A DNA stretch of 64,000 nt from Sedimentisphaerales bacterium (GTDB lineage: Bacteria > Planctomycetota > Phycisphaerae > Sedimentisphaerales > Anaerobacaceae), in contig OY970194.1 in the NCBI GenBank assembly GCA_963708075.1, positions 5,568,001-5,632,000 of the forward strand. The letters are read 5' to 3'. The translations under genes were made by a program, and so were the position numbers. Below, one piece after another: positions 1-64,000 of this stretch (position 1 is its first letter; each line of letters starts with the position of its first letter). Under the pieces are notes generated by a model. The model was not told where the DNA came from, did no database searches, and saw only the letters and a list, made by a program, of their open reading frames with translations.

Positions 1-2907
1 CAACCGGTGGAATCGGCGTCCAAGACGCGGTACTGGGCAAACGACGCTTTTCCGGCGGCAGGGCAGAAGGCGCGGGCGCCTCGTTCGTCCACGGCTTCCA
101 CGTAGAACTGAGCCAGAGTATGGCGCGGGTATCCGGGGACGACACCGACAAATGTAGGGGCGGGTTTCAAACCCGCCCGTAAAGACGCAACGTCTTGCGC
201 CTCCACCATATTGGTGAATAGCCACTGTCCATTGTCCGGCCGGTACCACAAGATGACCCCAGCGATGCCATCGGGATCGCCGGCTTTGACCGACACCATC
301 ACCGGCTCATTTGACAAAGGCACTGCGCGGCTGTGCTGAAGCTCTGTCAGCGTCGGTCCGATGTTCGCCTGATAGCATGAGTTGCGGCGTCCGGGGGTGC
401 CTGATTTGTCCGGCACGGGAAGGACCGTCGTCCGGGCCAGCCGGTTAAAGAACAGCCGTGTGTGCAGCAGGGGAGAGCCTGTGATCCACTTCGCACGGAA
501 GCGGACCTCGACCTCCCGGCCGTTGCTGACCTGTGCGTTGCCGACGAAGGTGGTCTCCGCGTGGTTGTGCATGTGCTCGGTAGGCCCGGTGGCGACCAGA
601 TGCAGGACCGGATTGCCCGGATCGTTCGGGTCGGCCTGGATGTCGCTGAGGCGATGGCTGCCGATGATCCTCCAGCGGTCCAGCCCGCGCGAGAAGTCGC
701 TGTTTTGCAGCAACTCTTGGGGCTGTCCCGCGGGATTTTCGATGACGTGGATGTCGTCTATGAGGATTTCACCTTCATCCAGAAGCCCCATGACGAATTC
801 ATGATAGATGTTGTCGTTGCCGATCGAACTGGCCTGCACGACGCCGCGATAGGAGAACGACTGCCAGGTCGAGCGGGCCGATTCGTCGCTGGGGCCCCAG
901 GCCGAGGCGCAGTCATTGTCTGCACGCGGATCGCGCAATTCCAGGCTGCTGCCGCCGCCGTCCGCCGCTGCCGGCCAGGTCCCCCCGTCATAGTAGCGCA
1001 CCTGATCGACCGGATTGCCCCTCGCGTCCAGGAGCTTCAGTTCCTCTCCATCGTTGGACAGTCGGCCCTCGAAATCGCCGAGAATCGGGACATCCGGAAA
1101 CAGCCCGGCGAGGTACGCCCGGTCCTTGGCCACGATCAGGTACCCGCCCGCCGGCAGGGAGGTCCTTTGAGGAAATACATAGGAGATTCCCTTGTCGAAC
1201 CTCCAGCCGGAAAGCTCCACCGCCTGCGTCCCTTTGTTGTAAAGCTCGACCCACGTTTTGGACTCGTCGTCTGTGCCGGTGGTCGATGCGGCCTGTGCCC
1301 CCGTGGCTTCCAGTGTGGTCTGAAACAGCAGGTCGGAGCTGGTGCTGCCGGCGTTGTGTCCCTCGATGGCCAGGATGTTAGTGCCGGGCTTCAGACGGGA
1401 TAAGTGAGCCGACACGTTGAAGCTCTGGTAGACTATCGCGTCCATATCATCATGGCCCGCGGTGGCCGGGTCGTTCCAGGCCGGCGAGGCGGACAGGTTG
1501 GCGCCGGCAATGAGCGTGCCGTTGAGAAAGGCCAGAAAGCCGTCGTCGTACCGCATCTTCAGCGTCAATGTCGTCAGCCGGGCGGGATCCGTGACCTCGA
1601 AGGGGATGCGGATATACACGGCATTGGCGAGTCTCAGCATCGCGGCCTGGACATCCGTATTGATGTAGGGCTCATATCCTGAAGTGGTTCTCGTAGCCGA
1701 CGCCGGTGCCCATGCCCTGAATCCAGGCGCGGTCGTCAAACGGCTCGGAGCCGCCGGTCCAGCGTCGTCCCAGGCTGTCATCCTGGGGGACCAGGACCTT
1801 TATCGCGGCCTTCTCGTCCACCAGGAACAAGGCTTGGACCGTGTCGGACTGAGGCGCCCGCAGGGGATGGTACATGATCTCATTGATCACGATATCCACA
1901 CACAGCTCGACTTGATTGGGCTGCCCCGGGGTAGCCAGTGCTGGAGAGACCCATGGACCTGTCCCGGCGGGATGCCGGCCGGTCACCACGCCGGAGACCG
2001 GTACCGCGTCGGATATGCGTCCATCGCCCGAGCCCAGGAAAAGCCGGTCTCCCCGTGTCGGCACGAATCCCAGATCGCTTGACGTAACCACAACATACCC
2101 GCCGGGGGCCAGATTGCTATCTTCGAAGGTGTATACGGAATCGCGCGAGCCTTGCACCTCAATCCAGGCATCCGCCATCGCGACCGCTTCAGTTCCGGCG
2201 TTGACGATCTCCAGAAAGAAGGGGGACTGGCCGTCGGGACAGACTTCGTTGAAGCGCAACGGCCGCAGCGGCGGTGCGGCGTCTGCGAAGTTCGTGGCCC
2301 CGGGCGTGCCATTGGGCTCATCGCTCCAGGTCCAGTGGGACGCTGTCTCGCTCTCGCGCTCCGGATCGATTTTGGCCAGGCTGACGCCGCCGCCATCCGG
2401 CGCGAGGGGCCAATCGCCATCGTCATCGTAGCGGACCCGGTTCATTAGACGCCCGCTGTTATTCTCCAGGCGGATTTCTTCGCCTCCGTTGGAGAGCTGC
2501 CCTTGGAATGGTTCCAGGACCAGTCCCGGGATTCCCTGCAGGTTGCCCTCGATGGACGAGGCGACAACCGCGTAGGAATTGGCGGCAAGAATTGTCCCTT
2601 CGGGGAACACGTACTCGACGGCTCCGGTGAGTGACCAGCCGGATACGTCCACACGGGTCCCCATCTGGTTGTGAAGCTCGATCCATTCCGGCTCGCCGGC
2701 TCGCGGGTGGTACATGATCTCGTTGATCACAACCACGCTGTCCGCACTGAGCACGCCGGGCAGATAGAGTTGGACTGCCAGCGCCAGGAACAGGCCGACG
2801 CAGCCGTGACGGCCGGATGTACGGGCGGGTTTGAAACCCGCCCCTACGGAATGCACAATCGGCGGCAGATGCGAGATTCGAAACTCGGAATTCGATATTT
2901 GACTCAT
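1..2907 (-). CDS. Secreted lamin-tail-domain (LTD) multidomain protein; +1 frameshift near 1690; 3' end runs off the window
   Basis: ORF 1672..2907 has a signal-like segment and VVINEIMYHP/EWIELHN LTD motifs. Removing one base at GAGAACC (~1690) continues into GYEPYINTDVQAAM...LTLKMRYDDGFLAFLNG...TWVELYNKG and appears open to position 1. SD-like AAAGGAGG lies upstream of 2907. Confidence 0.8.
154..206. repeat. Two REP-like palindromes inside the coding sequence
   Basis: GTAGGGGCGGGTTTCAAACCCGCCCGTA (154-181) followed by AAGACGCAACGTCTTGCGCCTCCAC; the first recurs in inverted orientation at 2819-2847. Confidence 0.8.
2819..2847. repeat. GTAG-type REP-like palindrome
   Basis: Reverse complement reads GTAGGGGCGGGTTTCAAACCCGCCCGTAC, matching 154-181. 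Confidence 0.85.
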
Positions 2908-3049
2908 GGCTGCTTCAGCCGTCCTCCTTTACCCGTGCTGCGGAATCTGTCTGTCGCTCTATTGTAGACTATTTGCCTCGACGCTACAATAGGTGACAGC
3001 ACTTGCTTTGCGACAGGCTGACAAGAAACGAGTCCGTGCACCGTGCCAT

Positions 3050-3077
3050 GTAGGGGCGAATAATGATTCGCCCGTAC
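3050..3077. repeat. GTAG-type REP-like palindrome
   Basis: GTAGGGGCGAATAATGATTCGCCCGTAC; stem GGGCGAAT/ATTCGCCC. Confidence 0.75.
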
Positions 3078-3093
3078 TGCGACAGGAGCGGCC

Positions 3094-4008
3094 ATGTGCG
3101 AGCTGTACGAGTTCTACCATTACCTGCCGGTCAGTGACGATGCGATGCACTGGGGCATTTATGTCACCGGCGCCGGCCGGGGCCGGATTCCTGCCGAGCA
3201 AACCTACCCGCCGGTAGGTCACCCTTCCTTGTATCAGTTCGACTGGCAACGGGGGCGCACGTTGCCCGAATTTCAGATCATTTTCGTCACGGAGGGTCGG
3301 GGGGTGTTCGAGTCCGAGCCCACGGGCGAAAGGACCATCGATCCCAATACGGTGATTCTCCTGTTCCCCGGCGTCTGGCATCGATATCGTCCTGATCCGG
3401 CCACCGGCTGGGTGGAGCGGTGGATATCCCTGAATGGCGAGATGGCTCATCGGCTGGCAGATCAACGACTGGTGTCGCCCGGCCGGGCCGTCCATGCACT
3501 GCCCGACCCGCTGCAACTCATGCATCAGTTCGACCGCTTGCTCGATCGCATTCACGGCAAGCCCACCCAGAACTCTATCGCATTGTCCCTTCGTTCCATG
3601 GATCTGCTTGCCGAGGTGATCGAGCAGACTGATGCAGGGGCAGGCTTGAAACCCTCGCGTGCGCAGCAGGTCCACATGGCTGAGGACCCCTTGGTTGCCC
3701 AGGTCCTCGACCTGATCTGGACCCATAGCCATCGTCCGTTGTCTGTGGAGCAACTTGTCAGCAACCTGGCGGTGACCCGGCGGACGTTGGAGCGGCGGTT
3801 CGCCCTGGAACGGAACCACTCCATGCGGGATGAGATCAACCTGTGCCGGGTCAATCGGGCAAAGCGCCTGCTGAGTGAGACGGACCTGCCCGTCAAAACC
3901 GTGGCCTACCTGGCCGGATTCACCTGCCAGGAACGGATGCGGGTTACTTTCCTGAACCACGAAGACTGTTCACCGGCTGAATACCGCCGGCGGTCCGGAA
4001 AACGATAG
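3094..4008 (+). CDS. AraC family transcriptional regulator
   Basis: N-terminal cupin-like ligand domain ([12 protein letters not shown]) and C-terminal double HTH ([29 protein letters not shown]...SPAEYRR). Confidence 0.92.
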
Positions 4009-4096
4009 GAATGTCGCAAAACAAGGGTATGTTCGCTCCCCGCTGCGGATCATCCGAGGTATAATGATGGGAATTCAATGGGAGGACGGAGCTCGT

Positions 4097-4882
4097 ATGG
4101 ACAGAACAAGCAAGCTGTGGCGCGGTTTCACGCTCATCGAGCTGTTGGTGGTCATCGCCATCATCGCCATCCTCATGGCCATTCTCATGCCGTCCCTGAC
4201 CCGGGCCAGGGAACAGGGCAAACGGATGGTCTGCATGAACAACACGAAGACCCTCGCCTTGGGGTGGATGATATATTGCGAGGAGCACGCCGGCAATATG
4301 CCGAAGGGCGATGCGAACGATACGACCGGCTGGATCCTCAACCTTGGCGCCAACAAGCCCGTGGAAGCACCGCGAGAGACCCAGTTGGAAGCGATCCGGC
4401 GCGGGCAACTCTTCAAGTACGTCCCGGATCTCAAGGTGTACCGCTGTCCGGTAGCGAAGAAGCATGAGATGCGAACGTACAGTTGTACCCATGCGATGAA
4501 CGGCGCCAGGCGTGCCGACGGTCGCAGCTTTGATGGCGGCCCCTTGCTCAGGAACATGTACAAAATCAAGCAGCCGGCCATGCGGTTCGTCTTTATCGAT
4601 GATTTCGGCGAGGACTGGGATGCGGCGTGGGCGGTTTGCTGGAGCCGGCCTTCGTGGTGGAATCCGGTTCCCGCTCGGCACGGCGCCGGCACGACCCTGG
4701 CGATGGCCGACGGGCACTCCGAGTGGTGGGCCTGGAAGGACCAGCGCACCATCGAGCTGATGGAGAAGTGGGATTGGGACCGCCTGGGGGACAATCTCCA
4801 GATTCAGCAGCAGGGGAATCCCGATTTGATGCTGATCCAGAAAGCGGCGTGGGGCGAATTGGGCTACACGTACCAGCCTTGA
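4097..4882 (+). CDS. Prepilin-type N-terminal cleavage/methylation protein with H-X9-DG motif
   Basis: [25 protein letters not shown] at the N-terminus; [14 protein letters not shown] is H-X9-DG. Start placed at ATG 4097 after GGAG-rich sequence. Confidence 0.92.
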
Positions 4883-4931
4883 TACTGAGCTATCCGCAAC
4901 GGGTGGCGGCAGGGTGTGTCATTGACGGGGG

Positions 4932-6560
4932 TCAACTGTCTCCGGCGGGCGCGGGCTGCAGTTGGACATTGCCGCGGCCGAGCAGGGTGCCGGTGGCGAG
5001 AGCCACCTGCACTTGGGCGACTTCGTACTCGACGAACGCGCGAATCCGTCGCAACTGGGCATCGGCAAGTCGCGAGGCGGCGAACAGCACATCGGTGCTC
5101 GTGCGAAAACCGAGCTGGAATTGCTGTTGCTCGACCTGATAGTCGCGATAGGCTGTGACTGCCCCTTGCTCGGCGGCCAGGATGCGCCGCCAGTTCTGCT
5201 CCAGCCCGTCGACGCTCTCATAGACGTCCTGCCGCACCAGTTGCTCGATTCTCTCCCGATCCACCTGATTCCTGACTCGCGCAAGCCGGACCTGCCGCAG
5301 TCGAGCCTGGGCCGCACGGTTGCCCAGCGGCACGACCGCCGACACGCCAACCGAATGGTCCTCGGCGGGTCTGTCGAAAACATTGTCAAAGGCGCGGCGG
5401 GTCGTGCCTGCCTGTCCCGCTGCGGCGTACGTATAATCGAGGTCCAACCGGGGCAGCGTGTCGTTCCTGGCCAGTTCCACGTCAAGGTCATTGATGGCCA
5501 GACGCAGCTCCAATTGGATCATCTCCATCCGGTTGTTGAGGGCTTCCGCCGTCAACGTCTCCGCGTTCAGGTCCAGGCCCCTGGGATCGGGGTCCGTCAA
5601 CGGGATAATCCCCGCCTCGGAATTCAGGGGCATGTCCTTGCGGTTCATGATTCGCCTGAGGTCCCGCTCGCGGTCGCGGACGGCCGTCTCGGCCGAGATC
5701 ACATCCTCCATGCGGCCCGACAAGCCGGCTTCCGCCCGCACGATCTCGAACTTCGGCGCCGAGCCCGCCGCCACCTTGTTGCGGGCGTGGCGCAGTTGGT
5801 CCTGGGCCAACTTGTATTGCTCGCGCCGGACGTCCAGCTCCTTGCGCGCCGCGTAGAGTTGCCAGTAGGCGCCATCGACATTGGCCAGAATGTCTATCGC
5901 GGCCAGCTTCGTGCCGGCGTCCACGATTCCCTTCGCGTACGTGGCGATTCGAATGGACTGGGTATTCACCCGCGTTCCCGCCCCCCGCAGCAGCGACTGG
6001 ATGACCGAGACGCTGACGGCGGCCTCGGACACACCGGAATCATCCTTGCCAAACGGCACGCGCGCTGTGATCAGTGTCCCCGTGGGCAGGGGCTTCGCGA
6101 TGGCGGCTTCGTATTCCCGGTTGTAGGATCGATCGCCGCCGGGCGTAAGGTCGGCCTCGCTGTACCGTGCCGAGCCGAGGAAGACCGCCTCGAACTTCGC
6201 GCGTTCGATATCCACAGTCTGCTGGGCAATCGCCGGGTCCATCAGCTCGACCTTCAGGTCCAGGTTATTGGCCAGCGCCGCCGCGCGGACCTCCTCCAAT
6301 GTCAGTTCCACGGTCGGCCGTGTCTGGTTGGGCTCGGTCACGTCCTTCGCCAATTGCTCAGTAGCCTCCTTGATGGTGACCGGCGCGGACTGCGACTGCT
6401 CCTCGAGCCGGACGGTCTCAATCCGGTTCAACTTCTCTGCCATCGCTTTCAGATCGGGCTCGCGCGCCCTCTGCGATTGCGAGCAACCCATGATGCCGAG
6501 CGTCAGGAGCAGCAAGGCGGCCCATGTCTCAAAGTCTTGGACTGTCGTACAGTCTTTCAT
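4932..6560 (-). CDS. TolC-family outer-membrane efflux lipoprotein
   Basis: Lipobox-like LGIMGC; LTLEEVRAAALANNLDL and two OEP-like repeats; last gene of the ABC operon. Confidence 0.9.
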   Translation of the reverse strand: MKDCTTVQDFETWAALLLLTLGIMGCSQSQRAREPDLKAMAEKLNRIETVRLEEQSQSAPVTIKEATEQLAKDVTEPNQTRPTVELTLEEVRAAALANNLDLKVELMDPAIAQQTVDIERAKFEAVFLGSARYSEADLTPGGDRSYNREYEAAIAKPLPTGTLITARVPFGKDDSGVSEAAVSVSVIQSLLRGAGTRVNTQSIRIATYAKGIVDAGTKLAAIDILANVDGAYWQLYAARKELDVRREQYKLAQDQLRHARNKVAAGSAPKFEIVRAEAGLSGRMEDVISAETAVRDRERDLRRIMNRKDMPLNSEAGIIPLTDPDPRGLDLNAETLTAEALNNRMEMIQLELRLAINDLDVELARNDTLPRLDLDYTYAAAGQAGTTRRAFDNVFDRPAEDHSVGVSAVVPLGNRAAQARLRQVRLARVRNQVDRERIEQLVRQDVYESVDGLEQNWRRILAAEQGAVTAYRDYQVEQQQFQLGFRTSTDVLFAASRLADAQLRRIRAFVEYEVAQVQVALATGTLLGRGNVQLQPAPAGDS

Positions 6561-6568
6561 AATGTCAC

Positions 6569-9026
6569 CTATTCATATCTCAGCGCCGTCATAGGATCGA
6601 TCCTTGCAGCCCGGTGCGCGGGAAGATAGCTGGCTACTATTGCCACGAGGAATGTGGTTGCCGCCGCGGCCGCGATAATCCATGGGTCATGCGGGCTGAT
6701 CTCGTAAAGGAGACTCCGCAGGAACCGGCCTATCGCTAGTGCGCCTGCAACCCCCATGAACAGGCCGGCCGCGACCGGCGTCATCCCCTGCCGCAGAACC
6801 ATGCCGTAGAGGTGCCGGGGCAGCGCTCCGAACGCCGCGCGAATGCCGATCTCTCTCGTCCGCCGCGTTACGGAGCAGGATACGACCCCGTAAATGCCCA
6901 GGCCGGAAAGCACAAGGGCGCACCCGGCAAATGTGGAAGCCAGGAGCGTCTGGAACCGTCGCGGTGACACGGATTCCGCCAGCAACTCGCTCACGGTGCG
7001 CATCCTCGCGATCGGCACATCGGGGTCTACGCTGTGAACGGCCTCACGAACGGAGCCGGTAATCGATAAGCCATCGCTCATGGGCCGGGCCACGACGACC
7101 ATGGAAAGCACATTGAAGGCCGATGCCCCCTCCCAATAGGGGCGGTAGACCATAGTCACGAGTTGTTTGTCCACGTTCGCGCGCACATCCCCCACGACGC
7201 CGATCACTTCGAAGATCTCCTTTTCACTTCGCGCAAAGCTCCGTCCCAGCGGGTCCTGTCCCGGCCAGAGAGTCTGTGCGACTCGCTCGGAGATGACTGC
7301 GACCCGATGGGTCCGGTCGGTTCTCGTTGAACGTGCGGCCGGACAGGAGCGAGATGCCCATCGTGCGGAAATAATCGCTGCTGATGAACCGCACGTTGGC
7401 CATGGGACGCTCAAGAGGCGGACGGGAATCCCCGGGCAGAAATGCACCGTCGACACAGGTTTCGCCTTGGAGCGGCAGCGCGCTGACAATCGCCGCTGAA
7501 TGGATTCCGGGCGAAGCGGACAGGGATTCGAGCAGCCGCTGATAGAACTGATAGACTTGCTCCACCTTGCCGTACCTGCCGGCGGGCAGCGTGATTTCGC
7601 TGGCGAGCACCGTCGGAGCGTGGAAACCCTTATCCGCCTGGATCACTCGCGAGAAGCTGCCCAACAGAAGTCCCGCCGCAATCAGGAGCATAACCCCGAG
7701 GGACACCTGGGTGGCGACAAATATGTTGCGCAGATGAACTGCACGGATCGTGGCAGTGGTGCGTCTGCCTGTCGTAAGCACATGCTCCCCCCGGCTTTGC
7801 GCCATGCGCCACGCAGGCAACACACCAAACAGCAGCGACGTGGTCACGGTCAAGGCCAGGGCGAAGAGCAGGACGCGCCCATCGATGCGGGCCTCATCCA
7901 GCCGGGGTGTATCCGCCGGCGAGAGGGCGATCAGGGTGTCCAATCCCATTGCGGCGATCGCCACTCCAAAGAGCGTGCCCAAAGCTGCCAAAAGCAGTGC
8001 TTCGACCAGAGCCTGGCGGAGCAGTTGCGCGCGGCTTGCTCCCAGTGCGATTCGGACTGCCGAGTCGAGGCTGCGGCGTTCCGCCCGCACAAGATTGAGG
8101 ATCGCGAGGTTCAGGCAGGCGATGAGCAGCACCGAGCCGATCGCGCCCAACAGGATCGACAGGCCGCGCTCGGACCTTTCCACGATCGCCTCTTTCAGCG
8201 GCTTAACCGCGGCACGCAGGCCCACGTTCTCGCCCGCCATCTTCTCAAGCTGCGGCGCAATCCCGTTCAGCTCCGCCAGCGCTTGCTCGCTCGTGACGCC
8301 CTCCTTCAGACGCGCGATGACGCCATAGTTGAACATGCCCATCAACTCATTTTGCTCCGGACCCGAAAACACCTTGGGTGTGAATACCTGCGGCTCCGCG
8401 CCGGCGGCCACCCAGAGCACTCCGATCTCGTTCGCCGTTGGGAACCGGAATCGCGCCGGCAGCACGCCGATCACCGCATAGACTTCGTTGTCCAGCGTGA
8501 CCGATGTGCCGATGATCGAAGGGTCGGCATGGAACCTTCGCCGCCACAGTCTGTCGCTGACAACCACCACATGGTGCTGCGCGTCAGTTTCCTCTTGGGC
8601 CGCGAAAGTCCGTCCCAGTGCCGGCCGCACCGCAAGCGTCTCGAACACATTGGCCGAGACTTGCAGCGATGCGAGGGACTCAGGCTCACCGTTTCCAGTC
8701 AGCGTCATGGGGCCCGATCCGAACAGAGAGATGACAGACAGGTTCTCAAAGGATGAGCATCTCTGCCGCCATTCCATGAAGTGCCGGGCATTGACCGGAA
8801 ACAGGGGATACTTGTCCGCGAGGGCGGGAATGATTTCATGCAGACAGACGAGCCGACCCGGCTGTGGGTACGCCAGCGGCCGCAGCAGCACGGCGTTGAC
8901 AATCGAGAACACCGCCGTGGTAGCGCCGATCCCGAGCGCCAGAGTCAATACAGCCACCGCCGTAAACCCGGGACTTCGCACCAGCATCCGAAAGCCGTAC
9001 TTGATGTCTTGCCATAGAGTATCCAT
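6569..9026 (-). CDS. ABC permease, duplicated MacB/FtsX (ADOP-like); +1 frameshift near 7320
   Basis: ORFs 7224..9026 and 6569..7489 join into 818 aa if one base is removed at GAGAACC (GRTFNE-DRTHRVAVIS). Termini MDTLWQDIKYGFRML and PAHRAARIDPMTALRYE. Confidence 0.9.
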
Positions 9027-9063
9027 TTGGCTCTCCTACTCATATTCTCGTGCTGGACACCGT

Positions 9064-9080
9064 TGCAAAGGGTATGCCAG
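9064..9080 (-). promoter_or_regulatory. Sigma-54 (-24/-12) promoter
   Basis: Minus strand CTGGCATACCCTTTGCA = TGGCA..TTGCA with exact GG-N10-GC spacing, ~40 bp upstream of the permease start at 9026. Confidence 0.8.
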
Positions 9081-9148
9081 ACGAGGTGCCCTTGTGATGC
9101 TCCGGAGGCGCTTTCCGGCACACCAGGTGCGGTCGGCATTGTCGCCGG

Positions 9149-9184
9149 TGTCCGATCTTGCGTCGGTGCGCCCGGATTTGGACA
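9149..9184. promoter_or_regulatory. Putative enhancer (bEBP-binding UAS)
   Basis: TGTCCGATCTTGCGTCGGTGCGCCCGGATTTGGACA, colinear with 30222-30257 and bounded by TGTCC/GGACA. Confidence 0.6.
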
Positions 9185-9209
9185 GTCGCGGGCGACCCGT
9201 CTATCCTTT

Positions 9210-11609
9210 CTATTCGCACCGAAGGGCGGTCATGGGATCGATCCTCGCCGCCCGTCGGGCGGGGAGATAACTGGCCAACAACGTCACAGCCGCCAACAGG
9301 GCCGAGACACCGACAAAAGTGGCCGGATCGGCGGGGCTGATGCCGAAGAGAAAGGAGGCCAGGATGCGACTGAGCGCGAAAGCTCCTGCCAGTCCGATCA
9401 ACAGCCCGATCCCTATCAGGAGCAGACTTTGTCGGAGCATTTGACGGATGATATCCTTCTGACGCGCGCCCAGGACCAGACGGATTCCTGCTTCCTGGGT
9501 GCGTTGGCTGACGGAGTAGGCCACCACCCCATACGTCCCGCCTACCGCCAGTATCCCGGCCGCTGCGGCGAAGATGCCGAATATCCAGGAGTACATGCGC
9601 CGAAAGTGCAGGTCCTCATCCACCAGGGAAGACATCGTTGTGAAAGCAGGGACCGGCACAGTCGGGTCGGCCTCTTTGACGATCTGACGGATGAAATTCA
9701 CAAGGCCAAGGGGGGGATTCGACGTGTATACGACCACGCTCATAATACTTCTGCCGCACGTTCGGGGGGCATAAGGCATATAGAGTTCCATGCAGGTTGT
9801 CTGATCCAGACCCTCATGCCTGACGTCCTGCGCCACCCCCACAACGTGGAACCACGTGTCCTTTTCATCCACGCGTCGAAGCCGCTTGCCGATCGGATCT
9901 GCCGTGGGCCAGTAGTACCTGGCCAGACTCTCGCTCACAATCACGGCTATGTCTCCGCGGGGCGGGACGTCCTGATCCGTGAAGGCCCGTCCCACCATGA
10001 GCCTTACTGCCATCGTCGCAAAGTAATCGGGAGAAACCGTGTGCCTGAGAATTCCGGGCTCCCGGCCCGGATCTACCTGGCGGCCGCCCTCGGCAATCAT
10101 CCGTTCGCTTTCGCCTCCACCTTTCAGGGGCGGCGAGTAGATCAGGGCCACGTTCTTGACGCCGGGTAGTGCTCGGACTCTCTCGACGTGGTCCTGGAAG
10201 AAGGCGTGCCATTGTTCCCTGTCCTGGTGGCGGGACGCGGCGGTAAGGGTATATACGAGAATGTCCCGCGTACGAAAACCGGGGTCTACCCGCTGCACGG
10301 TGAGGAGCGTCCGCCCCAGCAGGCCGGCGCCGATCAAGAGAGTCAGGGCCAAGGAGATCTCCCCGGCGGCGAGGGCATGCAAAATTCTGCGTTGCGCGCG
10401 AGGCGCTGTGGTCCGCAAGCCGCCGGCTTGGAGCAAGCCGTGGAGATGTCTGTTCCCTCCCGCGTGCCAAGCCGGCAGCAGGCCGGACAGCACAGCCGTC
10501 CCCACGATAATGCCCACACAGAAGAGCAGGAATCTGGCATCCAAGGCAAAGGACACCCAGGCTGGGATCTGATCGGACAACAGGGCCAGCAGCGCGTCGA
10601 GGGTCCACTGGCTCAGCAGGAGCCCCGCAGCCGCACCGAGTACGGATAATACTAAGCTCTCGACCAGTACCTGCCACATGATCTGTGTCCGCGTGGCGCC
10701 CAGGGCGGCCCGAATCCCCATCTCCCGACCGCGCTGGACGCCCCGGGCCAGCAACAGGCCGCTCACGTTGCAGCAGGCGATGAGCAGCAGCACGCCTACG
10801 GCTCCCATGAAGATCGTGGTAATGGGGCGATACCGGCCGAGAAAGCAGGTATGAGCCGGGGTCACACTCAATTGGGCATCGTCCGCGTCAGGCCAAGCCC
10901 TCGTTGCGACATTATCCAGGCGGAGCAAATCCTGCCGGGCCTGTTCACGCGTGATCCCCGGCCTCAAGCGGCCTAGCACCAGCAAATGGAATTTCTCGGC
11001 ATTGCCTGCCAGGGGGACCCATAAGTCGTGCTTGTCGGGAAAGGCGGCGTCTCGCGGCAGGACCCCGACGATGGTGTGCACCTTGTCGTTCAATTGCATG
11101 GCCTGCCCCACAACGTCGCGGGCGCCGCCCCACGAGCGTTGCCAGAAATCGAAACCCAGCATGGCCACCGGCGGCGCTCCGAGGCGGTCCTCCTCGGCGG
11201 TGAAGCATCGTCCCAGCACCGGCTGGATGCCGAACAGGTCAAAGGCATCATATGTGGTGTGGAACACGGCAATGCTCTCGGCCTGGCCATTCAGCAACAG
11301 AGTGTCGGGTCTGCCCCACATGAACGCCGCCATGACTTCGAAGGCCGAATTGTGCTCCCGCCAGAGAGTCAAGTCCGCATAGGTGATGGACAACTCGGCA
11401 TTCTGCTGAGGAGCCCGCTGAGCCAACTGCACGACCCGCCGAGCGTGTGGGATCGGCAGCGGTCGTAATAGTAGAGCGTTGCACATGCTGAACACGGTGG
11501 CGCTGCCGGCAACGCCGATGGCCAGGATGCCTGCGGTCATGAGCGTGAGCAGTGGCTGCTTAGCCAACGTCCGGCATGCCTGTCTTATGCTGCTGCATAG
11601 TGTCATCAT
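9210..11609 (-). CDS. ABC permease, duplicated MacB/FtsX (ADOP-like)
   Basis: 799 aa; LLIACCNVSGLLLARG, REMGIRAALGA, C-terminus PARRAARIDPMTALRCE. Confidence 0.92.
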   Translation of the reverse strand: MMTLCSSIRQACRTLAKQPLLTLMTAGILAIGVAGSATVFSMCNALLLRPLPIPHARRVVQLAQRAPQQNAELSITYADLTLWREHNSAFEVMAAFMWGRPDTLLLNGQAESIAVFHTTYDAFDLFGIQPVLGRCFTAEEDRLGAPPVAMLGFDFWQRSWGGARDVVGQAMQLNDKVHTIVGVLPRDAAFPDKHDLWVPLAGNAEKFHLLVLGRLRPGITREQARQDLLRLDNVATRAWPDADDAQLSVTPAHTCFLGRYRPITTIFMGAVGVLLLIACCNVSGLLLARGVQRGREMGIRAALGATRTQIMWQVLVESLVLSVLGAAAGLLLSQWTLDALLALLSDQIPAWVSFALDARFLLFCVGIIVGTAVLSGLLPAWHAGGNRHLHGLLQAGGLRTTAPRAQRRILHALAAGEISLALTLLIGAGLLGRTLLTVQRVDPGFRTRDILVYTLTAASRHQDREQWHAFFQDHVERVRALPGVKNVALIYSPPLKGGGESERMIAEGGRQVDPGREPGILRHTVSPDYFATMAVRLMVGRAFTDQDVPPRGDIAVIVSESLARYYWPTADPIGKRLRRVDEKDTWFHVVGVAQDVRHEGLDQTTCMELYMPYAPRTCGRSIMSVVVYTSNPPLGLVNFIRQIVKEADPTVPVPAFTTMSSLVDEDLHFRRMYSWIFGIFAAAAGILAVGGTYGVVAYSVSQRTQEAGIRLVLGARQKDIIRQMLRQSLLLIGIGLLIGLAGAFALSRILASFLFGISPADPATFVGVSALLAAVTLLASYLPARRAARIDPMTALRCE

Positions 11610-11620
11610 GGCGACGACTC

Positions 11621-14152
11621 CTACTCACATCGCAAAGCCACCATGGGATCGATCCGCGCGGCCCGTCGGGCGGGGACATAGCCGGCCAGGAGCGAGGCGG
11701 CGCCGAGCAGGGCCACGGTCACGATGATACTGACCGGATCGACGGGACGGACGCCGTAGAGCAAGCTGCCGATCAGACGCCCTGCGGCAAGGGATAGAAG
11801 AAGTCCGACGATCAATCCCGCCGCCGTCAATACCATTCCCTCCCGCAAGACCATGGCCATGACGCTCCCGTGCGTTGCCCCGAGGGCTTTGCGGATGCCG
11901 ATCTCCGGGGTCCGGGAAGCGACCATGTAGCCCTTGACCGCGTAGATACCCAGAGACGCCAGGAACAGGGCCATGGCCCCGAAGGCAATGGCCAGCCGGG
12001 CGCCCAGCCTGGCGCCCCACACGGCGGGGCTATTATGGCGGCTCTCCGCCAGCGTGGCGACCGACAGGATCGGCAACTGTGGATCCACCTTGCGAATCTC
12101 CGCGACGATCCTTCTCAGCAGGGCCGTCTCAGACTCACCGTCCGCGACGCGCACGTGGATGTACGCCGGCAACTGGTCAGGCCCGATGGGTACATAGACT
12201 TGCGGGAAGTCATCCTGGTCCTGCGTGCCGGTTCGCGCATTGGGTACGATCCCGACCACACGGCAGGGCGATGACATGAATGAAAGTGCGGGCGAGCCGT
12301 ACTGGATGAGACAGCCGAGGGCGATGCCGTCCGGCCGGAGTTTACGCGCCAGACCCTCATTGATGATCACGACTTTTTCTGAGTTCGGGGCACTGTCGAG
12401 ACGCTCGAAGGACCGGCCCTGTAGCAGAGGGATTCCCATGGACTCGAAGAAATTCACGCCGACGCCATGCGAGACATACCCCAGCCTTGGACGCAACCCG
12501 GAGGGCCTATCGCCTTCATTTTCCTCAGCCCCAGGGACGTATTCCGTGGCGGACTCGCCGTAGTCACCGCCCTCGCCGAAGGGGAATGAGGTGGACAAAG
12601 CCGCCGCCTGGACGCCTGGCATGGACCTCAGGTGATCGGTCAGAGCCTCATAGACTTGAATGCCGCGGGCACGATTGTAGCCTGCCGCAATAGGATCGAT
12701 CTGAATGAGCAGTTTGCCATCCAGGCTGAAACCGGGATTGACCCGTGCCGCGTGCAGGGCACTGCGGGTGAACAGCGCTGCCCCCATGACGAGCACGACA
12801 GACAGCGCAATCTGTCCGACCACGGAAAGCCCGCGCGGAAAGAACCGCCGCCTCCTGCGGATCGAGCGAGGTGCCTCGCCGCCGGATTCCTTGATGTTGG
12901 TGATGATGTCCCGGCTCGACAGACGCAGGGCCGGCTTGAGACCGAACAGCACGGTGGCGATCCCGCAGAAGCCCAGCGTTGCCCCCAGGACTCGGATATC
13001 CAGGCCCATTCGGAACGAGCCGGTCAGGTCGATGCCCAGGTGGGGCACGTCCACCCATGCATTCAGGATTCGATTACCACAGAAAGCAAAGATCAGTCCG
13101 AAGACTCCGCCGAGCATGGCCAGCAGCATAGACTCGAAGAGCAACTGCCGGATGATGCGCAGGCGGCCGCCGCCGATGGCCATGCGAATGGCGATCTCCC
13201 GGTGCCTTGCGGTCCCTTGCACGACGATCATATTCGCCAGGTTCAGGCAGGCGATGAGCAGGACGACGGCGGATACCCCCATCAGGAACAGGCTGACGCC
13301 GGACAACACCGGTGTCTCGTCTTGTTGATAATCGGTGGTGAGCCTTGGCAGTCGGTACAGATAAGCCGTCGTCTTTTCCCGCCACTGTCTCGGGTAGTTC
13401 TCCTTCAGACGCGGGACAAGCGATTGCAGTTGTGCCTGCGCCGCGGCCATGTCCAAGCCGGGTTTGAGCCGCCCGACCAGCGAGAGCATGGGATAGTTCC
13501 AGTGTTCCGCCTCCATCGAGGCCGGCTTCTCTTTGCCCTCGTGGCCGGCGATGCCGTGACAGCCCAGGGGCAGCCAAAGGTCCGGCCCGATGATCGCGGT
13601 GCCGGTGAATCTCTCCATCGCGACGCCGATGATCCTGAAGAACGTGCCACTGATGGCCACCTGTCTGCCCACGATATTCGGATCGGCCCCTTGTCTTTCC
13701 CAGGTGCGGTAGCTGAGCACGGCCACCGGCTCGGCGCCGTACCGTTCCTCGTCGGGCTCAAAGCCCCGCCCGCGTGCCGGGGCGACGCCCAGTGTGGAGA
13801 AGTAGTTGGCCGAGACGAACATCGCACTCACCTGTCTTGTGACGTTCCCCTGCACCAGGGTGGCAGTGCTGAAATCGCCGCCGTGAGCCGCCAAATCGCT
13901 GAACGCGGGGTTGTTGTCCCGCACGTCGACGTAAGCGGCGTAGGAGCACCACCCGTCCCGGATGCCCCAGCCCGCCAGTCGGTCCGGCTCCTTCACCTGC
14001 ACCGGCCGAAAGACCAGCACGTTGACCACGCTGAACATGATCGTGTTGGCCCCGATGCCGATGGCCAGCGTGACCAGGGCGATGGCCGTAAAGCCGGGAT
14101 TCTTCGCCAGCATCCGAAACCCATAACGCACGTCTTGCCATAGGGTTGTCAT
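11621..14152 (-). CDS. ABC permease, duplicated MacB/FtsX (ADOP-like)
   Basis: 843 aa; MTTLWQDVRYGFRML, LLIACLNLAN, EIGIRKALGA, PARRAARIDPMVALRCE. Confidence 0.92.
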   Translation of the reverse strand: MTTLWQDVRYGFRMLAKNPGFTAIALVTLAIGIGANTIMFSVVNVLVFRPVQVKEPDRLAGWGIRDGWCSYAAYVDVRDNNPAFSDLAAHGGDFSTATLVQGNVTRQVSAMFVSANYFSTLGVAPARGRGFEPDEERYGAEPVAVLSYRTWERQGADPNIVGRQVAISGTFFRIIGVAMERFTGTAIIGPDLWLPLGCHGIAGHEGKEKPASMEAEHWNYPMLSLVGRLKPGLDMAAAQAQLQSLVPRLKENYPRQWREKTTAYLYRLPRLTTDYQQDETPVLSGVSLFLMGVSAVVLLIACLNLANMIVVQGTARHREIAIRMAIGGGRLRIIRQLLFESMLLAMLGGVFGLIFAFCGNRILNAWVDVPHLGIDLTGSFRMGLDIRVLGATLGFCGIATVLFGLKPALRLSSRDIITNIKESGGEAPRSIRRRRRFFPRGLSVVGQIALSVVLVMGAALFTRSALHAARVNPGFSLDGKLLIQIDPIAAGYNRARGIQVYEALTDHLRSMPGVQAAALSTSFPFGEGGDYGESATEYVPGAEENEGDRPSGLRPRLGYVSHGVGVNFFESMGIPLLQGRSFERLDSAPNSEKVVIINEGLARKLRPDGIALGCLIQYGSPALSFMSSPCRVVGIVPNARTGTQDQDDFPQVYVPIGPDQLPAYIHVRVADGESETALLRRIVAEIRKVDPQLPILSVATLAESRHNSPAVWGARLGARLAIAFGAMALFLASLGIYAVKGYMVASRTPEIGIRKALGATHGSVMAMVLREGMVLTAAGLIVGLLLSLAAGRLIGSLLYGVRPVDPVSIIVTVALLGAASLLAGYVPARRAARIDPMVALRCE

Positions 14153-14169
14153 TGCATGACTCCGGTCTT

Positions 14170-14253
14170 CAGTTCCCAGTTGTCGGTTCCCAGTCGTCAG
14201 TTACGGGTCCCCCCGCCGTCCTGCTGACAACCGACAACTGTCAACTGACAACT
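14170..14253. repeat. Inverted heptamer-repeat hairpin (CAGTTNN)n...(NNAACTG)n
   Basis: Left arm CAGTTCC CAGTTGT CGGTTCC CAGTCGT CAGTTAC; right arm ACAACCG ACAACTG TCAACTG ACAACT. Confidence 0.9.
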
Positions 14254-14918
14254 CATTCCTTCTCCATCCAGCCGTCTTTGAGCCGGATGATTCGTTTGCT
14301 GTAGGCGGCGTACTTGTCGTTGTGCGTGACCTGGATGATGGTCGTGCCCTCGCGATTGAGCTTCTTGAACAGGTCCATGATGGCCTCGCCCTGGGTCGAA
14401 TGGAGGTTGCCGGTGGGCTCATCCGCCAAGAGGAGTTTCGGGCTGGCGATCACGGCCCGCGCGACGCCGACGAGCTGCTGCTGGCCGCCGGAGAGCTGGC
14501 TGGGATACAGGTCCTTCTTGCCGACGATGCCGAAGCGGTCGAGCGAGTCGCAGACGATCGAGGCCCGCTCGGAGGCCTTGATGTTCCGGTAGGACAGCGG
14601 TACATCCAGGTTCTCGTACACTGTCAGGGTATCGAGCAGATTGAAGTTCTGAAACACAAAGCCGATGTACTGCTTGTTCAGGGCCAGTCGGTCCTTGGGC
14701 TTGAGCGTGTGGACGGCGTGCTCGAAGAGATAGTACTCGCCTCCCCAGTCGCCGTCCAGCATGCCGAGGATGTTCAGCAGCGTGGTCTTGCCCGCCGCCG
14801 AGGGCCCCATGAAGGTGACGAAGTCGCCCTCCGGGATCTCCAGGTTGATCTGCCGCAGGACGTAGTTCTTGCCCGCCCGCGTTTCGTAGCATTTCTCGAT
14901 GTTGCGCAGTTGAATCAT
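14253..14918 (-). CDS. ABC transporter ATP-binding protein (MacB/LolD-type)
   Basis: Walker [10 protein letters not shown], signature LSGGQQQ, Walker [15 protein letters not shown] switch. Confidence 0.95.
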
Positions 14919-14922
14919 AGCA

Positions 14923-15190
14923 TAGTTCTCAGTTCACAGTTGTCAGTTCTCAGTTCCCGTTGGAATGATGGAACAATGGAATACTGGATTGGTGGAAAGA
15001 GGGGCGAGGCCGTTTGTAGTGTGCCCGCAAGGGCATCAACTCGTGTCGCGGGCGTCCCGCCCACGATTTGAGGACGGGACGTCCTCGATACGAAAAGAAG
15101 AAAACGCCTTGCGGCGTCACTACGAACGCGTCTGGCGCATTACCTACGCCACCCATTATCCCAGCGTTCCAGCATTCCATTATTCCAATC
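14923..15190. repeat. Lone heptamer arm plus an octamer-repeat hairpin enclosing two short palindromes
   Basis: (AGTTNNC)n at 14923-14960; (TGGAANNN)n at 14961-14997 inverted against (NNNTTCCA)n at 15152-15188; internal palindromes near 15044-15090 and 15104-15118. Confidence 0.8.
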
Positions 15191-17587
15191 CTATTCATAC
15201 CTCAACGCTTCCATCGGATCGATCTGCGCCGCACGCCGGGCGGGTATCCAAGCGGCCAGAACAGCAACGGCAATTACGAGTAAAGAAGTTCCCACCAACA
15301 CAATCGGATCTGCCGGATCCAATCCGAACAGCTCGCTCCTCAAAATATATCCCACACCCAAGACGACAGGCAATCCTATACACACACCAATCACGGCCAG
15401 AGTCAGACCTTGACGTAAGACAGTGATCAATATATCCCTAAAGCTTGCACCCACGGCCATACGTATGCCAATCTCATGCGTACGTCGGGCCACGGAATAA
15501 GAGACCAGACTGTACAACCCGGCTATCGCCATTATAAACGCCGAAAATCCGAGTACTCCTAACAACCAGGAAGCAATCCATTGCGGGAGCAATACAAAAT
15601 GAACCTGCTGCTTTAGGGTAGTGACAACCAGAGGGAGAACGTCCCGGTTGACCGTCTGCATGACGCGACGAATCGGTTCGGCTGCCAGTTCCGCCTTACC
15701 CTGCGTTTCGACCAGGAGTGTCATTTCACTACGGGATTCTTGTCCAAAGGGTAAATACAGATAGGGTTCGGGCGGTGTGGTTAAATCCGCAATCCTGATG
15801 TCCCGAACAATACCCACGATCTGATACGCTCTGCCCTGCGCACCGCCAATGAACAACGACTCGCCGATAGGGTCTTTATCCGCCCAGAAGCGTCGAGCGG
15901 CCGTTTCACTGATCATTGCGACCTTAGCATCGGAAGTACAATCCCTTTCATTGAACACACGCCCTTGCCGGACAGGAATACCCATGGTCTTGAAGTAATC
16001 CGGGTGAATTACATTATAACGCCACTCGCTTCCCTGCTGAGAAACATCCGTACTATCACCCGGTACATATACCTGCTTGCTGGCACCACCGCCCGATAAA
16101 CTGAAGGGGACGAAACTCGCCAGACTTACCTGTTTCACGGTCGGCACAGCCTCGACGTGCTCGATCAATTGTGTGTAATAGGCCTGCGCCTGATTCCGAT
16201 TCAAACCGAAGGCGCCCGGGCTAAGCTGGATCAACAGCATCTCTTTATTCTGAAAACCAAAATCCATGGAAAGCCCCTTCCCGAATCCTCTTATGAAAAG
16301 GCCGGTCGTTGCCAAGAATATGAGTGATACGGCTAACTGACCAATGACCAGTGTGTTTCGTCCGAAGTATCGCCGCTTTCCATGCGAGGAACTCACATGC
16401 TCTTTGATATGCACTGCCGGATCGATTCTGGTGACACGTACGGCAGGGATGAAGCCAAAAAATAAGGTGGCTAAACCCATTAGCATGAATATCATCGTCA
16501 GGACCTGACGATCCAGACGCAGTTCCGGTAATTTGAGGCCTGCAATATCAGGCAACAGAGCGGGCAATAGGGAAGCGGCCCACCGTGCCAAGAGCACCGC
16601 GAGCACTGTACCAAGAAATGACAATAATAAACTCTCGGTCAATAATTGACGCAACAGTCGCAGGCGACTGCTTCCAAGCGCCCGTCGGATGGCGATCTCG
16701 TGTTGACGACTTTCATTCCGGGCCAACAACAACGCGGAGACATTGGCGCAAGCTACCAGCAGGACCAGTACCACCACCGACATAACCATAGAAACCAGGA
16801 TGCCGTACCGCTTCCAGAGATCACGCTCCGCTTCGACCCTAGCCTTCAGAGATCGCCCGGTTCTGGGGATCGTGAGATTTATCCCCAAACGATTCACAAT
16901 CGTATCCACCTCGGCCAGCGCTTCTTCAACGCCTACCCCGGGAGCCAAGCGTCCTATTAGAGAAAAACTGGAATTCACTCCCACATCGCCCAACATTTCG
17001 GCTGGAAACCAAATATCAACAGAACGTTCACGGTATACACCTGAAAAATTCTTGGGAGTCACGCCTAAAATCGTATAACTGCTGGCGGTTAGCCAGATCG
17101 TCTTACCACAAATCTGCGGATCACGTTCATAACAGCGTTGCCACAGACTGTAGCTGATAACCACGGTCGGCTCATCAACAGAGGGTTGTGACTCCGGAGA
17201 AAAAAACCGGCCCACATGAGGCTTAATACCTAAAACCTGGAAATAATTTGAGGATACTACGCTACTACTCAAAAGCTCCGTACGTCCTTCTCGGTTCAGC
17301 ATAGCGCCTCCCCCGTTACGAGATACGGCAATTACCCCTGAAAGTGTACGGCTCTGCTCTTTCAATTCTAAATAGTGAGGGTATGAAAACAACGGCCAGA
17401 AGATGCGCACAATTTCATGATCGTTAGAAAACGAGAGAGGACGAAGAAATACCGCATTCAGAGCTGTGAACACGGTAGCATTCAGCCCAATACCAATGGC
17501 CAGCGACACAACCGCCACCGCCGTGAAACCTGGACTCTTTCGCATCTGACGAAACCCATAACGAATATCATGCCACAATGTCGTCAT
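15191..17587 (-). CDS. ABC permease, duplicated MacB/FtsX (ADOP-like), visibly lower GC
   Basis: 798 aa; MTTLWHDIRYGFRQM...PARRAAQIDPMEALRYE. AT-richer sequence with few shadow ORFs. Confidence 0.92.
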   Translation of the reverse strand: MTTLWHDIRYGFRQMRKSPGFTAVAVVSLAIGIGLNATVFTALNAVFLRPLSFSNDHEIVRIFWPLFSYPHYLELKEQSRTLSGVIAVSRNGGGAMLNREGRTELLSSSVVSSNYFQVLGIKPHVGRFFSPESQPSVDEPTVVISYSLWQRCYERDPQICGKTIWLTASSYTILGVTPKNFSGVYRERSVDIWFPAEMLGDVGVNSSFSLIGRLAPGVGVEEALAEVDTIVNRLGINLTIPRTGRSLKARVEAERDLWKRYGILVSMVMSVVVLVLLVACANVSALLLARNESRQHEIAIRRALGSSRLRLLRQLLTESLLLSFLGTVLAVLLARWAASLLPALLPDIAGLKLPELRLDRQVLTMIFMLMGLATLFFGFIPAVRVTRIDPAVHIKEHVSSSHGKRRYFGRNTLVIGQLAVSLIFLATTGLFIRGFGKGLSMDFGFQNKEMLLIQLSPGAFGLNRNQAQAYYTQLIEHVEAVPTVKQVSLASFVPFSLSGGGASKQVYVPGDSTDVSQQGSEWRYNVIHPDYFKTMGIPVRQGRVFNERDCTSDAKVAMISETAARRFWADKDPIGESLFIGGAQGRAYQIVGIVRDIRIADLTTPPEPYLYLPFGQESRSEMTLLVETQGKAELAAEPIRRVMQTVNRDVLPLVVTTLKQQVHFVLLPQWIASWLLGVLGFSAFIMAIAGLYSLVSYSVARRTHEIGIRMAVGASFRDILITVLRQGLTLAVIGVCIGLPVVLGVGYILRSELFGLDPADPIVLVGTSLLVIAVAVLAAWIPARRAAQIDPMEALRYE

Positions 17588-17597
17588 TGTACAACTC

Positions 17598-17680
17598 CAG
17601 TTCTCAGTTCTCGGTTGTCAGTTCCCAGTCGTCAGTTACGGGTCCCCCGCCGCCTTGCTGACAACCGACGACTGGCAACT
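17598..17680. repeat. Inverted heptamer-repeat hairpin
   Basis: Six CAGTTNN-type units, a loop GGGTCCCCCGCCG shared with the 14170 copy, then a NNAACTG arm. Confidence 0.9.
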
Positions 17681-18345
17681 CACTCCTTCACCATCCAGCC
17701 GTCCTTGAGGCGGACGATCCGCTTGCTGTAGGCGGCGTACTTGTCGTTGTGGGTGACCTGGATGATCGTCGTGCCCTCGGCGTTGAGCTTCTTGAACAGG
17801 TCCATGATCGCCTCGCCCTGGCTGGAGTGCAGATTGCCGGTCGGCTCATCCGCTAAGAGGAGCTTCGGATTGGCGATCACCGCCCGCGCGACGCCCACCA
17901 ACTGCTGTTGCCCGCCCGAGAGCTGGCTGGGGAACAGGTCCTTTTTGCCCACGATGCCGAAACGGTCGAGCGTGTCGCAGACGATCGAGGCCCGCTCGGA
18001 GGCTTTGATATTCCGATAGGACAGAGGGATATCCAGGTTCTCGTACACCGTCAGGGTATCGAGCAGATTGAAGTTCTGAAACACAAAGCCGATGTACTGC
18101 TTGTTCAGGGCCAGCCGCTCTTTTGGCTTGAGACTGTGGACGGCGTGGTCGAAGAGGTAGTACTCGCCCTCCCAGGCGCCGTCCAGCATCCCGAGGATGT
18201 TGAGCAGCGTCGTCTTGCCCGCCGCCGAGGGCCCCATGATCGTGAGAAAGTCGCCGTCTTCAATGTCCAGGTTGATCTGCCGCAGGACGTAATTCTTCCC
18301 CGCCCGCGTCTCGTAGCATTTCTCGATGTTCTTCAGTCGGATCAT
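17680..18345 (-). CDS. ABC transporter ATP-binding protein, paralog of 14253..14918
   Basis: Same motifs; 20 differences in 221 aa by hand count. Confidence 0.95.
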
Positions 18346-18353
18346 AAAGTCTC

Positions 18354-18422
18354 CAGTTGTCGGTTCTCAGTTGTCGGTTATGGCCTCTCCTGCCGGCAAC
18401 TGACAACTGTGGACTGGCTACT
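18354..18422. repeat. Inverted heptamer-repeat hairpin
   Basis: CAGTTGT CGGTTCT CAGTTGT CGGTTA ... GCAACTG ACAACTG TGGACTG GCTACT. Confidence 0.88.
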
Positions 18423-18426
18423 CATC

Positions 18427-20904
18427 TTACTCATACCTCAACGCCGCCATCGGATCGATCTTCGCCGCTCTGCGGGCGGGAAGGTAGCAGGCCAGCAGGG
18501 TGACGGCGGTCAGCAGCAGCGAGACGATTCCGTAGGTTGCCGGGTCCCATGCTCGGACGCCGTAAAGGTAATAGTCATTGTATTGACGCAGCTCGGGAAG
18601 CAGCGTGAACAGAAACCAGGCGGGAACGGCGCTGACGGCAAGGCCCAGCGCCAGGCCGATAACGGTCAGGACCATCCCCTGAAGCAGAACCAGCTTCAGC
18701 ACATCACCACCTTGCGCGCCCAGGGCCACGCGGATTCCGATCTGCCGTGTCTGCCGGCTGACCTCATACGCCATCACGGCGGCGATTCCCGTCGCCGCGA
18801 GCAGCAGCCCCATGACACCCATAGCATTCAGGACCTGTCCGATCGTTCGCTGCGTCGAGAGCAGGTCCGAGATCCGCTCGGCGACGGTGCGAGTATCGTA
18901 GTCCGGCGGATTCAGGCCCAGGGGCGAGAGTGCCTGGCGTACGGCCGGGACCAGGACCTGCGGATCGCCGGCGGTCCGAATGAGCAGGACGGGTTTCGTT
19001 GCCGGCGATTGCGCGAGTGGCCGGTAAATGAATGGCCTGGAAGGTTCGCGGAGGGACCAGAGCCTGGTCGCCTTGACCACGCCAACCACCTCGCGCACGT
19101 CATCCAAGCCGCAGGTGATTCGCTTGCCGATGGGGTCCTGGCTCGGCCAGTACCGCTGCGCAAAAGCCTCGTCGACAATCACGACCGGGGTGGTGGCGGG
19201 ACCGTCCTCGATGGAGAAGTGGCGGCCTTTCAGCAGGGGGACGCCAAGCATCGGGAAGTATCCCGGACTGACCACGTCAAAGTCCACGGAAAGCACCTCG
19301 TGATCCAGTGGGAACTGGAAGCCGTCGATGTGTCTCATGCCGGTCTTCTGGTTGCCGGTCGCCGACAGCGGCGCCCCGGAGGCGAGACTGACTGCCTCCA
19401 CGCCCGGCCAGCCCGCAGCACGTGCCGCCAAGTCGTCAAGAAACGGGCGAACACCTGCGCCGAGCTTGTCAGTGTCTTTCGAACTCACCTCCACGGCAAG
19501 GATCTTCTCCGGATCGAAGCCGGCGCCGATGGTGTAGAACGCTTTAACACTGCGAATGCACAGCACGCCAAATACCAGCACGATCATGGAAATGGCCACC
19601 TGGCCAACCACCAGGAGGTTGCGGAGACTCCAGCGGCGCCTCAATATCTCGATGGCGCCGGGGCTATCCTTCAACATGGAGACGACGTTGGTCTGTGACG
19701 CCCGAAGGGCCGGGACCAGGCCGGAAGCCAGTGCCGCAGCCAGCGACACCAGAAGCGTGAATCCAAGAATACGTGCGTCGATACCTGCGGGCATGTCGAT
19801 CCCACCGGCCACTGTCACAACGCTTCGCAAGAGGTTGCTGAGCCAATGGGCCAGAAGGGCGCCACACGCTCCGCTGAACAGGGCCAACCACAGGTTCTCG
19901 CACAGGAGTTGGCGTATCACGTCACGTCGGGTTGCGCCGATGCCGAGCCGGATGGCGATCTCCTTGCGTCGGGTCGTCGCCCGCGCCAGTACCATGTTTG
20001 CCACGTTCGCACATGCGATCAGGAGGATCAGCACGCTGGGCACCTGGAAAATCGCCAAAGCCAGCCACAGCCCTTCATCGCGCCAGACGCTGTATCCCTG
20101 GCTTCCATCCGAGAGAATCGTGTCGGGATGAATGTTCAGCGGGTCAATTCTCAGGAATTGCTCCGTCAGCACCCGCAGATTGGCCTCGGCTTGTTCACGG
20201 CTCACGCCGGGCCGGAGCCGACCCAACAGCATCCACCACGTGCGGTTATGTTCATCGGGTGAAAAATCGTTCATGTAGGCCCACGCATGCAGCGGCATGT
20301 ACACGCCTGTGCCGAAGCCGGCGTACGTGCCGGTGAACTCGGGCGGGGTCACTCCCACGATCGTAACGGCGGAATCGTTCACCTGGACCATTTTGCCCAA
20401 GACGGCCGGGTCGCCCCCAAACTCCCGCTGCCAGAGTCTGTGGCTGATGACGGCGACCGGGGGAGCGGCCGGTGTGTCATCCTGCGGAATAAAGGTGCGA
20501 CCCAGGGCGGGCTTGATCCCCAGCACGGAGAAGTAGTTGCCCGATACTCCCTCCCCGGCCACACGGTGCATGGACTGTCCGAGGGTCAGGGCCACGGAAT
20601 CGCCTGCATAGGCAAGAAGCCCGGAGAAGACCTGGGATTCATCCCGGTAGTGAGCGTATAGCGGATAATGGAAATCGCCATAGGCTGTGACACTCCCGGT
20701 GTCCGTGGATCGGTATCCCACAGCGACCAGTTCGTGCGGCTTTGGCACCGGCAGCGGCCGAAACAGGGCATGGTCCAGGAAGCTGAACACCGCCGTATTC
20801 GTGCCCACGCCAAGGGCAAGCGTTAGTACCGCCAGAGCTGTAAAGCGTGGATTCTTCACGAGCGTTCGCAGACCAAATCGCAGATCTTGCAGCAGAATAC
20901 GCAT
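18427..20904 (-). CDS. ABC permease, duplicated MacB/FtsX (ADOP-like)
   Basis: 825 aa; LLIACANVANMVLARA, PARRAAKIDPMAALRYE. Confidence 0.92.
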   Translation of the reverse strand: MRILLQDLRFGLRTLVKNPRFTALAVLTLALGVGTNTAVFSFLDHALFRPLPVPKPHELVAVGYRSTDTGSVTAYGDFHYPLYAHYRDESQVFSGLLAYAGDSVALTLGQSMHRVAGEGVSGNYFSVLGIKPALGRTFIPQDDTPAAPPVAVISHRLWQREFGGDPAVLGKMVQVNDSAVTIVGVTPPEFTGTYAGFGTGVYMPLHAWAYMNDFSPDEHNRTWWMLLGRLRPGVSREQAEANLRVLTEQFLRIDPLNIHPDTILSDGSQGYSVWRDEGLWLALAIFQVPSVLILLIACANVANMVLARATTRRKEIAIRLGIGATRRDVIRQLLCENLWLALFSGACGALLAHWLSNLLRSVVTVAGGIDMPAGIDARILGFTLLVSLAAALASGLVPALRASQTNVVSMLKDSPGAIEILRRRWSLRNLLVVGQVAISMIVLVFGVLCIRSVKAFYTIGAGFDPEKILAVEVSSKDTDKLGAGVRPFLDDLAARAAGWPGVEAVSLASGAPLSATGNQKTGMRHIDGFQFPLDHEVLSVDFDVVSPGYFPMLGVPLLKGRHFSIEDGPATTPVVIVDEAFAQRYWPSQDPIGKRITCGLDDVREVVGVVKATRLWSLREPSRPFIYRPLAQSPATKPVLLIRTAGDPQVLVPAVRQALSPLGLNPPDYDTRTVAERISDLLSTQRTIGQVLNAMGVMGLLLAATGIAAVMAYEVSRQTRQIGIRVALGAQGGDVLKLVLLQGMVLTVIGLALGLAVSAVPAWFLFTLLPELRQYNDYYLYGVRAWDPATYGIVSLLLTAVTLLACYLPARRAAKIDPMAALRYE

Positions 20905-20912
20905 GATTCCTC

Positions 20913-23330
20913 CTACTCACATCTCAACGCCACCATCGGATCGATCTTCGCGGCCCGGCGGGCGGGGATGTAACACGCTACTCCTGCGGCCGCCACAAGC
21001 ACGACTGTGGTCGTGACAAACGTGGTCAGGTCCGTGGGATTCACATTGTAGAGCGTACCGGCGAGCACTCGACTCAGACCCAGCGCCGCGATCAGGCCGA
21101 GGCCCAGACCGGCGCCGACCAGTCGAAGGCCTTCCCGGATCACCATGTTCACCACATCGGGCGCTCTGGCGCCGAGCGCCATGCGAATCCCGATCTCCTG
21201 GGTCCGCTGGCCCGCCCAATAGCTGGTGACGCCATAAATCCCCGCGAACGCCATGATGGCGGCGATCGCTCCATAGACGAGAAACATGGACGAGTACGTG
21301 AGGCGGAACAGCATCAGCGCCCGCATGCGGTCCGCCATCGTCTTGATATCGTGGACCGGCAGATCGGAATCCGCGGACCGCACGATCTCGCGGATTCTCG
21401 GGACCAGGGAGACAGGGTCGGCGCCGGTGCGGACGATGCCGAACATCGTTGAGCGGGGGAAGTGGCCGTAAGGCACATAGACACTCGCTCGTACCGGTTT
21501 CTCAGGACCATAGTGCTTCACGTCCCCTGTCACGCCAATGACGCGCATCCAGTCCTGGGAACCCGAGAATCGAATCCGCTTGTCTATGGCGTTCTGCCCC
21601 GGCCAGTAATGTCTCGCGAAACTCTCGTTGACGATCGCAGTTCTGGCACTGTCCGGGCGGTTGTCCGGCTCATCGAAGAACCGTCCCGAAAGCAGCTTGA
21701 TGCCCATGGTCTCGAAGTAGCCCGGGGTGGTCGTGTGGAACAGCACGATTGGATCTTCCTCACCCGGCTGTTTGGCCGGTGCGCCTTCCGCGTCAAAAGA
21801 TTGCCCATCATGCTGGCCGCTCATCGGCAGCACGCTGACAAGTCCGGCTCCGGCGACTCCCGGCAGCGTTCGTATCCTGCTAAGGTGCTGCTCGAAGAAG
21901 GTCCGCCTGGCCTCATCGGGGTATGCGCCAGAGGGCAGGCTGATCTGGTAGGTGACGATGCCGGACGGACGGAATCCGGGATCGATTTCCTGCACCTTTT
22001 GCAGGGCCCGCAGGACCAACCCGGCACAGATCAGCAGAATCAAGGCCAGCGCAACCTGGCCGACTACGATGGCGCTGAGCATTCTTCGGCCGCCACCCGA
22101 GGCGGCGTTGCGGATGCCGGAGGATTGCAGCACGCCGTGAAAGTCTTTCGTCCTCGCGGCGTGCAGACCCGGTATGAGCCCGGACAGAACAGTAGCCGCG
22201 CCGATGATGGACAGGCAGAACAGCGCGCAACGGATGTCCATATCGAATGTCATCCAGCGCGGGATGTTCATGAGCTCACGATACTGCGTGGTGATCAACG
22301 TAATCGCCACGTCCGCCAGAAGAATGCCGATGACCCCTCCGATGGCGGACAGCAAAATGCTTTCCGTCAAGATGTGGCGGATGATGCGCCAACCCGTGGC
22401 TCCCAGGGCCAGGCGCGTGGCGATCTCCCTGCCTCGATGCGACCCGCGAGCCAGCATGATGGCGGCGACGTTGCAGCAGGCAATCAACAACACGAGCCCC
22501 ACTGCACCCAACAGGATCGTGAGACCCTGCCAGTACTCGCCGAGGTATCTTTGTCGCAGGGTGCTGACGGTCGGTGAGGTGATCTCATTGGCGGGGTGTC
22601 CCTCTGCGAGGCTCCGGTGGATGCGGAGCAGATCATCGCGGGCTTGCTCCACGGTCACGCCCTCTCTCATCCGGCCGATTGCGGATAAATACCAACTGTC
22701 TTTGCCCTGCTGGGGGTCGGCAGCGAGCGGCCTCAGCGCATCGATATCCGCGGGAAAACCGGCTTCAGGCGGCAGGACTCCGATAATGGTACAGGAGTTG
22801 TCGTCCAGTCGCAGCGTCTGGCCCAGGACGGCCGGGTTCCTGCCGGACATTCGTTTCCACAAGCCGTAGCTCAGCAGGACCACGCTGGGGCCGTTCGGCT
22901 GGTCCTCCTCTTGCGTGAAACGCCTCCCCAGCACGGGCTGAATCCCCAGGACATCGAAGTAGTCATGCGTCGCCACGAGCACGTTGGCTCGCTCCGCCTT
23001 GCCATCGATAGACAGATTCGCCCCCCACAGGGTCCAGGCATACATCGACTCGAAGCTCTTGTTGTGCTCACGCCAGGCGTGAAAATCCGGAAAGGCGATC
23101 GCCGTGTAGTCCAGACCCCACTTGGGCGCCGTCTCGTTGAGATCCATCAGCCGATCAGGGTTGGGCACGGGGAATGGACGCAGGTACAGGCCATTGAACA
23201 GACTGAACACTGTCGCCATACCCGCAATCCCGATTGCCAGGATTCCTGTGCTCAACAGTGAGAACGACCGCTGCTTGATGAGGCTGCGGCAGGCAAACCT
23301 CAGATCAGACCAGATACTGAGAACTCCCAT
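20913..23330 (-). CDS. ABC permease, duplicated MacB/FtsX (ADOP-like)
   Basis: 805 aa; LLIACCNVA, EIGIRMALGA, PARRAAKIDPMVALRCE. Confidence 0.92.
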   Translation of the reverse strand: MGVLSIWSDLRFACRSLIKQRSFSLLSTGILAIGIAGMATVFSLFNGLYLRPFPVPNPDRLMDLNETAPKWGLDYTAIAFPDFHAWREHNKSFESMYAWTLWGANLSIDGKAERANVLVATHDYFDVLGIQPVLGRRFTQEEDQPNGPSVVLLSYGLWKRMSGRNPAVLGQTLRLDDNSCTIIGVLPPEAGFPADIDALRPLAADPQQGKDSWYLSAIGRMREGVTVEQARDDLLRIHRSLAEGHPANEITSPTVSTLRQRYLGEYWQGLTILLGAVGLVLLIACCNVAAIMLARGSHRGREIATRLALGATGWRIIRHILTESILLSAIGGVIGILLADVAITLITTQYRELMNIPRWMTFDMDIRCALFCLSIIGAATVLSGLIPGLHAARTKDFHGVLQSSGIRNAASGGGRRMLSAIVVGQVALALILLICAGLVLRALQKVQEIDPGFRPSGIVTYQISLPSGAYPDEARRTFFEQHLSRIRTLPGVAGAGLVSVLPMSGQHDGQSFDAEGAPAKQPGEEDPIVLFHTTTPGYFETMGIKLLSGRFFDEPDNRPDSARTAIVNESFARHYWPGQNAIDKRIRFSGSQDWMRVIGVTGDVKHYGPEKPVRASVYVPYGHFPRSTMFGIVRTGADPVSLVPRIREIVRSADSDLPVHDIKTMADRMRALMLFRLTYSSMFLVYGAIAAIMAFAGIYGVTSYWAGQRTQEIGIRMALGARAPDVVNMVIREGLRLVGAGLGLGLIAALGLSRVLAGTLYNVNPTDLTTFVTTTVVLVAAAGVACYIPARRAAKIDPMVALRCE

Positions 23331-23386
23331 TGTCCTCTATTCCTTCCTGTACTCTGTGCCGTCACACGAATTCTCTGTCTCCGTTC

Positions 23387-23444
23387 CCATTCACATCTCA
23401 ATGCGGCCATGGGATCGATCCTCGCCGCCCGGCGGGCGGGCAAG
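23387..23444 (-). pseudogene. Orphan 3' tip of an eighth permease
   Basis: Encodes LPARRAARIDPMAALRCE followed by TGG where a stop is expected; no permease body upstream. Confidence 0.85.
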
Positions 23445-23468
23445 ACAGCTTTGGGCTGTGTTCCAGGC

Positions 23469-25034
23469 TCATCGCTTCTCCAGACGGTAATTGCACCATG
23501 TGGGCACCTCGCGAGTGAAATCGAGTGTTCCTCCGCCCTTGGTGATGAACACACCCGGCTTGACCTCCTGGAGGTTCTCATTCGACGAGTGCAGCCCGTT
23601 CACCATGTCAAAGAACTTCGATTCGGTCACGCACAGGGTGCCGTCCTTTTCAAAGACGGTGATGCGCGGCGTATATTCGTCGCGACCCATCACCAGAATC
23701 GCCACATGAGCCCACCATTCGAGCTTGTATTCACTGAATCGCAGACTGTGAGTCCCGCAGTATTGCCTCCATTCGGGCTTGTAAGGGGTCGGCTTGTGAT
23801 CGGCCCAGCCCCACCATGTGCCGACGCAAGGATGATAGTCGGGCTCGTCCCGCGGGAAGCGCTTCTCCACAATCCTCCCTTTGACCAGCTTGTCTGTCAG
23901 CGCCAGGGCCAGGTTCCCCATGGCGGAATTCGGCAGCTTGTTGGTCAGGACGACAGCGCCCACGCCGTACTCGGGATACCAGTGCAGGAATGATAGAAAG
24001 CCAAATCCTGCACCGTCGTGCCAGAGCAGAGTCTCGGTCCGCTCGGGCGATCGCTTGTCAATAAGGATTCCCTGGCCATAGTACACGTTTGGGTCGGTGC
24101 GGATGATCCCCGCAGGTGCATGGATGGTCTCCATCAAGGACCGGTCGACAACACTGCGGCCGTCGAGCGTCCCTTGACTGATGTGCAATTGAACGAGGCG
24201 GGCGATGTCTCTGGCCGTGCTGTAAATGCTGCCTGCTCCGAGTGCCGGGTACACCACGGGCACCTTCGCTACGCCCATCATGTGCCCGATCGCGCGTTCG
24301 GAGTTGCCGAGGATCTCCTGCCGATCCGCCGTGGTGTTCGACATTCCCAGGGGAGTGAAGAGCCGCTCTTTGAGATAGTCCTTGAACGACTTGCCACTGG
24401 CCACCCGGATGGTGTACGCCGCCAGATCATACGATGCGTTGCCGAGATATACGCTGCTGCCCACCGGGCAGATGAGCCAACTGTCGTAGAGACTCTTGAT
24501 ATGATCTTCGAAGGAAGTCGTTGAAGCCGGCTCGAAATTATTGCCCAGGCTCATTTCCACAGGAATCCCGGCCGTGCAGTTGAGCAGCCGTCTCAGCGTG
24601 ATCTTCTGTTCCGGATGGTCTTCGTACCGGCTGTTGACCTTGAAGTCCGGCAGGTAGGTCGTGATCGGCTCGTCCAGCTTCACCAGTCCATCCTGGACGG
24701 CGAGCATGACAGCCGTGGCCGTGATCAGCTTGGACATCCCGCAGATCATGAAAGGCGTATCCGGCGTCACGGCCTTCTTCTTGCCGCCCGTGTAGCCGTA
24801 GCCTTCCGTCCAAACGATTCCTTTATCATCGACCAGGGCGATTGCGGCGCCGGGGAGATCGCCCTTATCCAGGATCCCCGGCACCGATGCGCGGAATTCA
24901 TCAATCACGGCTGTGATCTTCGGGTCCAGACCCTCTCTCTTGTAGCCGCCCGTCCCGGGAGCGGCCGCCCGCACTGGGCAGAGTGAGCCGGCCAGGAATT
25001 CCACTACAAGAATGGATAGGACAATGACTCGCAT
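23469..25034 (-). CDS. Secreted beta-lactamase-related (serine hydrolase fold) protein with degenerate catalytic motifs
   Basis: Signal peptide MRVIVLSILVV; LPGAAIALV, VTPDTPF, KLDEPITTYLP, LFTPLGM, GSIYSTARDIAR. SxxK reads GMSK and YSN reads LGN. Confidence 0.88.
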   Translation of the reverse strand: MRVIVLSILVVEFLAGSLCPVRAAAPGTGGYKREGLDPKITAVIDEFRASVPGILDKGDLPGAAIALVDDKGIVWTEGYGYTGGKKKAVTPDTPFMICGMSKLITATAVMLAVQDGLVKLDEPITTYLPDFKVNSRYEDHPEQKITLRRLLNCTAGIPVEMSLGNNFEPASTTSFEDHIKSLYDSWLICPVGSSVYLGNASYDLAAYTIRVASGKSFKDYLKERLFTPLGMSNTTADRQEILGNSERAIGHMMGVAKVPVVYPALGAGSIYSTARDIARLVQLHISQGTLDGRSVVDRSLMETIHAPAGIIRTDPNVYYGQGILIDKRSPERTETLLWHDGAGFGFLSFLHWYPEYGVGAVVLTNKLPNSAMGNLALALTDKLVKGRIVEKRFPRDEPDYHPCVGTWWGWADHKPTPYKPEWRQYCGTHSLRFSEYKLEWWAHVAILVMGRDEYTPRITVFEKDGTLCVTESKFFDMVNGLHSSNENLQEVKPGVFITKGGGTLDFTREVPTWCNYRLEKR

Positions 25035-25047
25035 AACACTCTGTCTC

Positions 25048-25125
25048 CAGTTCTCAGTTGTCAGTTCCCGGTTGTCAGTCCTCAGTTGCCGGCAACTGAC
25101 AACTGTCAACTGGGAACTGTGAACT
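25048..25125. repeat. Inverted heptamer-repeat hairpin
   Basis: Six CAGTTNN-type units, centre CAGTTGC-CG-GCAACTG, five NNAACTG-type units. Confidence 0.92.
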
Positions 25126-25129
25126 CCTT

Positions 25130-27556
25130 CTATTCACACCTCAGCGCCACCATCGGATCGACTCTGGCTGCACGCCGGGCGGGGAGATAACACGCCACAA
25201 GGCCGATCAGACTGAGCAGCAGAGCTCCCGCCGCTAATGCAAGCGGATCCATTGGGCTGACGCCGTAAAGCATGCTGCGCAAGACTCGTGTCAAAGCGCA
25301 CGCGCCGCCCAAGCCCAACCCGATCCCAATCGCCACAAGTGTCATCCCCTGGCGCAGCACCAGCCGCACCACGCCAAGTCGTGCGACGCCGAGCGCCATG
25401 CGGATTCCAATCTCGCGTTGGCGCAAGGCAACGGAATAAGCCAGGATGGCGTAAACGCCCACGCCGGCCAGCAGCAATCCCACCGCTCCGAAGACGCCGA
25501 GGTAGCACATGTAGGTCCGATGCGCTCGCGTGCTGTCGTAAAGAGTATCCTCAACCACCGACACAGAGGGTTTGTGCAGTCCAGGTCCCGCGGTTTTCAC
25601 TTCTGCCAAGAGAGCTTTCACCAATCCTTCCGGTTCAGTACGCGTTCGTACAAAGAACTCGTAGTACCCAAAAATGAAGCCCACTCGCTGCGGCCGGTAG
25701 AACGTCGGGCTGATGGCGTCCCCCAAGCCCCAGGTCTGGAAATCGGCGACAACGCCCACGACCTCAAAGGTGCTGTGGTCGTTGGCGTCTGTCGGGCGGA
25801 TGGTCTTGCCGATCGCGTTCTCCCCCGGCCAGCAACGCCGGGCGAGGGTCTCGTTGACCACGACCGCCGTGGCGTTGGCACCCGCGTCCTGGTCGTCGAA
25901 ATACCGCCCGCGAAGCAGCGGCGTCCGCATGGCCTTGAAGGCATCAGCCGTCCCGATCCCAGAAGCGCCCGCACATAACTCCACTGACTCCTCTTGTCCG
26001 GTGATGGCATACTTTCGCAGTCCCGGGTAGCCGATGAAGATACCTACCGCCTCGACTCCGGGCACAGCGATGAGTCGCCGCTGAACCTCCGCCACCAGGA
26101 GGTTCTTCGCTTCAAGCTTCTGGTATTTCTTCACCAGGTCCGGCTCAATCACAACATTTACCAGGTTCCTCGGATCGAGGCCGGGGTCGCTCCGGAGCAG
26201 ATGAGCCACGCTTTGGATCATCAGACCGGCTCCCGCGAGCAACACCATCGCCAGAGAGACTTCAAGAACGACCAGCCCTCGGCGATACAAGTTTCTCAAG
26301 GTGCCTGGCGTCGCCTGCACGCCGGTTTGCTTGAGCGCGTTCGCCACGGGTCGGGTCGCCCCGTACCATGCAGGGAAGGTCCCGGAGATCAGACCTGAGG
26401 TGACCGCAACCAACACGGAGTAGCTCAGCACCTGCCAATCGAGTTCCATCGCTCGCAAACGTGATAGATAAAGCGGCACCAGCCGCTCCATGAGGCCGAA
26501 GCTCCAGTAGGTCAGGCCTATGCCTACCGCCGCGCCGGCCAGGGCCGGCAGCAAACTTTCCAGCAATAGTTGCCACAGCAGCCGCAACCGACTGGCCCCC
26601 AGCGCACCCCGGATGGCCAATTCATGCTGGCGTGCTTCGGCCCGGGCCAAGTTCAGATTCGCTACGTTCGCACAGGCGATCAGCAAGACAAAGATCATCG
26701 CCCCCACAAAACCAGGAATGGTCTTCTGCACGTCGGCGCCGGCGAATACCTCCCGTACGGGTCGCAAGGGAAGAGAAGCGTAGCCGTACCCAGATTTGCG
26801 GTGCTCATCCTCGTACCTCTGCGCGAGCACATCCAGCACTGCCTGCGCCTGCTTCATGGACACGCCGCCAGCAAGTCTCGCAATGATTTCGGAGTCGAAC
26901 GAGAATCGAGAGCCCTTCGGGTCTTTGTCCGCTGGCTTCACCTCCGGGTCACCCGCTGGAAGCCAAAAATCCGCATACTGGGGGTATCTGAAATTAGGCG
27001 GCATCACGCCGATGACCGTGTAATACTGATTCTGCACGCGGAGCGATTTCCCTATCCAACCACGGTCACCGCCCAATCGGTTCTTCCAGAACGTGTGACT
27101 GAGCACAATAACCGGAGGAGCGCCAGGCCGATCTTCATCTGGGGCGAACGGCCGCCCAAGCCAGGGCCTTTCGCTCCAAAACGAGAAGAAGTTCGGAGAG
27201 ACGCGGGCACCATTGATAGTCTCACTCCACTCGCCATTCTGCCAACGCAGGTCGACCCAGGGGTTAGTTCTGATTAGATCAGCGAAGCAGTCCCGGTGGG
27301 CGCGTAACTCCTGGACGATCATGGGGGTGACACCATACATGTAGTCGTTCTTCTCCCTGTTGAAGGCGCGAATCTGGACGAGCCGATCCTGCTTGGCCAC
27401 CGGCACGGGATTGAACCACAGCGCATTGACTCCACTGAAGATCGCCGTGCTTGCCCCGATGCCGAGTGCGAATGTAAGCACGGCCACGGCCGTGAAGCCC
27501 GGCGTATGGGCCAACATTCGAAGAGTATATTTGAGGTCTTGCCACAGTGTTCTCAT
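25130..27556 (-). CDS. ABC permease, duplicated MacB/FtsX (ADOP-like)
   Basis: 808 aa; MRTLWQDLKYTLRML...PARRAARVDPMVALRCE; TGATG overlap with the upstream ATPase. Confidence 0.92.
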   Translation of the reverse strand: MRTLWQDLKYTLRMLAHTPGFTAVAVLTFALGIGASTAIFSGVNALWFNPVPVAKQDRLVQIRAFNREKNDYMYGVTPMIVQELRAHRDCFADLIRTNPWVDLRWQNGEWSETINGARVSPNFFSFWSERPWLGRPFAPDEDRPGAPPVIVLSHTFWKNRLGGDRGWIGKSLRVQNQYYTVIGVMPPNFRYPQYADFWLPAGDPEVKPADKDPKGSRFSFDSEIIARLAGGVSMKQAQAVLDVLAQRYEDEHRKSGYGYASLPLRPVREVFAGADVQKTIPGFVGAMIFVLLIACANVANLNLARAEARQHELAIRGALGASRLRLLWQLLLESLLPALAGAAVGIGLTYWSFGLMERLVPLYLSRLRAMELDWQVLSYSVLVAVTSGLISGTFPAWYGATRPVANALKQTGVQATPGTLRNLYRRGLVVLEVSLAMVLLAGAGLMIQSVAHLLRSDPGLDPRNLVNVVIEPDLVKKYQKLEAKNLLVAEVQRRLIAVPGVEAVGIFIGYPGLRKYAITGQEESVELCAGASGIGTADAFKAMRTPLLRGRYFDDQDAGANATAVVVNETLARRCWPGENAIGKTIRPTDANDHSTFEVVGVVADFQTWGLGDAISPTFYRPQRVGFIFGYYEFFVRTRTEPEGLVKALLAEVKTAGPGLHKPSVSVVEDTLYDSTRAHRTYMCYLGVFGAVGLLLAGVGVYAILAYSVALRQREIGIRMALGVARLGVVRLVLRQGMTLVAIGIGLGLGGACALTRVLRSMLYGVSPMDPLALAAGALLLSLIGLVACYLPARRAARVDPMVALRCE

Positions 27557-28305
27557 CAGGCTACCTCGAAGCCGTGCTGCTTGAGCTCTGTGGTTTCCTG
27601 TTGTTTACGCGAGGCCTCTTCCTCTTCCACGATCCGGCCGTCGAACAGATGGACGGTCCGCTGGGCGCTGCGAGCGTAGCGCGGGTCGTGCGTCACCATG
27701 CAGATCGTCGCGCCCTCCCGGTGCAACTCGCTGAGCAAGCCCATGACCGCCTCGCCATTGTTGGAGTCGAGGTTTCCCGTGGGCTCGTCGGCCAGCAGGA
27801 TGGACGGGCGCCCGACCACCGCACGGGCGACCGCCACCCTTTGCTGCTGACCCCCGGACAGTTGGGCCGGGTAATGTTTCATTCGGTGGGACATCCCCAC
27901 ACGTTCCAGCGCCTCCTGTGCCCGCTGTTTTCGCTCTGCCGAGGGCATGCCCCGGTACGTCAGGGGCAGCTCCACGTTCTCATAGACGGTCAGGTCGCCG
28001 ATCAGGTTGAAGCTCTGGAAGATGAAGCCGACCTGGCGGTTGCGGATGCGGGCCCGCTGCGAAGCGGACAGGCTCGCCACCGGCTCACCATTGAGCCAAT
28101 ATTCGCCCTCGGTCGGCGAATCCAGCAGGCCGAGGATGGCCATGAACGTCGATTTCCCGCAGCCGGAAGGCCCGGCGATGGAGACGTACTCGCCCTGGGC
28201 GATGCTCAGGTGAATCCCCGCCAGCGCGTGGGTCTCCACTTCTTCGGTGATAAAGACCTTGTGCAGGTTCTCGACGCGGATGAGGGAATCGTTGGATTGA
28301 GCCAT
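27556..28305 (-). CDS. ABC transporter ATP-binding protein (MacB/LolD-type)
   Basis: [39 protein letters not shown]. Confidence 0.95.
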   Translation of the reverse strand: MAQSNDSLIRVENLHKVFITEEVETHALAGIHLSIAQGEYVSIAGPSGCGKSTFMAILGLLDSPTEGEYWLNGEPVASLSASQRARIRNRQVGFIFQSFNLIGDLTVYENVELPLTYRGMPSAERKQRAQEALERVGMSHRMKHYPAQLSGGQQQRVAVARAVVGRPSILLADEPTGNLDSNNGEAVMGLLSELHREGATICMVTHDPRYARSAQRTVHLFDGRIVEEEEASRKQQETTELKQHGFEVA

Positions 28306-28333
28306 TTCTCAGCTCCCGGTTCTTCTTGGTTCT

Positions 28334-28804
28334 TAGTTGTCAGTTCACAGTTCTCAGTTCACAGTTGTCAGTCCGCAGACCTGCCTTTAGGCGGTCGGGG
28401 CTGGCGCAGCGATTTCCGCAGACCGTTGATCATTCTCCCGACCTCTTCCGTCTGGGCAAAGAAGCGATGGGCCACTTCCTCACCTATGTACCCGATTCGT
28501 TTTGCGATCTCTATATGAGTCTCCAATTCGGCCACGGAGCCATGAGCGATCGACAGGTGGTGGAGGAACTCTTTTCTGTGCTGGCGAGCCTGGCCTTCGG
28601 CAATATTGGCGGGGACCGACACGGCTGCCCTCTGGATCTGGCCCGTCAGACCATACTGCTCACTCGCTGGGAATCTCCGCGTAGTCTCGTAGCAGCGCAC
28701 CACGACATCCATGCTCTTCCTCCAAACCTCCAAATCCCTATAGCTGTTTCCTCTCACAGCTTTTCTCCTTCTTCTGCCAACTGTCAACTGTCCACTGCCA
28801 ACTA
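28334..28804. mobile_element. Candidate element: heptamer-repeat inverted arms enclosing a four-helix-bundle gene
   Basis: (CAGTTNN)n arm at 28334-28373 and (NNAACTG)n arm at 28774-28804 flank CDS 28368..28757. Mobility is inferred, not shown. Confidence 0.5.
28368..28757 (-). CDS. Four-helix-bundle protein (23S rRNA IVP family, Avd-like fold)
   Basis: SYRDLEVWRKSM...FPASEQYGLTGQIQRAAVSVPANIAEG...FLHHLSIAHGSVAELET; GTG start at 28757 after AAGGAG. Confidence 0.93.
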   Translation of the reverse strand: MRGNSYRDLEVWRKSMDVVVRCYETTRRFPASEQYGLTGQIQRAAVSVPANIAEGQARQHRKEFLHHLSIAHGSVAELETHIEIAKRIGYIGEEVAHRFFAQTEEVGRMINGLRKSLRQPRPPKGRSAD

Positions 28805-30064
28805 CTTCAATCTGATCCTGTCACAGCTATCCCATTGGGACATGTCGCTCAATATGATCTCGTCACCCACTTGCAGGCCGTCGAGGACCTCGATTGTACT
28901 GACGGAGCTGCGGCCGAACTGTGCCCGGGTCCGCACCGCGTGCTTGCCGCCCTCGATGACCTTGAACAGCTCCGTGATGCCCTCGGAGGAGGCATAGACC
29001 GGCCGGCCGACGTTGAGGACATCGTCCAGTCGCTCGATCTCGATCGTGCCGACGACCGACAGGTCCGGCCGGGCCCCTTCCGGCAGCGTGCCCTTCAGCG
29101 AGACATCCACCGTGACGTTCCCATCCATAACAGTCGGGTCGAGCCGGGAAACCTTTCCTGAAACCGTCCCATGATGCGTATCGACGACAGCCGCCAGGCC
29201 GATTCGCACGTCTCTGGCCTGGGCCTCGGGGATCTTCAGTTGTGCCTTGAGCTGCCGGGGATTGGTGATCTTGGCCAGGATCGTGCCGGGGGAGATGGCT
29301 TGACCGGGCTCGATCTTGTTCGCGACCTGGGCCAGCACGCCGTTGGTGCCCGCCTTCACTTTCAGGGAGTCCATCTCATTGCACTTGAGCCTGTAGCGCG
29401 ATTCCGCCTGCTCCACGGCCGCCTGGGCCTCGGCCAATTGCGCGGGCATCGTCTGCGTGCGGTACATGTCCAGACGCTTTTTCCTGATTTCAAGGAGCTG
29501 CGCCGATTGTGTGACGCGCGACTTCGAGAGCGTCAGTTGCAGGTCCGAGATCAGGTCGCTCTCGTACTGCTTCTGGTCCACTTCCGCCCGGAGCTTGTTC
29601 TCCTCATGATTGGCCTCCGTCAGGGCCAGGTCCGCCTGCATCCCCAGCAACTGATCGTCCAGTTGGGCCGTCTGCGAGATCAGTTTCGATTGCGCCGAGT
29701 TCCACTGGGATTTGGCGTCCAGCAGCTCCAGCTCCAGCTCGGGATTATTCAGCTCCAGGAGCAGGGTGTTGGGCTCAACGATGCTGCCCGGCTCGATGAG
29801 GATTCGTGTGACTCGCCCTTTGACCTCCGCGGGAATCCACAGAATGTCCTCCGAGACGAGGGTGCCGACGCCGCGAACCTCCCGAAGCATGGGCCCGCGT
29901 TTGACGGTGTCCAGCCACAGGGTCCGGCGGTCCACCCCCGGCGCCGCCGGCTCCAGACGGGACACGCCCACGGTGACAACAGCCACCACGATCAGGCCCG
30001 TCGTGCCGATCAGGCCCCGTCGAATCATCTTCATGCGTTTCGCTGATTTTCGTGGTATGTCCAT
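28802..30064 (-). CDS. Efflux periplasmic adaptor (MacA/HlyD-type membrane fusion protein)
   Basis: MDIPR start, one TM helix, VKRGPMLREVRGVGTL, coiled coil, GLQVGDEIILSD. Confidence 0.92.
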   Translation of the reverse strand: MDIPRKSAKRMKMIRRGLIGTTGLIVVAVVTVGVSRLEPAAPGVDRRTLWLDTVKRGPMLREVRGVGTLVSEDILWIPAEVKGRVTRILIEPGSIVEPNTLLLELNNPELELELLDAKSQWNSAQSKLISQTAQLDDQLLGMQADLALTEANHEENKLRAEVDQKQYESDLISDLQLTLSKSRVTQSAQLLEIRKKRLDMYRTQTMPAQLAEAQAAVEQAESRYRLKCNEMDSLKVKAGTNGVLAQVANKIEPGQAISPGTILAKITNPRQLKAQLKIPEAQARDVRIGLAAVVDTHHGTVSGKVSRLDPTVMDGNVTVDVSLKGTLPEGARPDLSVVGTIEIERLDDVLNVGRPVYASSEGITELFKVIEGGKHAVRTRAQFGRSSVSTIEVLDGLQVGDEIILSDMSQWDSCDRIRLK

Positions 30065-30076
30065 GCTAAGCCACCG

Positions 30077-30093
30077 TGCAAACAGTATGCCAG
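30077..30093 (-). promoter_or_regulatory. Sigma-54 (-24/-12) promoter
   Basis: Minus strand CTGGCATACTGTTTGCA with GG-N10-GC spacing, directly upstream of the first operon gene. Confidence 0.82.
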
Positions 30094-30111
30094 ACCGGAT
30101 TGCCCTCTGTC

Positions 30112-30213
30112 ATTTACGATTTATGATTCACGAATTACGATTTGTGGACTGGGAGCGGGCTCCTCGCCGGCGCCGGACCGCAAATCATCAATCATCCATC
30201 ATAAATCGTAAAT
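30112..30213. repeat. Inverted heptamer-repeat hairpin, second sequence family (GATTTAC/GTAAATC)
   Basis: ATTTACG ATTTATG ATTCACG AATTACG ATTTG ... CAAAT CATCAAT CATCCAT CATAAAT CGTAAAT. Confidence 0.85.
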
Positions 30214-30221
30214 CAATCCGC

Positions 30222-30257
30222 TGTCCGATTCTGGCCCGGCGCGCCCGGATTCGGACA
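30222..30257. promoter_or_regulatory. Putative enhancer (bEBP-binding UAS)
   Basis: TGTCCGATTCTGGCCCGGCGCGCCCGGATTCGGACA, same length and ends as 9149-9184. Confidence 0.6.
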
Positions 30258-30284
30258 CTCGCTGACATGCCGGGGCGCCGCAGC

Positions 30285-33200
30285 TCACAGCGACAATAAG
30301 AACGCTGTCAGATCCTTCAGCTCCGCTGTGCTGAGGGTTGAGGTCTTGCCGTGGCGGTCGCCCGGATTGAATTTGGTGAGCACTTCTTCGAGCGTGCCCG
30401 CCCGGCCATCGTGGAGGTAGGGGCGCTGCGCCAGAGTTCAACCAGGCTTGGGGCATCGAATGCCTCACCGGCCTCCCGACCGGTCCCGGTGCCGACGTCG
30501 CAGGCCTTGAGAGACGTGTAAAGGGGTGGTGCGTGACACTCCATGCAGCCGGCCTTCTCGAAGACGCGCTTTCCTCTTTCAGCCGTCTGCTTGTCGGCTG
30601 CATACGGGCTCGGCAGCGGCTCAAGAGACTTCAAGTAGGCGTCAATGGCAGCGGCGTCGGCCTCCGGGCGCAACACGAACTGGATGTGGCGCAGGCCCGC
30701 ACGCACGGCGGTTTCCGCTGTCTCGCGGACGCCCAGGCTCATCACCGGCGGCGTGCGATGCGCCCACAACATGCTCCTGGTATTCTTGGGCGTGCCCAGG
30801 CCGTCGTTGAGCAGGTCCCAATTCAGGCCGTCCGCTCTCGCGTCGGGGTGACAACTGGCGCAGCTTTGCCATCGCTGGAAGCACAAGTCCGCATCATGGA
30901 AGAGCATTTCCCCGCGACGTACCTCGGTCGGCTCCGGCGTCCGTCCCAGTGAGACTGATCCGACCCTGTTCTTCTCTTCCGGCTTCAGTTGAACGGTGGC
31001 TACGGAATCAGAGAAGTACTCGGCGGCGTAGAGGATCTGCTCTGCGACCGCGATGCCCCGCGGTCCCTTGCCTTGCAGCCGAACGCGCCGGCGCAGATCA
31101 CCGAGAAACGTCAGATCGCTCGATACGTTCTGCGAGTTCGCGCCGAGCTTTCGATGCAGCCCCGGCCGGTCGATGATGCTGACCTCGTGTGTGCCCGCGT
31201 GGCTCACGCACAGCCATTGGCCGTTACCGGTGCAGGCTATGTCCCACGGATTGGCGGCCCCCTGGTCCACGTCGTCGAGCAAGACCGTGTTAAGCCATTT
31301 GAGGCCGGCCACGTCGATGATGCTCAGGGCGCTGGTGTTCATCCAGCCCCGATCCACCTGCGTGGTGGGAAGCTGATAATGGGCCAGCGTGTGGGCAACA
31401 TATGCATAGCGGCCGTCCGGCGACACACAGATTCCGCGGACGGAGGTGCTGCCGTTGGGCAGACCGATGCGGGCCGCGATTTTCAAGTCGGTGGTGCTGA
31501 CGGCAGTGACTTCAGCGGCGACAACCGGGCCGGTAGCAGGTCCGGCGGGCAGGAGGCTTGCGACCAGCACAAATTGTCCGTCCGGCGTGCGCGCTACTGC
31601 GACAGGTTCCCGACCGACAGGCAACTCGCCTTTGATCTTTTGTGTCGTCAGATCGATCGCCAGCAGGCGCGAGCGGTATCGGTCACACACGAAGAGCGTA
31701 GTCCCGTCCTTGCTGAGCACCGGCGCCGTCGGACTGTGCCCGGCGGCAATCCGCGCACGTACGACGCCGGTCTGAGGATCGATGACCAGCACAACTCCCT
31801 GCGGCAGACCCCCCGTGACATAGAGACTCTTGCCGTCCGGGGAGATCGCAATACCCGACGGCGCTTCCGGCAGGGGGATTCTCCGAGATACGACGGAGAT
31901 CGCCCGATCGATGACGAGTACTTGGCGTCCTGTGGCCGCGACGACGTAGAATTCGGTTCCCTCGTTGTTCGCTGCCAGCGCTGATGGTGAGAGGAAGGCA
32001 GGGCTCGCGTGCTTACCTTCTTCCCTTCCTACCTTCTTACCTTCATCACCGGCGTGTGCTGCCAGGCCTGCGGTCTGCGCGGGCCATTCGGCAAGGCTAC
32101 GTCGCTCCAGCTCCTCCATGCGCCGGCGTTTTTCGAGGAAGTGCCTGTACTTCTGTAGGTCCTCGTCGTTCCACTGGCTTGCCTCTGTGTAGTCGCCGCA
32201 GAAGGGGACTTGAAGATCGATCCAGCAGGCGAGCTTCTCAATCTCCTCCGGCGCAAGTCGTGCGTCGTAGTGGCCATCCGCCAACAGGGACAACAACCGG
32301 CTGCGGGCCGCCCCGGCGGCGTACGGCGTAAGCAGCGGGGGCACTGATTGGGCCCCGACCCAATTCACCAGACCGTCCGTTGTGCCTGCGAGATAACGAT
32401 TGCCTTCCAGCGTCTTCTCTGTCGCTTGAACGAGTGCCAGGTAGCTTGTGCTCCACTGCCTCTTGGCGAGGTCTTCGACCACGGGCGTGCCGAGCAGGCA
32501 GGGGGCGGCCTTCCCGGTCGCAGGGGCCTTGCCGTCGTGACAACGGATGCAATGGCGGTCGAGGACAGGCTGGATTTCGCGCGAGAAGCTGAAACCTCGC
32601 GGGGGACCATGAAAAGGAATCAGGTCCTGCGGGCCCGCCCGGAACGCCAGGCTCGGCGCGGGTTTGACGGCCGGTGTGTCGTTCTTCGACTCATGACACC
32701 CGATGCACGAGGCGTTCTCACCCGGCTGCAGGGTCATCCAGCTCCGCATCGTCTGCACCGCGTACCCGCGGGCGTCGATGGCCTGGAAGTAGAGAGGCAT
32801 GGCGCGGGCACCGTGAAGAACGCCGAGCCGTCAGGGTGAACGGTGGCGTCGCCGAGCACGACCTTCACGTCCCAGCTCCCATTGCCTATAGCCACCGGCG
32901 TGCAAGCCAGCGCATCGCCCGCCGGGCCGGCGTTGTAGTTCCAGCCGACGCCGGCGGCGCGATACTCAAGGCCGATCACGCGGATCTTCTTCACTGTGCC
33001 GCGAGCGATACCGGTTAGTCCGGGGCCTGCGTAGATGTCTTGCAGATAGCAGGTGCCGGTGGTCTTCTCATAATTCACGACGCTGGGTCGGACGAGGGGG
33101 CGCGGCCGTGCCGTCAAAGGTATAGGCTGGCCGCAGGAGAAATCCGGATCAGCCGCCAGCAACTCCCGGCGGCCATTCGCGGCGATCCAGTACAGCTTGA

Positions 33201-34806
33201 AGAATGTGGGAGAGCGGGACCAGCCCAGGGGTGTATAGGCCACCACGAATTCAGATTCAGAGAGTGGATAGGGATACTGAAACAGATCGCCGTCCTGTCC
33301 GTAATAGTCGATGCGCTCGGCAGGCGTCTCGCGGACCGGGGCGATCAATTGGGTGCCGGCGTTTTCCTGCCGGCCCTTGGCAGGGTCCACGATTCCCAGC
33401 TTGCCGACCTGGCGCGTGTGGTGGCCTGAGAAGATGGCGACCACTTTCTGCGTGCCGGGAATGCCGCGGGCGTGCAGCAGCGAGGTGGGAAACCAGGAAT
33501 TGTTCGCGTAAAACTCGGTCTGGCCCGTGCCGTCGGGATTCATCTGGAACAGGCCCTGGACAAAGAGCTGGCCGCGGTCCTGGTATTCCCAGCGGGTATA
33601 GACGACCCGCCCGTCCGGCATCACCATGGGGTAGTTGTCGTGGACTTGATCGAATGTCAGGCGGCGCATGTAGCGACCGTCACGGCTGCACGTGTACAGG
33701 TTGCTGACCTCCGTCCACCAGCAATCCACCGTCTGAACGCAGCGAGTGGAGTTGAACAGAATGTCGTCGTTCGGCAGGTAGACGCACTCATAATCCGCAA
33801 AGCCAAGCCCTTCGGTCAACTGCTTCACCGAGCCGTCCGCGACGCTCATCTCGTACAGATGGTAATCGTCCTCGCGGTCGGACTTCTTCCAGGCGAAGAG
33901 CACATGCCGTCCGTCCCACGACACGTCCGGGTCCCGGATGACGCCGTTGGAGTCCTCGATCAGTGTTCGTACGCGGGCCCCGGTTTCTTCGAGCTCAAGC
34001 CGGCACAGCGCTGCCCCCGGCTCGAACTGCCGCTCATGCTGGGCGTCGGATTGGCCCTCGGTATAGGCGTAGTGCGAGCCGCCCAGGATACAATGCTTCG
34101 TGAAGATCCATCGCGGATATTGCTGGCGCAGGTTTTGCAGTCGCCTGTCGCGGCGCAATTCCGCGGCGCGGAAGTAGAGTTCGAGCCATTGCTTCGGTTC
34201 GGCGGGTGTGGACCGACTCACGAGCCGGTCAAACTCAGCCTGCAAATCCCGGCCGGTCGCTCCCAGCGCCGCCAGCACGTTGGCCGTCGCCTTCTGCGCC
34301 ACGACCGACACGGTGGACGCCGACAACCATGGGCCGAAGTCCGGCCCCGCATCCTGGAGGCACCAATCCCACGGCACCGGGAACTCCCGCTCGCCCCGGA
34401 TGGAGAACTCCTCGGCCGCAGCGGTGAACGTCTCGCTGTTCGGGTCGAGCGGCGCCATCTCGGTCTGCGCTCCGAGCACAGCCGCCTGCCATGCCTTGGC
34501 CTGGTCGGACAGTGACGCCGCATCGGCTGCCGGGCTCGTGCCTGGACACCAGCAGAGCCAGAGAGCCCCGATTGCAGTAAGCAAGATGGACTTTGACCAG
34601 CCTCGTAAAGATGAGAGGCCTGGGTGGCAGCGGCAAGCGGAGTCTTCGGAGCTTGCCGATGGTGTTGACGCACATCCCGCGAGCCATCGGCAAGCTGCGC
34701 TTGCCGCTGCCACCCGCCATGAGTCTTGAATGCGGAACAGTGTACACGTACCTTGACGCGGGTGGATGGGCTTTAGTCCATGCGGACGCCTTGCAGCATC
34801 GTTCAT
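30285..34806 (-). CDS. HzsA-like beta-propeller/c-type haem protein fused to a YVTN beta-propeller and a di-haem cytochrome c domain; two single-base deletions (~32802, ~30421)
   Basis: ORFs 32734..34806 and 30317..32800 join at FTVPA-x-MPLYFQAIDARGYAVQTMRSW. Four CxxCH motifs (CIGCH, CIRCH, CASCH, CMECH). Restoring one C gives SAPYLHDGRA...LTAFLLSL* ending at 30285; 4522+2 nt = 1507 aa plus stop. Confidence 0.8.
34622..34715. repeat. Inverted doublet of a REP-like unit GGGTGGCAGCGGCAAGC..GCTTGCCGATGG
   Basis: Copies at 34622-34662 and 34684-34715 (inverted); the family recurs at 53039-53070, 57868-57901, 63306-63337 and 63351-63386. Confidence 0.85.
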
Positions 34807-35939
34807 TACTTTCTCACCTCATTGCCAAGGGGCCGCTCGAAGTACTCGCGCCATACCGCGTAGGCGGGGCGGGCATTGCCCTGCTCATCGACAAGCCCGC
34901 AATCGCGCCACGCCATGAACAGCTCCGGCGCGGTCGCTTTGATTTTGTCCCAGAGTGCATCGTAGTCGCGGTGGATGAACAGCACGACAAACTCGAAGCG
35001 GCGTTGCTCGGCCAGCGCCAGCAATGTCCGCACGTAGGCGGCCTGCTTTTCGGGCGTGCCGTTGATCACGATCTTGCTTTGTGGAAAGACCAGCCGGTCG
35101 CCGGCCTCGTTGGTCTCGACCATGGCGTAGGGCTTGTCAAACCGGTCGAACTTCTCCGTCATCCACGCCAGCGCCTTCTCGGCGGGTTCGCCCGCCAGGA
35201 AGGGATAATAACTGACCGCGACGAAATCGTTGAACGGCATCAACTCCTCCCAGGTGGCCAGCATCGGCCCGCGATCTTTGATCATATTGTGCAGTGTGAA
35301 GGACGCGAAGATCGGCAGATTCGGATGCTCCTTCTTCAGCTCGCCATAAACGTAGCGATGGAGCTCGACATACGCCCGCCACTTCTTGACGCCGGAGTTG
35401 AAGATCTCGTTCACTTCGATGCCGATAGCCAGGTAGTCAGGCTTGAAGAAGTCGATGCAACGACGGCAATAGGTCAGGAACGCCCGCTTGACGAGAGGAT
35501 CGTCGTACGATTTGCCTTTCAGTTCCGGCGGCAGCGGCGTAGCGCCCTTGTCGGGCAGCTTGAGATCGCCGCGACCCGGTGACACGGCCAGATATACCTT
35601 CGCCCCCGGCGGTTTCATGGAGCGCTTGGACTCGTGCTCACTCACGAGTTCCTTCGGAAAAGGCACATCCTGCAACGCCTCGGCCCAAGGCACGCCTTCA
35701 ATATGGTGGGCGATGAGATCAGCGTTGTCACGTACGAACTGCCGGGTCTGCTCGACCGCCTCGATGCTGATATCGTGCGGGAACGCCGTGAACCCCATGC
35801 GAAAGGGCCGTAACCGCTCCGCTTCCGCACTCAGGTCAATCGCCATGCCCAGGAGCAACACCAACACAGCCACGGCTAACCCGTAGTCGCTCCTCCGCAT
35901 TCGGATACCACACGCGATGTTGTGTAGTGGCGTTCCCAT
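34806..35939 (-). CDS. Secreted glycoside-hydrolase-like TIM-barrel protein
   Basis: Hydrophobic signal; PDYLAIGIEVNE, FVAVSYYP, KPYAMVETN, DCGLVD..GNARPA resemble clan GH-A motifs; family not assigned. Confidence 0.65.
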   Translation of the reverse strand: MGTPLHNIACGIRMRRSDYGLAVAVLVLLLGMAIDLSAEAERLRPFRMGFTAFPHDISIEAVEQTRQFVRDNADLIAHHIEGVPWAEALQDVPFPKELVSEHESKRSMKPPGAKVYLAVSPGRGDLKLPDKGATPLPPELKGKSYDDPLVKRAFLTYCRRCIDFFKPDYLAIGIEVNEIFNSGVKKWRAYVELHRYVYGELKKEHPNLPIFASFTLHNMIKDRGPMLATWEELMPFNDFVAVSYYPFLAGEPAEKALAWMTEKFDRFDKPYAMVETNEAGDRLVFPQSKIVINGTPEKQAAYVRTLLALAEQRRFEFVVLFIHRDYDALWDKIKATAPELFMAWRDCGLVDEQGNARPAYAVWREYFERPLGNEVRK

Positions 35940-36010
35940 CCGTCTTTCCTACTCCTATTTGCCTGTCGAATGTTGATCGACCCATCCCTATGGCGATAGA
36001 ATAACGAATC

Positions 36011-36361
36011 ATGGCTGACCCGGCAACCATAGAGACTGTGCGACGATACCTGCGAAACCTCGCACAGCAGGGCATTCTGGCTCGCATGGGGATCATCTTC
36101 GGCTCTCATGCCTCCGGGCATCCCGGTAAGTGGAGCGACATTGATTTGGTAGTGGTGTCCCCGATGTTTGACGGCCTGTTCTCACGAGAGACCGTCAACC
36201 GCCTATGGCGCGTAGCCGCACGCACGGACAGTCGGATCGAGCCCATCCCCTGCGGCGAGCGTCAATGGGCCGAGGATAACACAACGCCCATTATCGAGAT
36301 TGCCCGCCGGGAGGGAGTACAGGTGGTACCAGATGGAAATGGAGCCGGTGAGACAACCTGA
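36011..36361 (+). CDS. Minimal nucleotidyltransferase (MNT) domain protein
   Basis: IIFGSHASG..KWSDIDLVVVS motif; 116 aa. Confidence 0.88.
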   Translation: MADPATIETVRRYLRNLAQQGILARMGIIFGSHASGHPGKWSDIDLVVVSPMFDGLFSRETVNRLWRVAARTDSRIEPIPCGERQWAEDNTTPIIEIARREGVQVVPDGNGAGETT

Positions 36362-36510
36362 ACGAGGTGTCATTTGCCAATGGTCTGATCTTGGCCCTGC
36401 GCCTCAGAACATTGCGTCCTGTTGCCGGTAATGGTATCTTGTTGGCCGACACATGGCCGCCTCACAGCGAATGACGGAATATATGTTCTGGCGAGAAAGG
36501 AGATCAGGAG

Positions 36511-36918
36511 ATGGCACGGACCTTCAACGAAGCGATCACTCAAAACCCGAATAACGACGAGGTCAATCTATCCGCGATTAGGGCACTCCAAGCATGGCAA
36601 TATCTCATTCCGAAGGCTAAGAACCGCCAGCTCGTGAAATACGATGAACTGGCGACGCTGATGGGCTATGCGAACAACCACCCTCTGCGGTTCATATTGG
36701 GTCACATTATGCATTATTGTCAACAGGAAGGCTTTCCCGCCCTGACTATCATTGTAGTCAACAACGATGGGACTCCAGGCGAAGGCTTCACGGCGGTGCC
36801 ACGTGATCAGTTTGACGCTCAGCGTGAAAGGACCTTTGGTTTTGATTGGTTCTCCGTTTATCCTCCGACCCCTGCGGAATTCACACAGTCATGGGACGCG
36901 GCCCAGCGACAGCAGTAG
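36511..36918 (+). CDS. Hypothetical protein, possibly winged-helix (lower GC)
   Basis: SD-like AGGAG; VKYDELATLMG...LGHIMHYC..GFPALTIIVVN.DGTPGEGF pattern. Confidence 0.7.
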   Translation: MARTFNEAITQNPNNDEVNLSAIRALQAWQYLIPKAKNRQLVKYDELATLMGYANNHPLRFILGHIMHYCQQEGFPALTIIVVNNDGTPGEGFTAVPRDQFDAQRERTFGFDWFSVYPPTPAEFTQSWDAAQRQQ

Positions 36919-37034
36919 TAGAAAGCACCTGTCTCCCGACTCTCGCGTCTGTTGGAGACTCAAGAACGACCAAAGACAGATGAAGGTGCGGGGAGACTTG
37001 TGGCGTGGGTAGACCTGGTGGGACAGGGCCTACC

Positions 37035-38354
37035 CTACGCGAGGGGCAGTCGCAGGCAGGCTCGGCAGCCGGGTTTGTCGGGGTGGTTGGCCAGGGTCAG
37101 CGAGCCGTTGTGCGCTTCGGCGATCTGGCGGCTGAGAGCCAGGCCGATTCCGGAGCCGTACTGCTTCGTCGTGTAGAACGGTACGAATGCGTTTGTGTCC
37201 TCCGCCAGACCGGGGCCGTCGTCATCCACGCGGACCTCAAGCTCATTGGCGTCGATCCGCCAGCCGATGCAGACTCGGCCGTCTCCCGCCGGGTGAGATT
37301 GCTGGCTTGCCTCCACGGCGTTCGAGATCACGTTGATCAGCAGTTGCTCCAGTTGATCGCGGTCGGCTCGGATTCGTACCGGCGGGCCTTCCTGGACCGT
37401 CGCCTCCATCCGGGTTTCAAGCTCCGCCACTCGGCGAAGCAATTGCGCCACGTCCACTTGAGAGAAGGTTGGGTGGGGCAGATGCATCAAGCGGGAGTAC
37501 GCGCCGATGAACCGGGCGAGGGCCTCGGATCGCTCGGCGATCAGTTCCAGGCCACCCTTCAAATCCTCCTCCCAATCCAGCGGCAGCGGCCGTCGGGCGA
37601 TGATCGCTCGCAGACTGTCGGCGACCGACTGGATGGGCGTCAGGGAGTTGTTCACCTCGTGACGGACCGTCCGGATCAACTGCGTCCAGGCGCGTCGTTC
37701 CTCCTCGTGCAGCGTGCGGGTCAGGTCGGAGAGGAACACGAGCTGATGCGACACGCCTTTTTCCCGATAGTCCCCGCGGCGCAGCTCCCAGCGTCCGGAG
37801 CCGCCCGGCAATGCGATGTCGAGCACGCGGGGGGTCTCGCCCTCCAGGCACTCGGCCAGGCCGAGCTCGCTCGCCCGGCAACCGAGCAGCTCCTCATCGG
37901 TCCTGCCCAGCAGGCGTTTGCCGCTGTCATTGACTAATTGGAGCCGCTGCCGGCTGTCGAAGCCGAACATCGCGACATCGATCTCCGCAAGGACCTTGCG
38001 AAGCAGGGCGGTCGCTTCCATCGCTCCCAGACGTTGCTCGCGCAGCGATTCCGCCAGGGCATTGACCTCCCAGATGACCTCGCCCAGCGCGTCATTGAGC
38101 CGAGCGCCCCGGGCCCGCAGGGAATAGTCGCCTTCCCGCAGCGCTCCCAGCAGATTGGACAACGTGCGAAGCGGAAAGACGACCTTGCTCTGGATAGTAA
38201 ATGCGACCCCGACCCAGATGAGCGTGATCAGCACGCCCAGCGTCACTTGTGTCCGCAGGGCGTAGTTCGAGTCCCACAGCAGGAAGAAAGACGCTGTGGA
38301 ACCCGCCAGTCCAGATAGCAGGCCAAGCGTCAGGATGCGATGTTCGTACTTCAT
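37035..38354 (-). CDS. Membrane sensor histidine kinase (HAMP-PAS-HisKA-HATPase)
   Basis: Two TM helices; H-box HEVNNSLTPI, N-box INVISNAVEA, DDDGPG, FVPFYTTK, GSGIGL. Confidence 0.93.
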   Translation of the reverse strand: MKYEHRILTLGLLSGLAGSTASFFLLWDSNYALRTQVTLGVLITLIWVGVAFTIQSKVVFPLRTLSNLLGALREGDYSLRARGARLNDALGEVIWEVNALAESLREQRLGAMEATALLRKVLAEIDVAMFGFDSRQRLQLVNDSGKRLLGRTDEELLGCRASELGLAECLEGETPRVLDIALPGGSGRWELRRGDYREKGVSHQLVFLSDLTRTLHEEERRAWTQLIRTVRHEVNNSLTPIQSVADSLRAIIARRPLPLDWEEDLKGGLELIAERSEALARFIGAYSRLMHLPHPTFSQVDVAQLLRRVAELETRMEATVQEGPPVRIRADRDQLEQLLINVISNAVEASQQSHPAGDGRVCIGWRIDANELEVRVDDDGPGLAEDTNAFVPFYTTKQYGSGIGLALSRQIAEAHNGSLTLANHPDKPGCRACLRLPLA

Positions 38355-38356
38355 GA

Positions 38357-38443
38357 GTTGCGATTTACCAGTTGCGATTTACGATTGTTGGGATTCGAGC
38401 CGTCACGAACAAGCCTGAAATCTCAAATCTCAAATCGCGATTC
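38357..38443. repeat. Degenerate heptamer-repeat hairpin between regulator and kinase
   Basis: CGATTTA-type units on the left, (AAATCTC)n on the right. Confidence 0.6.
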
Positions 38444-38445
38444 CC

Positions 38446-39855
38446 CTATCCAATCCCATACTTCTCCAACCGCCGGTACAAGGCGCCGCGGCTGAGGCCG
38501 AGGGCCTCCGCGGCCTTGCTGATGTCGCCCTGGGAACGCGCCAGCGCATTCTGGATCATCATCTGCTCGACCTGCTCCAGGGTCATGTTCTCGATCTTGC
38601 CGCCGGTCTCGGGCCTGGCCTCCAGGCCCAGATCGCTGGGCTGTACGGTGCCGCCGTGAGCCATCAGGACCGCCCGCTCGATGGTGTGATCGAGCTCTCG
38701 CACGTTCCCGGGCCAGGAGTAATCCAGCAGCGCCTGCATCGCCGCTGGGTCCAGACCGGCAAGCTCCTTGCGGTACCGTCCCGCGTGCCTGGTGAGGAAA
38801 TGAGCGGCCAGTAAGGGGACATCTTCCTTTCGCTCTCGCAAGGGCGGGACGCGAATTTCCACCGTCTTCAGGCGGTACAGCAGGTCCTGCCGGAAGCGTG
38901 CCTCGGCGACCTCCTTGCCAACGTCGGCGTTGGTGGCCGACAGAATTCGAACGTCGACGCGGTGGGTTTTCGAAGACCCGACCGGCTCGAACTCGCCGCT
39001 TTCGAGCACGCGGAGCAGCTTCGATTGCAGGTTAGCCGGGATGCTGGCGATCTCGTCAAGGAACAGTGTCCCGCCGTCGGCCAGCTTGAACCGCCCGATC
39101 CGGTCCGATTTGGCGTCGGTGAAGGCGCCAGCGACGTGGCCGAACAACTCGCTCTCGAAAAGGCTGTCCGGGATGCTCGCGGTGTTCACGGTCACGAGGG
39201 ATTTGTCCTTGCGGGTCGATGCGGCGTGCAGAGCCTGGGCGACAATCCCCTTGCCCGCCCCGTTTTCCCCAGTTATCAGCACGTTCGCCTGCGACGGCCC
39301 GATCCGAGCGATGGCTTCAAGCACCGGCCGCATCGCGCGGGCCTCGGCGATCAGTAGCGGCTGGGCCTCGCTTCGAAGCAGGAAATTTTCCTGCTCAAGT
39401 TGTCGCCCCTTGCGCAGGGCCCGGCCCAGCTCCACCTGCGTGCGCAAAACAGCGAGCAGCCGCTCATTCTTCCACGGCTTGGTCACGAAGTCGCGGGCCC
39501 CGCGTTGCATCGCCTCCACGGCCAGCTCCACGCTGCTCCAGGCCGTCATCACCACCACTGGAAGCGTGCTGTCGATTTGTTGGATCCGGGCCAGCACGTT
39601 AAGCCCCTCCTGCCCCGACGTATTGCCCCTCGCGTAGTTCATGTCCATCAGGACGACGTCCACGTCCTGCCGCCGGATCGCCTCGATGACCGCCTCCGCC
39701 GAGCCGACGGTCTCGATCTGGTAGCCCTCGCCCTTGAGGAGCAGCCGCAGCGCCTTCAGCACGCCCAACTGGTCGTCCGCCACGAGAATCCGCGGCGACA
39801 CCGGCCCCGCCCGGCTCATCCCGACATCCACGCCACCCTGTTCATCTATCGCCAT
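38446..39855 (-). CDS. Sigma-54-dependent response regulator (NtrC family bEBP)
   Basis: Receiver ILVADD/LMDMN; GENGAGKG; ESELFGHVAGAFTDA; LFLDEI; WPGNVREL; Fis-type HTH. Start could be a later ATG (MSRAG). Confidence 0.95.
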   Translation of the reverse strand: MAIDEQGGVDVGMSRAGPVSPRILVADDQLGVLKALRLLLKGEGYQIETVGSAEAVIEAIRRQDVDVVLMDMNYARGNTSGQEGLNVLARIQQIDSTLPVVVMTAWSSVELAVEAMQRGARDFVTKPWKNERLLAVLRTQVELGRALRKGRQLEQENFLLRSEAQPLLIAEARAMRPVLEAIARIGPSQANVLITGENGAGKGIVAQALHAASTRKDKSLVTVNTASIPDSLFESELFGHVAGAFTDAKSDRIGRFKLADGGTLFLDEIASIPANLQSKLLRVLESGEFEPVGSSKTHRVDVRILSATNADVGKEVAEARFRQDLLYRLKTVEIRVPPLRERKEDVPLLAAHFLTRHAGRYRKELAGLDPAAMQALLDYSWPGNVRELDHTIERAVLMAHGGTVQPSDLGLEARPETGGKIENMTLEQVEQMMIQNALARSQGDISKAAEALGLSRGALYRRLEKYGIG

Positions 39856-40125
39856 AACAACTCCCCAGCCACAAAGCCACTCATCCCGCCCATCTTACCC
39901 GACACGACCGTCACAGTCCATCCGCCACGTCCCCGACCGCGCACGGCGGCCCATAGGAGGGTAAGAAGGTAGGAACCAACCTGATCCCTGATCCCCGATG
40001 CCTGCTCGTCAATCCGCAATCACGGCGTCCCGCCGCTCCCCCGACCCCCCGTCTTCTTCAACCACAGAGAACACCGAGGGCACGGCGAAGGAATCTGCCA
40101 ACTGAGAACCAGCAACCGTAACTGC

Positions 40126-40220
40126 TTGTTCACCGCAGAGAGCCTGCCCCCGCGAAGGCGGGGGACGCCGAGGGTCGCAAAGGAAATATGGAACCGCTGA
40201 TAAATGCGGATGCACGCTGA
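40126..40220 (+). repeat. 95-bp direct repeat, copy 1
   Basis: 88/95 identical to 41681-41775 by hand alignment; contains hairpin CCCCCGCGAAGGCGGGGG. Confidence 0.9.
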
Positions 40221-40348
40221 ATTGGCCGCAGGCCGCCACGACAATCATCAATCACAAATCATCAATCATCAATCCACCGGCAACCGCCCGCAGTCCGCAC
40301 TCCGGTGGCCCGCCTCCCGGTCCCGGTCCTCACGCCGTTTCCCTGCAC

Positions 40349-40780
40349 CTACACCGCTCTGCGTCTACGGAGCCGGCCGACCAGGCTCGCGCCGAGCAGC
40401 CCCAGCAGCGCCGCCCCGGGCGCGGGGACGGGGGCCCGCACCTCAATCAAGCCGTACCAGGGCCCATCGTCGTTGGCGCTCGAATGCAGGTACACATCCA
40501 GGCGGTACTCGTGCGTGGGATCGGCCGGGAGCACCTCCTCGAGTGGGCCTTCCAACGTGTAGTCGTGGTTCAGCCCATACTCATCCCGAAGATAATACAG
40601 TTGGTCGGCGGATGTCAGATCCGTCAGCTCAATGAGCAGGTGCTCGATCTCAATATTCCACAGATCGAAATCCGTCACCACGATGATCGTGTCTCCATCC
40701 GGCCGGAAGGTCCAGGTGCCCTCGGCCACGACACCCGCTCCAGACGATTGTACGTCCGGCGACCAGGCCTTGCTTTCCAC
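40349..40780 (-). CDS. PEP-CTERM-like (VPAPGA) sorting-domain protein, probably 5'-truncated
   Basis: C-terminus VPAPGAALLGLLGASLVGRLRRRRAV; no signal peptide; in-frame stop shortly upstream. Confidence 0.7.
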   Translation of the reverse strand: MESKAWSPDVQSSGAGVVAEGTWTFRPDGDTIIVVTDFDLWNIEIEHLLIELTDLTSADQLYYLRDEYGLNHDYTLEGPLEEVLPADPTHEYRLDVYLHSSANDDGPWYGLIEVRAPVPAPGAALLGLLGASLVGRLRRRRAV

Positions 40781-41075
40781 AGATGCGTGGAGGCCGCCGA
40801 TGTGAGCAAAATGCGGCCGGCGGATTCAGGATTGCGCTCACGGGAGTCAAGCCCTTTGCGGGGCCAAATCTCAGTATAATGGAGCACATCGTGATTGAAT
40901 AGCGGCTGCCCGGCTCAAAGCGTTGTTGACGCAAAGGCCGGGAAGATACAAGCGACGGTCGAGAACTCGGGCTACCGCCGGATGAAACAAGCGCAGGAAT
41001 CCCGATGAGAACCATCGTCGAGTTCCTGGAGACAACCACGACCGGCCGTCGAACATCAGCATAAGGAGCATAATC

Positions 41076-41540
41076 GTGCGAGGAGACAACATCACGTTTC
41101 GGACATTCGATACTGTCTTGCTGCAGGCGGGCTTGGCCGCGGGGTTGGCCATCCTCATGGCCGGATGTCAACAGAAATACTGGTACCAGGAAGGCAAGAC
41201 GTTCGACGAGTGCAAGGCCGACCATGAGGATTGTTGGACCGAACTGCTCAAGCGGACGGACCTGCGCTATGCGAGCAGTTACAAAGACCGCTTCCTGGGG
41301 GACTACATGCAGCGGAGAGGCTACTGGCCCATTTCGGAGGAGGACTTGCCGCTCGACGTAAAGCGTGAGGACCCGGGTGTGCCGTCGGACGTGCCCTGGA
41401 TTCGTTCCTACGGCGTGGCAGGAACCCTCAGCATGGCGTCCATCGGTCCGGCCGAACTACGCCCCCGCAGAATCCGCGATGCCGGCGTTCCGCAATCCGC
41501 AGGGAGTGTTACCGAGCCACTTACAACGTTCTCGTGGTAA
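41076..41540 (+). CDS. Hypothetical lipoprotein
   Basis: Lipobox LMAGC followed by QQKYWYQEGKTFDECKAD; SD AAGGAG upstream of the GTG. Confidence 0.7.
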   Translation: MRGDNITFRTFDTVLLQAGLAAGLAILMAGCQQKYWYQEGKTFDECKADHEDCWTELLKRTDLRYASSYKDRFLGDYMQRRGYWPISEEDLPLDVKREDPGVPSDVPWIRSYGVAGTLSMASIGPAELRPRRIRDAGVPQSAGSVTEPLTTFSW

Positions 41541-41680
41541 GAAATTCGGGGGGGACAGCTTACTTATTTCGGTTTTGAAGTGAGTCCGGTATCCCCAGAT
41601 TTAACCCACAACTGCCGTTTATCCGCAGATTGCGCAGAGTCTCGCAGATTCACGACTGACAACCGAGAACTGTCAAACGA

Positions 41681-41775
41681 TTGTTCACCACAGAGAGCCT
41701 GCCCCCGCGAAGGCGGGGGACGCCGAGGGCCGCAAGGGAAATATGGAACCGCCGATAAACGCGGATGAACGCAGA
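41681..41775 (+). repeat. 95-bp direct repeat, copy 2
   Basis: See 40126-40220. Confidence 0.9.
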
Positions 41776-41789
41776 TTCTCAACCTGCAA

Positions 41790-41945
41790 CTGCATTTTCA
41801 TTCCGCATTCCGCAATCATCATTCCGCATTGCGCGTCCCGCGCCGGCTCCGCATTCCGCAATCCGAAATCCGCAATCGCCCGGCCCCGCCGTGCCCCCAC
41901 CGACTACCGACTACCGGCTACCGACTACCGGCTACCGACTACCGC
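41790..41945. repeat. Heptamer tandem repeats (ATTCCGC)n and (CGACTAC)n
   Basis: CATTCCG CATTCCG CAATC... and CGACTAC CGACTAC CGGCTAC CGACTAC CGGCTAC CGACTAC read directly. Confidence 0.85.
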
Positions 41946-42892
41946 CTTTTCCCCTTGCAGGCTTCGCCTGCACTCGCCATAATACCGTCAGACATGCACC
42001 TCTGATGAAGCTGCGACAAGTTGGTTGGTGGCCCATACGGGCCGGACAGATGTGGTGAGGCCAAAGAAGACGCGGGGATTTGCGGAAAGTGAAATGTGTA
42101 GGTGCGACCCCCGGTCCTCCCGAGAAGTTGGTTGGCGGCCCCCATGGGCCGGACAGATGTAGTGAGGCTGAAAGATGACGCGGAGATTTGCAGAAAGTGA
42201 AATGTGTAGGTGTGACTCTCAACTTGCTCGGTGGCTTTTTTGTTGGTGCCGCCCCATTGTTTGAAGAAGAAGGGGGCTTTGGCGGCTATGCACTGGTCGC
42301 GGATGTCGATTACCCACTCGTGCGGCATGGGGCGAGCGCCGGGGCCGGACTCGCCGCCTAAGATGGCCCAGCCGATATCGGTGAGGTCGATGTTGGGGAT
42401 GGGACTCAACACGGGTTCGAGCGAGAGGAACTTCACCGCCGCGCCGGTTTGTCTCAGGTGGTCGATGCGGTAGGTGTAGTCGCTGTTCTCGACGGTGACG
42501 CCCATCCAGACGTTGTCGGGCCATGTCAGGCGGGGGCTGAGCTCTTTCAGTCTCTCGGAGCGTTTTGTCAGGATCTGGAAACGGTGCTGGTGGGCGCGGC
42601 GCATCACGTCGAAGACCTGCTGGATGAAGTCGAAGGGTACGTCTTTGTGGAACAGGTCGCTCATCGAGTTGACGAAGATCGAGCGGGGCTGTCGCCAGTG
42701 CAGCGGCAATTCGAGCATGTGCGCGTGAAGGGTGAGGCGGAACCCGTTGCGGTAGTTCGGCTGGCCCATCGCCTGCAGCCGGCGGGCCATCCGCTTGGCG
42801 TAGCAGTTCTGGCAGCCGGGGCTGACCTTTGTGCAGCCGGTCACCGGGTTCCATGTACATTCGGTCCATTCGATTTTCGAGTTTGCAGCCAT
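41939..42892 (-). CDS. DUF5131 / phage Gp37Gp68 family protein (radical-SAM-like) with aberrant C-terminus
   Basis: [64 protein letters not shown]. Confidence 0.92.
42014..42228. repeat. ~107-bp tandem duplication
   Basis: 42014-42120 and 42121-42228 share AAGTTGGTTGG, GGGCCGGACAGATGT and GAAAGTGAAATGTGTAGGTG. Confidence 0.9.
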
Positions 42893-43403
42893 GCACCTGC
42901 CTTACATGAGTCTGTCCTATTGTACGCGCAAATGAGTGAGCAATCAACTATACGAAGAAAATCGGAGGCCAGGTCAGCCTCAGGTTAAGCTCCGGTGGAC
43001 ATCTTGTCTGCCGGAGGAACAGGACGGGATCGTTTGTTTCCGGGGTGAAGAAGGGCAGGCAATCAGTTGTCAGTTCACGGTTGTTAGTTCTCAGTTGACG
43101 GATTTCCTCTCCGTGACCTCAGTGCCCCCCGCCTGCGCGAGGGCAAGCCTCCGTGGTTAGAGACGCATTTCATTGTTCCTAACCTCTGTGCCACAAAGGC
43201 GTTACGGTATGGGCGGAAAAATTTGATGATTTTTGAACTATTGTATGGACAATGGATCATAGCAGGGCTATGATCATGGTTGATGTATGAGGGTTGATGG
43301 TTGCTGTGTCAAATGAGCGAGGACCTGTTCAACGGCATAAATCAAACATCAAACATCAAACATCAAAAATCAACCATCACACTTGATTTGAGAGGGGCGA
43401 ATC

Positions 43404-44222
43404 ATGGCCAAGCAGGCGACTTGTCACACGTGTGTTTATGCTCACTGGGACCGGGCGGCGTGGCTGCGGAGCCTGGGGTCGGGGTGGCCGGCACGGCCGA
43501 CGTGCGGGAACCAGCCGGACTCGTACGGGCGATTGAAAGAGTGTCCCTGGGGCACGACCTGCCGGAACTACCGGGCCTGGCCGCCCGTGCCCACAGGCGA
43601 CGGCGTCAAGACGATCCCGCTGGGCGGCGGGTTGTATGCCTATGTGGATGCCGAGGATTACGAGTGGCTCAATCAGTGGCGCTGGCGGGTGTACGGCAAC
43701 GGGTACGCCGGGCGACGCGAGAACGGCAAGGGGATCTTCATGCACCGCGAAATCATGAAGCCCCCGAAGGGCAAGGTCGTGGACCACATCAGTGGCAATA
43801 AGCTCGACGACACCCGGGCCAATCTGCGCAACATCACGCAAGGACAGAACATTCGCAACAAAGCCAAGTGCTTTGGCAGCACCTCCATCTATAAAGGCGT
43901 CTACTACGACGAGAAGCGACACCGATGGGAGGCGCACATCTGCTTCGGTAACAGGAATCTCTTCCTTGGGCGCTTTGACAGCGAGGTGGAGGCGGCGCGC
44001 GCCTATGATCGCGCGGCGGTCGGGGCATTTGGGGAGTTCGCCCGGCTGAACTTCCCCGAGGGGTGGCCGGCCAAGAGGATACGGGAGGTTCACGCTCAAT
44101 GGCTGCGGGAGCAGGCCCGGCAAAAACGCAAGGCAAGGGCCGCAACCGCGAAGGCCAGGACGCGGACCAAAGCGCCGCGCGCAGAGCGCCGAAGAAGGCC
44201 GCGGGAAAAGCGAAGCGCGTGA
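43404..44222 (+). CDS. HNH endonuclease-AP2 domain protein with Cys-rich N-terminus
   Basis: AYVDAEDYEWL, MHREIM, VDHISGNKLDDTRANLR (HNH); SIYKGVYY..RWEAHI..LGRFDSEVEAARAYD..FARLNFP (AP2). Confidence 0.9.
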   Translation: MAKQATCHTCVYAHWDRAAWLRSLGSGWPARPTCGNQPDSYGRLKECPWGTTCRNYRAWPPVPTGDGVKTIPLGGGLYAYVDAEDYEWLNQWRWRVYGNGYAGRRENGKGIFMHREIMKPPKGKVVDHISGNKLDDTRANLRNITQGQNIRNKAKCFGSTSIYKGVYYDEKRHRWEAHICFGNRNLFLGRFDSEVEAARAYDRAAVGAFGEFARLNFPEGWPAKRIREVHAQWLREQARQKRKARAATAKARTRTKAPRAERRRRPREKRSA

Positions 44223-44402
44223 CAGAACGATCTTCACGGCGCGGCCTCGCTTCGCCCAGCCGCAAGTAAAACGGTTTCGCGCAGAGACGCGGAGACGCAG
44301 AGATCGGAGAACACAAATGGTTTTCCCACCCAGCGTCCCCATTCGACTTCGCTCAGGGCAGGCTCTGCGTCTCTGCGCGAGACAAAATTCTTAGGGTTTG
44401 CA

Positions 44403-47400
44403 CTACTTGTGTGCCGTGCCGGGTGTGCCGAACAGAGTCACGGCCCGCCAATTCTTGCCGAGATTGTTGTCGCTGGATACATCCATCAATTCAATGGTGT
44501 ATCCGGTTCCCCGGGCCGTCTGCGGCCAGGGAGCGACCGATCTGTAATCAACCCGGTCGATGACCTTGTTCTTTGGGTCCAGGACACGAAGGGATTCCCC
44601 ATCGCCGCTGAGTCCAAACCCAAGATTCCCCAGGCGGTCCTTGACATTGGGATGGATGGCTTTGAACTTGATTCTGTCCTCGCACAATACCAGATAGCTA
44701 TTGGGCCAGAGTACGGTGTCTGCAGGAAATGGATACGCGTGTCCCGCGCCGTCGGTGAGCTGCCATCCCGTCAGGTCGATGGCGGTGGCGGTACGATTGT
44801 ACATCTCAATCCAGTCGTCGCTGTCCGCCTCGGGGGCGGACGCGAAGTTGATTTCCGTGATGACGATCGGATCTGCGATGGTCGTGGCGGCCGCATTAAG
44901 AAAGGCGGTGAGTTGAACGTCGCCCGAAGGTGTGATCTTGATCTCGGGGGTATCGACCCGCTTCGTTTGAGCGACGGCAGAGGTTTCGCCGGACAGGGAA
45001 CAGTCGAAGCTGATGTCGGAGCTGCCCCTGCCGCTCTGGTGGATCTCCACGGCCAGGGTGTTGACGCCGGACTTCAAGTGAGCGGGAGAGACTTGAAACT
45101 CGGCAAAGCTGTTTTCATTCCCCTGAGAGGCCGGTGTCGCGGAATAAATGCTTCCTGATGGCATGCCGAAGCGTGCGATTTCCCGGCCGTTCAGATAGGC
45201 CACGGCCCCGTCATCCACCAGTAGAAAAAGCGACAACGAATGAAAACGTGTGATGTCGGTCAGCTCGAACGACTTGCGAAAATAGGTGGTGATATACTTG
45301 CGGTTCGCATCCCCGCCGTAGCCGACCACCGTGGCTTCATCTCCATCGCCGTAGCCGAGTTGGGCCGGGCCGGAGGGCCATGCCGTGTCGTTATAACCTG
45401 TCTGCTGCCATGCGGCGCCAAGGTCCGCTCCGGTGTCCGAGTATTTCCAGACGGATCCCGTGGACACAAGTTTCTCTGATGAGACCACAGTGGATGCAGC
45501 TTCCCAATGCGAGAAGGTGTACCCCAACCCGGGTGTCGCACGTACGACGATGGGAATATCGTTGAAGTACATCCCCCGGAATCCGTCGCGGAGTCGCTTG
45601 CCGTTGATTTGAAGCACGGCGGAATCCGGGACGTGCAGATCGAGGCGGATCTCGGAAGTCCCGCTCAACCCGAAGTGGTCGAGAACATGGCGTGTGGTCC
45701 TGGCGGGCCGCTCCACGGCAAAGACTCGCATCTCGTCGACATTCTGTTCCCAGGCCGCCATGGAGTCGAATGTAGGATTGATCCAGGTCTCCAGTGCATC
45801 GGGATCTTTCTGTCCTCCCCATCGGGTGATATGTCGCGGCATCTCGGGCGCCAGCGCCCCTGGAATTGATCGACGAATCCCACCAGACGCTCCGGATTGA
45901 AGGTGGTATTCATGTGATAGGCATAACGCTGGACAAACTCATTGCGAAAGCCTTCATTCTTCAGCAGGTTTCTGAATAGGCGTGTGGACCACTCCGAATT
46001 GGGCCAGCCTGTGCCCAAGGCGGTAGTCGTTCTCTCGATCATGTCCTCTTCGACCCACCCCAGGTCGAAGGATTGATCCATGTCGTAGTTGATCCACCGC
46101 CACCGCGCATGAGGTCCCGAGTCTGCCCGCCAGTATTTGACGTTGTTGCTGGGCCAATCCCTCTCCGCCAGGTAGATGTGGCCGATCATGTAGTCGATAT
46201 ACTGGTCGATGTCCATCTGAGCTTTGACGACCTCGTAGTGCGCGGGATCGGCCATGTCATGGGTGTTGGCGTAGTTCACCATGGCCGCGTAGCCGGAATC
46301 GGTCCCTACGAGAACGACGCTGTTGCCTCCCAGCAGATTCACTTCCTCCGGGTCAATGCCGAAGTTCCCGGCGACGTAGTGCTCATTGGTCTTCTCGCGA
46401 ATATTGTGGATGCCCCAGTATTGGCCGTTGATGAAAACGACCGCCGGGCGGTAGGCCTGAACGTCAACGTCCATGTATTCCACCAACACCATTTGTGATA
46501 TGGCATCACGGAAAAAGGTGTGTACCTGATCATCTCCCGAACATCTCAGGATGAAGGATTCAAAACGGTCGATATCCTTGTCCGGGAAGAGTTGATACTG
46601 AAATGACCCTTTGCCATACGCCTGGCGTGCGAACAGGGCCAACGCTCTCTGAGGATATCGGTGACGCGAACAACCGCCATGGATTTTCACGCCGGCGGGC
46701 TGATTGAAGCCCAGGCTCCCGTCCATTTCATACAGCTCAATATTCACAGGTCGTTCCCAATCCTGCTTCACATTGCTGATGGTGCTGTCACAGTAGCTAT
46801 CCTTTCCGTTAGTGCCGGTCACGTAAATCCCGCGTTCGTCGCTGAAGAAATTGTCCGGGTCCGTGACAATCGAGATGAAGGGAAGATGGACCGCCTCATC
46901 GATAAAATAGGTGTGCGTGACAACCGCACTGGGTGCAGCACCGTGTTTGTAGCCGATGGCGCGGACCGCCGTGGTGGCCTTCAGAGTGATCGGGGCCCGA
47001 TAGGGTAAGGCGCTGTCATCCGGCGGTGTCCCGTCGAGGGAATAGTAGATATCGATCTGCCCGGAATTCTGGAAGCGGAGCGTCTGGGTTCCCTGGTAGA
47101 ACCCTCCCGTGATTGAGAAAATCGGCTGTGGCGTCACCTGCACGCTATCTTGAGGGTCATTGGCTGCCCCGGGGCTGGGTGGACTGAAAAAGCTCCACTG
47201 ATCCGCATCGTTTGCCAGACGCCCGTACGACATATCATCCTGCTGCGCGTCGAAGCTCAGCGTATCCACGGGAGCGCCACCCGGCGCATACAGGCCGAGT
47301 TGCTCCCCTTCTTTGTCCAGCTTGAAATTCGTGTGGAGTCCGGTATTGCGACCATCGGCCCACAGGAGAAGAAAGCCGGTTCCAGGAATCCGGGTTCCGT

Positions 47401-47698
47401 CCGGGATCCGCCACTTCAACGGCTCATCCAGGTCATCGGTCAGGTAGTAGCCGCCAAGGTCCACGGCTCCGGGGGTCGTGTTGTGCAGTTCGATCCAGTC
47501 GGAGAATTCCTTGTACTGGGGATCCGTGTTCACCGTTTGGTTGGACGTGAGAAACTCACTGATCACGATCTCGGGCGGTTGACCCCACGTTGTCGTATGA
47601 AGGACGAGAAGGACATGCAGGCTCAACGCGAATTGTGCACGTGTATTCAAGGCAAACGCTCCCTCTAAAATATCCATGAATGAACGACATCGCCGCAA
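44403..47698 (-). CDS. CotH kinase family protein with lamin-tail domains; single-base deletion near 45858
   Basis: LTD (ISEF, DWIELHN), FN3-associated segment, CotH motifs (FINGQYWGIHNIREK, DWPSNN, WRWINYDMD). Adding one G to CAGGGGCG joins FQ-G-ALAPEMPRHITRWG. Exact start uncertain. Confidence 0.88.
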
Positions 47699-47952
47699 CG
47701 ACGTCGCTCCAGATCAGGCCGCCGCATCACCGCGGCCAACTCAGCCGGACCTGAAAGTCCATTGAACTCATCTGAGAGCGAAAGACACAGGGGTTTCCAG
47801 CGTGTTTGTCGAGAGGATCAAACCTAGAAGGATTGTTGCCGGGGGAGGCTGAATGCAAGGCGATTGCTTAGTCGCGTTTGGGGCGGGTATCGGGGAAAAT
47901 GCGGGAAATCGTTACCGATGGCTGCAAGGGGGATATAGATAAGGAGAGAACA

Positions 47953-48639
47953 ATGGTTACTCAGATGCAATTGGAACGGCTGCCTTTGATCGGGGATAAG
48001 GCGCCGGCGTTCGTGGCGGACAGCACACGGGGGACGATCCATTTTCCGGACGACTTCAAGGGCAAGTGGGTGATTTTCTTCTCGCACCCGTCGGACTTCA
48101 CGCCGGTGTGCACGACGGAGTTCATGGCGTTCGCGGCGATGGCGGAGGAGTTCCGGGAGCTTGATACCGAACTGATGGGGCTGTCGATCGACAGCACGTA
48201 CAGTCACATCGCCTGGCTGCGGACGATCCAGGACAGGATCGAGTACAAGGGACTGAAGCACGTCGAGGTGACGTTCCCGGTGATCAGCGACGTGACGATG
48301 GAGATTTCGCGGCTGTACGGCATGCTCCAGCCGGGGGCAAGCACGACCCAGGCCGTCCGCGCAACCTTCATCATCGATCCCCGGACGACGGTCCGGGCCA
48401 TCCTGTTTTACCCGCTGACCAACGGGCGCAACGTCGAGGAGATCAAACGCCTGCTGATCGCGATGCAGCACACCGATGAATACAAGATCGCCACGCCGGT
48501 GAACTGGCAGCCGGGCGAGGACGTTATCATCCCGCCTCCGGGCTCGTTCGACGCGGCAGAGGAACGCATAGAGAAAGCCGGGGACGAATACCAATGCCTG
48601 GACTGGTTCCTGTGCCTCAAGCAGGACCCGCACAAGTGA
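47953..48639 (+). CDS. Peroxiredoxin (Prx6-type)
   Basis: FSHPSDFTPVCTTEF; GRNVEEI; C-terminal CLDWFLC; SD AAGGAG. Confidence 0.95.
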   Translation: MVTQMQLERLPLIGDKAPAFVADSTRGTIHFPDDFKGKWVIFFSHPSDFTPVCTTEFMAFAAMAEEFRELDTELMGLSIDSTYSHIAWLRTIQDRIEYKGLKHVEVTFPVISDVTMEISRLYGMLQPGASTTQAVRATFIIDPRTTVRAILFYPLTNGRNVEEIKRLLIAMQHTDEYKIATPVNWQPGEDVIIPPPGSFDAAEERIEKAGDEYQCLDWFLCLKQDPHK

Positions 48640-48725
48640 CCGGGGACGGTCCGCTGGGCCGCCGTGACATGCAGGGCAATATCATTCTTTCTCTGATGCC
48701 TGCCTTTGAATGAAGCGCATCTCTA

Positions 48726-49145
48726 TCAGAGCCCGTTGATCCTCTGGTACTGAGTCGCTTCGAAATTCCTTGCCATCGTCCACACGGCGGCCCTGCACTG
48801 TGTCACGCGAAAGACCGCAAGCAGGCCGTAGCCATGCTTCTCGATCCACGATTTCATGAAAGGCCGGGCCTCGACGATCTCCTTCTTGAGATCCATGTCC
48901 TCCACGATCTCGGCGACACCGGCAATCCGCACCTGGGTATCCTGGCTGTTGAAGCACACCTCCACCCGCCTGTTCGCGAGCAGTTGTCTGCAGACCGCCT
49001 TGGGCCGGCCCGTATGAAAGATCAGGCCCGACGCATCCGCGCGGTACAGCATCATGCCGCGCACTCGCGGCTGGCTCCCCTCACAAGTAGCCAGATGGCA
49101 CACAGGATGAGCGTTCAGGAATTCCAGAATCTGCTCTCGATTCAT
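48726..49145 (-). CDS. Pyridoxamine 5'-phosphate oxidase family protein
   Basis: HLATCEGSQPRVRGM, FHTGRPKAVCRQLLANRRVEVCF. Confidence 0.88.
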   Translation of the reverse strand: MNREQILEFLNAHPVCHLATCEGSQPRVRGMMLYRADASGLIFHTGRPKAVCRQLLANRRVEVCFNSQDTQVRIAGVAEIVEDMDLKKEIVEARPFMKSWIEKHGYGLLAVFRVTQCRAAVWTMARNFEATQYQRINGL

Positions 49146-49235
49146 CCTAGCTCTTTCGGGACGATGGCCGTTTCCACGAGGATTTGGGAACTGGCTCTCG
49201 AACAAATGGTTTCCCGCACTTCCTTCACAATTGGG

Positions 49236-50444
49236 TCAGGATTCATGGCTTGCTGTATCTCGCAGGACTGCCTCAATCCGTTGATGGATGACGTCTTGGT
49301 TTGCCCGTATTGACCGCGCATACGCCACGATGGTCTCAACCAAACGCTTCGGCGAAATGTTTCCCAATCGCTTCGACCGGTAGAAGAACACTCCGCTGTA
49401 CTGGTTGAACTCTGCGTTTGTGGGATACTCTCCTGACCCATCGGGCAGCCGTCCAAAGTCGAACCAAAGCTTACCGCCGCCACCGTGTTGCCAGAGCGCT
49501 TTGGCGATTTCAATTGCCCTATTCTTGTGCTCGCCTGCAACTTCAACGACGAGCCGGAACTGATTCCCCTGCACTTGGATACCCAAGATCACCGGATTGC
49601 CGAGACGATGCTTGTCTATCACGAAATACTTGAGATCAAATAGCCCTACTCCACGCGTCAGATCAGTGCAAAGGAGCACCGAGCCTGCTTGTCCGTCATG
49701 TCCATCGCGCAGCTTCTCATGGAGAACGGCCGGAAATCCATCACCGCGAAGCGCATCTCCGACGCGTCGCTCCAACTGGGCGTAACGTATTTTGTCAATC
49801 AGGTCATGCAAACGGACGGCCTTGAGGCATTTGATGTCATTTCTGGCGAGGAAGAAGTCCTCCTGTTCGTTGTCCCAATCGATGGCGAATCGCATCTGGA
49901 GCGCATCGAGGTGAGTAATGAAGTCGATGTAGTCACGCAGCAATTGGCCGTGATAGCTGTCGACCCTCTCACTGTGCGGAAGAAGATCAAGGAGCTTGCC
50001 TGCCAACTCACGATAGGTGAGGTACTGCCACACAGTACCATCGGAAAGTCGGATGGCCGTTTCGTTGAGAGGCAAGAATGTGGGCCGGGTCAAGCTTAGA
50101 AGTAAGAAACCGGTCTGCTCCTTCTCCGGAAATCTCGCTGCGTACTCTTCCAACTGCTGCTTCGCGGGGAGGCTCTTCACCTTGTTCTCGATCACCAGTT
50201 GTGCGCCACCCGGATACGTCAACAGCAGATCGATGTTGTGTGATTCGCGACAGACGGTCAGATCTTCGCAGGTTAGAGGGGGGCGAGGAAGAAAGGCTGC
50301 AAAAAGGCGTCCGGCACGGTCGGAGTAAGCCTCGCACAACCATGCAAGGAGGTTGCTGTGAAAGAGTTCTTTGGAAGCAAGCGAGAGCTGGAACAACGGC
50401 GATTGCTTCAAGCCGCTGACGATCTGATCGAGTTTGTGGCTCAT
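49236..50444 (-). CDS. PD-(D/E)XK nuclease family protein
   Basis: SKELFHSNLLAWL, RESHNIDLL, VIENKVKS, QLEEY. Confidence 0.85.
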   Translation of the reverse strand: MSHKLDQIVSGLKQSPLFQLSLASKELFHSNLLAWLCEAYSDRAGRLFAAFLPRPPLTCEDLTVCRESHNIDLLLTYPGGAQLVIENKVKSLPAKQQLEEYAARFPEKEQTGFLLLSLTRPTFLPLNETAIRLSDGTVWQYLTYRELAGKLLDLLPHSERVDSYHGQLLRDYIDFITHLDALQMRFAIDWDNEQEDFFLARNDIKCLKAVRLHDLIDKIRYAQLERRVGDALRGDGFPAVLHEKLRDGHDGQAGSVLLCTDLTRGVGLFDLKYFVIDKHRLGNPVILGIQVQGNQFRLVVEVAGEHKNRAIEIAKALWQHGGGGKLWFDFGRLPDGSGEYPTNAEFNQYSGVFFYRSKRLGNISPKRLVETIVAYARSIRANQDVIHQRIEAVLRDTASHES

Positions 50445-50668
50445 CAGGTCTCCATCGCCTGGTAGACTCTGCCGTGCTGTTGAAGCCATTCGATGTCTCC
50501 GCGTTCGGCGTGTTCTTCAACATCATGCAGCAGTTGCAAGATCTCGGCTTCATAGCAGGGCTCCCTCCCATCATCCTCCGGGATGACAGCCTCAACCTCC
50601 ACCGCCACCACAAGACTATGCGTCCGAACCAGCCGCATGCGAGGCACTCGCTTACCGGGAATTCTCAT
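50444..50668 (-). CDS. Small hypothetical protein (74 aa)
   Basis: MRIPGKRV...GDIEWLQQHGRVYQAMET*; fits between the HicB gene and the nuclease with a TGATG overlap. Confidence 0.65.
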   Translation of the reverse strand: MRIPGKRVPRMRLVRTHSLVVAVEVEAVIPEDDGREPCYEAEILQLLHDVEEHAERGDIEWLQQHGRVYQAMET

Positions 50669-50679
50669 GGGCACCACCT

Positions 50680-50928
50680 TCACAGCGCGGCCGCGTGGTT
50701 CTTGGCATTCTGGATGACGATCTTGGGGTCCGGGTTGTTCTCCGGCACAGGAAGGCCCTGCTCCCTCAGCAATTCGACGTGTTCTTTCATTCCCCACTTG
50801 GTTTTGTACAGGCAGTCCTCGATGGAGTGCCCGATGCCGGTGAAGCCTTCCAGGTCGGGGGAGTAGAAGCCAAAGTAGTCCGGCTCTTCCGTAGCTTCGA
50901 TCACTAACGAGTATGGCAATTCAATCAT
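50680..50928 (-). CDS. HicB-family antitoxin (RNase H-like domain only)
   Basis: YSLVIE..FGFYSPDLEGFTGIGHSIEDC..LREQGLPVP. Confidence 0.85.
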   Translation of the reverse strand: MIELPYSLVIEATEEPDYFGFYSPDLEGFTGIGHSIEDCLYKTKWGMKEHVELLREQGLPVPENNPDPKIVIQNAKNHAAAL

Positions 50929-50939
50929 TTCATCACCTC

Positions 50940-51236
50940 TCAGCGGCGACCACGCCAATAGAAGGGACGCCTCTTGTGATGCGCCACTGCCAATATCCTG
51001 ATTTCATCTGGCCGGATCGAATAGACCAGCGAGTATGGGAACTTGGCGATAGACCTTTTTCTGACACGCCCTTGGACAAGCGGCGCCGCCTCCGGGAATT
51101 CAGAAATGCCCCGAATCGTGCGTTCGATCTCGCCGATGAATGCGGTGCCGAGACCCGAGCTCTGCATGTCGTAGAAATCCGCGGCCTCGTTGATCTCCAC
51201 CTCGGCGGCCTCATGGATGACGAGCAATCGACTCAT
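50940..51236 (-). CDS. RelE/ParE family toxin
   Basis: HEAAEVEINEAADFY..GLGTAF..FPYSLVY..IRILAVAHHKRRPFYW. Confidence 0.92.
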   Translation of the reverse strand: MSRLLVIHEAAEVEINEAADFYDMQSSGLGTAFIGEIERTIRGISEFPEAAPLVQGRVRKRSIAKFPYSLVYSIRPDEIRILAVAHHKRRPFYWRGRR

Positions 51237-51457
51237 TTCCGCCGGGCCCGCGAGCGGTCGAGCACTTCGTCTGCTGGATGGGCACGCGCTGCACCGCTAT
51301 CCAGTTCCTCATCGCGGCGAATGGCCTCGTCCAGCCATAGCTTCTCGATTTCAGCCTCGCTCAGGGTGTCCAGGCTGGCCAACAACTCGCGGGCGAGATA
51401 GGCACGCGTCTGGGGGTCCAGGCGAAGGGCCTCTGCCTTCAGTTCGTCAACGCTCAT
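51233..51457 (-). CDS. Addiction module antitoxin (TIGR02574-type)
   Basis: EALRL..RAYLARELLASLD..IEKLWLDEAIRR; ATGA overlap with the toxin. Confidence 0.9.
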   Translation of the reverse strand: MSVDELKAEALRLDPQTRAYLARELLASLDTLSEAEIEKLWLDEAIRRDEELDSGAARAHPADEVLDRSRARRK

Positions 51458-51676
51458 ATGTACGGCTCCAAATTGCGACCGTGATCTTTCCCTAGCTTAT
51501 GTCTTTGAGGATAGCACACCATGACGAGCAAAGCAACGGGCATGGCAGAAGACATGCAGAACCGGGTCCTTCAGTGGTGATTCCTTTTGATTTGACGGGG
51601 GGCGGGTGGCGGTTTAGACTCTGGGCGTGAGAAGGTCCGTTCGGATGGCTGATTTGGGTTTGTGAGGAGAAACGTC

Positions 51677-53011
51677 ATGGTCCGGCATGGGAATGTCACG
51701 CGTCGCGGTTTTCTCAGGGGGACAACCGGTCTTGCGTTGGGGGCGGTCGGGCTTCCGTATGTCGTTCGCTCCACGGCCCTGGGTGGGTCGGGGGCTATCG
51801 TGCCGAGCGAGCGGATCACCGTTGGCTGCGTCGGCACCGGTCCGCAGGGGACGTATGTGATGCAGAACTTCCTCGGGCAGGGGGACTGCCGGGTCGTGGC
51901 GATCTGCGATCTCAAGGCCCCGGTCCGCGAGGCCACCAAGAAGCTGGTGGATGGGCACTACAAGAACAACGATTGTGTCACTTATACGGACTTTCGCGAG
52001 TTGATCGCTCGCCCTGATATTGACGTGGTCACGGTCGCGACGTGCGACCATTGGCATGTCCTGGTGGCGCTGGAGGCGGCGCGGGCGGGCAAGGACCTCT
52101 ACGTCGAGAAGCCGATGGGCTTGAGCCTGGCCGAAGATCAGGCGTTGCGCCAGGCATGTCATCAGTACGGCACGCGGTTCCAGTTCGGCACCCAGCAGCG
52201 GTCGAGCCGAGACTTTCGATTCGCCTGCGAGCTGGTGCGGAACAAGCGGATCGGCGAGCTCAAGACGATCAACGTCTGGTCGCCCGGCAGCACAGGCGGC
52301 GGCCCGCGAAACGTGACGAAGCCGCCCGAATGGATCGACTACGACATGTGGCTGGGGCCCGCCCCGTATCACGCCTACACGCCAGGCCGGGAGTCCAACT
52401 CGTGGTGGTGGTTCATCTCGGACTACGCGCTCGGGTTCATCGCCGGCTGGGGCGTCCACCCGCTCGATATCGCCCTGTGGGGCCTTGGGGACAAGATTCC
52501 GCCATTGGAGATCGAGGGCAAGGGCCAGTGGCCCGACCCCAATGGCGTGGCCGATACGGCCCTCAACTGGGACGTCACCTGCAAGCTCGACAACGGGGTC
52601 ACGATGAACTTCACCGGCTGGCCCATGCGCGACGAATGGGTGAAGCGATACGGGCAGCTTGAATCACACGGTACGGCGTTCGAGGGCACCGACGGCTGGG
52701 TCGTCGTGGATCGCGCCCGCATTCAGGCCCAGCCGAAGGAGTTGCTCGATACCCAGTGGGGCCCGAACGATACCCGGCTGTACGAGAGCAATCACCACGC
52801 GAGAAACCTGCTCGACTGCGTCCGCAGCCGCAAGGACACGATCTGCCCGATTGACGTGGCGGTCCAGGCGGATACACTGTGCCAGATCAGCGACATCGCC
52901 ATTCGACAGGAACAGAAGCTGCGATGGGACCCGGCGAAGGAACGCTTCGTCAACAATGACGCTGCCAACCGCCGCCTGGTCCGCTCAATGCGAAGTCCCT
53001 GGCGGTTGTGA
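51677..53011 (+). CDS. Tat-exported Gfo/Idh/MocA family oxidoreductase
   Basis: TRRGFL Tat motif; VGTGPQG; DHWH; YVEKP; QFGTQQRS; WGVHPLD. Confidence 0.93.
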   Translation: MVRHGNVTRRGFLRGTTGLALGAVGLPYVVRSTALGGSGAIVPSERITVGCVGTGPQGTYVMQNFLGQGDCRVVAICDLKAPVREATKKLVDGHYKNNDCVTYTDFRELIARPDIDVVTVATCDHWHVLVALEAARAGKDLYVEKPMGLSLAEDQALRQACHQYGTRFQFGTQQRSSRDFRFACELVRNKRIGELKTINVWSPGSTGGGPRNVTKPPEWIDYDMWLGPAPYHAYTPGRESNSWWWFISDYALGFIAGWGVHPLDIALWGLGDKIPPLEIEGKGQWPDPNGVADTALNWDVTCKLDNGVTMNFTGWPMRDEWVKRYGQLESHGTAFEGTDGWVVVDRARIQAQPKELLDTQWGPNDTRLYESNHHARNLLDCVRSRKDTICPIDVAVQADTLCQISDIAIRQEQKLRWDPAKERFVNNDAANRRLVRSMRSPWRL

Positions 53012-53133
53012 GGATATGTGATTCTGGGCGGCCCTGCACCATCGGCAAGCTGCGCTTGCCGCTGCCACCCGGTTCGTAGGGTGTGCTATGCACACCAGTT
53101 GCTCATCAATGGAGTGATTAAGGAGAAAAGAAG

Positions 53134-53784
53134 ATGGCAAGGTACGGGGTTCTACTGCTGGTGTGTGCCTGCGTTCTGATGGCAGGCTGTCAAACGTGCC
53201 CGATATGCAGCAAGATGACAGGCTGGAAGCCGCTGTTCGACGGCAAATCGCTCGATGGCTGGCGGGCCAGCGAGAACAAGGACACGTTCACCGTCAAAGA
53301 CGGCGAGATCATCGCGCACGGCCCGCGAAGTCACCTGTTCTATGTCGGCCCGGTCAACAATGCCAATTTCCAGAATTTCGAGATCAAGGCGGACGTCAAG
53401 ACCACGATCGGCTCCAACTCCGGCATCTACTTCCATACGGAGTACCAGGAAACGGACTGGCCAGCCAAGGGCTTTGAGGTCCAGGTCAACAACACGCACA
53501 CCGATGCGAAGAAGACCGGCGGCCTGTACAACGTGAAGGACTCGAATCACCAGTCGCGGGCCTTTGACTACGAGTGGTTCACCGAGCATATCATCGTTCG
53601 GGACAAGCATGTCACGATCAAGGTGAACGGGCACACCGTCGTGGAGTGGACGGAGCCGGAGGGCTGGCAGGGGCCGCAAGGCAACCCCGGCCGCAAGATA
53701 TCCAATGGAACCTTCGCTCTCCAGGGACATGACCCCGACAGCATCGTCCATTTCAAGAACATCATGGTCAAGCCGCTGCCCTGA
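53134..53784 (+). CDS. DUF1080 (3-keto-disaccharide hydrolase) lipoprotein
   Basis: LMAGC lipobox; WKPLFDGKSLDGW; NSGIYF; FEVQV; ALQGHD. Confidence 0.92.
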   Translation: MARYGVLLLVCACVLMAGCQTCPICSKMTGWKPLFDGKSLDGWRASENKDTFTVKDGEIIAHGPRSHLFYVGPVNNANFQNFEIKADVKTTIGSNSGIYFHTEYQETDWPAKGFEVQVNNTHTDAKKTGGLYNVKDSNHQSRAFDYEWFTEHIIVRDKHVTIKVNGHTVVEWTEPEGWQGPQGNPGRKISNGTFALQGHDPDSIVHFKNIMVKPLP

Positions 53785-53814
53785 GCGGGAGTAATGTAGT
53801 CAGTATGCTCGGAG

Positions 53815-54606
53815 ATGCATCAAATGAAGAAGTGGATACAGGTAGTAGTGTGGTTGGTAGTGCTGCTGTTCGTCGTGGGGCTCCTCAGTTCCTGTCATAG
53901 TTCTACTCAGGGCTGCTCAGGCTGCTGTCAGATGGCGGACAAGACCCGGGTCGTCGTCGTTACAGGCGGGCACGACTTCGATCATGACCCGTTCTTCGCC
54001 ATGCTGAGGCAGTGCCCGAGGCTCGAAGTCACTGAGGCCGCCCAGAAGGACCACAGCGAGCTGTTCGAGGACATCAGCAACTGGAACTACGACGTGATCG
54101 TCCTGTACAACATGACGCAGAATATCTCCCCGAAGCGCCAGGCGAATTTCGTCACGCTGCTCAAAGACAAAGGCGTGGGACTGGTCGCCATGCACCATGC
54201 GGTGGGCGCGTTCCAGGAGTGGGACCAGTATCGCAAGATCATTGGCGCGAAGTACCCGCTCAAACCGCAGGACATCGATGGCGTCCATTTCGAGACAGCG
54301 ACCTATCAGCACGACGTGGACCTCAGCGCAAAGGTGATCGACTCCAAGCAGGCGATCACACGCGGCGCGAAGGATTTCGAGATTCACGATGAGGGCTACA
54401 AGGGTTGCTGGTTCGCCAAGGACAACCACGTCCTGCTGACGGTGGACCATCCGGCCAGCGATAAGACTGTGGCCTGGACCCGGACATTCGGCAAGGCCCG
54501 CGTGTTCGGCATTATGCTCGGACATGATGCCAAGGCCTACGCCAATCCGAACCTGGGCCAGCTCATGATGCGAGGCATCTGCTGGTCCGCAGGCGAGCTC
54601 AAGTAG
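53815..54606 (+). CDS. ThuA-domain lipoprotein
   Basis: VVVVTGGHDF, GVGLVAMHHA, FEIHDEGY, AWTRTFGKARVF..LGHD. Confidence 0.9.
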   Translation: MHQMKKWIQVVVWLVVLLFVVGLLSSCHSSTQGCSGCCQMADKTRVVVVTGGHDFDHDPFFAMLRQCPRLEVTEAAQKDHSELFEDISNWNYDVIVLYNMTQNISPKRQANFVTLLKDKGVGLVAMHHAVGAFQEWDQYRKIIGAKYPLKPQDIDGVHFETATYQHDVDLSAKVIDSKQAITRGAKDFEIHDEGYKGCWFAKDNHVLLTVDHPASDKTVAWTRTFGKARVFGIMLGHDAKAYANPNLGQLMMRGICWSAGELK

Positions 54607-54644
54607 GACTCGGTCCGTTGTCATCCCGACAATAAAGGGTGAGC

Positions 54645-54722
54645 GGGTGCCATGTCTACGCTTGCGTAGACATGTTGAATCGGTACAGAGAACATGCTTA
54701 TGCTTGCATAAGCATGGTACCC
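54645..54722. repeat. Double-hairpin palindromic element
   Basis: CATGTCTACGC-TT-GCGTAGACATG and CATGCTTATGC-TT-GCATAAGCATG, bounded by GGGTGC/GTACCC. Confidence 0.85.
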
Positions 54723-54867
54723 AGACTGATGGCTTGGTTTCTTTCAGGCATTGACCGCCGCCCCGAAGATTCTTGCTTTCGGGCGGCGGATTCCTTATAG
54801 TGATGGGCTGGCATGGCCCTCGGGCGTGACTGAGGGCGACGTGGTTATCGAGAAAAGGAGGACGAGC

Positions 54868-55854
54868 ATGTCATCAGGTCTGAATCGTCGTGCGTTTCTG
54901 AGAGACTCCATCCTCGCATCAGCCGGCGGGGCCGTGGGCCTGGGCGCCGCTTCGGCTCGCGGGGCTGAAGGCAAGCTGCCCGCGATCAAGGTCGAGCCGA
55001 ACTCGAAGGCCACGATGCCGGTGGGCAAGATCGGCAAGATGCAGGTCAGCCGCATGTTGCTGGGCGGCAACCTCCTGACCCACTACACCCACAGCCGCGA
55101 CCTCAAATACGTCTACAACCTCTGTGCGCACTACAACACAGAGGACAAGATCCATGAGACAATGGCCATCGCCGAGGCCCACGGCATCAATACGCTCTCC
55201 ATCCACAACCCGCCGGGGATCGTGCCGATGCTCAAGCGGTACCGCCAGCGCTACGGCGGCAAGATCCAGTGGATCATCTGCCCCATCGCCGAGATTACTC
55301 CCGACATGAAGGCCTACGCCGAGATGACCAAGGAGCTCGTCGATGACGGCTGCGAGGCCATCTACCTGTGGGGCGTTCGCTCCGATCCCCTCTGCGCCCA
55401 GGGCAAGATGGACCTGGTCCGCAAGGCGGTCGAGATTGCCAAGGATCTCGGCGTCCCCTCGGGCGTGGGTGCTCACGACCTGAACGTGATCGTCCAGTGC
55501 GAGAAGAACAACATCCCGGCCGACTTCTACATCAAGACGTTCCACCACCACAGATACCCCAGCGCCCCGAAGCCGAACGAGTTGAAGAACGCCTACAACG
55601 AGGTTCCCGGCTACTGGTGCAAGGACCCGCAGGGGACGATCGAGGTCATGAAGAACGTCAAGAAGCCCTGGATCTCCTTCAAGGTGATGGCCGCCGGCGC
55701 GATTCCGCCGAAGGACGCCTTCCGCTACGTCTTCGAGAACGGCGCCGACCACACGCTCGCCGGCATGTTCGACTTCGAGATCGCCGAGGACGTCCAGATC
55801 CTCAACGGCATCCTGCCCGATCTCAAGAACCGGGCGCGACCGTGGTGTAGTTGA
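54868..55854 (+). CDS. Tat-exported aldo/keto-reductase-like protein
   Basis: NRRAFL; MPVGKIGKMQVSRMLLGGN; KPWISFKVMAAGAI; SD AAGGAGG. Confidence 0.8.
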   Translation: MSSGLNRRAFLRDSILASAGGAVGLGAASARGAEGKLPAIKVEPNSKATMPVGKIGKMQVSRMLLGGNLLTHYTHSRDLKYVYNLCAHYNTEDKIHETMAIAEAHGINTLSIHNPPGIVPMLKRYRQRYGGKIQWIICPIAEITPDMKAYAEMTKELVDDGCEAIYLWGVRSDPLCAQGKMDLVRKAVEIAKDLGVPSGVGAHDLNVIVQCEKNNIPADFYIKTFHHHRYPSAPKPNELKNAYNEVPGYWCKDPQGTIEVMKNVKKPWISFKVMAAGAIPPKDAFRYVFENGADHTLAGMFDFEIAEDVQILNGILPDLKNRARPWCS

Positions 55855-55876
55855 TCTGGGAGACAGGACAACGGTC

Positions 55877-57418
55877 GTGGGCATCATCAATATCCGAAGG
55901 CAAGTGACAGCGAACATCCTTTGGGTGGGCCTTGTGGTCTGTCTGACGTTCGGTGTTCTGTACGGCGCCTCGGATGCCGTTGCCCCGGCGGGGCCGCGGG
56001 CGGAGCCGGCGCTTCGCCACTCGGATGTGGTCTTCATGAATGCGGCCTCGGATGAGGCGTATCGGGCTTATGGCGCCACGTTCGTCGCCTGGGGTGGAGC
56101 CGACACGGCCGAGCAAGTCAAACGCCATCACGACATGGGCATTCGCTGCACGGGCTCGATGTGGTGCCTGACGGCGGGGGCGGAGAACATCCACAAAGAT
56201 CCGAAACTGCGAGCCGCCTGTGCGGTGGACATCGAGGGCAATCCCGTTGAAGTGCCCTGGCTGTTCGACCACACGTATCAGGGGACCAAGACCTACTTTG
56301 GCTGCACGAACCATCCTGAGTTTCAGAAGCTCTGCCGCGAGCGGGTCCGCCAGGCCATGGCCGGCAGGGCGGATGGCCTGCACGTGGACGACCACCTGGG
56401 GACAGCGGGCGCGGCCTGGTGGCAAGGCGGCGGCTTCTGCGACTACTGCATGAGCGGCTTTCGGGAGTATCTGAAGAAGCACGCCACGAAGGAGCAGTTG
56501 CAGCAGGCCGGCATCGAGCGGATCGACGACTTCGACTATCGTACCCTGGTTCGCAAATACGCGACAACGCGCCAGCAATACAAGAAGGTGCAACATCAAA
56601 TCCCCCTGATGGATCTGTTCCTGGTATTTCAGGCGGAGGCGGCCGCCGAGCACACGCGGCAGTTGGGGCAATTGGCCCAGGAGGTGGCCGGCCATCCGAT
56701 GTTGCTCAGCGCCAACGCCGGCCTGCCCAACAAGGCGCACACGTACGTTGTGAAGTATCTCACGCACGTTGTATGCGAAGTGGGCCAGAACGCTTCAGCA
56801 GGGACACGCCAGATCGATCATGCCATTGAGGCGTATAAGCTGGCGGCAACACTCGGCAAGCCGCTGGCGGCCACGGCATCGGGACAGGACTGGGCCTTCG
56901 TAAAGCAGAACAACTGCGAAGAGCTGGTCCGCTTCTGGATTGCTCTGGCCTATGCGCACGGGCAGCGGTTCATGACGCCGCATCCTCAACGGCAATGGTG
57001 TTTCGATGACAAGCTGGGAACCCACTGGTACGCTGCACCCATCGAGGCATACGCGCCGCTGTATCGTTTCATCCGCGAAAATGCCGGCTGGTTCGACGGC
57101 TTTGAAGCTATCGAATCGAAGGACCGTATGCCCGCCGTGCCGGCGAACGTGCTCGTGACCGTTCGCAAAAACAGCGGGGCAAACCAGGTCGTCCTGCACC
57201 TGCTCAATCGCGACTACGATCCTGCGGCCAAGAGCACCAAGGCGATCTCGAATGTGGACGTATCGCTGGATAAGGCCTTGATCTCACCGACGAAGCCCTA
57301 CGCCAGGCTCCTCTCGTACGGCGCACCCCCGCAGCAGGTCGATCTGGTGCAGGAGGCGGACGCTCTCAGACTGCGGCTGCCCGAATTGCGGTTGTGGACA
57401 TTGGCCATACTGGAATAA
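55877..57418 (+). CDS. Secreted hypothetical protein, glycoside-hydrolase-like
   Basis: Signal-like N-terminus; ADGLHVDD, GGFCDYCMSGFREYL; C-terminal beta domain VLHLLNRDY. Confidence 0.7.
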   Translation: MGIINIRRQVTANILWVGLVVCLTFGVLYGASDAVAPAGPRAEPALRHSDVVFMNAASDEAYRAYGATFVAWGGADTAEQVKRHHDMGIRCTGSMWCLTAGAENIHKDPKLRAACAVDIEGNPVEVPWLFDHTYQGTKTYFGCTNHPEFQKLCRERVRQAMAGRADGLHVDDHLGTAGAAWWQGGGFCDYCMSGFREYLKKHATKEQLQQAGIERIDDFDYRTLVRKYATTRQQYKKVQHQIPLMDLFLVFQAEAAAEHTRQLGQLAQEVAGHPMLLSANAGLPNKAHTYVVKYLTHVVCEVGQNASAGTRQIDHAIEAYKLAATLGKPLAATASGQDWAFVKQNNCEELVRFWIALAYAHGQRFMTPHPQRQWCFDDKLGTHWYAAPIEAYAPLYRFIRENAGWFDGFEAIESKDRMPAVPANVLVTVRKNSGANQVVLHLLNRDYDPAAKSTKAISNVDVSLDKALISPTKPYARLLSYGAPPQQVDLVQEADALRLRLPELRLWTLAILE

Positions 57419-57501
57419 GCTCGCTGACTGCTATCGCACCATGTGAAACTCATTCAGTACCATTGACATTCCAACGACGGCTCGGTACGCTGCCCACCTC
57501 T

Positions 57502-57849
57502 ATGTGGATCAAATCACCAATCCTGGTTATTGTGGCGACACAGTTGCTCTTTACGACGGGCGACCTGATCGCGCGGGCGAATATGCGGCATAGCCCGTTC
57601 GCGCTTTCCACGTTCCTGAAGTGGTGGTTCCTCGTGTATTTCCTGATCCGGCAGGTGGCGATGTTCGGGCAACTCTATGTGTTCTCCGCCCTGCAACTCG
57701 GCAAGACGATGGCCCTATTTGGAGCCACTTCCATCGTGGTCGTCAACGTCCTGGGCATCCTGCTGCTGGGCGAAGTCCTCTCCACTCAAGCCTATCTCGC
57801 TATCGCCCTGGTCGTATTCGCGTTTATCCTGTTGTCGATGAGCCCGTAG
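57502..57849 (+). CDS. Small membrane protein (DMT/SMR-like)
   Basis: About four hydrophobic segments; LGILLLGEVLS..QAYLAIAL. Confidence 0.65.
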   Translation: MWIKSPILVIVATQLLFTTGDLIARANMRHSPFALSTFLKWWFLVYFLIRQVAMFGQLYVFSALQLGKTMALFGATSIVVVNVLGILLLGEVLSTQAYLAIALVVFAFILLSMSP

Positions 57850-57918
57850 CAGGGACAGGTGCCGACCGGGTGGCAGCGGCAAGCGGGCAGCTTGCCGATG
57901 GCCCTTTGTTGCGCGGTA

Positions 57919-59331
57919 CTAATTCTTCATTGCTCCCTTTGGGACATCCTCTCGCACGACGACCGGCACAGCAGATTCAGGTCCCGCGGGCTGACGCTGG
58001 ACATCGCGGATGACGGCGTTGCCGGCACCGTACACCGACAGGGTAGACCGCGGGTACTTGCTGAAGACCTCATCGGGAATGAAGACCCGCAGGCCGTCGA
58101 TGGTCAGCCCATCGATATTGGCGAGCGTGACGTAGGAGGCTTTGCGGGCGTAAACTGTCTCGCGGCGGTCCTCCGTGTCGTACACTTTCCCGCCGACGTG
58201 CTTCTTTCTCGCGGCGTAATCGAACGGCCGATCCACTCGCATTGTGACGTTTCGCATGGAAAAATTTTCGATTCGGCCGGCGCTCATGCCCTGCACGAGG
58301 ACACCGTTGTCGCTGACAATCGTGATGTCCGAGAAGTTCAGATCGCGGATTTTGCCGACCGGCGACTCGGGGCGGCGCTTCTCGATATCGACGAAGATCG
58401 GATAGATTGAGTTCTGGAGCGAGTCACTGGCGAGCTCCGGCTTGCGGATCGTCTCGACCGTGCAGTTGGAGAAGCTGATGCGCTCGGCCGTACCGCCATC
58501 TTTGATGTACAGGCCTATCCCAACTGTCGAATTGCGGATCACGCAATTACTCACGAGGATATTGCGAAAGTCGCTGGGCGACTCGGTCCCGATCTTGACC
58601 GCCGTGGCAATCGTCTCCAGCACGCAATTCGTTACGGTGATGTCCTCGCAGGGCGCGCCCTCCCGCGTCTTGCACACGATGCAGTCGTCGCCGGCGACGA
58701 TGTGGCAGTTGGAGATCCGCACGCTTTTGCACGAGACCGGGTCGATCCCGTCGGCGTTGACCCGGTAGTAATTGTTCAGAATACTCACGCCGTCGATGAC
58801 AACGTTCTCGCAGCGTTCCAGGTCGAACGTCCAACTGTCGCTGAATCGCACGGTGACATCGCGGATCGTGACGTCTCTGCACCGCACAAGCTCCAGGATG
58901 CCCACGCGAAATTCCGGCCGCTGCTCGGGCTTGTCTGTCTTCTTACGCGCCAGGTCCGCCTCGCCCGTGCCGTGAATGGTCCCTCGCCCCTCAATTGTGA
59001 CATTGCCTTGGCCTTCGGCAAACAGGAACCGATTGCCTTTGCTGTAGTCCTCCTTTTTCGGGCTGACCCAGAGGGTGGCGCCTGCCTCGATGTGCAGCGT
59101 GACATTGCTCTTGAGAGCCAACTGTCCGCAGAGATAATTGCCGGCGGGCACGAAGACGGTCCCGCCTCCCGCCGCCGCACACTGATCGATAGCCGCCTGA
59201 ATCGCCGGCCCGGAATTGGTCTGCTTGTCCCCCTTGGCGCCAAGCTCCGTTACATCCCATACTTTGGCGCTGCACGGAAGGACTGCGAACAGGAATATGG
59301 ATAGACTTGTCAGGGTTCTTCTTGCAGCCAT
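57919..59331 (-). CDS. Glycoside hydrolase family 28-like beta-helix protein
   Basis: DVTELGAKGD, AIQAAID, GGGTVFVPAGNY, NADGID, GDDCIVCK, KIGTES. Confidence 0.9.
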   Translation of the reverse strand: MAARRTLTSLSIFLFAVLPCSAKVWDVTELGAKGDKQTNSGPAIQAAIDQCAAAGGGTVFVPAGNYLCGQLALKSNVTLHIEAGATLWVSPKKEDYSKGNRFLFAEGQGNVTIEGRGTIHGTGEADLARKKTDKPEQRPEFRVGILELVRCRDVTIRDVTVRFSDSWTFDLERCENVVIDGVSILNNYYRVNADGIDPVSCKSVRISNCHIVAGDDCIVCKTREGAPCEDITVTNCVLETIATAVKIGTESPSDFRNILVSNCVIRNSTVGIGLYIKDGGTAERISFSNCTVETIRKPELASDSLQNSIYPIFVDIEKRRPESPVGKIRDLNFSDITIVSDNGVLVQGMSAGRIENFSMRNVTMRVDRPFDYAARKKHVGGKVYDTEDRRETVYARKASYVTLANIDGLTIDGLRVFIPDEVFSKYPRSTLSVYGAGNAVIRDVQRQPAGPESAVPVVVREDVPKGAMKN

Positions 59332-59612
59332 GCCTGTGATCCTCCTTTGCCTGCTGTCGCACGCGGCTATTCACCCCAGATCGGGATTCATCCGTTGCCG
59401 GGCGGATCATGACGTTATCGATTACGCGCCATCGTAACCGATTCGGCGTACGCGTCAACTATCCAACCGGCAGGTCCATGCCTGTGCGGATTTCAGGGTA
59501 CTGTGCTATGTGGCATCGACAAACTGGGCTTGCCGATGCCACCCGACTACCGGATCATTTTCACAGACACGCAGGTCCCCATCGGTTTATCACCGACAGG
59601 GCTGCGGCTCGC

Positions 59613-59939
59613 TCACTGGATCGTGACGGCGGTGCCGCTGACGCTGACCATGAGCATTGCGCCCTGCCCGCCTACCGTTTCGATGTCCAGGTCGATTCCC
59701 ACGACGGCATTGGCGCCGAGGTCCACGGCCTCCTGCTGCATCTCCTCGAAGGCGATCTCGCGGGCCTTTCGGAACGCGTTCTCGTATGCCCCTGAACGTC
59801 CGCCCACGATGTCGCGGACGCTTGCCATGATATCCCTGAAAATATTGGCGCCGAGAATGGCCTCGCCGATCACCACGCCGTGGTACTGCGTGATCTTCCT
59901 GCCCTCGATACTGGGAGTTGTGGATAGAATCATCGTCAT
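59613..59939 (-). CDS. YbjQ/UPF0145 family protein
   Basis: [40 protein letters not shown]. Confidence 0.93.
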
Positions 59940-60011
59940 GTCTCCTTATCGATACCTTCTTCCTGATAGACGCATGAGAGGGCCTTTTACTCACGAATCC
60001 GGAATCCGGGC

Positions 60012-61511
60012 TCACGGTGTCTGCGTCACGAAGGCCCTGCGATCGCGCTTGCAGAGGATCTGAATCACATTGCGACCCGACATTGCGGCGGTGGGCACGC
60101 CGCCACCCGGCTCGACCCATTGTCCCGCCATGTAGAAGTTCTTCAGGCCGGGGAGAGTCTTGCTCATGTGGAAGGGAGGGAACGTCTTTTGTGTGATCAG
60201 CCAGCCCTCGAAGCTGCCTCGCCAGTTGCCGGTGTAGCGTTCCCAGGTGATGGGCGTGGCCACATCGTGCATTTCGACCTGGCCGGCCAAACCGGGATAA
60301 CGCTGATCGAGCAGGGCGATCACCTGGCCGGCGATTTTCCGCTTCTCCGCCTCGTATCGCTCGGGGTCCTGCCTCAACTCCTTCCAGTATTCATAATCGG
60401 AGGTGAGCATCACTTTCACGACCGTCTTGCCCGAGGGGGCCAGCGTTGGATCGAAGTTGTAGATCTCTACAGGGACATGCTTGTGTTCCCGCCCGCCGAT
60501 TGCGATGGATTCATCGAGAGGATAGATGACGGTCGACGGCAGCCCCTCGAACGACCGGGCGACGCCCAACGCCACATGGATCAAGGGAGGAAACAGAGGC
60601 AGTTCATCATAGTAGCCCCGGACCTTGTCGTTGATGTACCTGCCGCCCAACATATCGAAGATGGTTGCGTGACCATCGGCAGCGGAGATGGTAATGTCGC
60701 TGCGGTGCTCTGTTCCATCCGCCAGCCGAACACCTGCGGCTTTACCGTTCTCCACCATGATTTCGCTGACCTGTGAGCGATAGTGAATCTCTCCTCCCAG
60801 GTCCAGGTAACGCCGTTCGATGCGACGGGAAAACGCGAGTGAACCCCCCTGCGGATAGCCGGCGGATTTCCGATGCATCCAGGCCAGGACCATAATCACG
60901 GCCGCCATCGGAAAACCGGGCAGGTCGCCGAGCAGGGGAAGAACTTCCCGCAGGAATGGATCCGAAAACCTCTGGGCGTAATCCCGGGGCGTGAGCTTCT
61001 TCCACTTGGACATGATTCTCAGGAAGGGAAACATTCGAATCAGGAATCTGATTCCATGAATCATCCCGTACAACTCGGGCGCCCTGTCAACCGGCAGGTC
61101 GTATCTTGCACAGGCGCGTGCGGCCCCGGTCAGCTCCTCGATCACACGCGAGTCTTGAGGAGCGAGTTCCTTCATGTGCCGCTCCAGCTTGTCGATGTCC
61201 CGATAGACAACGAAGGCCTTGCCTCCTTTGCCCTCGATGCGCAGGTATTCTTCATGATCGATTATGCGCTGCCCCTGCACCGCGCCTAACTCCTCCCAGA
61301 TACGATAGAAACCGACGCCCGGCGAGGTACCCACCAGCCACGCTAAGCAGCCGTCGATGGTGTATCCCTTGCGTTTCCAGGAGGTGCATAATCCGCCGGG
61401 GCTGTCGTGCATCTCGAAGATCCGCGTTCGATAGCCGTTCATCTGCCCATAGCACCCGGTAGCCAGACCGGCGATGCCGGCCCCAACGACGGTGATCGAT
61501 TTCTGCTCCAT
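60012..61511 (-). CDS. NAD(P)/FAD-dependent oxidoreductase, phytoene-desaturase family
   Basis: VVGAGIAGL, PGGLCTSWKRKGYTIDG, NFYMAGQWVEPGGGVP. Confidence 0.9.
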   Translation of the reverse strand: MEQKSITVVGAGIAGLATGCYGQMNGYRTRIFEMHDSPGGLCTSWKRKGYTIDGCLAWLVGTSPGVGFYRIWEELGAVQGQRIIDHEEYLRIEGKGGKAFVVYRDIDKLERHMKELAPQDSRVIEELTGAARACARYDLPVDRAPELYGMIHGIRFLIRMFPFLRIMSKWKKLTPRDYAQRFSDPFLREVLPLLGDLPGFPMAAVIMVLAWMHRKSAGYPQGGSLAFSRRIERRYLDLGGEIHYRSQVSEIMVENGKAAGVRLADGTEHRSDITISAADGHATIFDMLGGRYINDKVRGYYDELPLFPPLIHVALGVARSFEGLPSTVIYPLDESIAIGGREHKHVPVEIYNFDPTLAPSGKTVVKVMLTSDYEYWKELRQDPERYEAEKRKIAGQVIALLDQRYPGLAGQVEMHDVATPITWERYTGNWRGSFEGWLITQKTFPPFHMSKTLPGLKNFYMAGQWVEPGGGVPTAAMSGRNVIQILCKRDRRAFVTQTP

Positions 61512-61552
61512 GGTTCTCGCCTCTCAGCATTCAGGCCGGGACACGCTGCACT

Positions 61553-62545
61553 CTACGGTTCCGTGGGCTTCTCGGGTTCCTTCTTGCTCATCTGGGTCTG
61601 GCTCAGGGCGGCCAGGCCGGTGATGGCGCCGAGGTTCATGGTGTCGAGGGCCGAGCTGGGGACGATGATCATCGAACCCTTCTCCTTGAGACCCTCGAAC
61701 AGCATGTTCATACCGCGAAGGTGCATGGCCCCCGGATTCGACTCGTATTGCTTGGCGGCTTGAGCGAACTTCTCGGCGATTTCGGTCTCCGCCGTGCCGA
61801 GGATGATTCGCGCCTGGCGCTCGCGCTCCGCCTGGGCCTGCTTGGACATCGCCGCCTCCAGGTCCTTGGGGATGATGATGTCGCGAATTTCTACCGACTG
61901 CACGGTGATGCCCCAGGGGTTGGTCTTCTCATCGAGGATTTCGCGCAGCCGACGGCCGAGTTCCCCGCGGTGAGTGAGCATGTCGGCGAGCTCATGCGTG
62001 CCGATGATGTCCCGCAGGGCCGTCTGGGCCGACAGCACGATGGCCAGGTAGAAATTCTGGACTTCCAGGACCGCCTTTTTCGCGTCCCAGACCATCCAGA
62101 AGCAGATCGCGTCGACGTTCACGGGTACGGTGTCCTTCGTCAGGGTCGATTCCGAGCTGAAATCGGTCGAGCGGATACGCATATCGACGATCTGGGCGAT
62201 GCTCTCGATAACGGGGATGATGAAGAACATGCCCGGGCCCTTGAGCCGGTGGAACTTGCCCAGCCGCAGGATCAGGACACGCTCCCACTGCCTGGCCACC
62301 TTCATGCTCAGTAGCATGAGGACTGCCACGAGGATCGTGACGGTCATAATACGGGCATCCAATGGCTCCAGACTGCCCTGCATCAGCCAGTGCACCCCTA
62401 ACCCCGCGGCCACAATGATGGCCGCCGCCAGCCAGGCAACGAACGGGATGTGCACCCCGGGGTTCCATTGCTGCATTCCGCTGTAGAGCTGCGAAAGTGA
62501 ACTAATCGCGTCTGCTGATGTTGTCTTCGCCTTGTTCTGTGCCAT
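61553..62545 (-). CDS. SPFH/slipin (stomatin-like) protein
   Basis: QWERVLILRLG, LTKDTVPVNVD, AQTALRDIIG, WGITVQSVEIRD, QAQAERERQAR. Confidence 0.93.
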   Translation of the reverse strand: MAQNKAKTTSADAISSLSQLYSGMQQWNPGVHIPFVAWLAAAIIVAAGLGVHWLMQGSLEPLDARIMTVTILVAVLMLLSMKVARQWERVLILRLGKFHRLKGPGMFFIIPVIESIAQIVDMRIRSTDFSSESTLTKDTVPVNVDAICFWMVWDAKKAVLEVQNFYLAIVLSAQTALRDIIGTHELADMLTHRGELGRRLREILDEKTNPWGITVQSVEIRDIIIPKDLEAAMSKQAQAERERQARIILGTAETEIAEKFAQAAKQYESNPGAMHLRGMNMLFEGLKEKGSMIIVPSSALDTMNLGAITGLAALSQTQMSKKEPEKPTEP

Positions 62546-62915
62546 GGTTAAGTCTCCCTTGCAGATGCTCAACAATGTCTTTGAGCGTCAGGTTGTATTG
62601 ATGTCCGCGAGCGACCAGCTCGTCACAAATCTGTTCCAACATGCGGCGTTGTTCCGCCTCGCCGATCTCGATCTGCTGGTCGCCGACGAAAGTGCCGGTG
62701 CCTTGCTCCGTATTGAGAATGCCGAGCAGCTCGAGGTCCGAGTAGGCCTTCCTCACCGTGTTGGGATTGACCTCGAGCTGGACAGCCAGCTCTCGTACCG
62801 TGGGCAACTGCTCGCCGGGGAGCAGTCGCCCCGAGGCAATCCCGTAGCGGATCTGATCGACAATCTGCCGGTGAAACGGCACGCCGCTCTTGAGATCCAG
62901 TTTGAAGTCAACCAT
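62502..62915 (-). CDS. GntR family regulator (YtrA subfamily)
   Basis: PFHRQIVDQI..GEQLPTVRELA..VNPNTVRKAY..GTGTFV with a short C-terminus. Confidence 0.92.
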   Translation of the reverse strand: MVDFKLDLKSGVPFHRQIVDQIRYGIASGRLLPGEQLPTVRELAVQLEVNPNTVRKAYSDLELLGILNTEQGTGTFVGDQQIEIGEAEQRRMLEQICDELVARGHQYNLTLKDIVEHLQGRLNHGTEQGEDNISRRD

Positions 62916-62960
62916 TTGCTGTCTCCATTCACTTACGTTCACCAGAGCTTTAGAAGTACA

Positions 62961-62982
62961 GTGTACTATTATTCTATAACAC
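62961..62982. promoter_or_regulatory. Candidate YtrA-type operator
   Basis: Imperfect inverted repeat GTGTACTA-N6-TATAACAC upstream of the GntR gene. Confidence 0.45.
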
Positions 62983-63270
62983 TATACGCAGCGGTCAATA
63001 GTAAGTGCCGCTTTCTCTCAAGAATTGCCACTCTTTCCCCTCTCGGAGGTTTGTAAGTGCTTGTTATACAATTACTTAAGGCTGTGCAAGACGCGATGAA
63101 AAAAAATCAGGACTGGTCTCCAAATGGCGGGAGTAATCGCGTGGGAGCGTTTCTCATACATGCGTTAGAGACTATCTCAAGACCGCACTCCGGCTTGTCA
63201 TTGCGAGCGTGGCGAAGCAATCTCCCACGCATAGGATTGAGATTGCCTCGTTGCTGCGCTCCTCCTAAGA

Positions 63271-63443
63271 AAACAGGTTGGGTTCGTCCCAAGTTGTTGA
63301 GTTTTGGGTGGCAGCGTCAAGCGCAGCTTGGCGATGGTCTTGCCCATTCGCCATCGCCAAGGCCTTCGGCCTTGACGCTGCCACCCGACTGCACAGCTTG
63401 CACAGGCTCGATCTCAAGGATTTGGGACGAACCCAACAGGTTT
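63271..63443. mobile_element. MITE-like element with ~31-bp imperfect terminal inverted repeats
   Basis: GTTGGGTTCGTCCCAA versus TTGGGACGAACCCAAC is a perfect 16-bp core; encloses a REP-like doublet. Confidence 0.55.
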
Positions 63444-63673
63444 GGCCAAGAACGGGACGAGTTGGTGTAAATACCGGGTACATCTTGAGTTACAGGGGGA
63501 CTCGTCACAGAGGCTGTTTCTTCCCGATACCAGCCGCCCAGCGGCGCAGGGACTCGCAATGACATTCACCGTTTTGAGACAGTCTCTTAAACGTTCCCCA
63601 GGTTCTTCAGGTCATCGTCACACGAGTGGTCACAAGCATCTGGCGGAATCAGCAAATTTCTTCTTGATAGCTT

Positions 63674-63696
63674 TACAACTGTAGAGTACTCTCGTA
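63674..63696. promoter_or_regulatory. BlaI/CopY-type operator (TACA-N2-TGTA) plus a degenerate second box
   Basis: TACAACTGTA and TACTCTCGTA just upstream of the regulator's SD. Confidence 0.6.
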
Positions 63697-63721
63697 AGCG
63701 TTAGAGCGAAAGGAGGTTCTC

Positions 63722-64000
63722 ATGGCTGCAAAACAATACGAGCTGACTGAGGCGGAATGGGACATCATCGAGGTGGTCTGGAAGCACGAGCCCTGCGCCG
63801 CCCCGACCGTCCAGGAGGAACTGGCCGCTCGCAAGAAGTGGACATATAGCACCGTGAAAACCCTGATGGACCGCATGGTCGCCAAGGGTTTTCTCACAAC
63901 CGAGCGCATTCGCAACCTGATCCTGTACCGCTCGGCGATCAGTCAAGAGGATGCGCAGCGGGGCGAGCTCATGCGCACCGCCAAGCGTGCCTTCGGCGGG
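63722..64000 (+). CDS. BlaI/MecI/CopY family regulator (runs off the window)
   Basis: SD AAGGAGG; MAAKQYELTEAEWDIIEVVW...WTYSTVKTLMDRMVAKGFL. Confidence 0.92.
   Translation, partial: MAAKQYELTEAEWDIIEVVWKHEPCAAPTVQEELAARKKWTYSTVKTLMDRMVAKGFLTTERIRNLILYRSAISQEDAQRGELMRTAKRAFGG

Follow-up and report, generated by a model that had tools for sequence, protein, structure and literature searches.

A four-helix-bundle gene between inverted heptamer arms: a candidate mobile cassette of operon junctions in Sedimentisphaerales

A small four-helix-bundle gene separates the genes for a periplasmic adaptor (MFP) and an ABC ATPase in a Sedimentisphaerales bacterium. An earlier note on this DNA suggested that the gene and its flanking repeats are the filled form of an element that stands empty at other junctions nearby. 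Do gene and repeats form one unit, and does that unit move, or is it a processing or regulatory site of the mRNA? We analyzed the window, the whole stretch of 64,000 nucleotides, together with the host genome and its relatives. Rereading the sequence confirmed the gene inside inverted 7-mer arms at 28334..28804. It also confirmed that one arm starts from the MFP stop TAG, in which the first unit of TAGTTGG CAGTGGA CAGTTGA CAGTTGG CAG opens, and that the other overlaps the gene's own stop, a TGA, ending 28 nt ahead of the ATPase ATG.

Table 1. Positions, within the window, of the cassette, its host genes and the related gene-less arms
Feature	Coordinates	Strand	Basis or remark
MFP (periplasmic adaptor), upstream host gene	28802..30064	-	TIGR01730, 89 bits, just below cut-off
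5' arm: four heptamers + CAG, consensus CRGTTSN	28774..28804	-	sequence
AGGAG, Shine-Dalgarno-like, in loop	28765..28769	-	sequence; 7 nt upstream of GTG
TIGR02436 / 23S-IVP / S23p four-helix-bundle gene	28368..28757	-	profile 131.5 bits, model, sequence
3' arm: five heptamers + CTA, reverse complement of 5' unit	28334..28371	-	sequence
ABC ATPase, downstream host gene	27556..28305	-	profile search
Gene-less CAGTT hairpin, permease / serine hydrolase junction	25048..25126		sequence pattern
Gene-less CAGTT hairpin, permease / ATPase junction	18354..18423		sequence pattern
Gene-less CAGTT hairpin, ATPase / permease junction	17598..17679		duplication partner of 14163-14254
Gene-less CAGTT hairpin, ATPase / permease junction	14163..14254		sequence pattern
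Lone CAGTT 3' arm just ahead of ATPase start	14923..14961	-	sequence pattern

The heptamer pattern is far above chance. A three-unit pattern matches 39 times in the window versus a mean of 0.13 in 100 shuffles, and genome-wide there are 621 arrays of period 7 and 4-8 of periods 4, 5 and 11. Nor is the cassette an assembly artefact, because contigs from two public DNA runs cover both arms (the 5' arm with 1 difference, the 3' arm with 0) and further assemblies show an equal gene-plus-arms layout. These runs may come from the source campaign of the assembly, and no contig in four runs spans the cassette. Genes of the genome were called with a home-made model, and some ORFs of the window were missed. 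Several genes at 30317-35939 of the window and in locus L294, leuA and leuC too, appear to be split by frameshifts, which suggests indel errors in the single-contig assembly.

The gene would encode 129 amino acids from a likely GTG start at 28757 to a TGA stop at 28370-28368; the listed ORF of 139 amino acids starts within the 5' arm and is hence longer. The orthologue in genome G021 has ATG where this gene has GTG. In profile searches the product scored 131.5 bits against TIGR02436 (cut-off 24) and 37 against the Avd model (cut-off 80). Its predicted structure (pLDDT 93.7) has four helices and superposes on Xcc0516 (2GSC) with a TM of 0.87, an rmsd of 0.9 and 44% identity; for Avd (4DWL), the TM is 0.76 and the identity 12%. 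The product is a member of TIGR02436/PF05635 with a predicted Xcc0516-like four-helix fold. According to PMC4990558, 2GSC is a homopentamer, and from the 44% identity we infer that our protein would be one as well. The protein is basic (pI ~9.9), the median pI of the family being 9.1, and the family alignment contains near-invariant polar residues. The four-helix gene is the sole ORF within the cassette loop, and neither in the loop nor beside it did we find a transposase or another catalytic partner.

The empty arms that the earlier note placed at four other junctions were found, at 14163, 17598, 18354 and 25048; the first two count as one duplication pair, because they share a loop and both follow duplicated ATPase genes. 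These four gene-less hairpins and a lone arm all lie downstream of the gene, in its own ABC-exporter cluster. Within 25 kb of the gene there are 13 CAGTT arrays, its own two arms included, versus 0.6 expected. Among five genes of the host genome, only 28368..28757 had such a local excess of arms, part of which reflects gene duplication. A blastn search of the CAGTT empties of the host genome found no coding remnant.

Other repeat families share the window and the genome. The lone 3' arm follows a hairpin of 8-mers (TGGAATAA type) with a REP-like insert inside, and arms of this type stand empty in the window at ~14965-15190. Hairpins or arms of other heptamer families lie at other junctions (38358-38451, 30101-30218, 43274-43386 and 41794-41956), the first being the regulator/kinase site that is filled in genome G007. 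The serine hydrolase at 23469-25109, within the ABC permease array, is beta-lactamase/AmpH-like and far below every class C cut-off. By eye, all 6 TIGR02436 genes and 1 GxxExxY gene of the host genome are inverted-armed, each with its own unit. At G000:C1:2761832-2762173 and 6460740-6460952 the host genome carries the GxxExxY gene and a longer TIGR02436 variant, both with inverted arms of roughly 9-10 bases. A 4-5 kb island beside a 16S rRNA gene (G000:C1:1187760-1193700), which contains the genome's sole RT match, is enclosed by mirror-ordered half-arm stacks of many repeat families and REP-like units.

Are members of this protein family flanked by arms more often than other genes? The family sample comprised 184 loci (30 and 100 from the 150 matches listed, 53 from a second search, and L015), with short fragments and 25 unlisted matches excluded; 174 remained after removal of short hits and duplicates. 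As controls we drew 250 from the 1338 small genes predicted in the host genome. Because a strict scan for period-7 pairing overlooked degenerate arms, recovering just one family gene among long loops, an arm score took its place, with a value of at least 10 taken as inverted 7-mer arms. Among the matches listed, 133 of 174 family loci reached this score versus 3 of 250 controls, and the top-scoring control turned out to be a family member itself. Of the 41 low scorers, many bear clade-typical arms of 8-mers instead, and some are armless. Several protein clades, with loci such as L168, L174, L138, L142, L055 and L047 among others, have 8-mer rather than 7-mer arms.

In the protein tree every clade has its own repeat unit, and dozens of units each track a clade. 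Among pairs of genes that have no flanking gene in common, the units differed by no more than one base in 8 of 8 pairs with at least 80% protein identity, in 12 of 15 at 70-80%, and in 1% of 5573 below 40%. The unit follows the clade even at unrelated sites, implying that the arms move with the gene. Recognition of its own arms by the protein is suggested only through this correlation of unit with protein clade. By strict count, 71 of 119 5' arms and 86 of 119 3' arms consist of 4 or 5 units, which would fit a pentamer only loosely. The junction at G000:C1:1129550-1130050 is filled at 19 genus loci by two different gene clades. This site looks like a junction of SRP RNA and dnaX.

The history of the MFP/ATPase junction can be followed in 16 relatives whose MFP is orthologous. 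The junction is filled in 3 of them, carries a hairpin of another repeat family in 6 and a REP-like hairpin in 3, is plain in 3 and has been rearranged in 1. Six further records are filled with the CAGTT gene type, one of them (L071) internally deleted. Orthologous junctions differ between filled, plain and other-hairpin states, but a clean empty hairpin of the CAGTT unit occurs at MFP/ATPase in none of the 16 relatives; the corresponding state does occur for a sister cassette at leuC/leuD. Several non-filled junctions retain scraps of outer CAGTT arms round a newer hairpin, and on the MFP tree the CAGTT cassette is best read as ancestral here and lost several times. In genome G019 the junction holds a different gene (57% identical) with TAGTCGG arms, and TAGTCGG hairpins occur at several other junctions of the operon. 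The G019 MFP groups with that of G021, which has the CAGTT gene type; at some point another gene, with arms of another kind, seems to have taken the cassette's place. Genome G013 has empty GxxExxY-type arms at this junction, nested within a heptamer hairpin. Near-identical cassettes labelled Pirellulales were considered as a transfer from class to class, a reading that we rejected because their MFP genes group with Sedimentisphaerales records. Genes at the same junction differ by a dN of 0.06-0.13 at a dS of 1.06-1.58, with one pair saturated, values that indicate purifying selection on the cassette gene.

Related genes also occur at different junctions. The G019 gene has its nearest relative (83%) in G007, at the regulator/kinase junction, 10 kb off in gene order. 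Mapped on the host genome, relocations among clusters of at least 72% identity comprise five local ones (within 10 kb) and three distant. By a limit of ~10 kb, 12 of 28 ordered pairs with 70% identity or more were local, as were 2 of the 44 pairs in the 55-70% range; below 50%, none of 200 pairs was. These counts are not independent, because the genomes are kin. These maps show the apparent relocations to be mostly local.

Genes that are 84-87% identical stand at three junctions of one leucine operon: the cassette is full at leuA/leuC in G002, at leuC/leuD in four other genomes, and in G006 behind leuB. Of 21 leuC/leuD loci fetched, 19 were readable: the site is filled in 4, carries the same arms without a gene in 6, is bare in 1, has another insert in 5 and keeps remnants in 3; leuD/leuB could be read in just 1 of the 21 loci. 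At leuA/leuC in G014, an empty hairpin matches the first 104 nt of a full copy 1470 nt downstream at 85%, and keeps ~22 leading codons joined directly to the 3' arm. The alignment shows that at least one empty hairpin, that of this G014 sister cassette, is by all appearances a full copy with an internal deletion, and the simplest reading would be a local copy that later lost its middle. In the host genome, the leuA/leuC site that is occupied by the four-helix cassette in G002 contains an ORF of more than 300 codons behind a degenerate arm-like run (L294:2600-3660; G000:C1:4714600-4715660).

Across 18 genomes the regulator/kinase junction takes several forms: 3 have a stop/start overlap, 4 are plain, 10 carry an empty hairpin (of three unit families) and 1 is filled. 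Direct repeats of 5 nt accompany 2 of the 11 occupied junctions, a hint of target-site duplication.

Two further suggestions of the earlier note, that filled and empty arms are forms of one element and that this may be a mobile unit, are supported by the arm enrichment, the states of orthologous sites, the G014 deletion derivative and the relocations, namely the G019/G007 pair, the leucine operon and the test of ~10-kb neighborhoods. Across the genomes, the gene and its two inverted arms apparently behave as one unit at the stop/start junctions of operons, where this unit has been acquired, lost, exchanged for another or moved. Mobile behavior has good support.

Near the gene we counted 20 cognate arrays in 0.96 Mb, versus 15 in 3.37 Mb round the remaining family members of those genomes (p=0.005, or p=0.011 when this ABC operon is left out), and within 10 kb of the gene they are about four to five times denser than round other family genes. 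Of 59 density comparisons, 12 were higher, 8 lower and 39 ties. When the 24 genus genomes are ranked by arrays per Mb, carriers of the gene come 1+2, 2+3, 1+4 and 1 for four unit families; ranks are mixed for a fifth, and the TGCGT pattern has too few matches to rank. G006, in which the cognate gene was not found, ranks first for CAGTT arrays, and the host genome carries TAGTCGG and GGGGTCA arrays, for which cognate genes were not found there. The carrier G011 has 0 matches of its own 8-mer pattern. Abundant arrays where the cognate gene was not found imply that arrays outlive the gene, or that the assemblies miss it.

These data lead us to favor, with a probability of roughly 0.55, a mobile cassette that lacks a transposase, copies itself mostly locally and encodes a predicted ring-shaped protein that likely binds the arms. 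The cassette would copy itself mostly into neighboring stop/start junctions, the copying step being our preference over rearrangement alone. Full copies would decay by internal deletion into gene-less hairpins, and these may multiply by mobilization in trans. The protein would bind the arms and recruit a catalytic partner, acting as a specificity adaptor for an enzyme of the host or of foreign origin; the near-invariant polar residues could form the site for that partner, or an active site of its own. The stem would draw the upstream stop and the downstream start together, and by closing this distance it may allow the host to tolerate the insert.

A bolder version, which we offer tentatively as having rather less than an even chance, is that such cassettes represent a novel class of mobile DNA that encodes neither a transposase nor an integrase nor an RT. 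A pentamer would read units of 7 or 8 bases, one per subunit and one type per clade, and would drive copying into stop/start junctions, both of its own cassette, with a preference for cis, and, in trans, of hairpins that have lost the gene. The rRNA intervening sequence (IVS) would then be one such landing, and the heptamer repeats of bacteria its debris.

The arms might alternatively serve the RNA. If they pair in the transcript, RNase III could excise the cassette as an intervening sequence of the mRNA, and the locus would mainly be an RNA processing site, a reading we regard as unlikely. The two arms (duplex energy -34.5 kcal/mol) are predicted to form a stem that a mismatch interrupts roughly once in seven bases, and within 580 nt of context the pairing probability is ~0.8-1.0 at most positions. 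Of 31 empties, 27 have a 5' arm that starts no more than 21 nt from the upstream stop; at filled junctions, 84 of 121 start within 60 nt. In Coxiella, heptamers stand at the 5' stem of the IVS, and RNase III cuts at the first of them (PMC4990558). However, the longest uninterrupted helix at 28334..28804 is ~7 bp, and the median across 119 loci 12, versus 28 bp for the stem of that IVS; the folding z of the whole region is just -1.64. G-U versus A-C mismatches on the sense strand number 34:22 in empties and 141:115 in filled copies, neither ratio being significant. On balance, the mismatch and pairing tests speak neither for nor against processing. Hairpins showed no enrichment in co-directional gaps (31 of 39 versus a background of 73%, p=0.24). 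Processing alone would leave both the relocations and the match of unit to clade unexplained, and it can operate within a mobile cassette.

It is also unlikely that the protein is simply a resident RNA-binding regulator, a host factor for translation or mRNA stability whose binding sites are the arms over operon junctions. Purifying selection and the basic pI of the family would suit such a role, as would long residence at some sites: one junction is held by 19 loci, a very long stay. The 3' arms end just ahead of start codons, like the TAACTGA repeats, for which PMC4679880 proposes a regulatory role or a mobile repeat-binding protein. A regulator would nevertheless sit uneasily with a junction that holds four unit families, the gene, or nothing in sister genomes, with arrays that lack a cognate gene in many genomes, and with empties that can be deletion products.

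We consider it quite improbable that the protein plays no part in movement, with the arms being slippage-prone repeats and the gene passing between junctions through arm-to-arm recombination or the action of an unrelated enzyme, for instance a RAYT. The host genome does have 13 matches to Y1 transposases, 0 of which fall within the window, and REP-like hairpins lie inside arms or replace them; recombination between neighboring arms would yield local moves, and GxxExxY and unknown ORFs also occur at such junctions. Passive shuffling would, on the other hand, explain neither the purifying selection on the protein, nor dozens of units that each track a protein clade, nor the arrival of arrays at bare stop/start overlaps. 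Finally, the fold match to Avd might point to the avd gene of a DGR remnant or to a reverse-transcriptase partner, but this is very improbable indeed, since the Avd score is below cut-off, the host genome's only RT match lies 4.4 Mb off with no avd-like gene called beside it, 7 of 24 genus genomes, including cassette carriers that are 97-99% complete, have no RT match, and no fixed RT partner is evident; an RT might still act in trans.

If the mobile cassette is the right explanation, a very large family of proteins with no assigned function would gain a role, and both ORF-bearing rRNA intervening sequences and the heptamer arrays found between genes in many bacteria would gain an origin. Because each protein clade pairs with its own unit, a binding code can be tested directly, and the pattern of local hopping narrows the mechanism to a step that acts in cis. 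The cassette is widespread and seems to be undescribed in print: the literature searched, largely outside subscription journals, yielded nothing that joins the TIGR02436/PF05635 family to junction hairpins. The suggestion of an undescribed system accordingly stands for the cassette as a whole, but not for all its parts, as the heptamer stem of Coxiella (PMC4990558) and the TAACTGA arrays (PMC4679880) are already in print separately.

One close known arrangement is the 23S rRNA IVS of Coxiella and Leptospira, in which an S23p family protein is encoded in the loop of a terminal stem, with heptamers at the Coxiella stem (PMC4990558). Our cassette likewise has terminal inverted repeats that form a predicted stem round an ORF. 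Unlike the IVS, it lies between protein genes for an MFP and an ATPase, and 0 of the 174 family loci among the matches listed is flanked by rRNA; its arms form interrupted stems, and its gene has its own ribosome site and is under purifying selection. The 23S rRNA gene of the host is uninterrupted, its 2930 nt in an Rfam search leaving no room for an IVS. The TAACTGA repeats of Beggiatoaceae, Cyanobacteria and Bacteroidetes, as PMC4679880 describes them, are 2-6 heptamers that end just before start codons, with a unit that resembles the 3' arm of the cassette. They are treated there, however, as direct repeats with an unknown binder, and the terms 'intervening', 'four helix', 'S23' and 'pentamer' are absent from the main text of that paper.

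REPIN-RAYT systems resemble the cassette in combining many gene-less hairpins with a rare gene, inherited mostly vertically and flanked by the same repeats. They differ in that the cassette gene is a four-helix bundle and not a HUH (Y1) transposase, and its arms are tandem 7- or 8-mers with their own unit for each protein clade. The Avd protein of DGRs, according to 10.1101/2023.10.23.563531, forms a pentameric barrel with a positive charge and resembles S23 proteins. Its fold is common with that of the cassette protein, whereas the identity is low, the score is below the family cut-off, and no RT stands beside the cassette gene. MITEs and the internal-deletion derivatives of insertion sequences (IS) are empty forms that arise by internal deletion and keep both ends. 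The cassette has similar derivatives, at leuA/leuC in the G014 sister cassette and in L071 at MFP/ATPase, but its full form is without a transposase and has no firm target-site duplication. Overall, by the features compared, the cassette belongs neither with rRNA IVSs nor with DGRs or REPIN-RAYT systems; by analogy, it is IVS-like in its layout and apparently like a pair of IS and MITE in its life cycle.

Follow-up and report, generated by a model that had tools for sequence, protein, structure and literature searches.

Results

A Single Gene with Relatives of All Three Hydrazine Synthase Subunits

The window, by which we mean the whole 64,000-nucleotide stretch of DNA analysed, belongs to a freshwater-sediment Phycisphaerae-like bacterium and carries on its minus strand (30285..34806) one gene that combines relatives of all three subunits of hydrazine synthase (HZS), the defining enzyme of anammox, whose origin is debated. 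The assembly presents the gene as three frame pieces, all on the minus strand, A (34806..32800, 669 aa), B (32800..30419, 794 aa) and C (30419..30288, 44 aa, followed by the stop at 30287..30285), which after mending of two single-base gaps join, as originally predicted, into a chain of ~1507 aa, a single-chain HZS-like alpha-beta-gamma protein with four predicted haems.

Read from the N terminus on the minus strand, the chain consists of the start codon and charged n-region of a signal peptide (MNDAARRPHGLKPI, 34765..34806), its hydrophobic core and likely cleavage region (LLTAIGALWLCWCPGTSPAADA, 34519..34584, aligned to the N-termini of relatives), within which the cleavage site probably falls, an alpha-like N-terminal part with a helical region and then a TolB-like beta-propeller (32968..34512), the HZS_alpha middle domain PF18582 (32690..33000), which is cut by frame break 1, an alpha-I-like haem motif (CIGCH, 32693..32707, with Asn at +4), an alpha-II-like haem motif (CIRCH, 32537..32551), a helix and low-complexity linker leading from the alpha to the beta part (31994..32167), a beta-like seven-bladed YVTN propeller (30941..31993) and a gamma-like di-haem domain of the CCP/MauG type (30288..30931). 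The last of these contains CASCH (30848..30862) and CMECH (30533..30547) motifs and, seven residues before the first CxxCH, an invariant Cys specific to the family (30881..30883). The motifs on which the original prediction relied (DGSAFFTVPA, MPLYFQAID..AVQTMRSW..QPGE..SCIGCHE, CASCH, CMECH and APYLHDG) are all present, together with CIRCH. CxxCH occurs exactly four times in the whole protein, all four motifs being invariant in 27 fused sequences, and C32, C35, H36, E37 and K39 of the alpha-I-like motif region are invariant in 27 sequences as well. The alpha-to-propeller junction (B residues 212–269) runs in frame through a helix and then the low-complexity linker, and no hydrophobic stretch was found there; the linker sequence thus agrees with the proposal that second haem and propeller are joined with no new signal peptide.

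Pfam, NCBIfam, PDB sequence and fold matches all bear out the alpha-beta-gamma-like architecture. The Pfam HZS_alpha profile (PF18582, cut-off 26.6 bits) matches piece A with its positions 1–60 (36.4 bits) and piece B with its positions 63–98 (48.9 bits), the match being divided exactly at frame break 1, and CCP_MauG (PF03150, 30.8 bits, cut-off 25.6) and the YVTN repeat TIGR02276 (42.5 bits, cut-off 27.85) also score above cut-off; TolB models match piece A weakly (E 4e-6). The best NCBIfam matches of piece B are hydrazine_BC (1.2e-32), hydrazine_beta (9.1e-27), hydrazine_gamma (1.2e-12) and hydrazine_alpha (1.2e-7), and hydrazine_gamma also matches piece C (E 7e-5). Beta and gamma are fused in some anammox bacteria, hence the hydrazine_BC model. 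Phmmer against the PDB retrieved 5c2v_B (E 2e-25), 5c2v_C (E 3.1e-12) and residues 525–563 of 5c2v_A (E 1.1e-5). The predicted fold of the alpha-like N-terminal part (model mf883a67f1615, mean pLDDT 78.1) has 5c2v_A as its top PDB match (E 5.5e-17, 537 columns), with TolB behind it (about 1e-12, 364 columns), and for the model of piece B, mdd53881f3b16, the top match of the confident part is 5c2v_B (E 7.2e-26, TM by target 0.84), so that the Kuenenia HZS chains rank first, as had been expected; in the model of piece B, pLDDT is under 50 at residues 1–266 and about 641–794, the haem-binding domains. The closest solved structure of each part is the matching HZS subunit. Haem attachment is possible, given four cytochrome c assembly matches in the genome.

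The ATG of the gene shares bases with the stop codon of the gene upstream (TAATG), which encodes an exported, GH53-like (clan GH-A) glycoside-hydrolase-like protein of 377 aa (34806..35939, minus strand). This neighbour has no Pfam hit; its nearest Atlas cluster (0.99) has PF07745 on 21% of its members, and the PDB gives a beta-1,4-galactanase at E 0.14. It is conserved upstream in L096, L097, L098, L105 and L106. A sigma-54-type response regulator (39855..38446, minus strand) and a histidine kinase (38354..37035, minus strand) form a pair (37035..39855) that is syntenic with the gene in L008 and in 19 of the 72 metagenome loci, and the downstream HlyD-type membrane-fusion gene (28802..30064, minus strand) is the first of a MacB-type ABC exporter array whose synteny is kept in relatives. 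Apart from the gene itself, the window thus holds ABC exporters, a two-component system and the GH53-like gene, with no other anammox genes, in line with the original prediction, and no HAO-type octahaem proteins. The other alpha paralogue of the genome has, judged from its translation, a C-terminal part of the FGE-sulfatase type and adjoins a beta-gamma gene.

Fused and Split Forms

The window gene has PF18582 above cut-off with an alpha-I CxxCH, and beta-gamma directly after alpha, as in the non-anammox family. Its relatives occur in at least 579 stretches of one-genome-per-species data and form 1078 clusters at 50% identity with E<=1e-30. The usual layout of the family is an alpha gene immediately 5' of a fused beta-gamma gene; alpha lies directly upstream of beta-gamma at 38 of the 80 GTDB loci, and one ORF spans alpha and beta-gamma at 1 of these 80 and at 11 of the 72 metagenome loci. 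Intact fused homologues, searched for among proteins of 1391 aa or more, fall into 26 clusters (P0001–P0026, 1400–1676 aa) that cover piece B to 100% at 41–83% identity, and intact fused orthologues are found in Phycisphaerae/Sedimentisphaerales MAGs. HZS_alpha is combined with beta-gamma in 7 of the 22 long representatives scanned, P0006 included, in differing architectures, one of them reversed.

The fused clade branches beside loci at which alpha and beta-gamma are separate, neighbouring genes. Within the fused clade of the alpha tree nest eight alpha-only genes, and therefore the alpha part can persist without beta-gamma in cis. Five alpha-only genes (L108, L110, L111, L112 and L105) stand in the same synteny as the window gene; this loss of beta-gamma at the same syntenic locus in close relatives had previously been overlooked, and it follows that a partner in cis can be dispensed with. 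The alpha/beta-gamma fusion has several independent origins, and beta-gamma was subsequently lost in one sublineage.

Both fused and split forms exist, so the Rosetta-stone logic of the original prediction works. The partnership of HzsA-like proteins with beta/gamma-like ones that it proposed is supported by both forms but is not new: in the portions of the papers of 2023 and 2025 drawn on here, alpha is reported beside beta-gamma, with fused hzsBC-like genes preceded by an hzsA-like gene in Phycisphaerae (PMC10732223), co-localised alpha and beta-gamma homologues with key residues missing in four clades (PMC12758564), and AlphaFold-Multimer predictions of alpha-beta-gamma complexes (PMC11828985).

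A Repeat Element in the Signal Peptide and Two Frame Breaks

The signal-peptide coding region contains a repeat element, overlooked earlier: a palindromic insertion of 170 nt (34595..34764) with a core hairpin of 94 nt (34622..34715), flanked by 10-nt direct repeats (AAAGCCCATC, 34774..34765; AAAGTCCATC, 34594..34585). The core is covered, depending on position, by 236–395 of the 428 blastn hits in the genome, and a cut-off of E<=1e-5 leaves 161 hits of 85–149 nt and one other full-length copy. The element has a fold energy of −81.7 kcal/mol (z −4.6), and depth over it is 87–144 against about 2–4 elsewhere. Contigs of run X1 (records 7 and 8) span both insertion junctions, and the insertion is missing in 8 of 8 close relatives with comparable N-termini. 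It is translated in frame without any stop, accounts for 60 of the ~1507 residues and splits the signal peptide between the charged n-region and the hydrophobic h-region. Therefore, while the signal-peptide parts of the predicted exported protein are present, export of the window copy is uncertain and may be impaired.

At frame break 1 (32801..32802, minus strand) one base is missing (GCGC-CATG, restored to VPA-R-MPLY), the window reading GCGC-CA and relatives GCGCGNA. At frame break 2 (30420..30423, minus strand) the window has four C in a row (plus-strand GGGG), against five bases in relatives, which read GCCCCCTA and similar. Both are one-base gaps against 11 of 11 related DNA sequences aligned at each site. 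Frame break 1 is an assembly error because short-read contigs of the same population, from runs X1 and X2, do not show the gap and carry the extra base behind 32801; that the assembly is at fault for at least one of the breaks had not been noticed before. Run X1 has three substitution sites only over 4.7 kb, and its cover thins at frame break 2, which is probably an assembly error too. Piece C keeps both the family-level identity and the family's stop position, and other frameshifts are seen in the assembly, in a MacB gene near 7300 and in paralogue L003.

We regard it as unlikely that the window copy is a real pseudogene, with one or both of the frameshifts true and a mobile element inserted into its signal peptide as the inactivating lesions. 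Such a reading would explain three lesions in one gene of the assembly; independent short-read contigs crossing both junctions bear out the repeat insertion, no read data contradict frame break 2, and beta-gamma has been lost in relatives, so selection on it may be weak. However, frame break 1 is absent from the X1 and X2 contigs, the gaps sit in a GC repeat or a C run of an assembly with further frameshifts, there are no in-frame stops elsewhere, identity past break 2 is as high as before it, and the repeat insertion is itself in frame and stop-free.

Haem Sites and Residues of Anammox HZS

None of the four NCBIfam HZS models reaches its cut-off (bits against cut-off: alpha 30/800, beta 94.1/560, gamma 47.4/625, BC fusion 113/1250). 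In the account of HZS given in part of PMC12758564, alpha Tyr591, four residues past the haem alpha-I CxxCH, is the proximal ligand. Two true anammox alphas (L093 and L094) read CxGCHDGSY at this site, whereas the window protein and its relatives read CxGCHExKN, the Tyr position being Asn in the window protein. In the gamma alignment of the window protein and 7 relatives, Cys165, the third covalent haem link, is replaced by Gly, and Asp168 and His144, both near haem gamma-I in HZS, by His and Ser; the anammox insert of roughly 35 residues is absent from the window protein. Comparison of the haem ligands with those of HZS, as had been suggested, therefore finds the four CxxCH motifs kept but the alpha Tyr ligand and gamma Cys165 replaced. 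The same part of PMC12758564 reports that the alpha Cys303/zinc site, alpha His772 and the beta-loop Glu binding Mg are not conserved in clades I–III. The hydrazine_alpha model NF052339 has no match at E<=1e-10 in the window's own genome, which thus has no true hzsA, whereas 17 of 401 genomes of the phylum score above cut-off; PF13447 (multi-haem HAO-type) has no match in the genome either, a weak test given that the control genomes have none.

Discussion

These data make it probable that the gene encodes an exported four-haem redox enzyme that is built like the HZS complex and is likely not to make hydrazine. The four CxxCH motifs would bind haem c in the periplasm, and the gamma-like domain would hold one catalytic and one electron-transfer haem. 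By analogy with HZS, the beta propeller may hold the gamma-like domain and the alpha-like haem sites together. The gamma-like haem could activate or reduce a small oxidant and then hand on the product, or the oxidising equivalent, to the alpha-like haem. Because the protein has other residues in place of the alpha Tyr and of gamma Cys165, Asp168 and His144, its chemistry is likely not the formation of hydrazine from NO and ammonium.

A different substrate is proposed if these proteins are taken as extracytoplasmic haem oxidases or peroxygenases acting on or beside complex glycans, not nitrogen compounds, with a logic like that of RoxA, a di-haem polymer-cleaving oxygenase; we judge this quite unlikely. 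All 12 non-fusion HZS_alpha proteins in a tally that covers only proteins of 1391 aa or more have glycan-related or FGE-sulfatase domains, including PF03781, PF02638, PF08305, PF13385 and a further set that we take to be rhamnosidase. Laminin_G_3, dockerin, PKD, PA14 and Calx-beta domains occur as fusion partners of beta-gamma modules, but other beta-gamma fusions (BlaR1-type M56, protein kinase, sigma-70 region) suggest signalling. Genes for fucosidase, arabinofuranosidase, NPCBM, a BNR-repeat protein and GDSL esterases are among the neighbours of the nearest split loci, but all these observations are raw tallies with no background, and genes of this kind abound in PVC genomes. The GH53-like gene that overlaps the gene start is conserved in 5 related loci but missing from seven fused loci (including L099, L103 and L113) and from L008. 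The FGE-sulfatase-type part of the other alpha paralogue, adjoining a beta-gamma gene, is consistent with action on glycans; a literature search on the idea listed nothing relevant. More broadly, HZS-like alpha-beta-gamma modules would be secreted four-haem oxidative enzymes for glycans, anammox HZS having been recruited later, a scenario that we hold to be doubtful. They would then be a widespread class of PVC-group and other heterotrophs for complex or sulfated glycans and not nitrogen enzymes, with the single-chain form the most compact of them.

It is highly improbable that the gene encodes a functional HZS, and with it a cryptic anammox-type or hydrazine-forming metabolism outside Brocadiia, for although the gene has homologues of all three subunits along with four haem motifs, HZS chains are the top PDB fold matches and PMC11828985, in the part cited here, proposes such a metabolism for HzsA-like genes of ten phyla and argues that these proteins can perform anammox reactions, the NCBIfam scores lie far under all four cut-offs, the residues listed above are replaced and the anammox insert is absent, the genome has neither a hydrazine_alpha nor, for what that weak test is worth, an HAO-type match, and PMC12758564, in the portion used, concludes likewise for related clades.

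In practice, HzsA-like hits from outside Brocadiia, such as the window gene, are without the catalytic residues, and we caution against counting them as anammox potential. The natural single-chain form gives independent genetic support for alpha and beta-gamma acting together, to which the recurrence of the fusion in different architectures and the position of the fused clade beside adjacent gene pairs add. It is an incremental variant and the advance is modest because gene neighbourhood and predicted complexes had already brought the association to light in the parts of the literature cited above; it offers, however, a one-gene construct for expression and structure work on ancestral-type chemistry.

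Comparison with Known Systems

Anammox HZS (Kuenenia stuttgartiensis, PDB 5C2V; NCBIfam NF052339–NF052342) has the same three building blocks as the window protein: an alpha block with propeller, middle domain and two haem motifs, a beta block with a seven-bladed propeller and a gamma block with a di-haem CCP-like domain, with four CxxCH overall. In the window these form one chain with alpha before beta-gamma, whereas in anammox HZS beta and gamma lie upstream of alpha.

The non-anammox pairs described in the cited parts of PMC10732223, PMC12758564 (clades I–IV) and PMC11828985, from Phycisphaerae, Verrucomicrobiota and other phyla, are like the window gene in having PF18582, alpha upstream of beta-gamma, a fused propeller and di-haem beta-gamma, and key HZS residues that are not conserved. 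The window gene differs in that the stop between alpha and beta-gamma is gone, giving a single polypeptide, a form not mentioned in the main-text parts of these three papers, supplements aside. The window protein is without the extra N-terminal haems of clade I of PMC12758564 as given there and retains the alpha-II site, in which it differs from clades II and III.

The gamma-like domain shares with the di-haem CCP/MauG family (PF03150) two CxxCH motifs, an APYLHDG-type motif and a score above the Pfam cut-off. Gamma His144 is equated with the catalytic Trp of CCP/MauG in part of PMC12758564; the window protein has Ser at the His144-aligned position, the equivalence to the CCP Trp being that of this paper. 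Unlike CCP/MauG proteins, the gamma-like domain is fused to a propeller and an HzsA-like protein and has its family-specific invariant Cys seven residues ahead of the first CxxCH.

Gene Structure and Frame Breaks

The gene (34806..30285, minus strand) is read in three frame pieces on the minus strand, A (34806..32800, 669 aa), B (32800..30419, 794 aa) and C (30419..30288, 44 aa), which join at ...DGSAFFTVPA/MPLYFQAID... and ...ELWRSAP/YLHDGRA..., respectively. All of the motifs quoted in the original prediction are present in its translation, and the whole protein contains exactly four CxxCH motifs: CIGCH, CIRCH, CASCH, and CMECH.

The first break, at ~32801, lies in a GCGCGC stretch and the second in the C run 30420–30423; each is a one-base gap relative to 11 of the 11 related DNA sequences aligned per site. 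A programmed frameshift was rejected because relatives read straight across both sites. The public runs containing the stretch are freshwater-sediment metagenomes, one of which (X1) shows only three substitution sites across the whole 4.7 kb. The X1 contig and a contig of a second run (X2) have an extra base behind 32801, and break 1 is thus an assembly error. Read cover in X1 is thin at break 2, and the 44 C-terminal residues past it keep both family-level identity and the family stop position; this break is probably an assembly error as well. Other frameshifts in the assembly split a MacB-type permease gene (6572–9026, minus) at ~7297–7302 and an HzsA-like paralogue in the window's own genome (L003, G000:C1:2796000–2802000), where the N-terminal half is in frame 3 and the C-terminal half in frame 1. 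Several frameshifts, including that in the MacB gene, suggest indel errors in the assembly.

Relationship to Hydrazine Synthase

Profile searches bear out the proposed likeness to anammox hydrazine synthase (HZS). The Pfam HZS_alpha match (PF18582) is cut exactly by break 1, and each part of it (profile positions 1–60 on piece A and 63–98 on piece B) scores over the cut-off; CCP_MauG is also over cut-off. The top NCBIfam models for piece B are hydrazine_BC (1.2e-32) and hydrazine_beta (9.1e-27), with further matches to hydrazine_gamma (1.2e-12) and hydrazine_alpha (1.2e-7), and piece C matches the final 44 positions of hydrazine_gamma (7e-5). When piece B was searched against all PDB sequences, the three chains of the HZS structure were found (5c2v_B, 2e-25; 5c2v_C, 3.1e-12; 5c2v_A, 1.1e-5), with only one archaeal YVTN S-layer propeller above them.

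Piece A gave no sequence match in the PDB, and a fold search was used for it instead, with both A and B modelled from alignments of relatives. The model of A (mean pLDDT 78.1) has 5c2v_A as its best PDB fold match (E 5.5e-17 over 537 columns), ahead of TolB (~1e-12 over 364 columns). The model of B has a mean pLDDT of 58.6 and is confident for the propeller alone (approximately residues 270–620), for which the best match is 5c2v_B, above all other propellers (E 7.2e-26, TM by target 0.84). In the structural comparison proposed originally, the propeller folds of A and B match HZS chains best; the haem ligands were compared by sequence, because the B model is confident in the propeller alone. 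The parts of the gene are HZS-like, well past chance.

The protein is nevertheless not a hydrazine synthase. All NCBIfam hydrazine models score far beneath their curated cut-offs. We aligned it with reference anammox HZS clusters from two Planctomycetota genomes, in which alpha scores >1500 bits. The Tyr four residues past the alpha-I CxxCH is a haem ligand in HZS according to PMC12758564; in the alignment this position is Asn in the window protein and in every relative shown. Cys165, Asp168, and His144 of HZS gamma are replaced by Gly, His, and Ser, respectively, and the ~35-residue anammox-specific insert is missing, while the family has an invariant Cys of its own seven residues ahead of the gamma-I motif. 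The hydrazine_alpha model has no match at E<=1e-10 in the window's genome (7.5 Mb, one contig), in contrast to 17 of the 401 sampled genomes of the phylum, where it is over cut-off. As originally noted, no other anammox genes were found among the genes of the window.

A Putatively Mobile Repeat in the Signal Peptide

Compared with eight close relatives with alignable N-termini, the window protein has 60 extra residues, which separate the charged start of its signal peptide (MNDAARRPHGLKPI) from the hydrophobic core (LLTAIGALWLCW...). In the DNA this is an insertion of 170 nt (34595..34764) with a 10-nt direct repeat on either side (AAAGCCCATC/AAAGTCCATC); the 94-nt core of the insertion (34622..34715) forms a nested hairpin (-81.7 kcal/mol, z -4.6). 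Core positions are covered by 236–395 of 428 blastn hits in the same 7.5-Mb genome; a stricter threshold leaves 161 hits of 85–149 nt and one other full-length copy. Read depth at the repeat is 87–144 versus ~2–4 elsewhere, and X1 contigs span both junctions. Thus, ~60 residues of the "~1507-aa exported protein" first described derive from insertion of a putatively mobile repeat that is in frame and stop-free, and this copy may no longer be exported.

The fused gene of another locus (L008) has a related hairpin copy at its 5' end (6152–6246). In Rfam the repeat resembles only hairpins that score below threshold, most of them plant miRNA families. In the fused genes of two further loci (L096 and L097), the N-terminal helical region has ~30–45 extra residues (containing ...STGILPVT..SMGGTPMLR...) that the window and the other relatives lack, which may be another repeat-derived in-frame insertion.

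Fused, Split, and Alpha-only Forms

A survey of homologues found both fused and split forms. Intact fused proteins of 1400–1676 aa, covering all of B at 41–83% identity, fall into 26 clusters; where a source is named, it is a Phycisphaerae or Sedimentisphaerales MAG, and the protein is titled "hypothetical protein" or "c-type cytochrome." Relatives are encoded in at least 579 stretches from many phyla in one-genome-per-species data. Among the best 80 GTDB loci, an alpha-like gene lies directly upstream of a ~620-aa beta-gamma gene in 38 and directly downstream in 3, one is fused (L008), and 23 carry beta-gamma but lack an alpha within 1.5 kb on the same strand; the layout of the other 15 could not be judged.

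At E<=1e-30, 1078 of 1.84 billion cluster representatives were retrieved, and most of the best 150 are ~600–650 aa. The 22 of these 150 with at least 866 aa were scanned, and 7 combine HZS_alpha and beta-gamma in other architectures (eight with P0006, the window's own cluster), among them one with the order reversed (P0188) and giant forms in which FGE-sulfatase, PKD, or PA14 domains separate alpha from beta-gamma. Other module architectures, in P0188, P0122, P0128, P0158, P0071, P0166, and P0092, include beta-gamma ahead of alpha, and beta-gamma joined to a BlaR1-type M56 peptidase or to a protein kinase.

A tree built on 106 beta-gamma rows requires five changes of the fused label, and the starred branches force at least two. 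In the tree built on 67 alpha rows, the window falls in a clade of 36 (support 100), and the nearest rows outside it are two Verrucomicrobiota split pairs. The trees and these split-pair neighbors together show that fusion arose repeatedly, starting from adjacent gene pairs.

Metagenome loci found with cluster P0001 (n = 72) comprise 11 fused genes, 12 with separate alpha and beta-gamma ORFs, 30 with alpha and no beta-gamma after it, 17 with alpha cut by the contig end, and 2 with beta-gamma only; the 30 include, by score threshold, one locus (L133) where a cut beta-gamma ORF comes after alpha. A two-strand search of 28 of the 30 found beta-gamma missing in 27. Eight alpha-only genes of ~870–890 aa (L105, L108, L110, L111, L112, L116, L117, and L119) nest in the fused clade, with 73–79% identity to A. 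Four of these loci (L108, L110, L111, and L112) share the synteny of the fused clade, i.e. sigma-54 response regulator, kinase, alpha, and then MacB, and in L105 the GH53-like gene lies upstream of alpha and MacB lies downstream. This is most simply read as secondary loss of beta-gamma, which implies that alpha can persist without a partner in cis. Another locus (L100) looks like an internal deletion joining the alpha N-terminus to the gamma end.

Genomic Surroundings and Paralogues

The gene directly upstream, which overlaps the start of the main gene at TAATG, encodes an exported 377-aa protein with no Pfam match. It looks GH53-like (nearest Atlas cluster 0.99, PF07745 on 21% of members; E 0.14 to a PDB beta-1,4-galactanase) and is kept at this position in L096, L097, L098, L105, and L106 and missing from other fused loci. 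Next upstream comes a small nucleotidyltransferase pair and, beyond it, a sigma-54 two-component system. The pair (36011–36918, plus), a 116-aa nucleotidyltransferase-domain gene and a 135-aa gene between the kinase and the GH53-like gene, is absent from some related loci and looks like an inserted toxin-antitoxin-type pair. Downstream are HlyD and MacB-type permeases, in an unusual array (7224–30064, minus) of seven MacB-type permease genes, one ABC ATPase, a beta-lactamase-family gene, and the HlyD gene. No neighbor is universal among 10 loci of the wider family.

A sigma-54 promoter for the gene was rejected, as a consensus scan gave 5 matches versus 5.0 expected, none upstream of the gene; -24/-12-like matches lie just upstream of HlyD (30078–30092) and of one MacB gene (9065–9079), the total being that of chance. 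Elsewhere in the window are a DUF5131/GP88 phage-type gene (41939–42892, minus) and a gene for a CotH kinase protein that also has lamin-tail and chitobiase-type domains (45665–47698, minus); a CotH and lamin-tail gene also occurs near the split pair of L027.

The same genome has cytochrome c assembly genes, three further HzsA-like paralogues, and a second, split pair (L095, G000:C1:722183–727833), in which an alpha ORF of 1268 aa, stop to stop, is directly followed by a 645-aa beta-gamma gene. From its translation, the C-terminal part of this alpha is read as putatively FGE-sulfatase-type. The HZS_alpha Pfam model is also over cut-off in a control genome, that of Bacteroides thetaiotaomicron, a cultured gut glycan degrader that might serve as a tractable organism for work on an HzsA-like protein.

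Possible Function and Comparison with Known Systems

The analysis establishes the order of the domains, the presence of four haem motifs, and HZS-like folds in both propeller parts. We infer an exported four-haem enzyme of HZS-like build, in which the gamma-like domain would hold one catalytic and one electron-transfer haem, the alpha-like part likewise, and the beta propeller would bridge the two. Since the protein lacks the residues peculiar to hydrazine synthesis, a different reaction is expected; the gamma-like haem would process a small oxidant (peroxide, O2, or NO), with a coupled second step at the alpha-like haem.

The boldest lead as to substrate, drawn from domain fusions, is a glycan-related one. 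Glycan-related or FGE-sulfatase domains occur in all 12 HZS_alpha proteins of the homologue search (limited to 1391 aa or more) that are not alpha-beta-gamma fusions, lectin-like, dockerin, PKD, and PA14 domains are joined to beta-gamma modules, and glycosidase genes are frequent neighbors. These are raw observations and only a lead, and the fusions to a BlaR1-type peptidase or a protein kinase point instead to sensing. By title or abstract, we found no literature tying HZS-like genes to polysaccharide utilization. RoxA, a di-haem polymer oxygenase, offers a comparison for the HZS-like module.

That HzsA-like proteins outside anammox work with beta/gamma-like partners, as originally proposed, is supported by the fused and adjacent forms but is not new. 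PMC10732223 describes Phycisphaerae in which hzsA-like genes lie upstream of fused hzsBC-like ones and proposes a broader family of enzymes with other substrates. PMC12758564 finds, in four clades, alpha and beta-gamma homologues that are co-localized and lack key residues, and PMC11828985 predicts alpha-beta-gamma complexes, read as anammox potential. A single alpha-beta-gamma chain is not mentioned in the available text of these three papers, whose supplements may list such proteins, and literature searches turned up no other paper on one. With the pairing of alpha and beta-gamma published and the single chain absent from that text, the fused protein stands as a genuine variant within a known family, new and recurrent, that backs the published inference rather than opening another.
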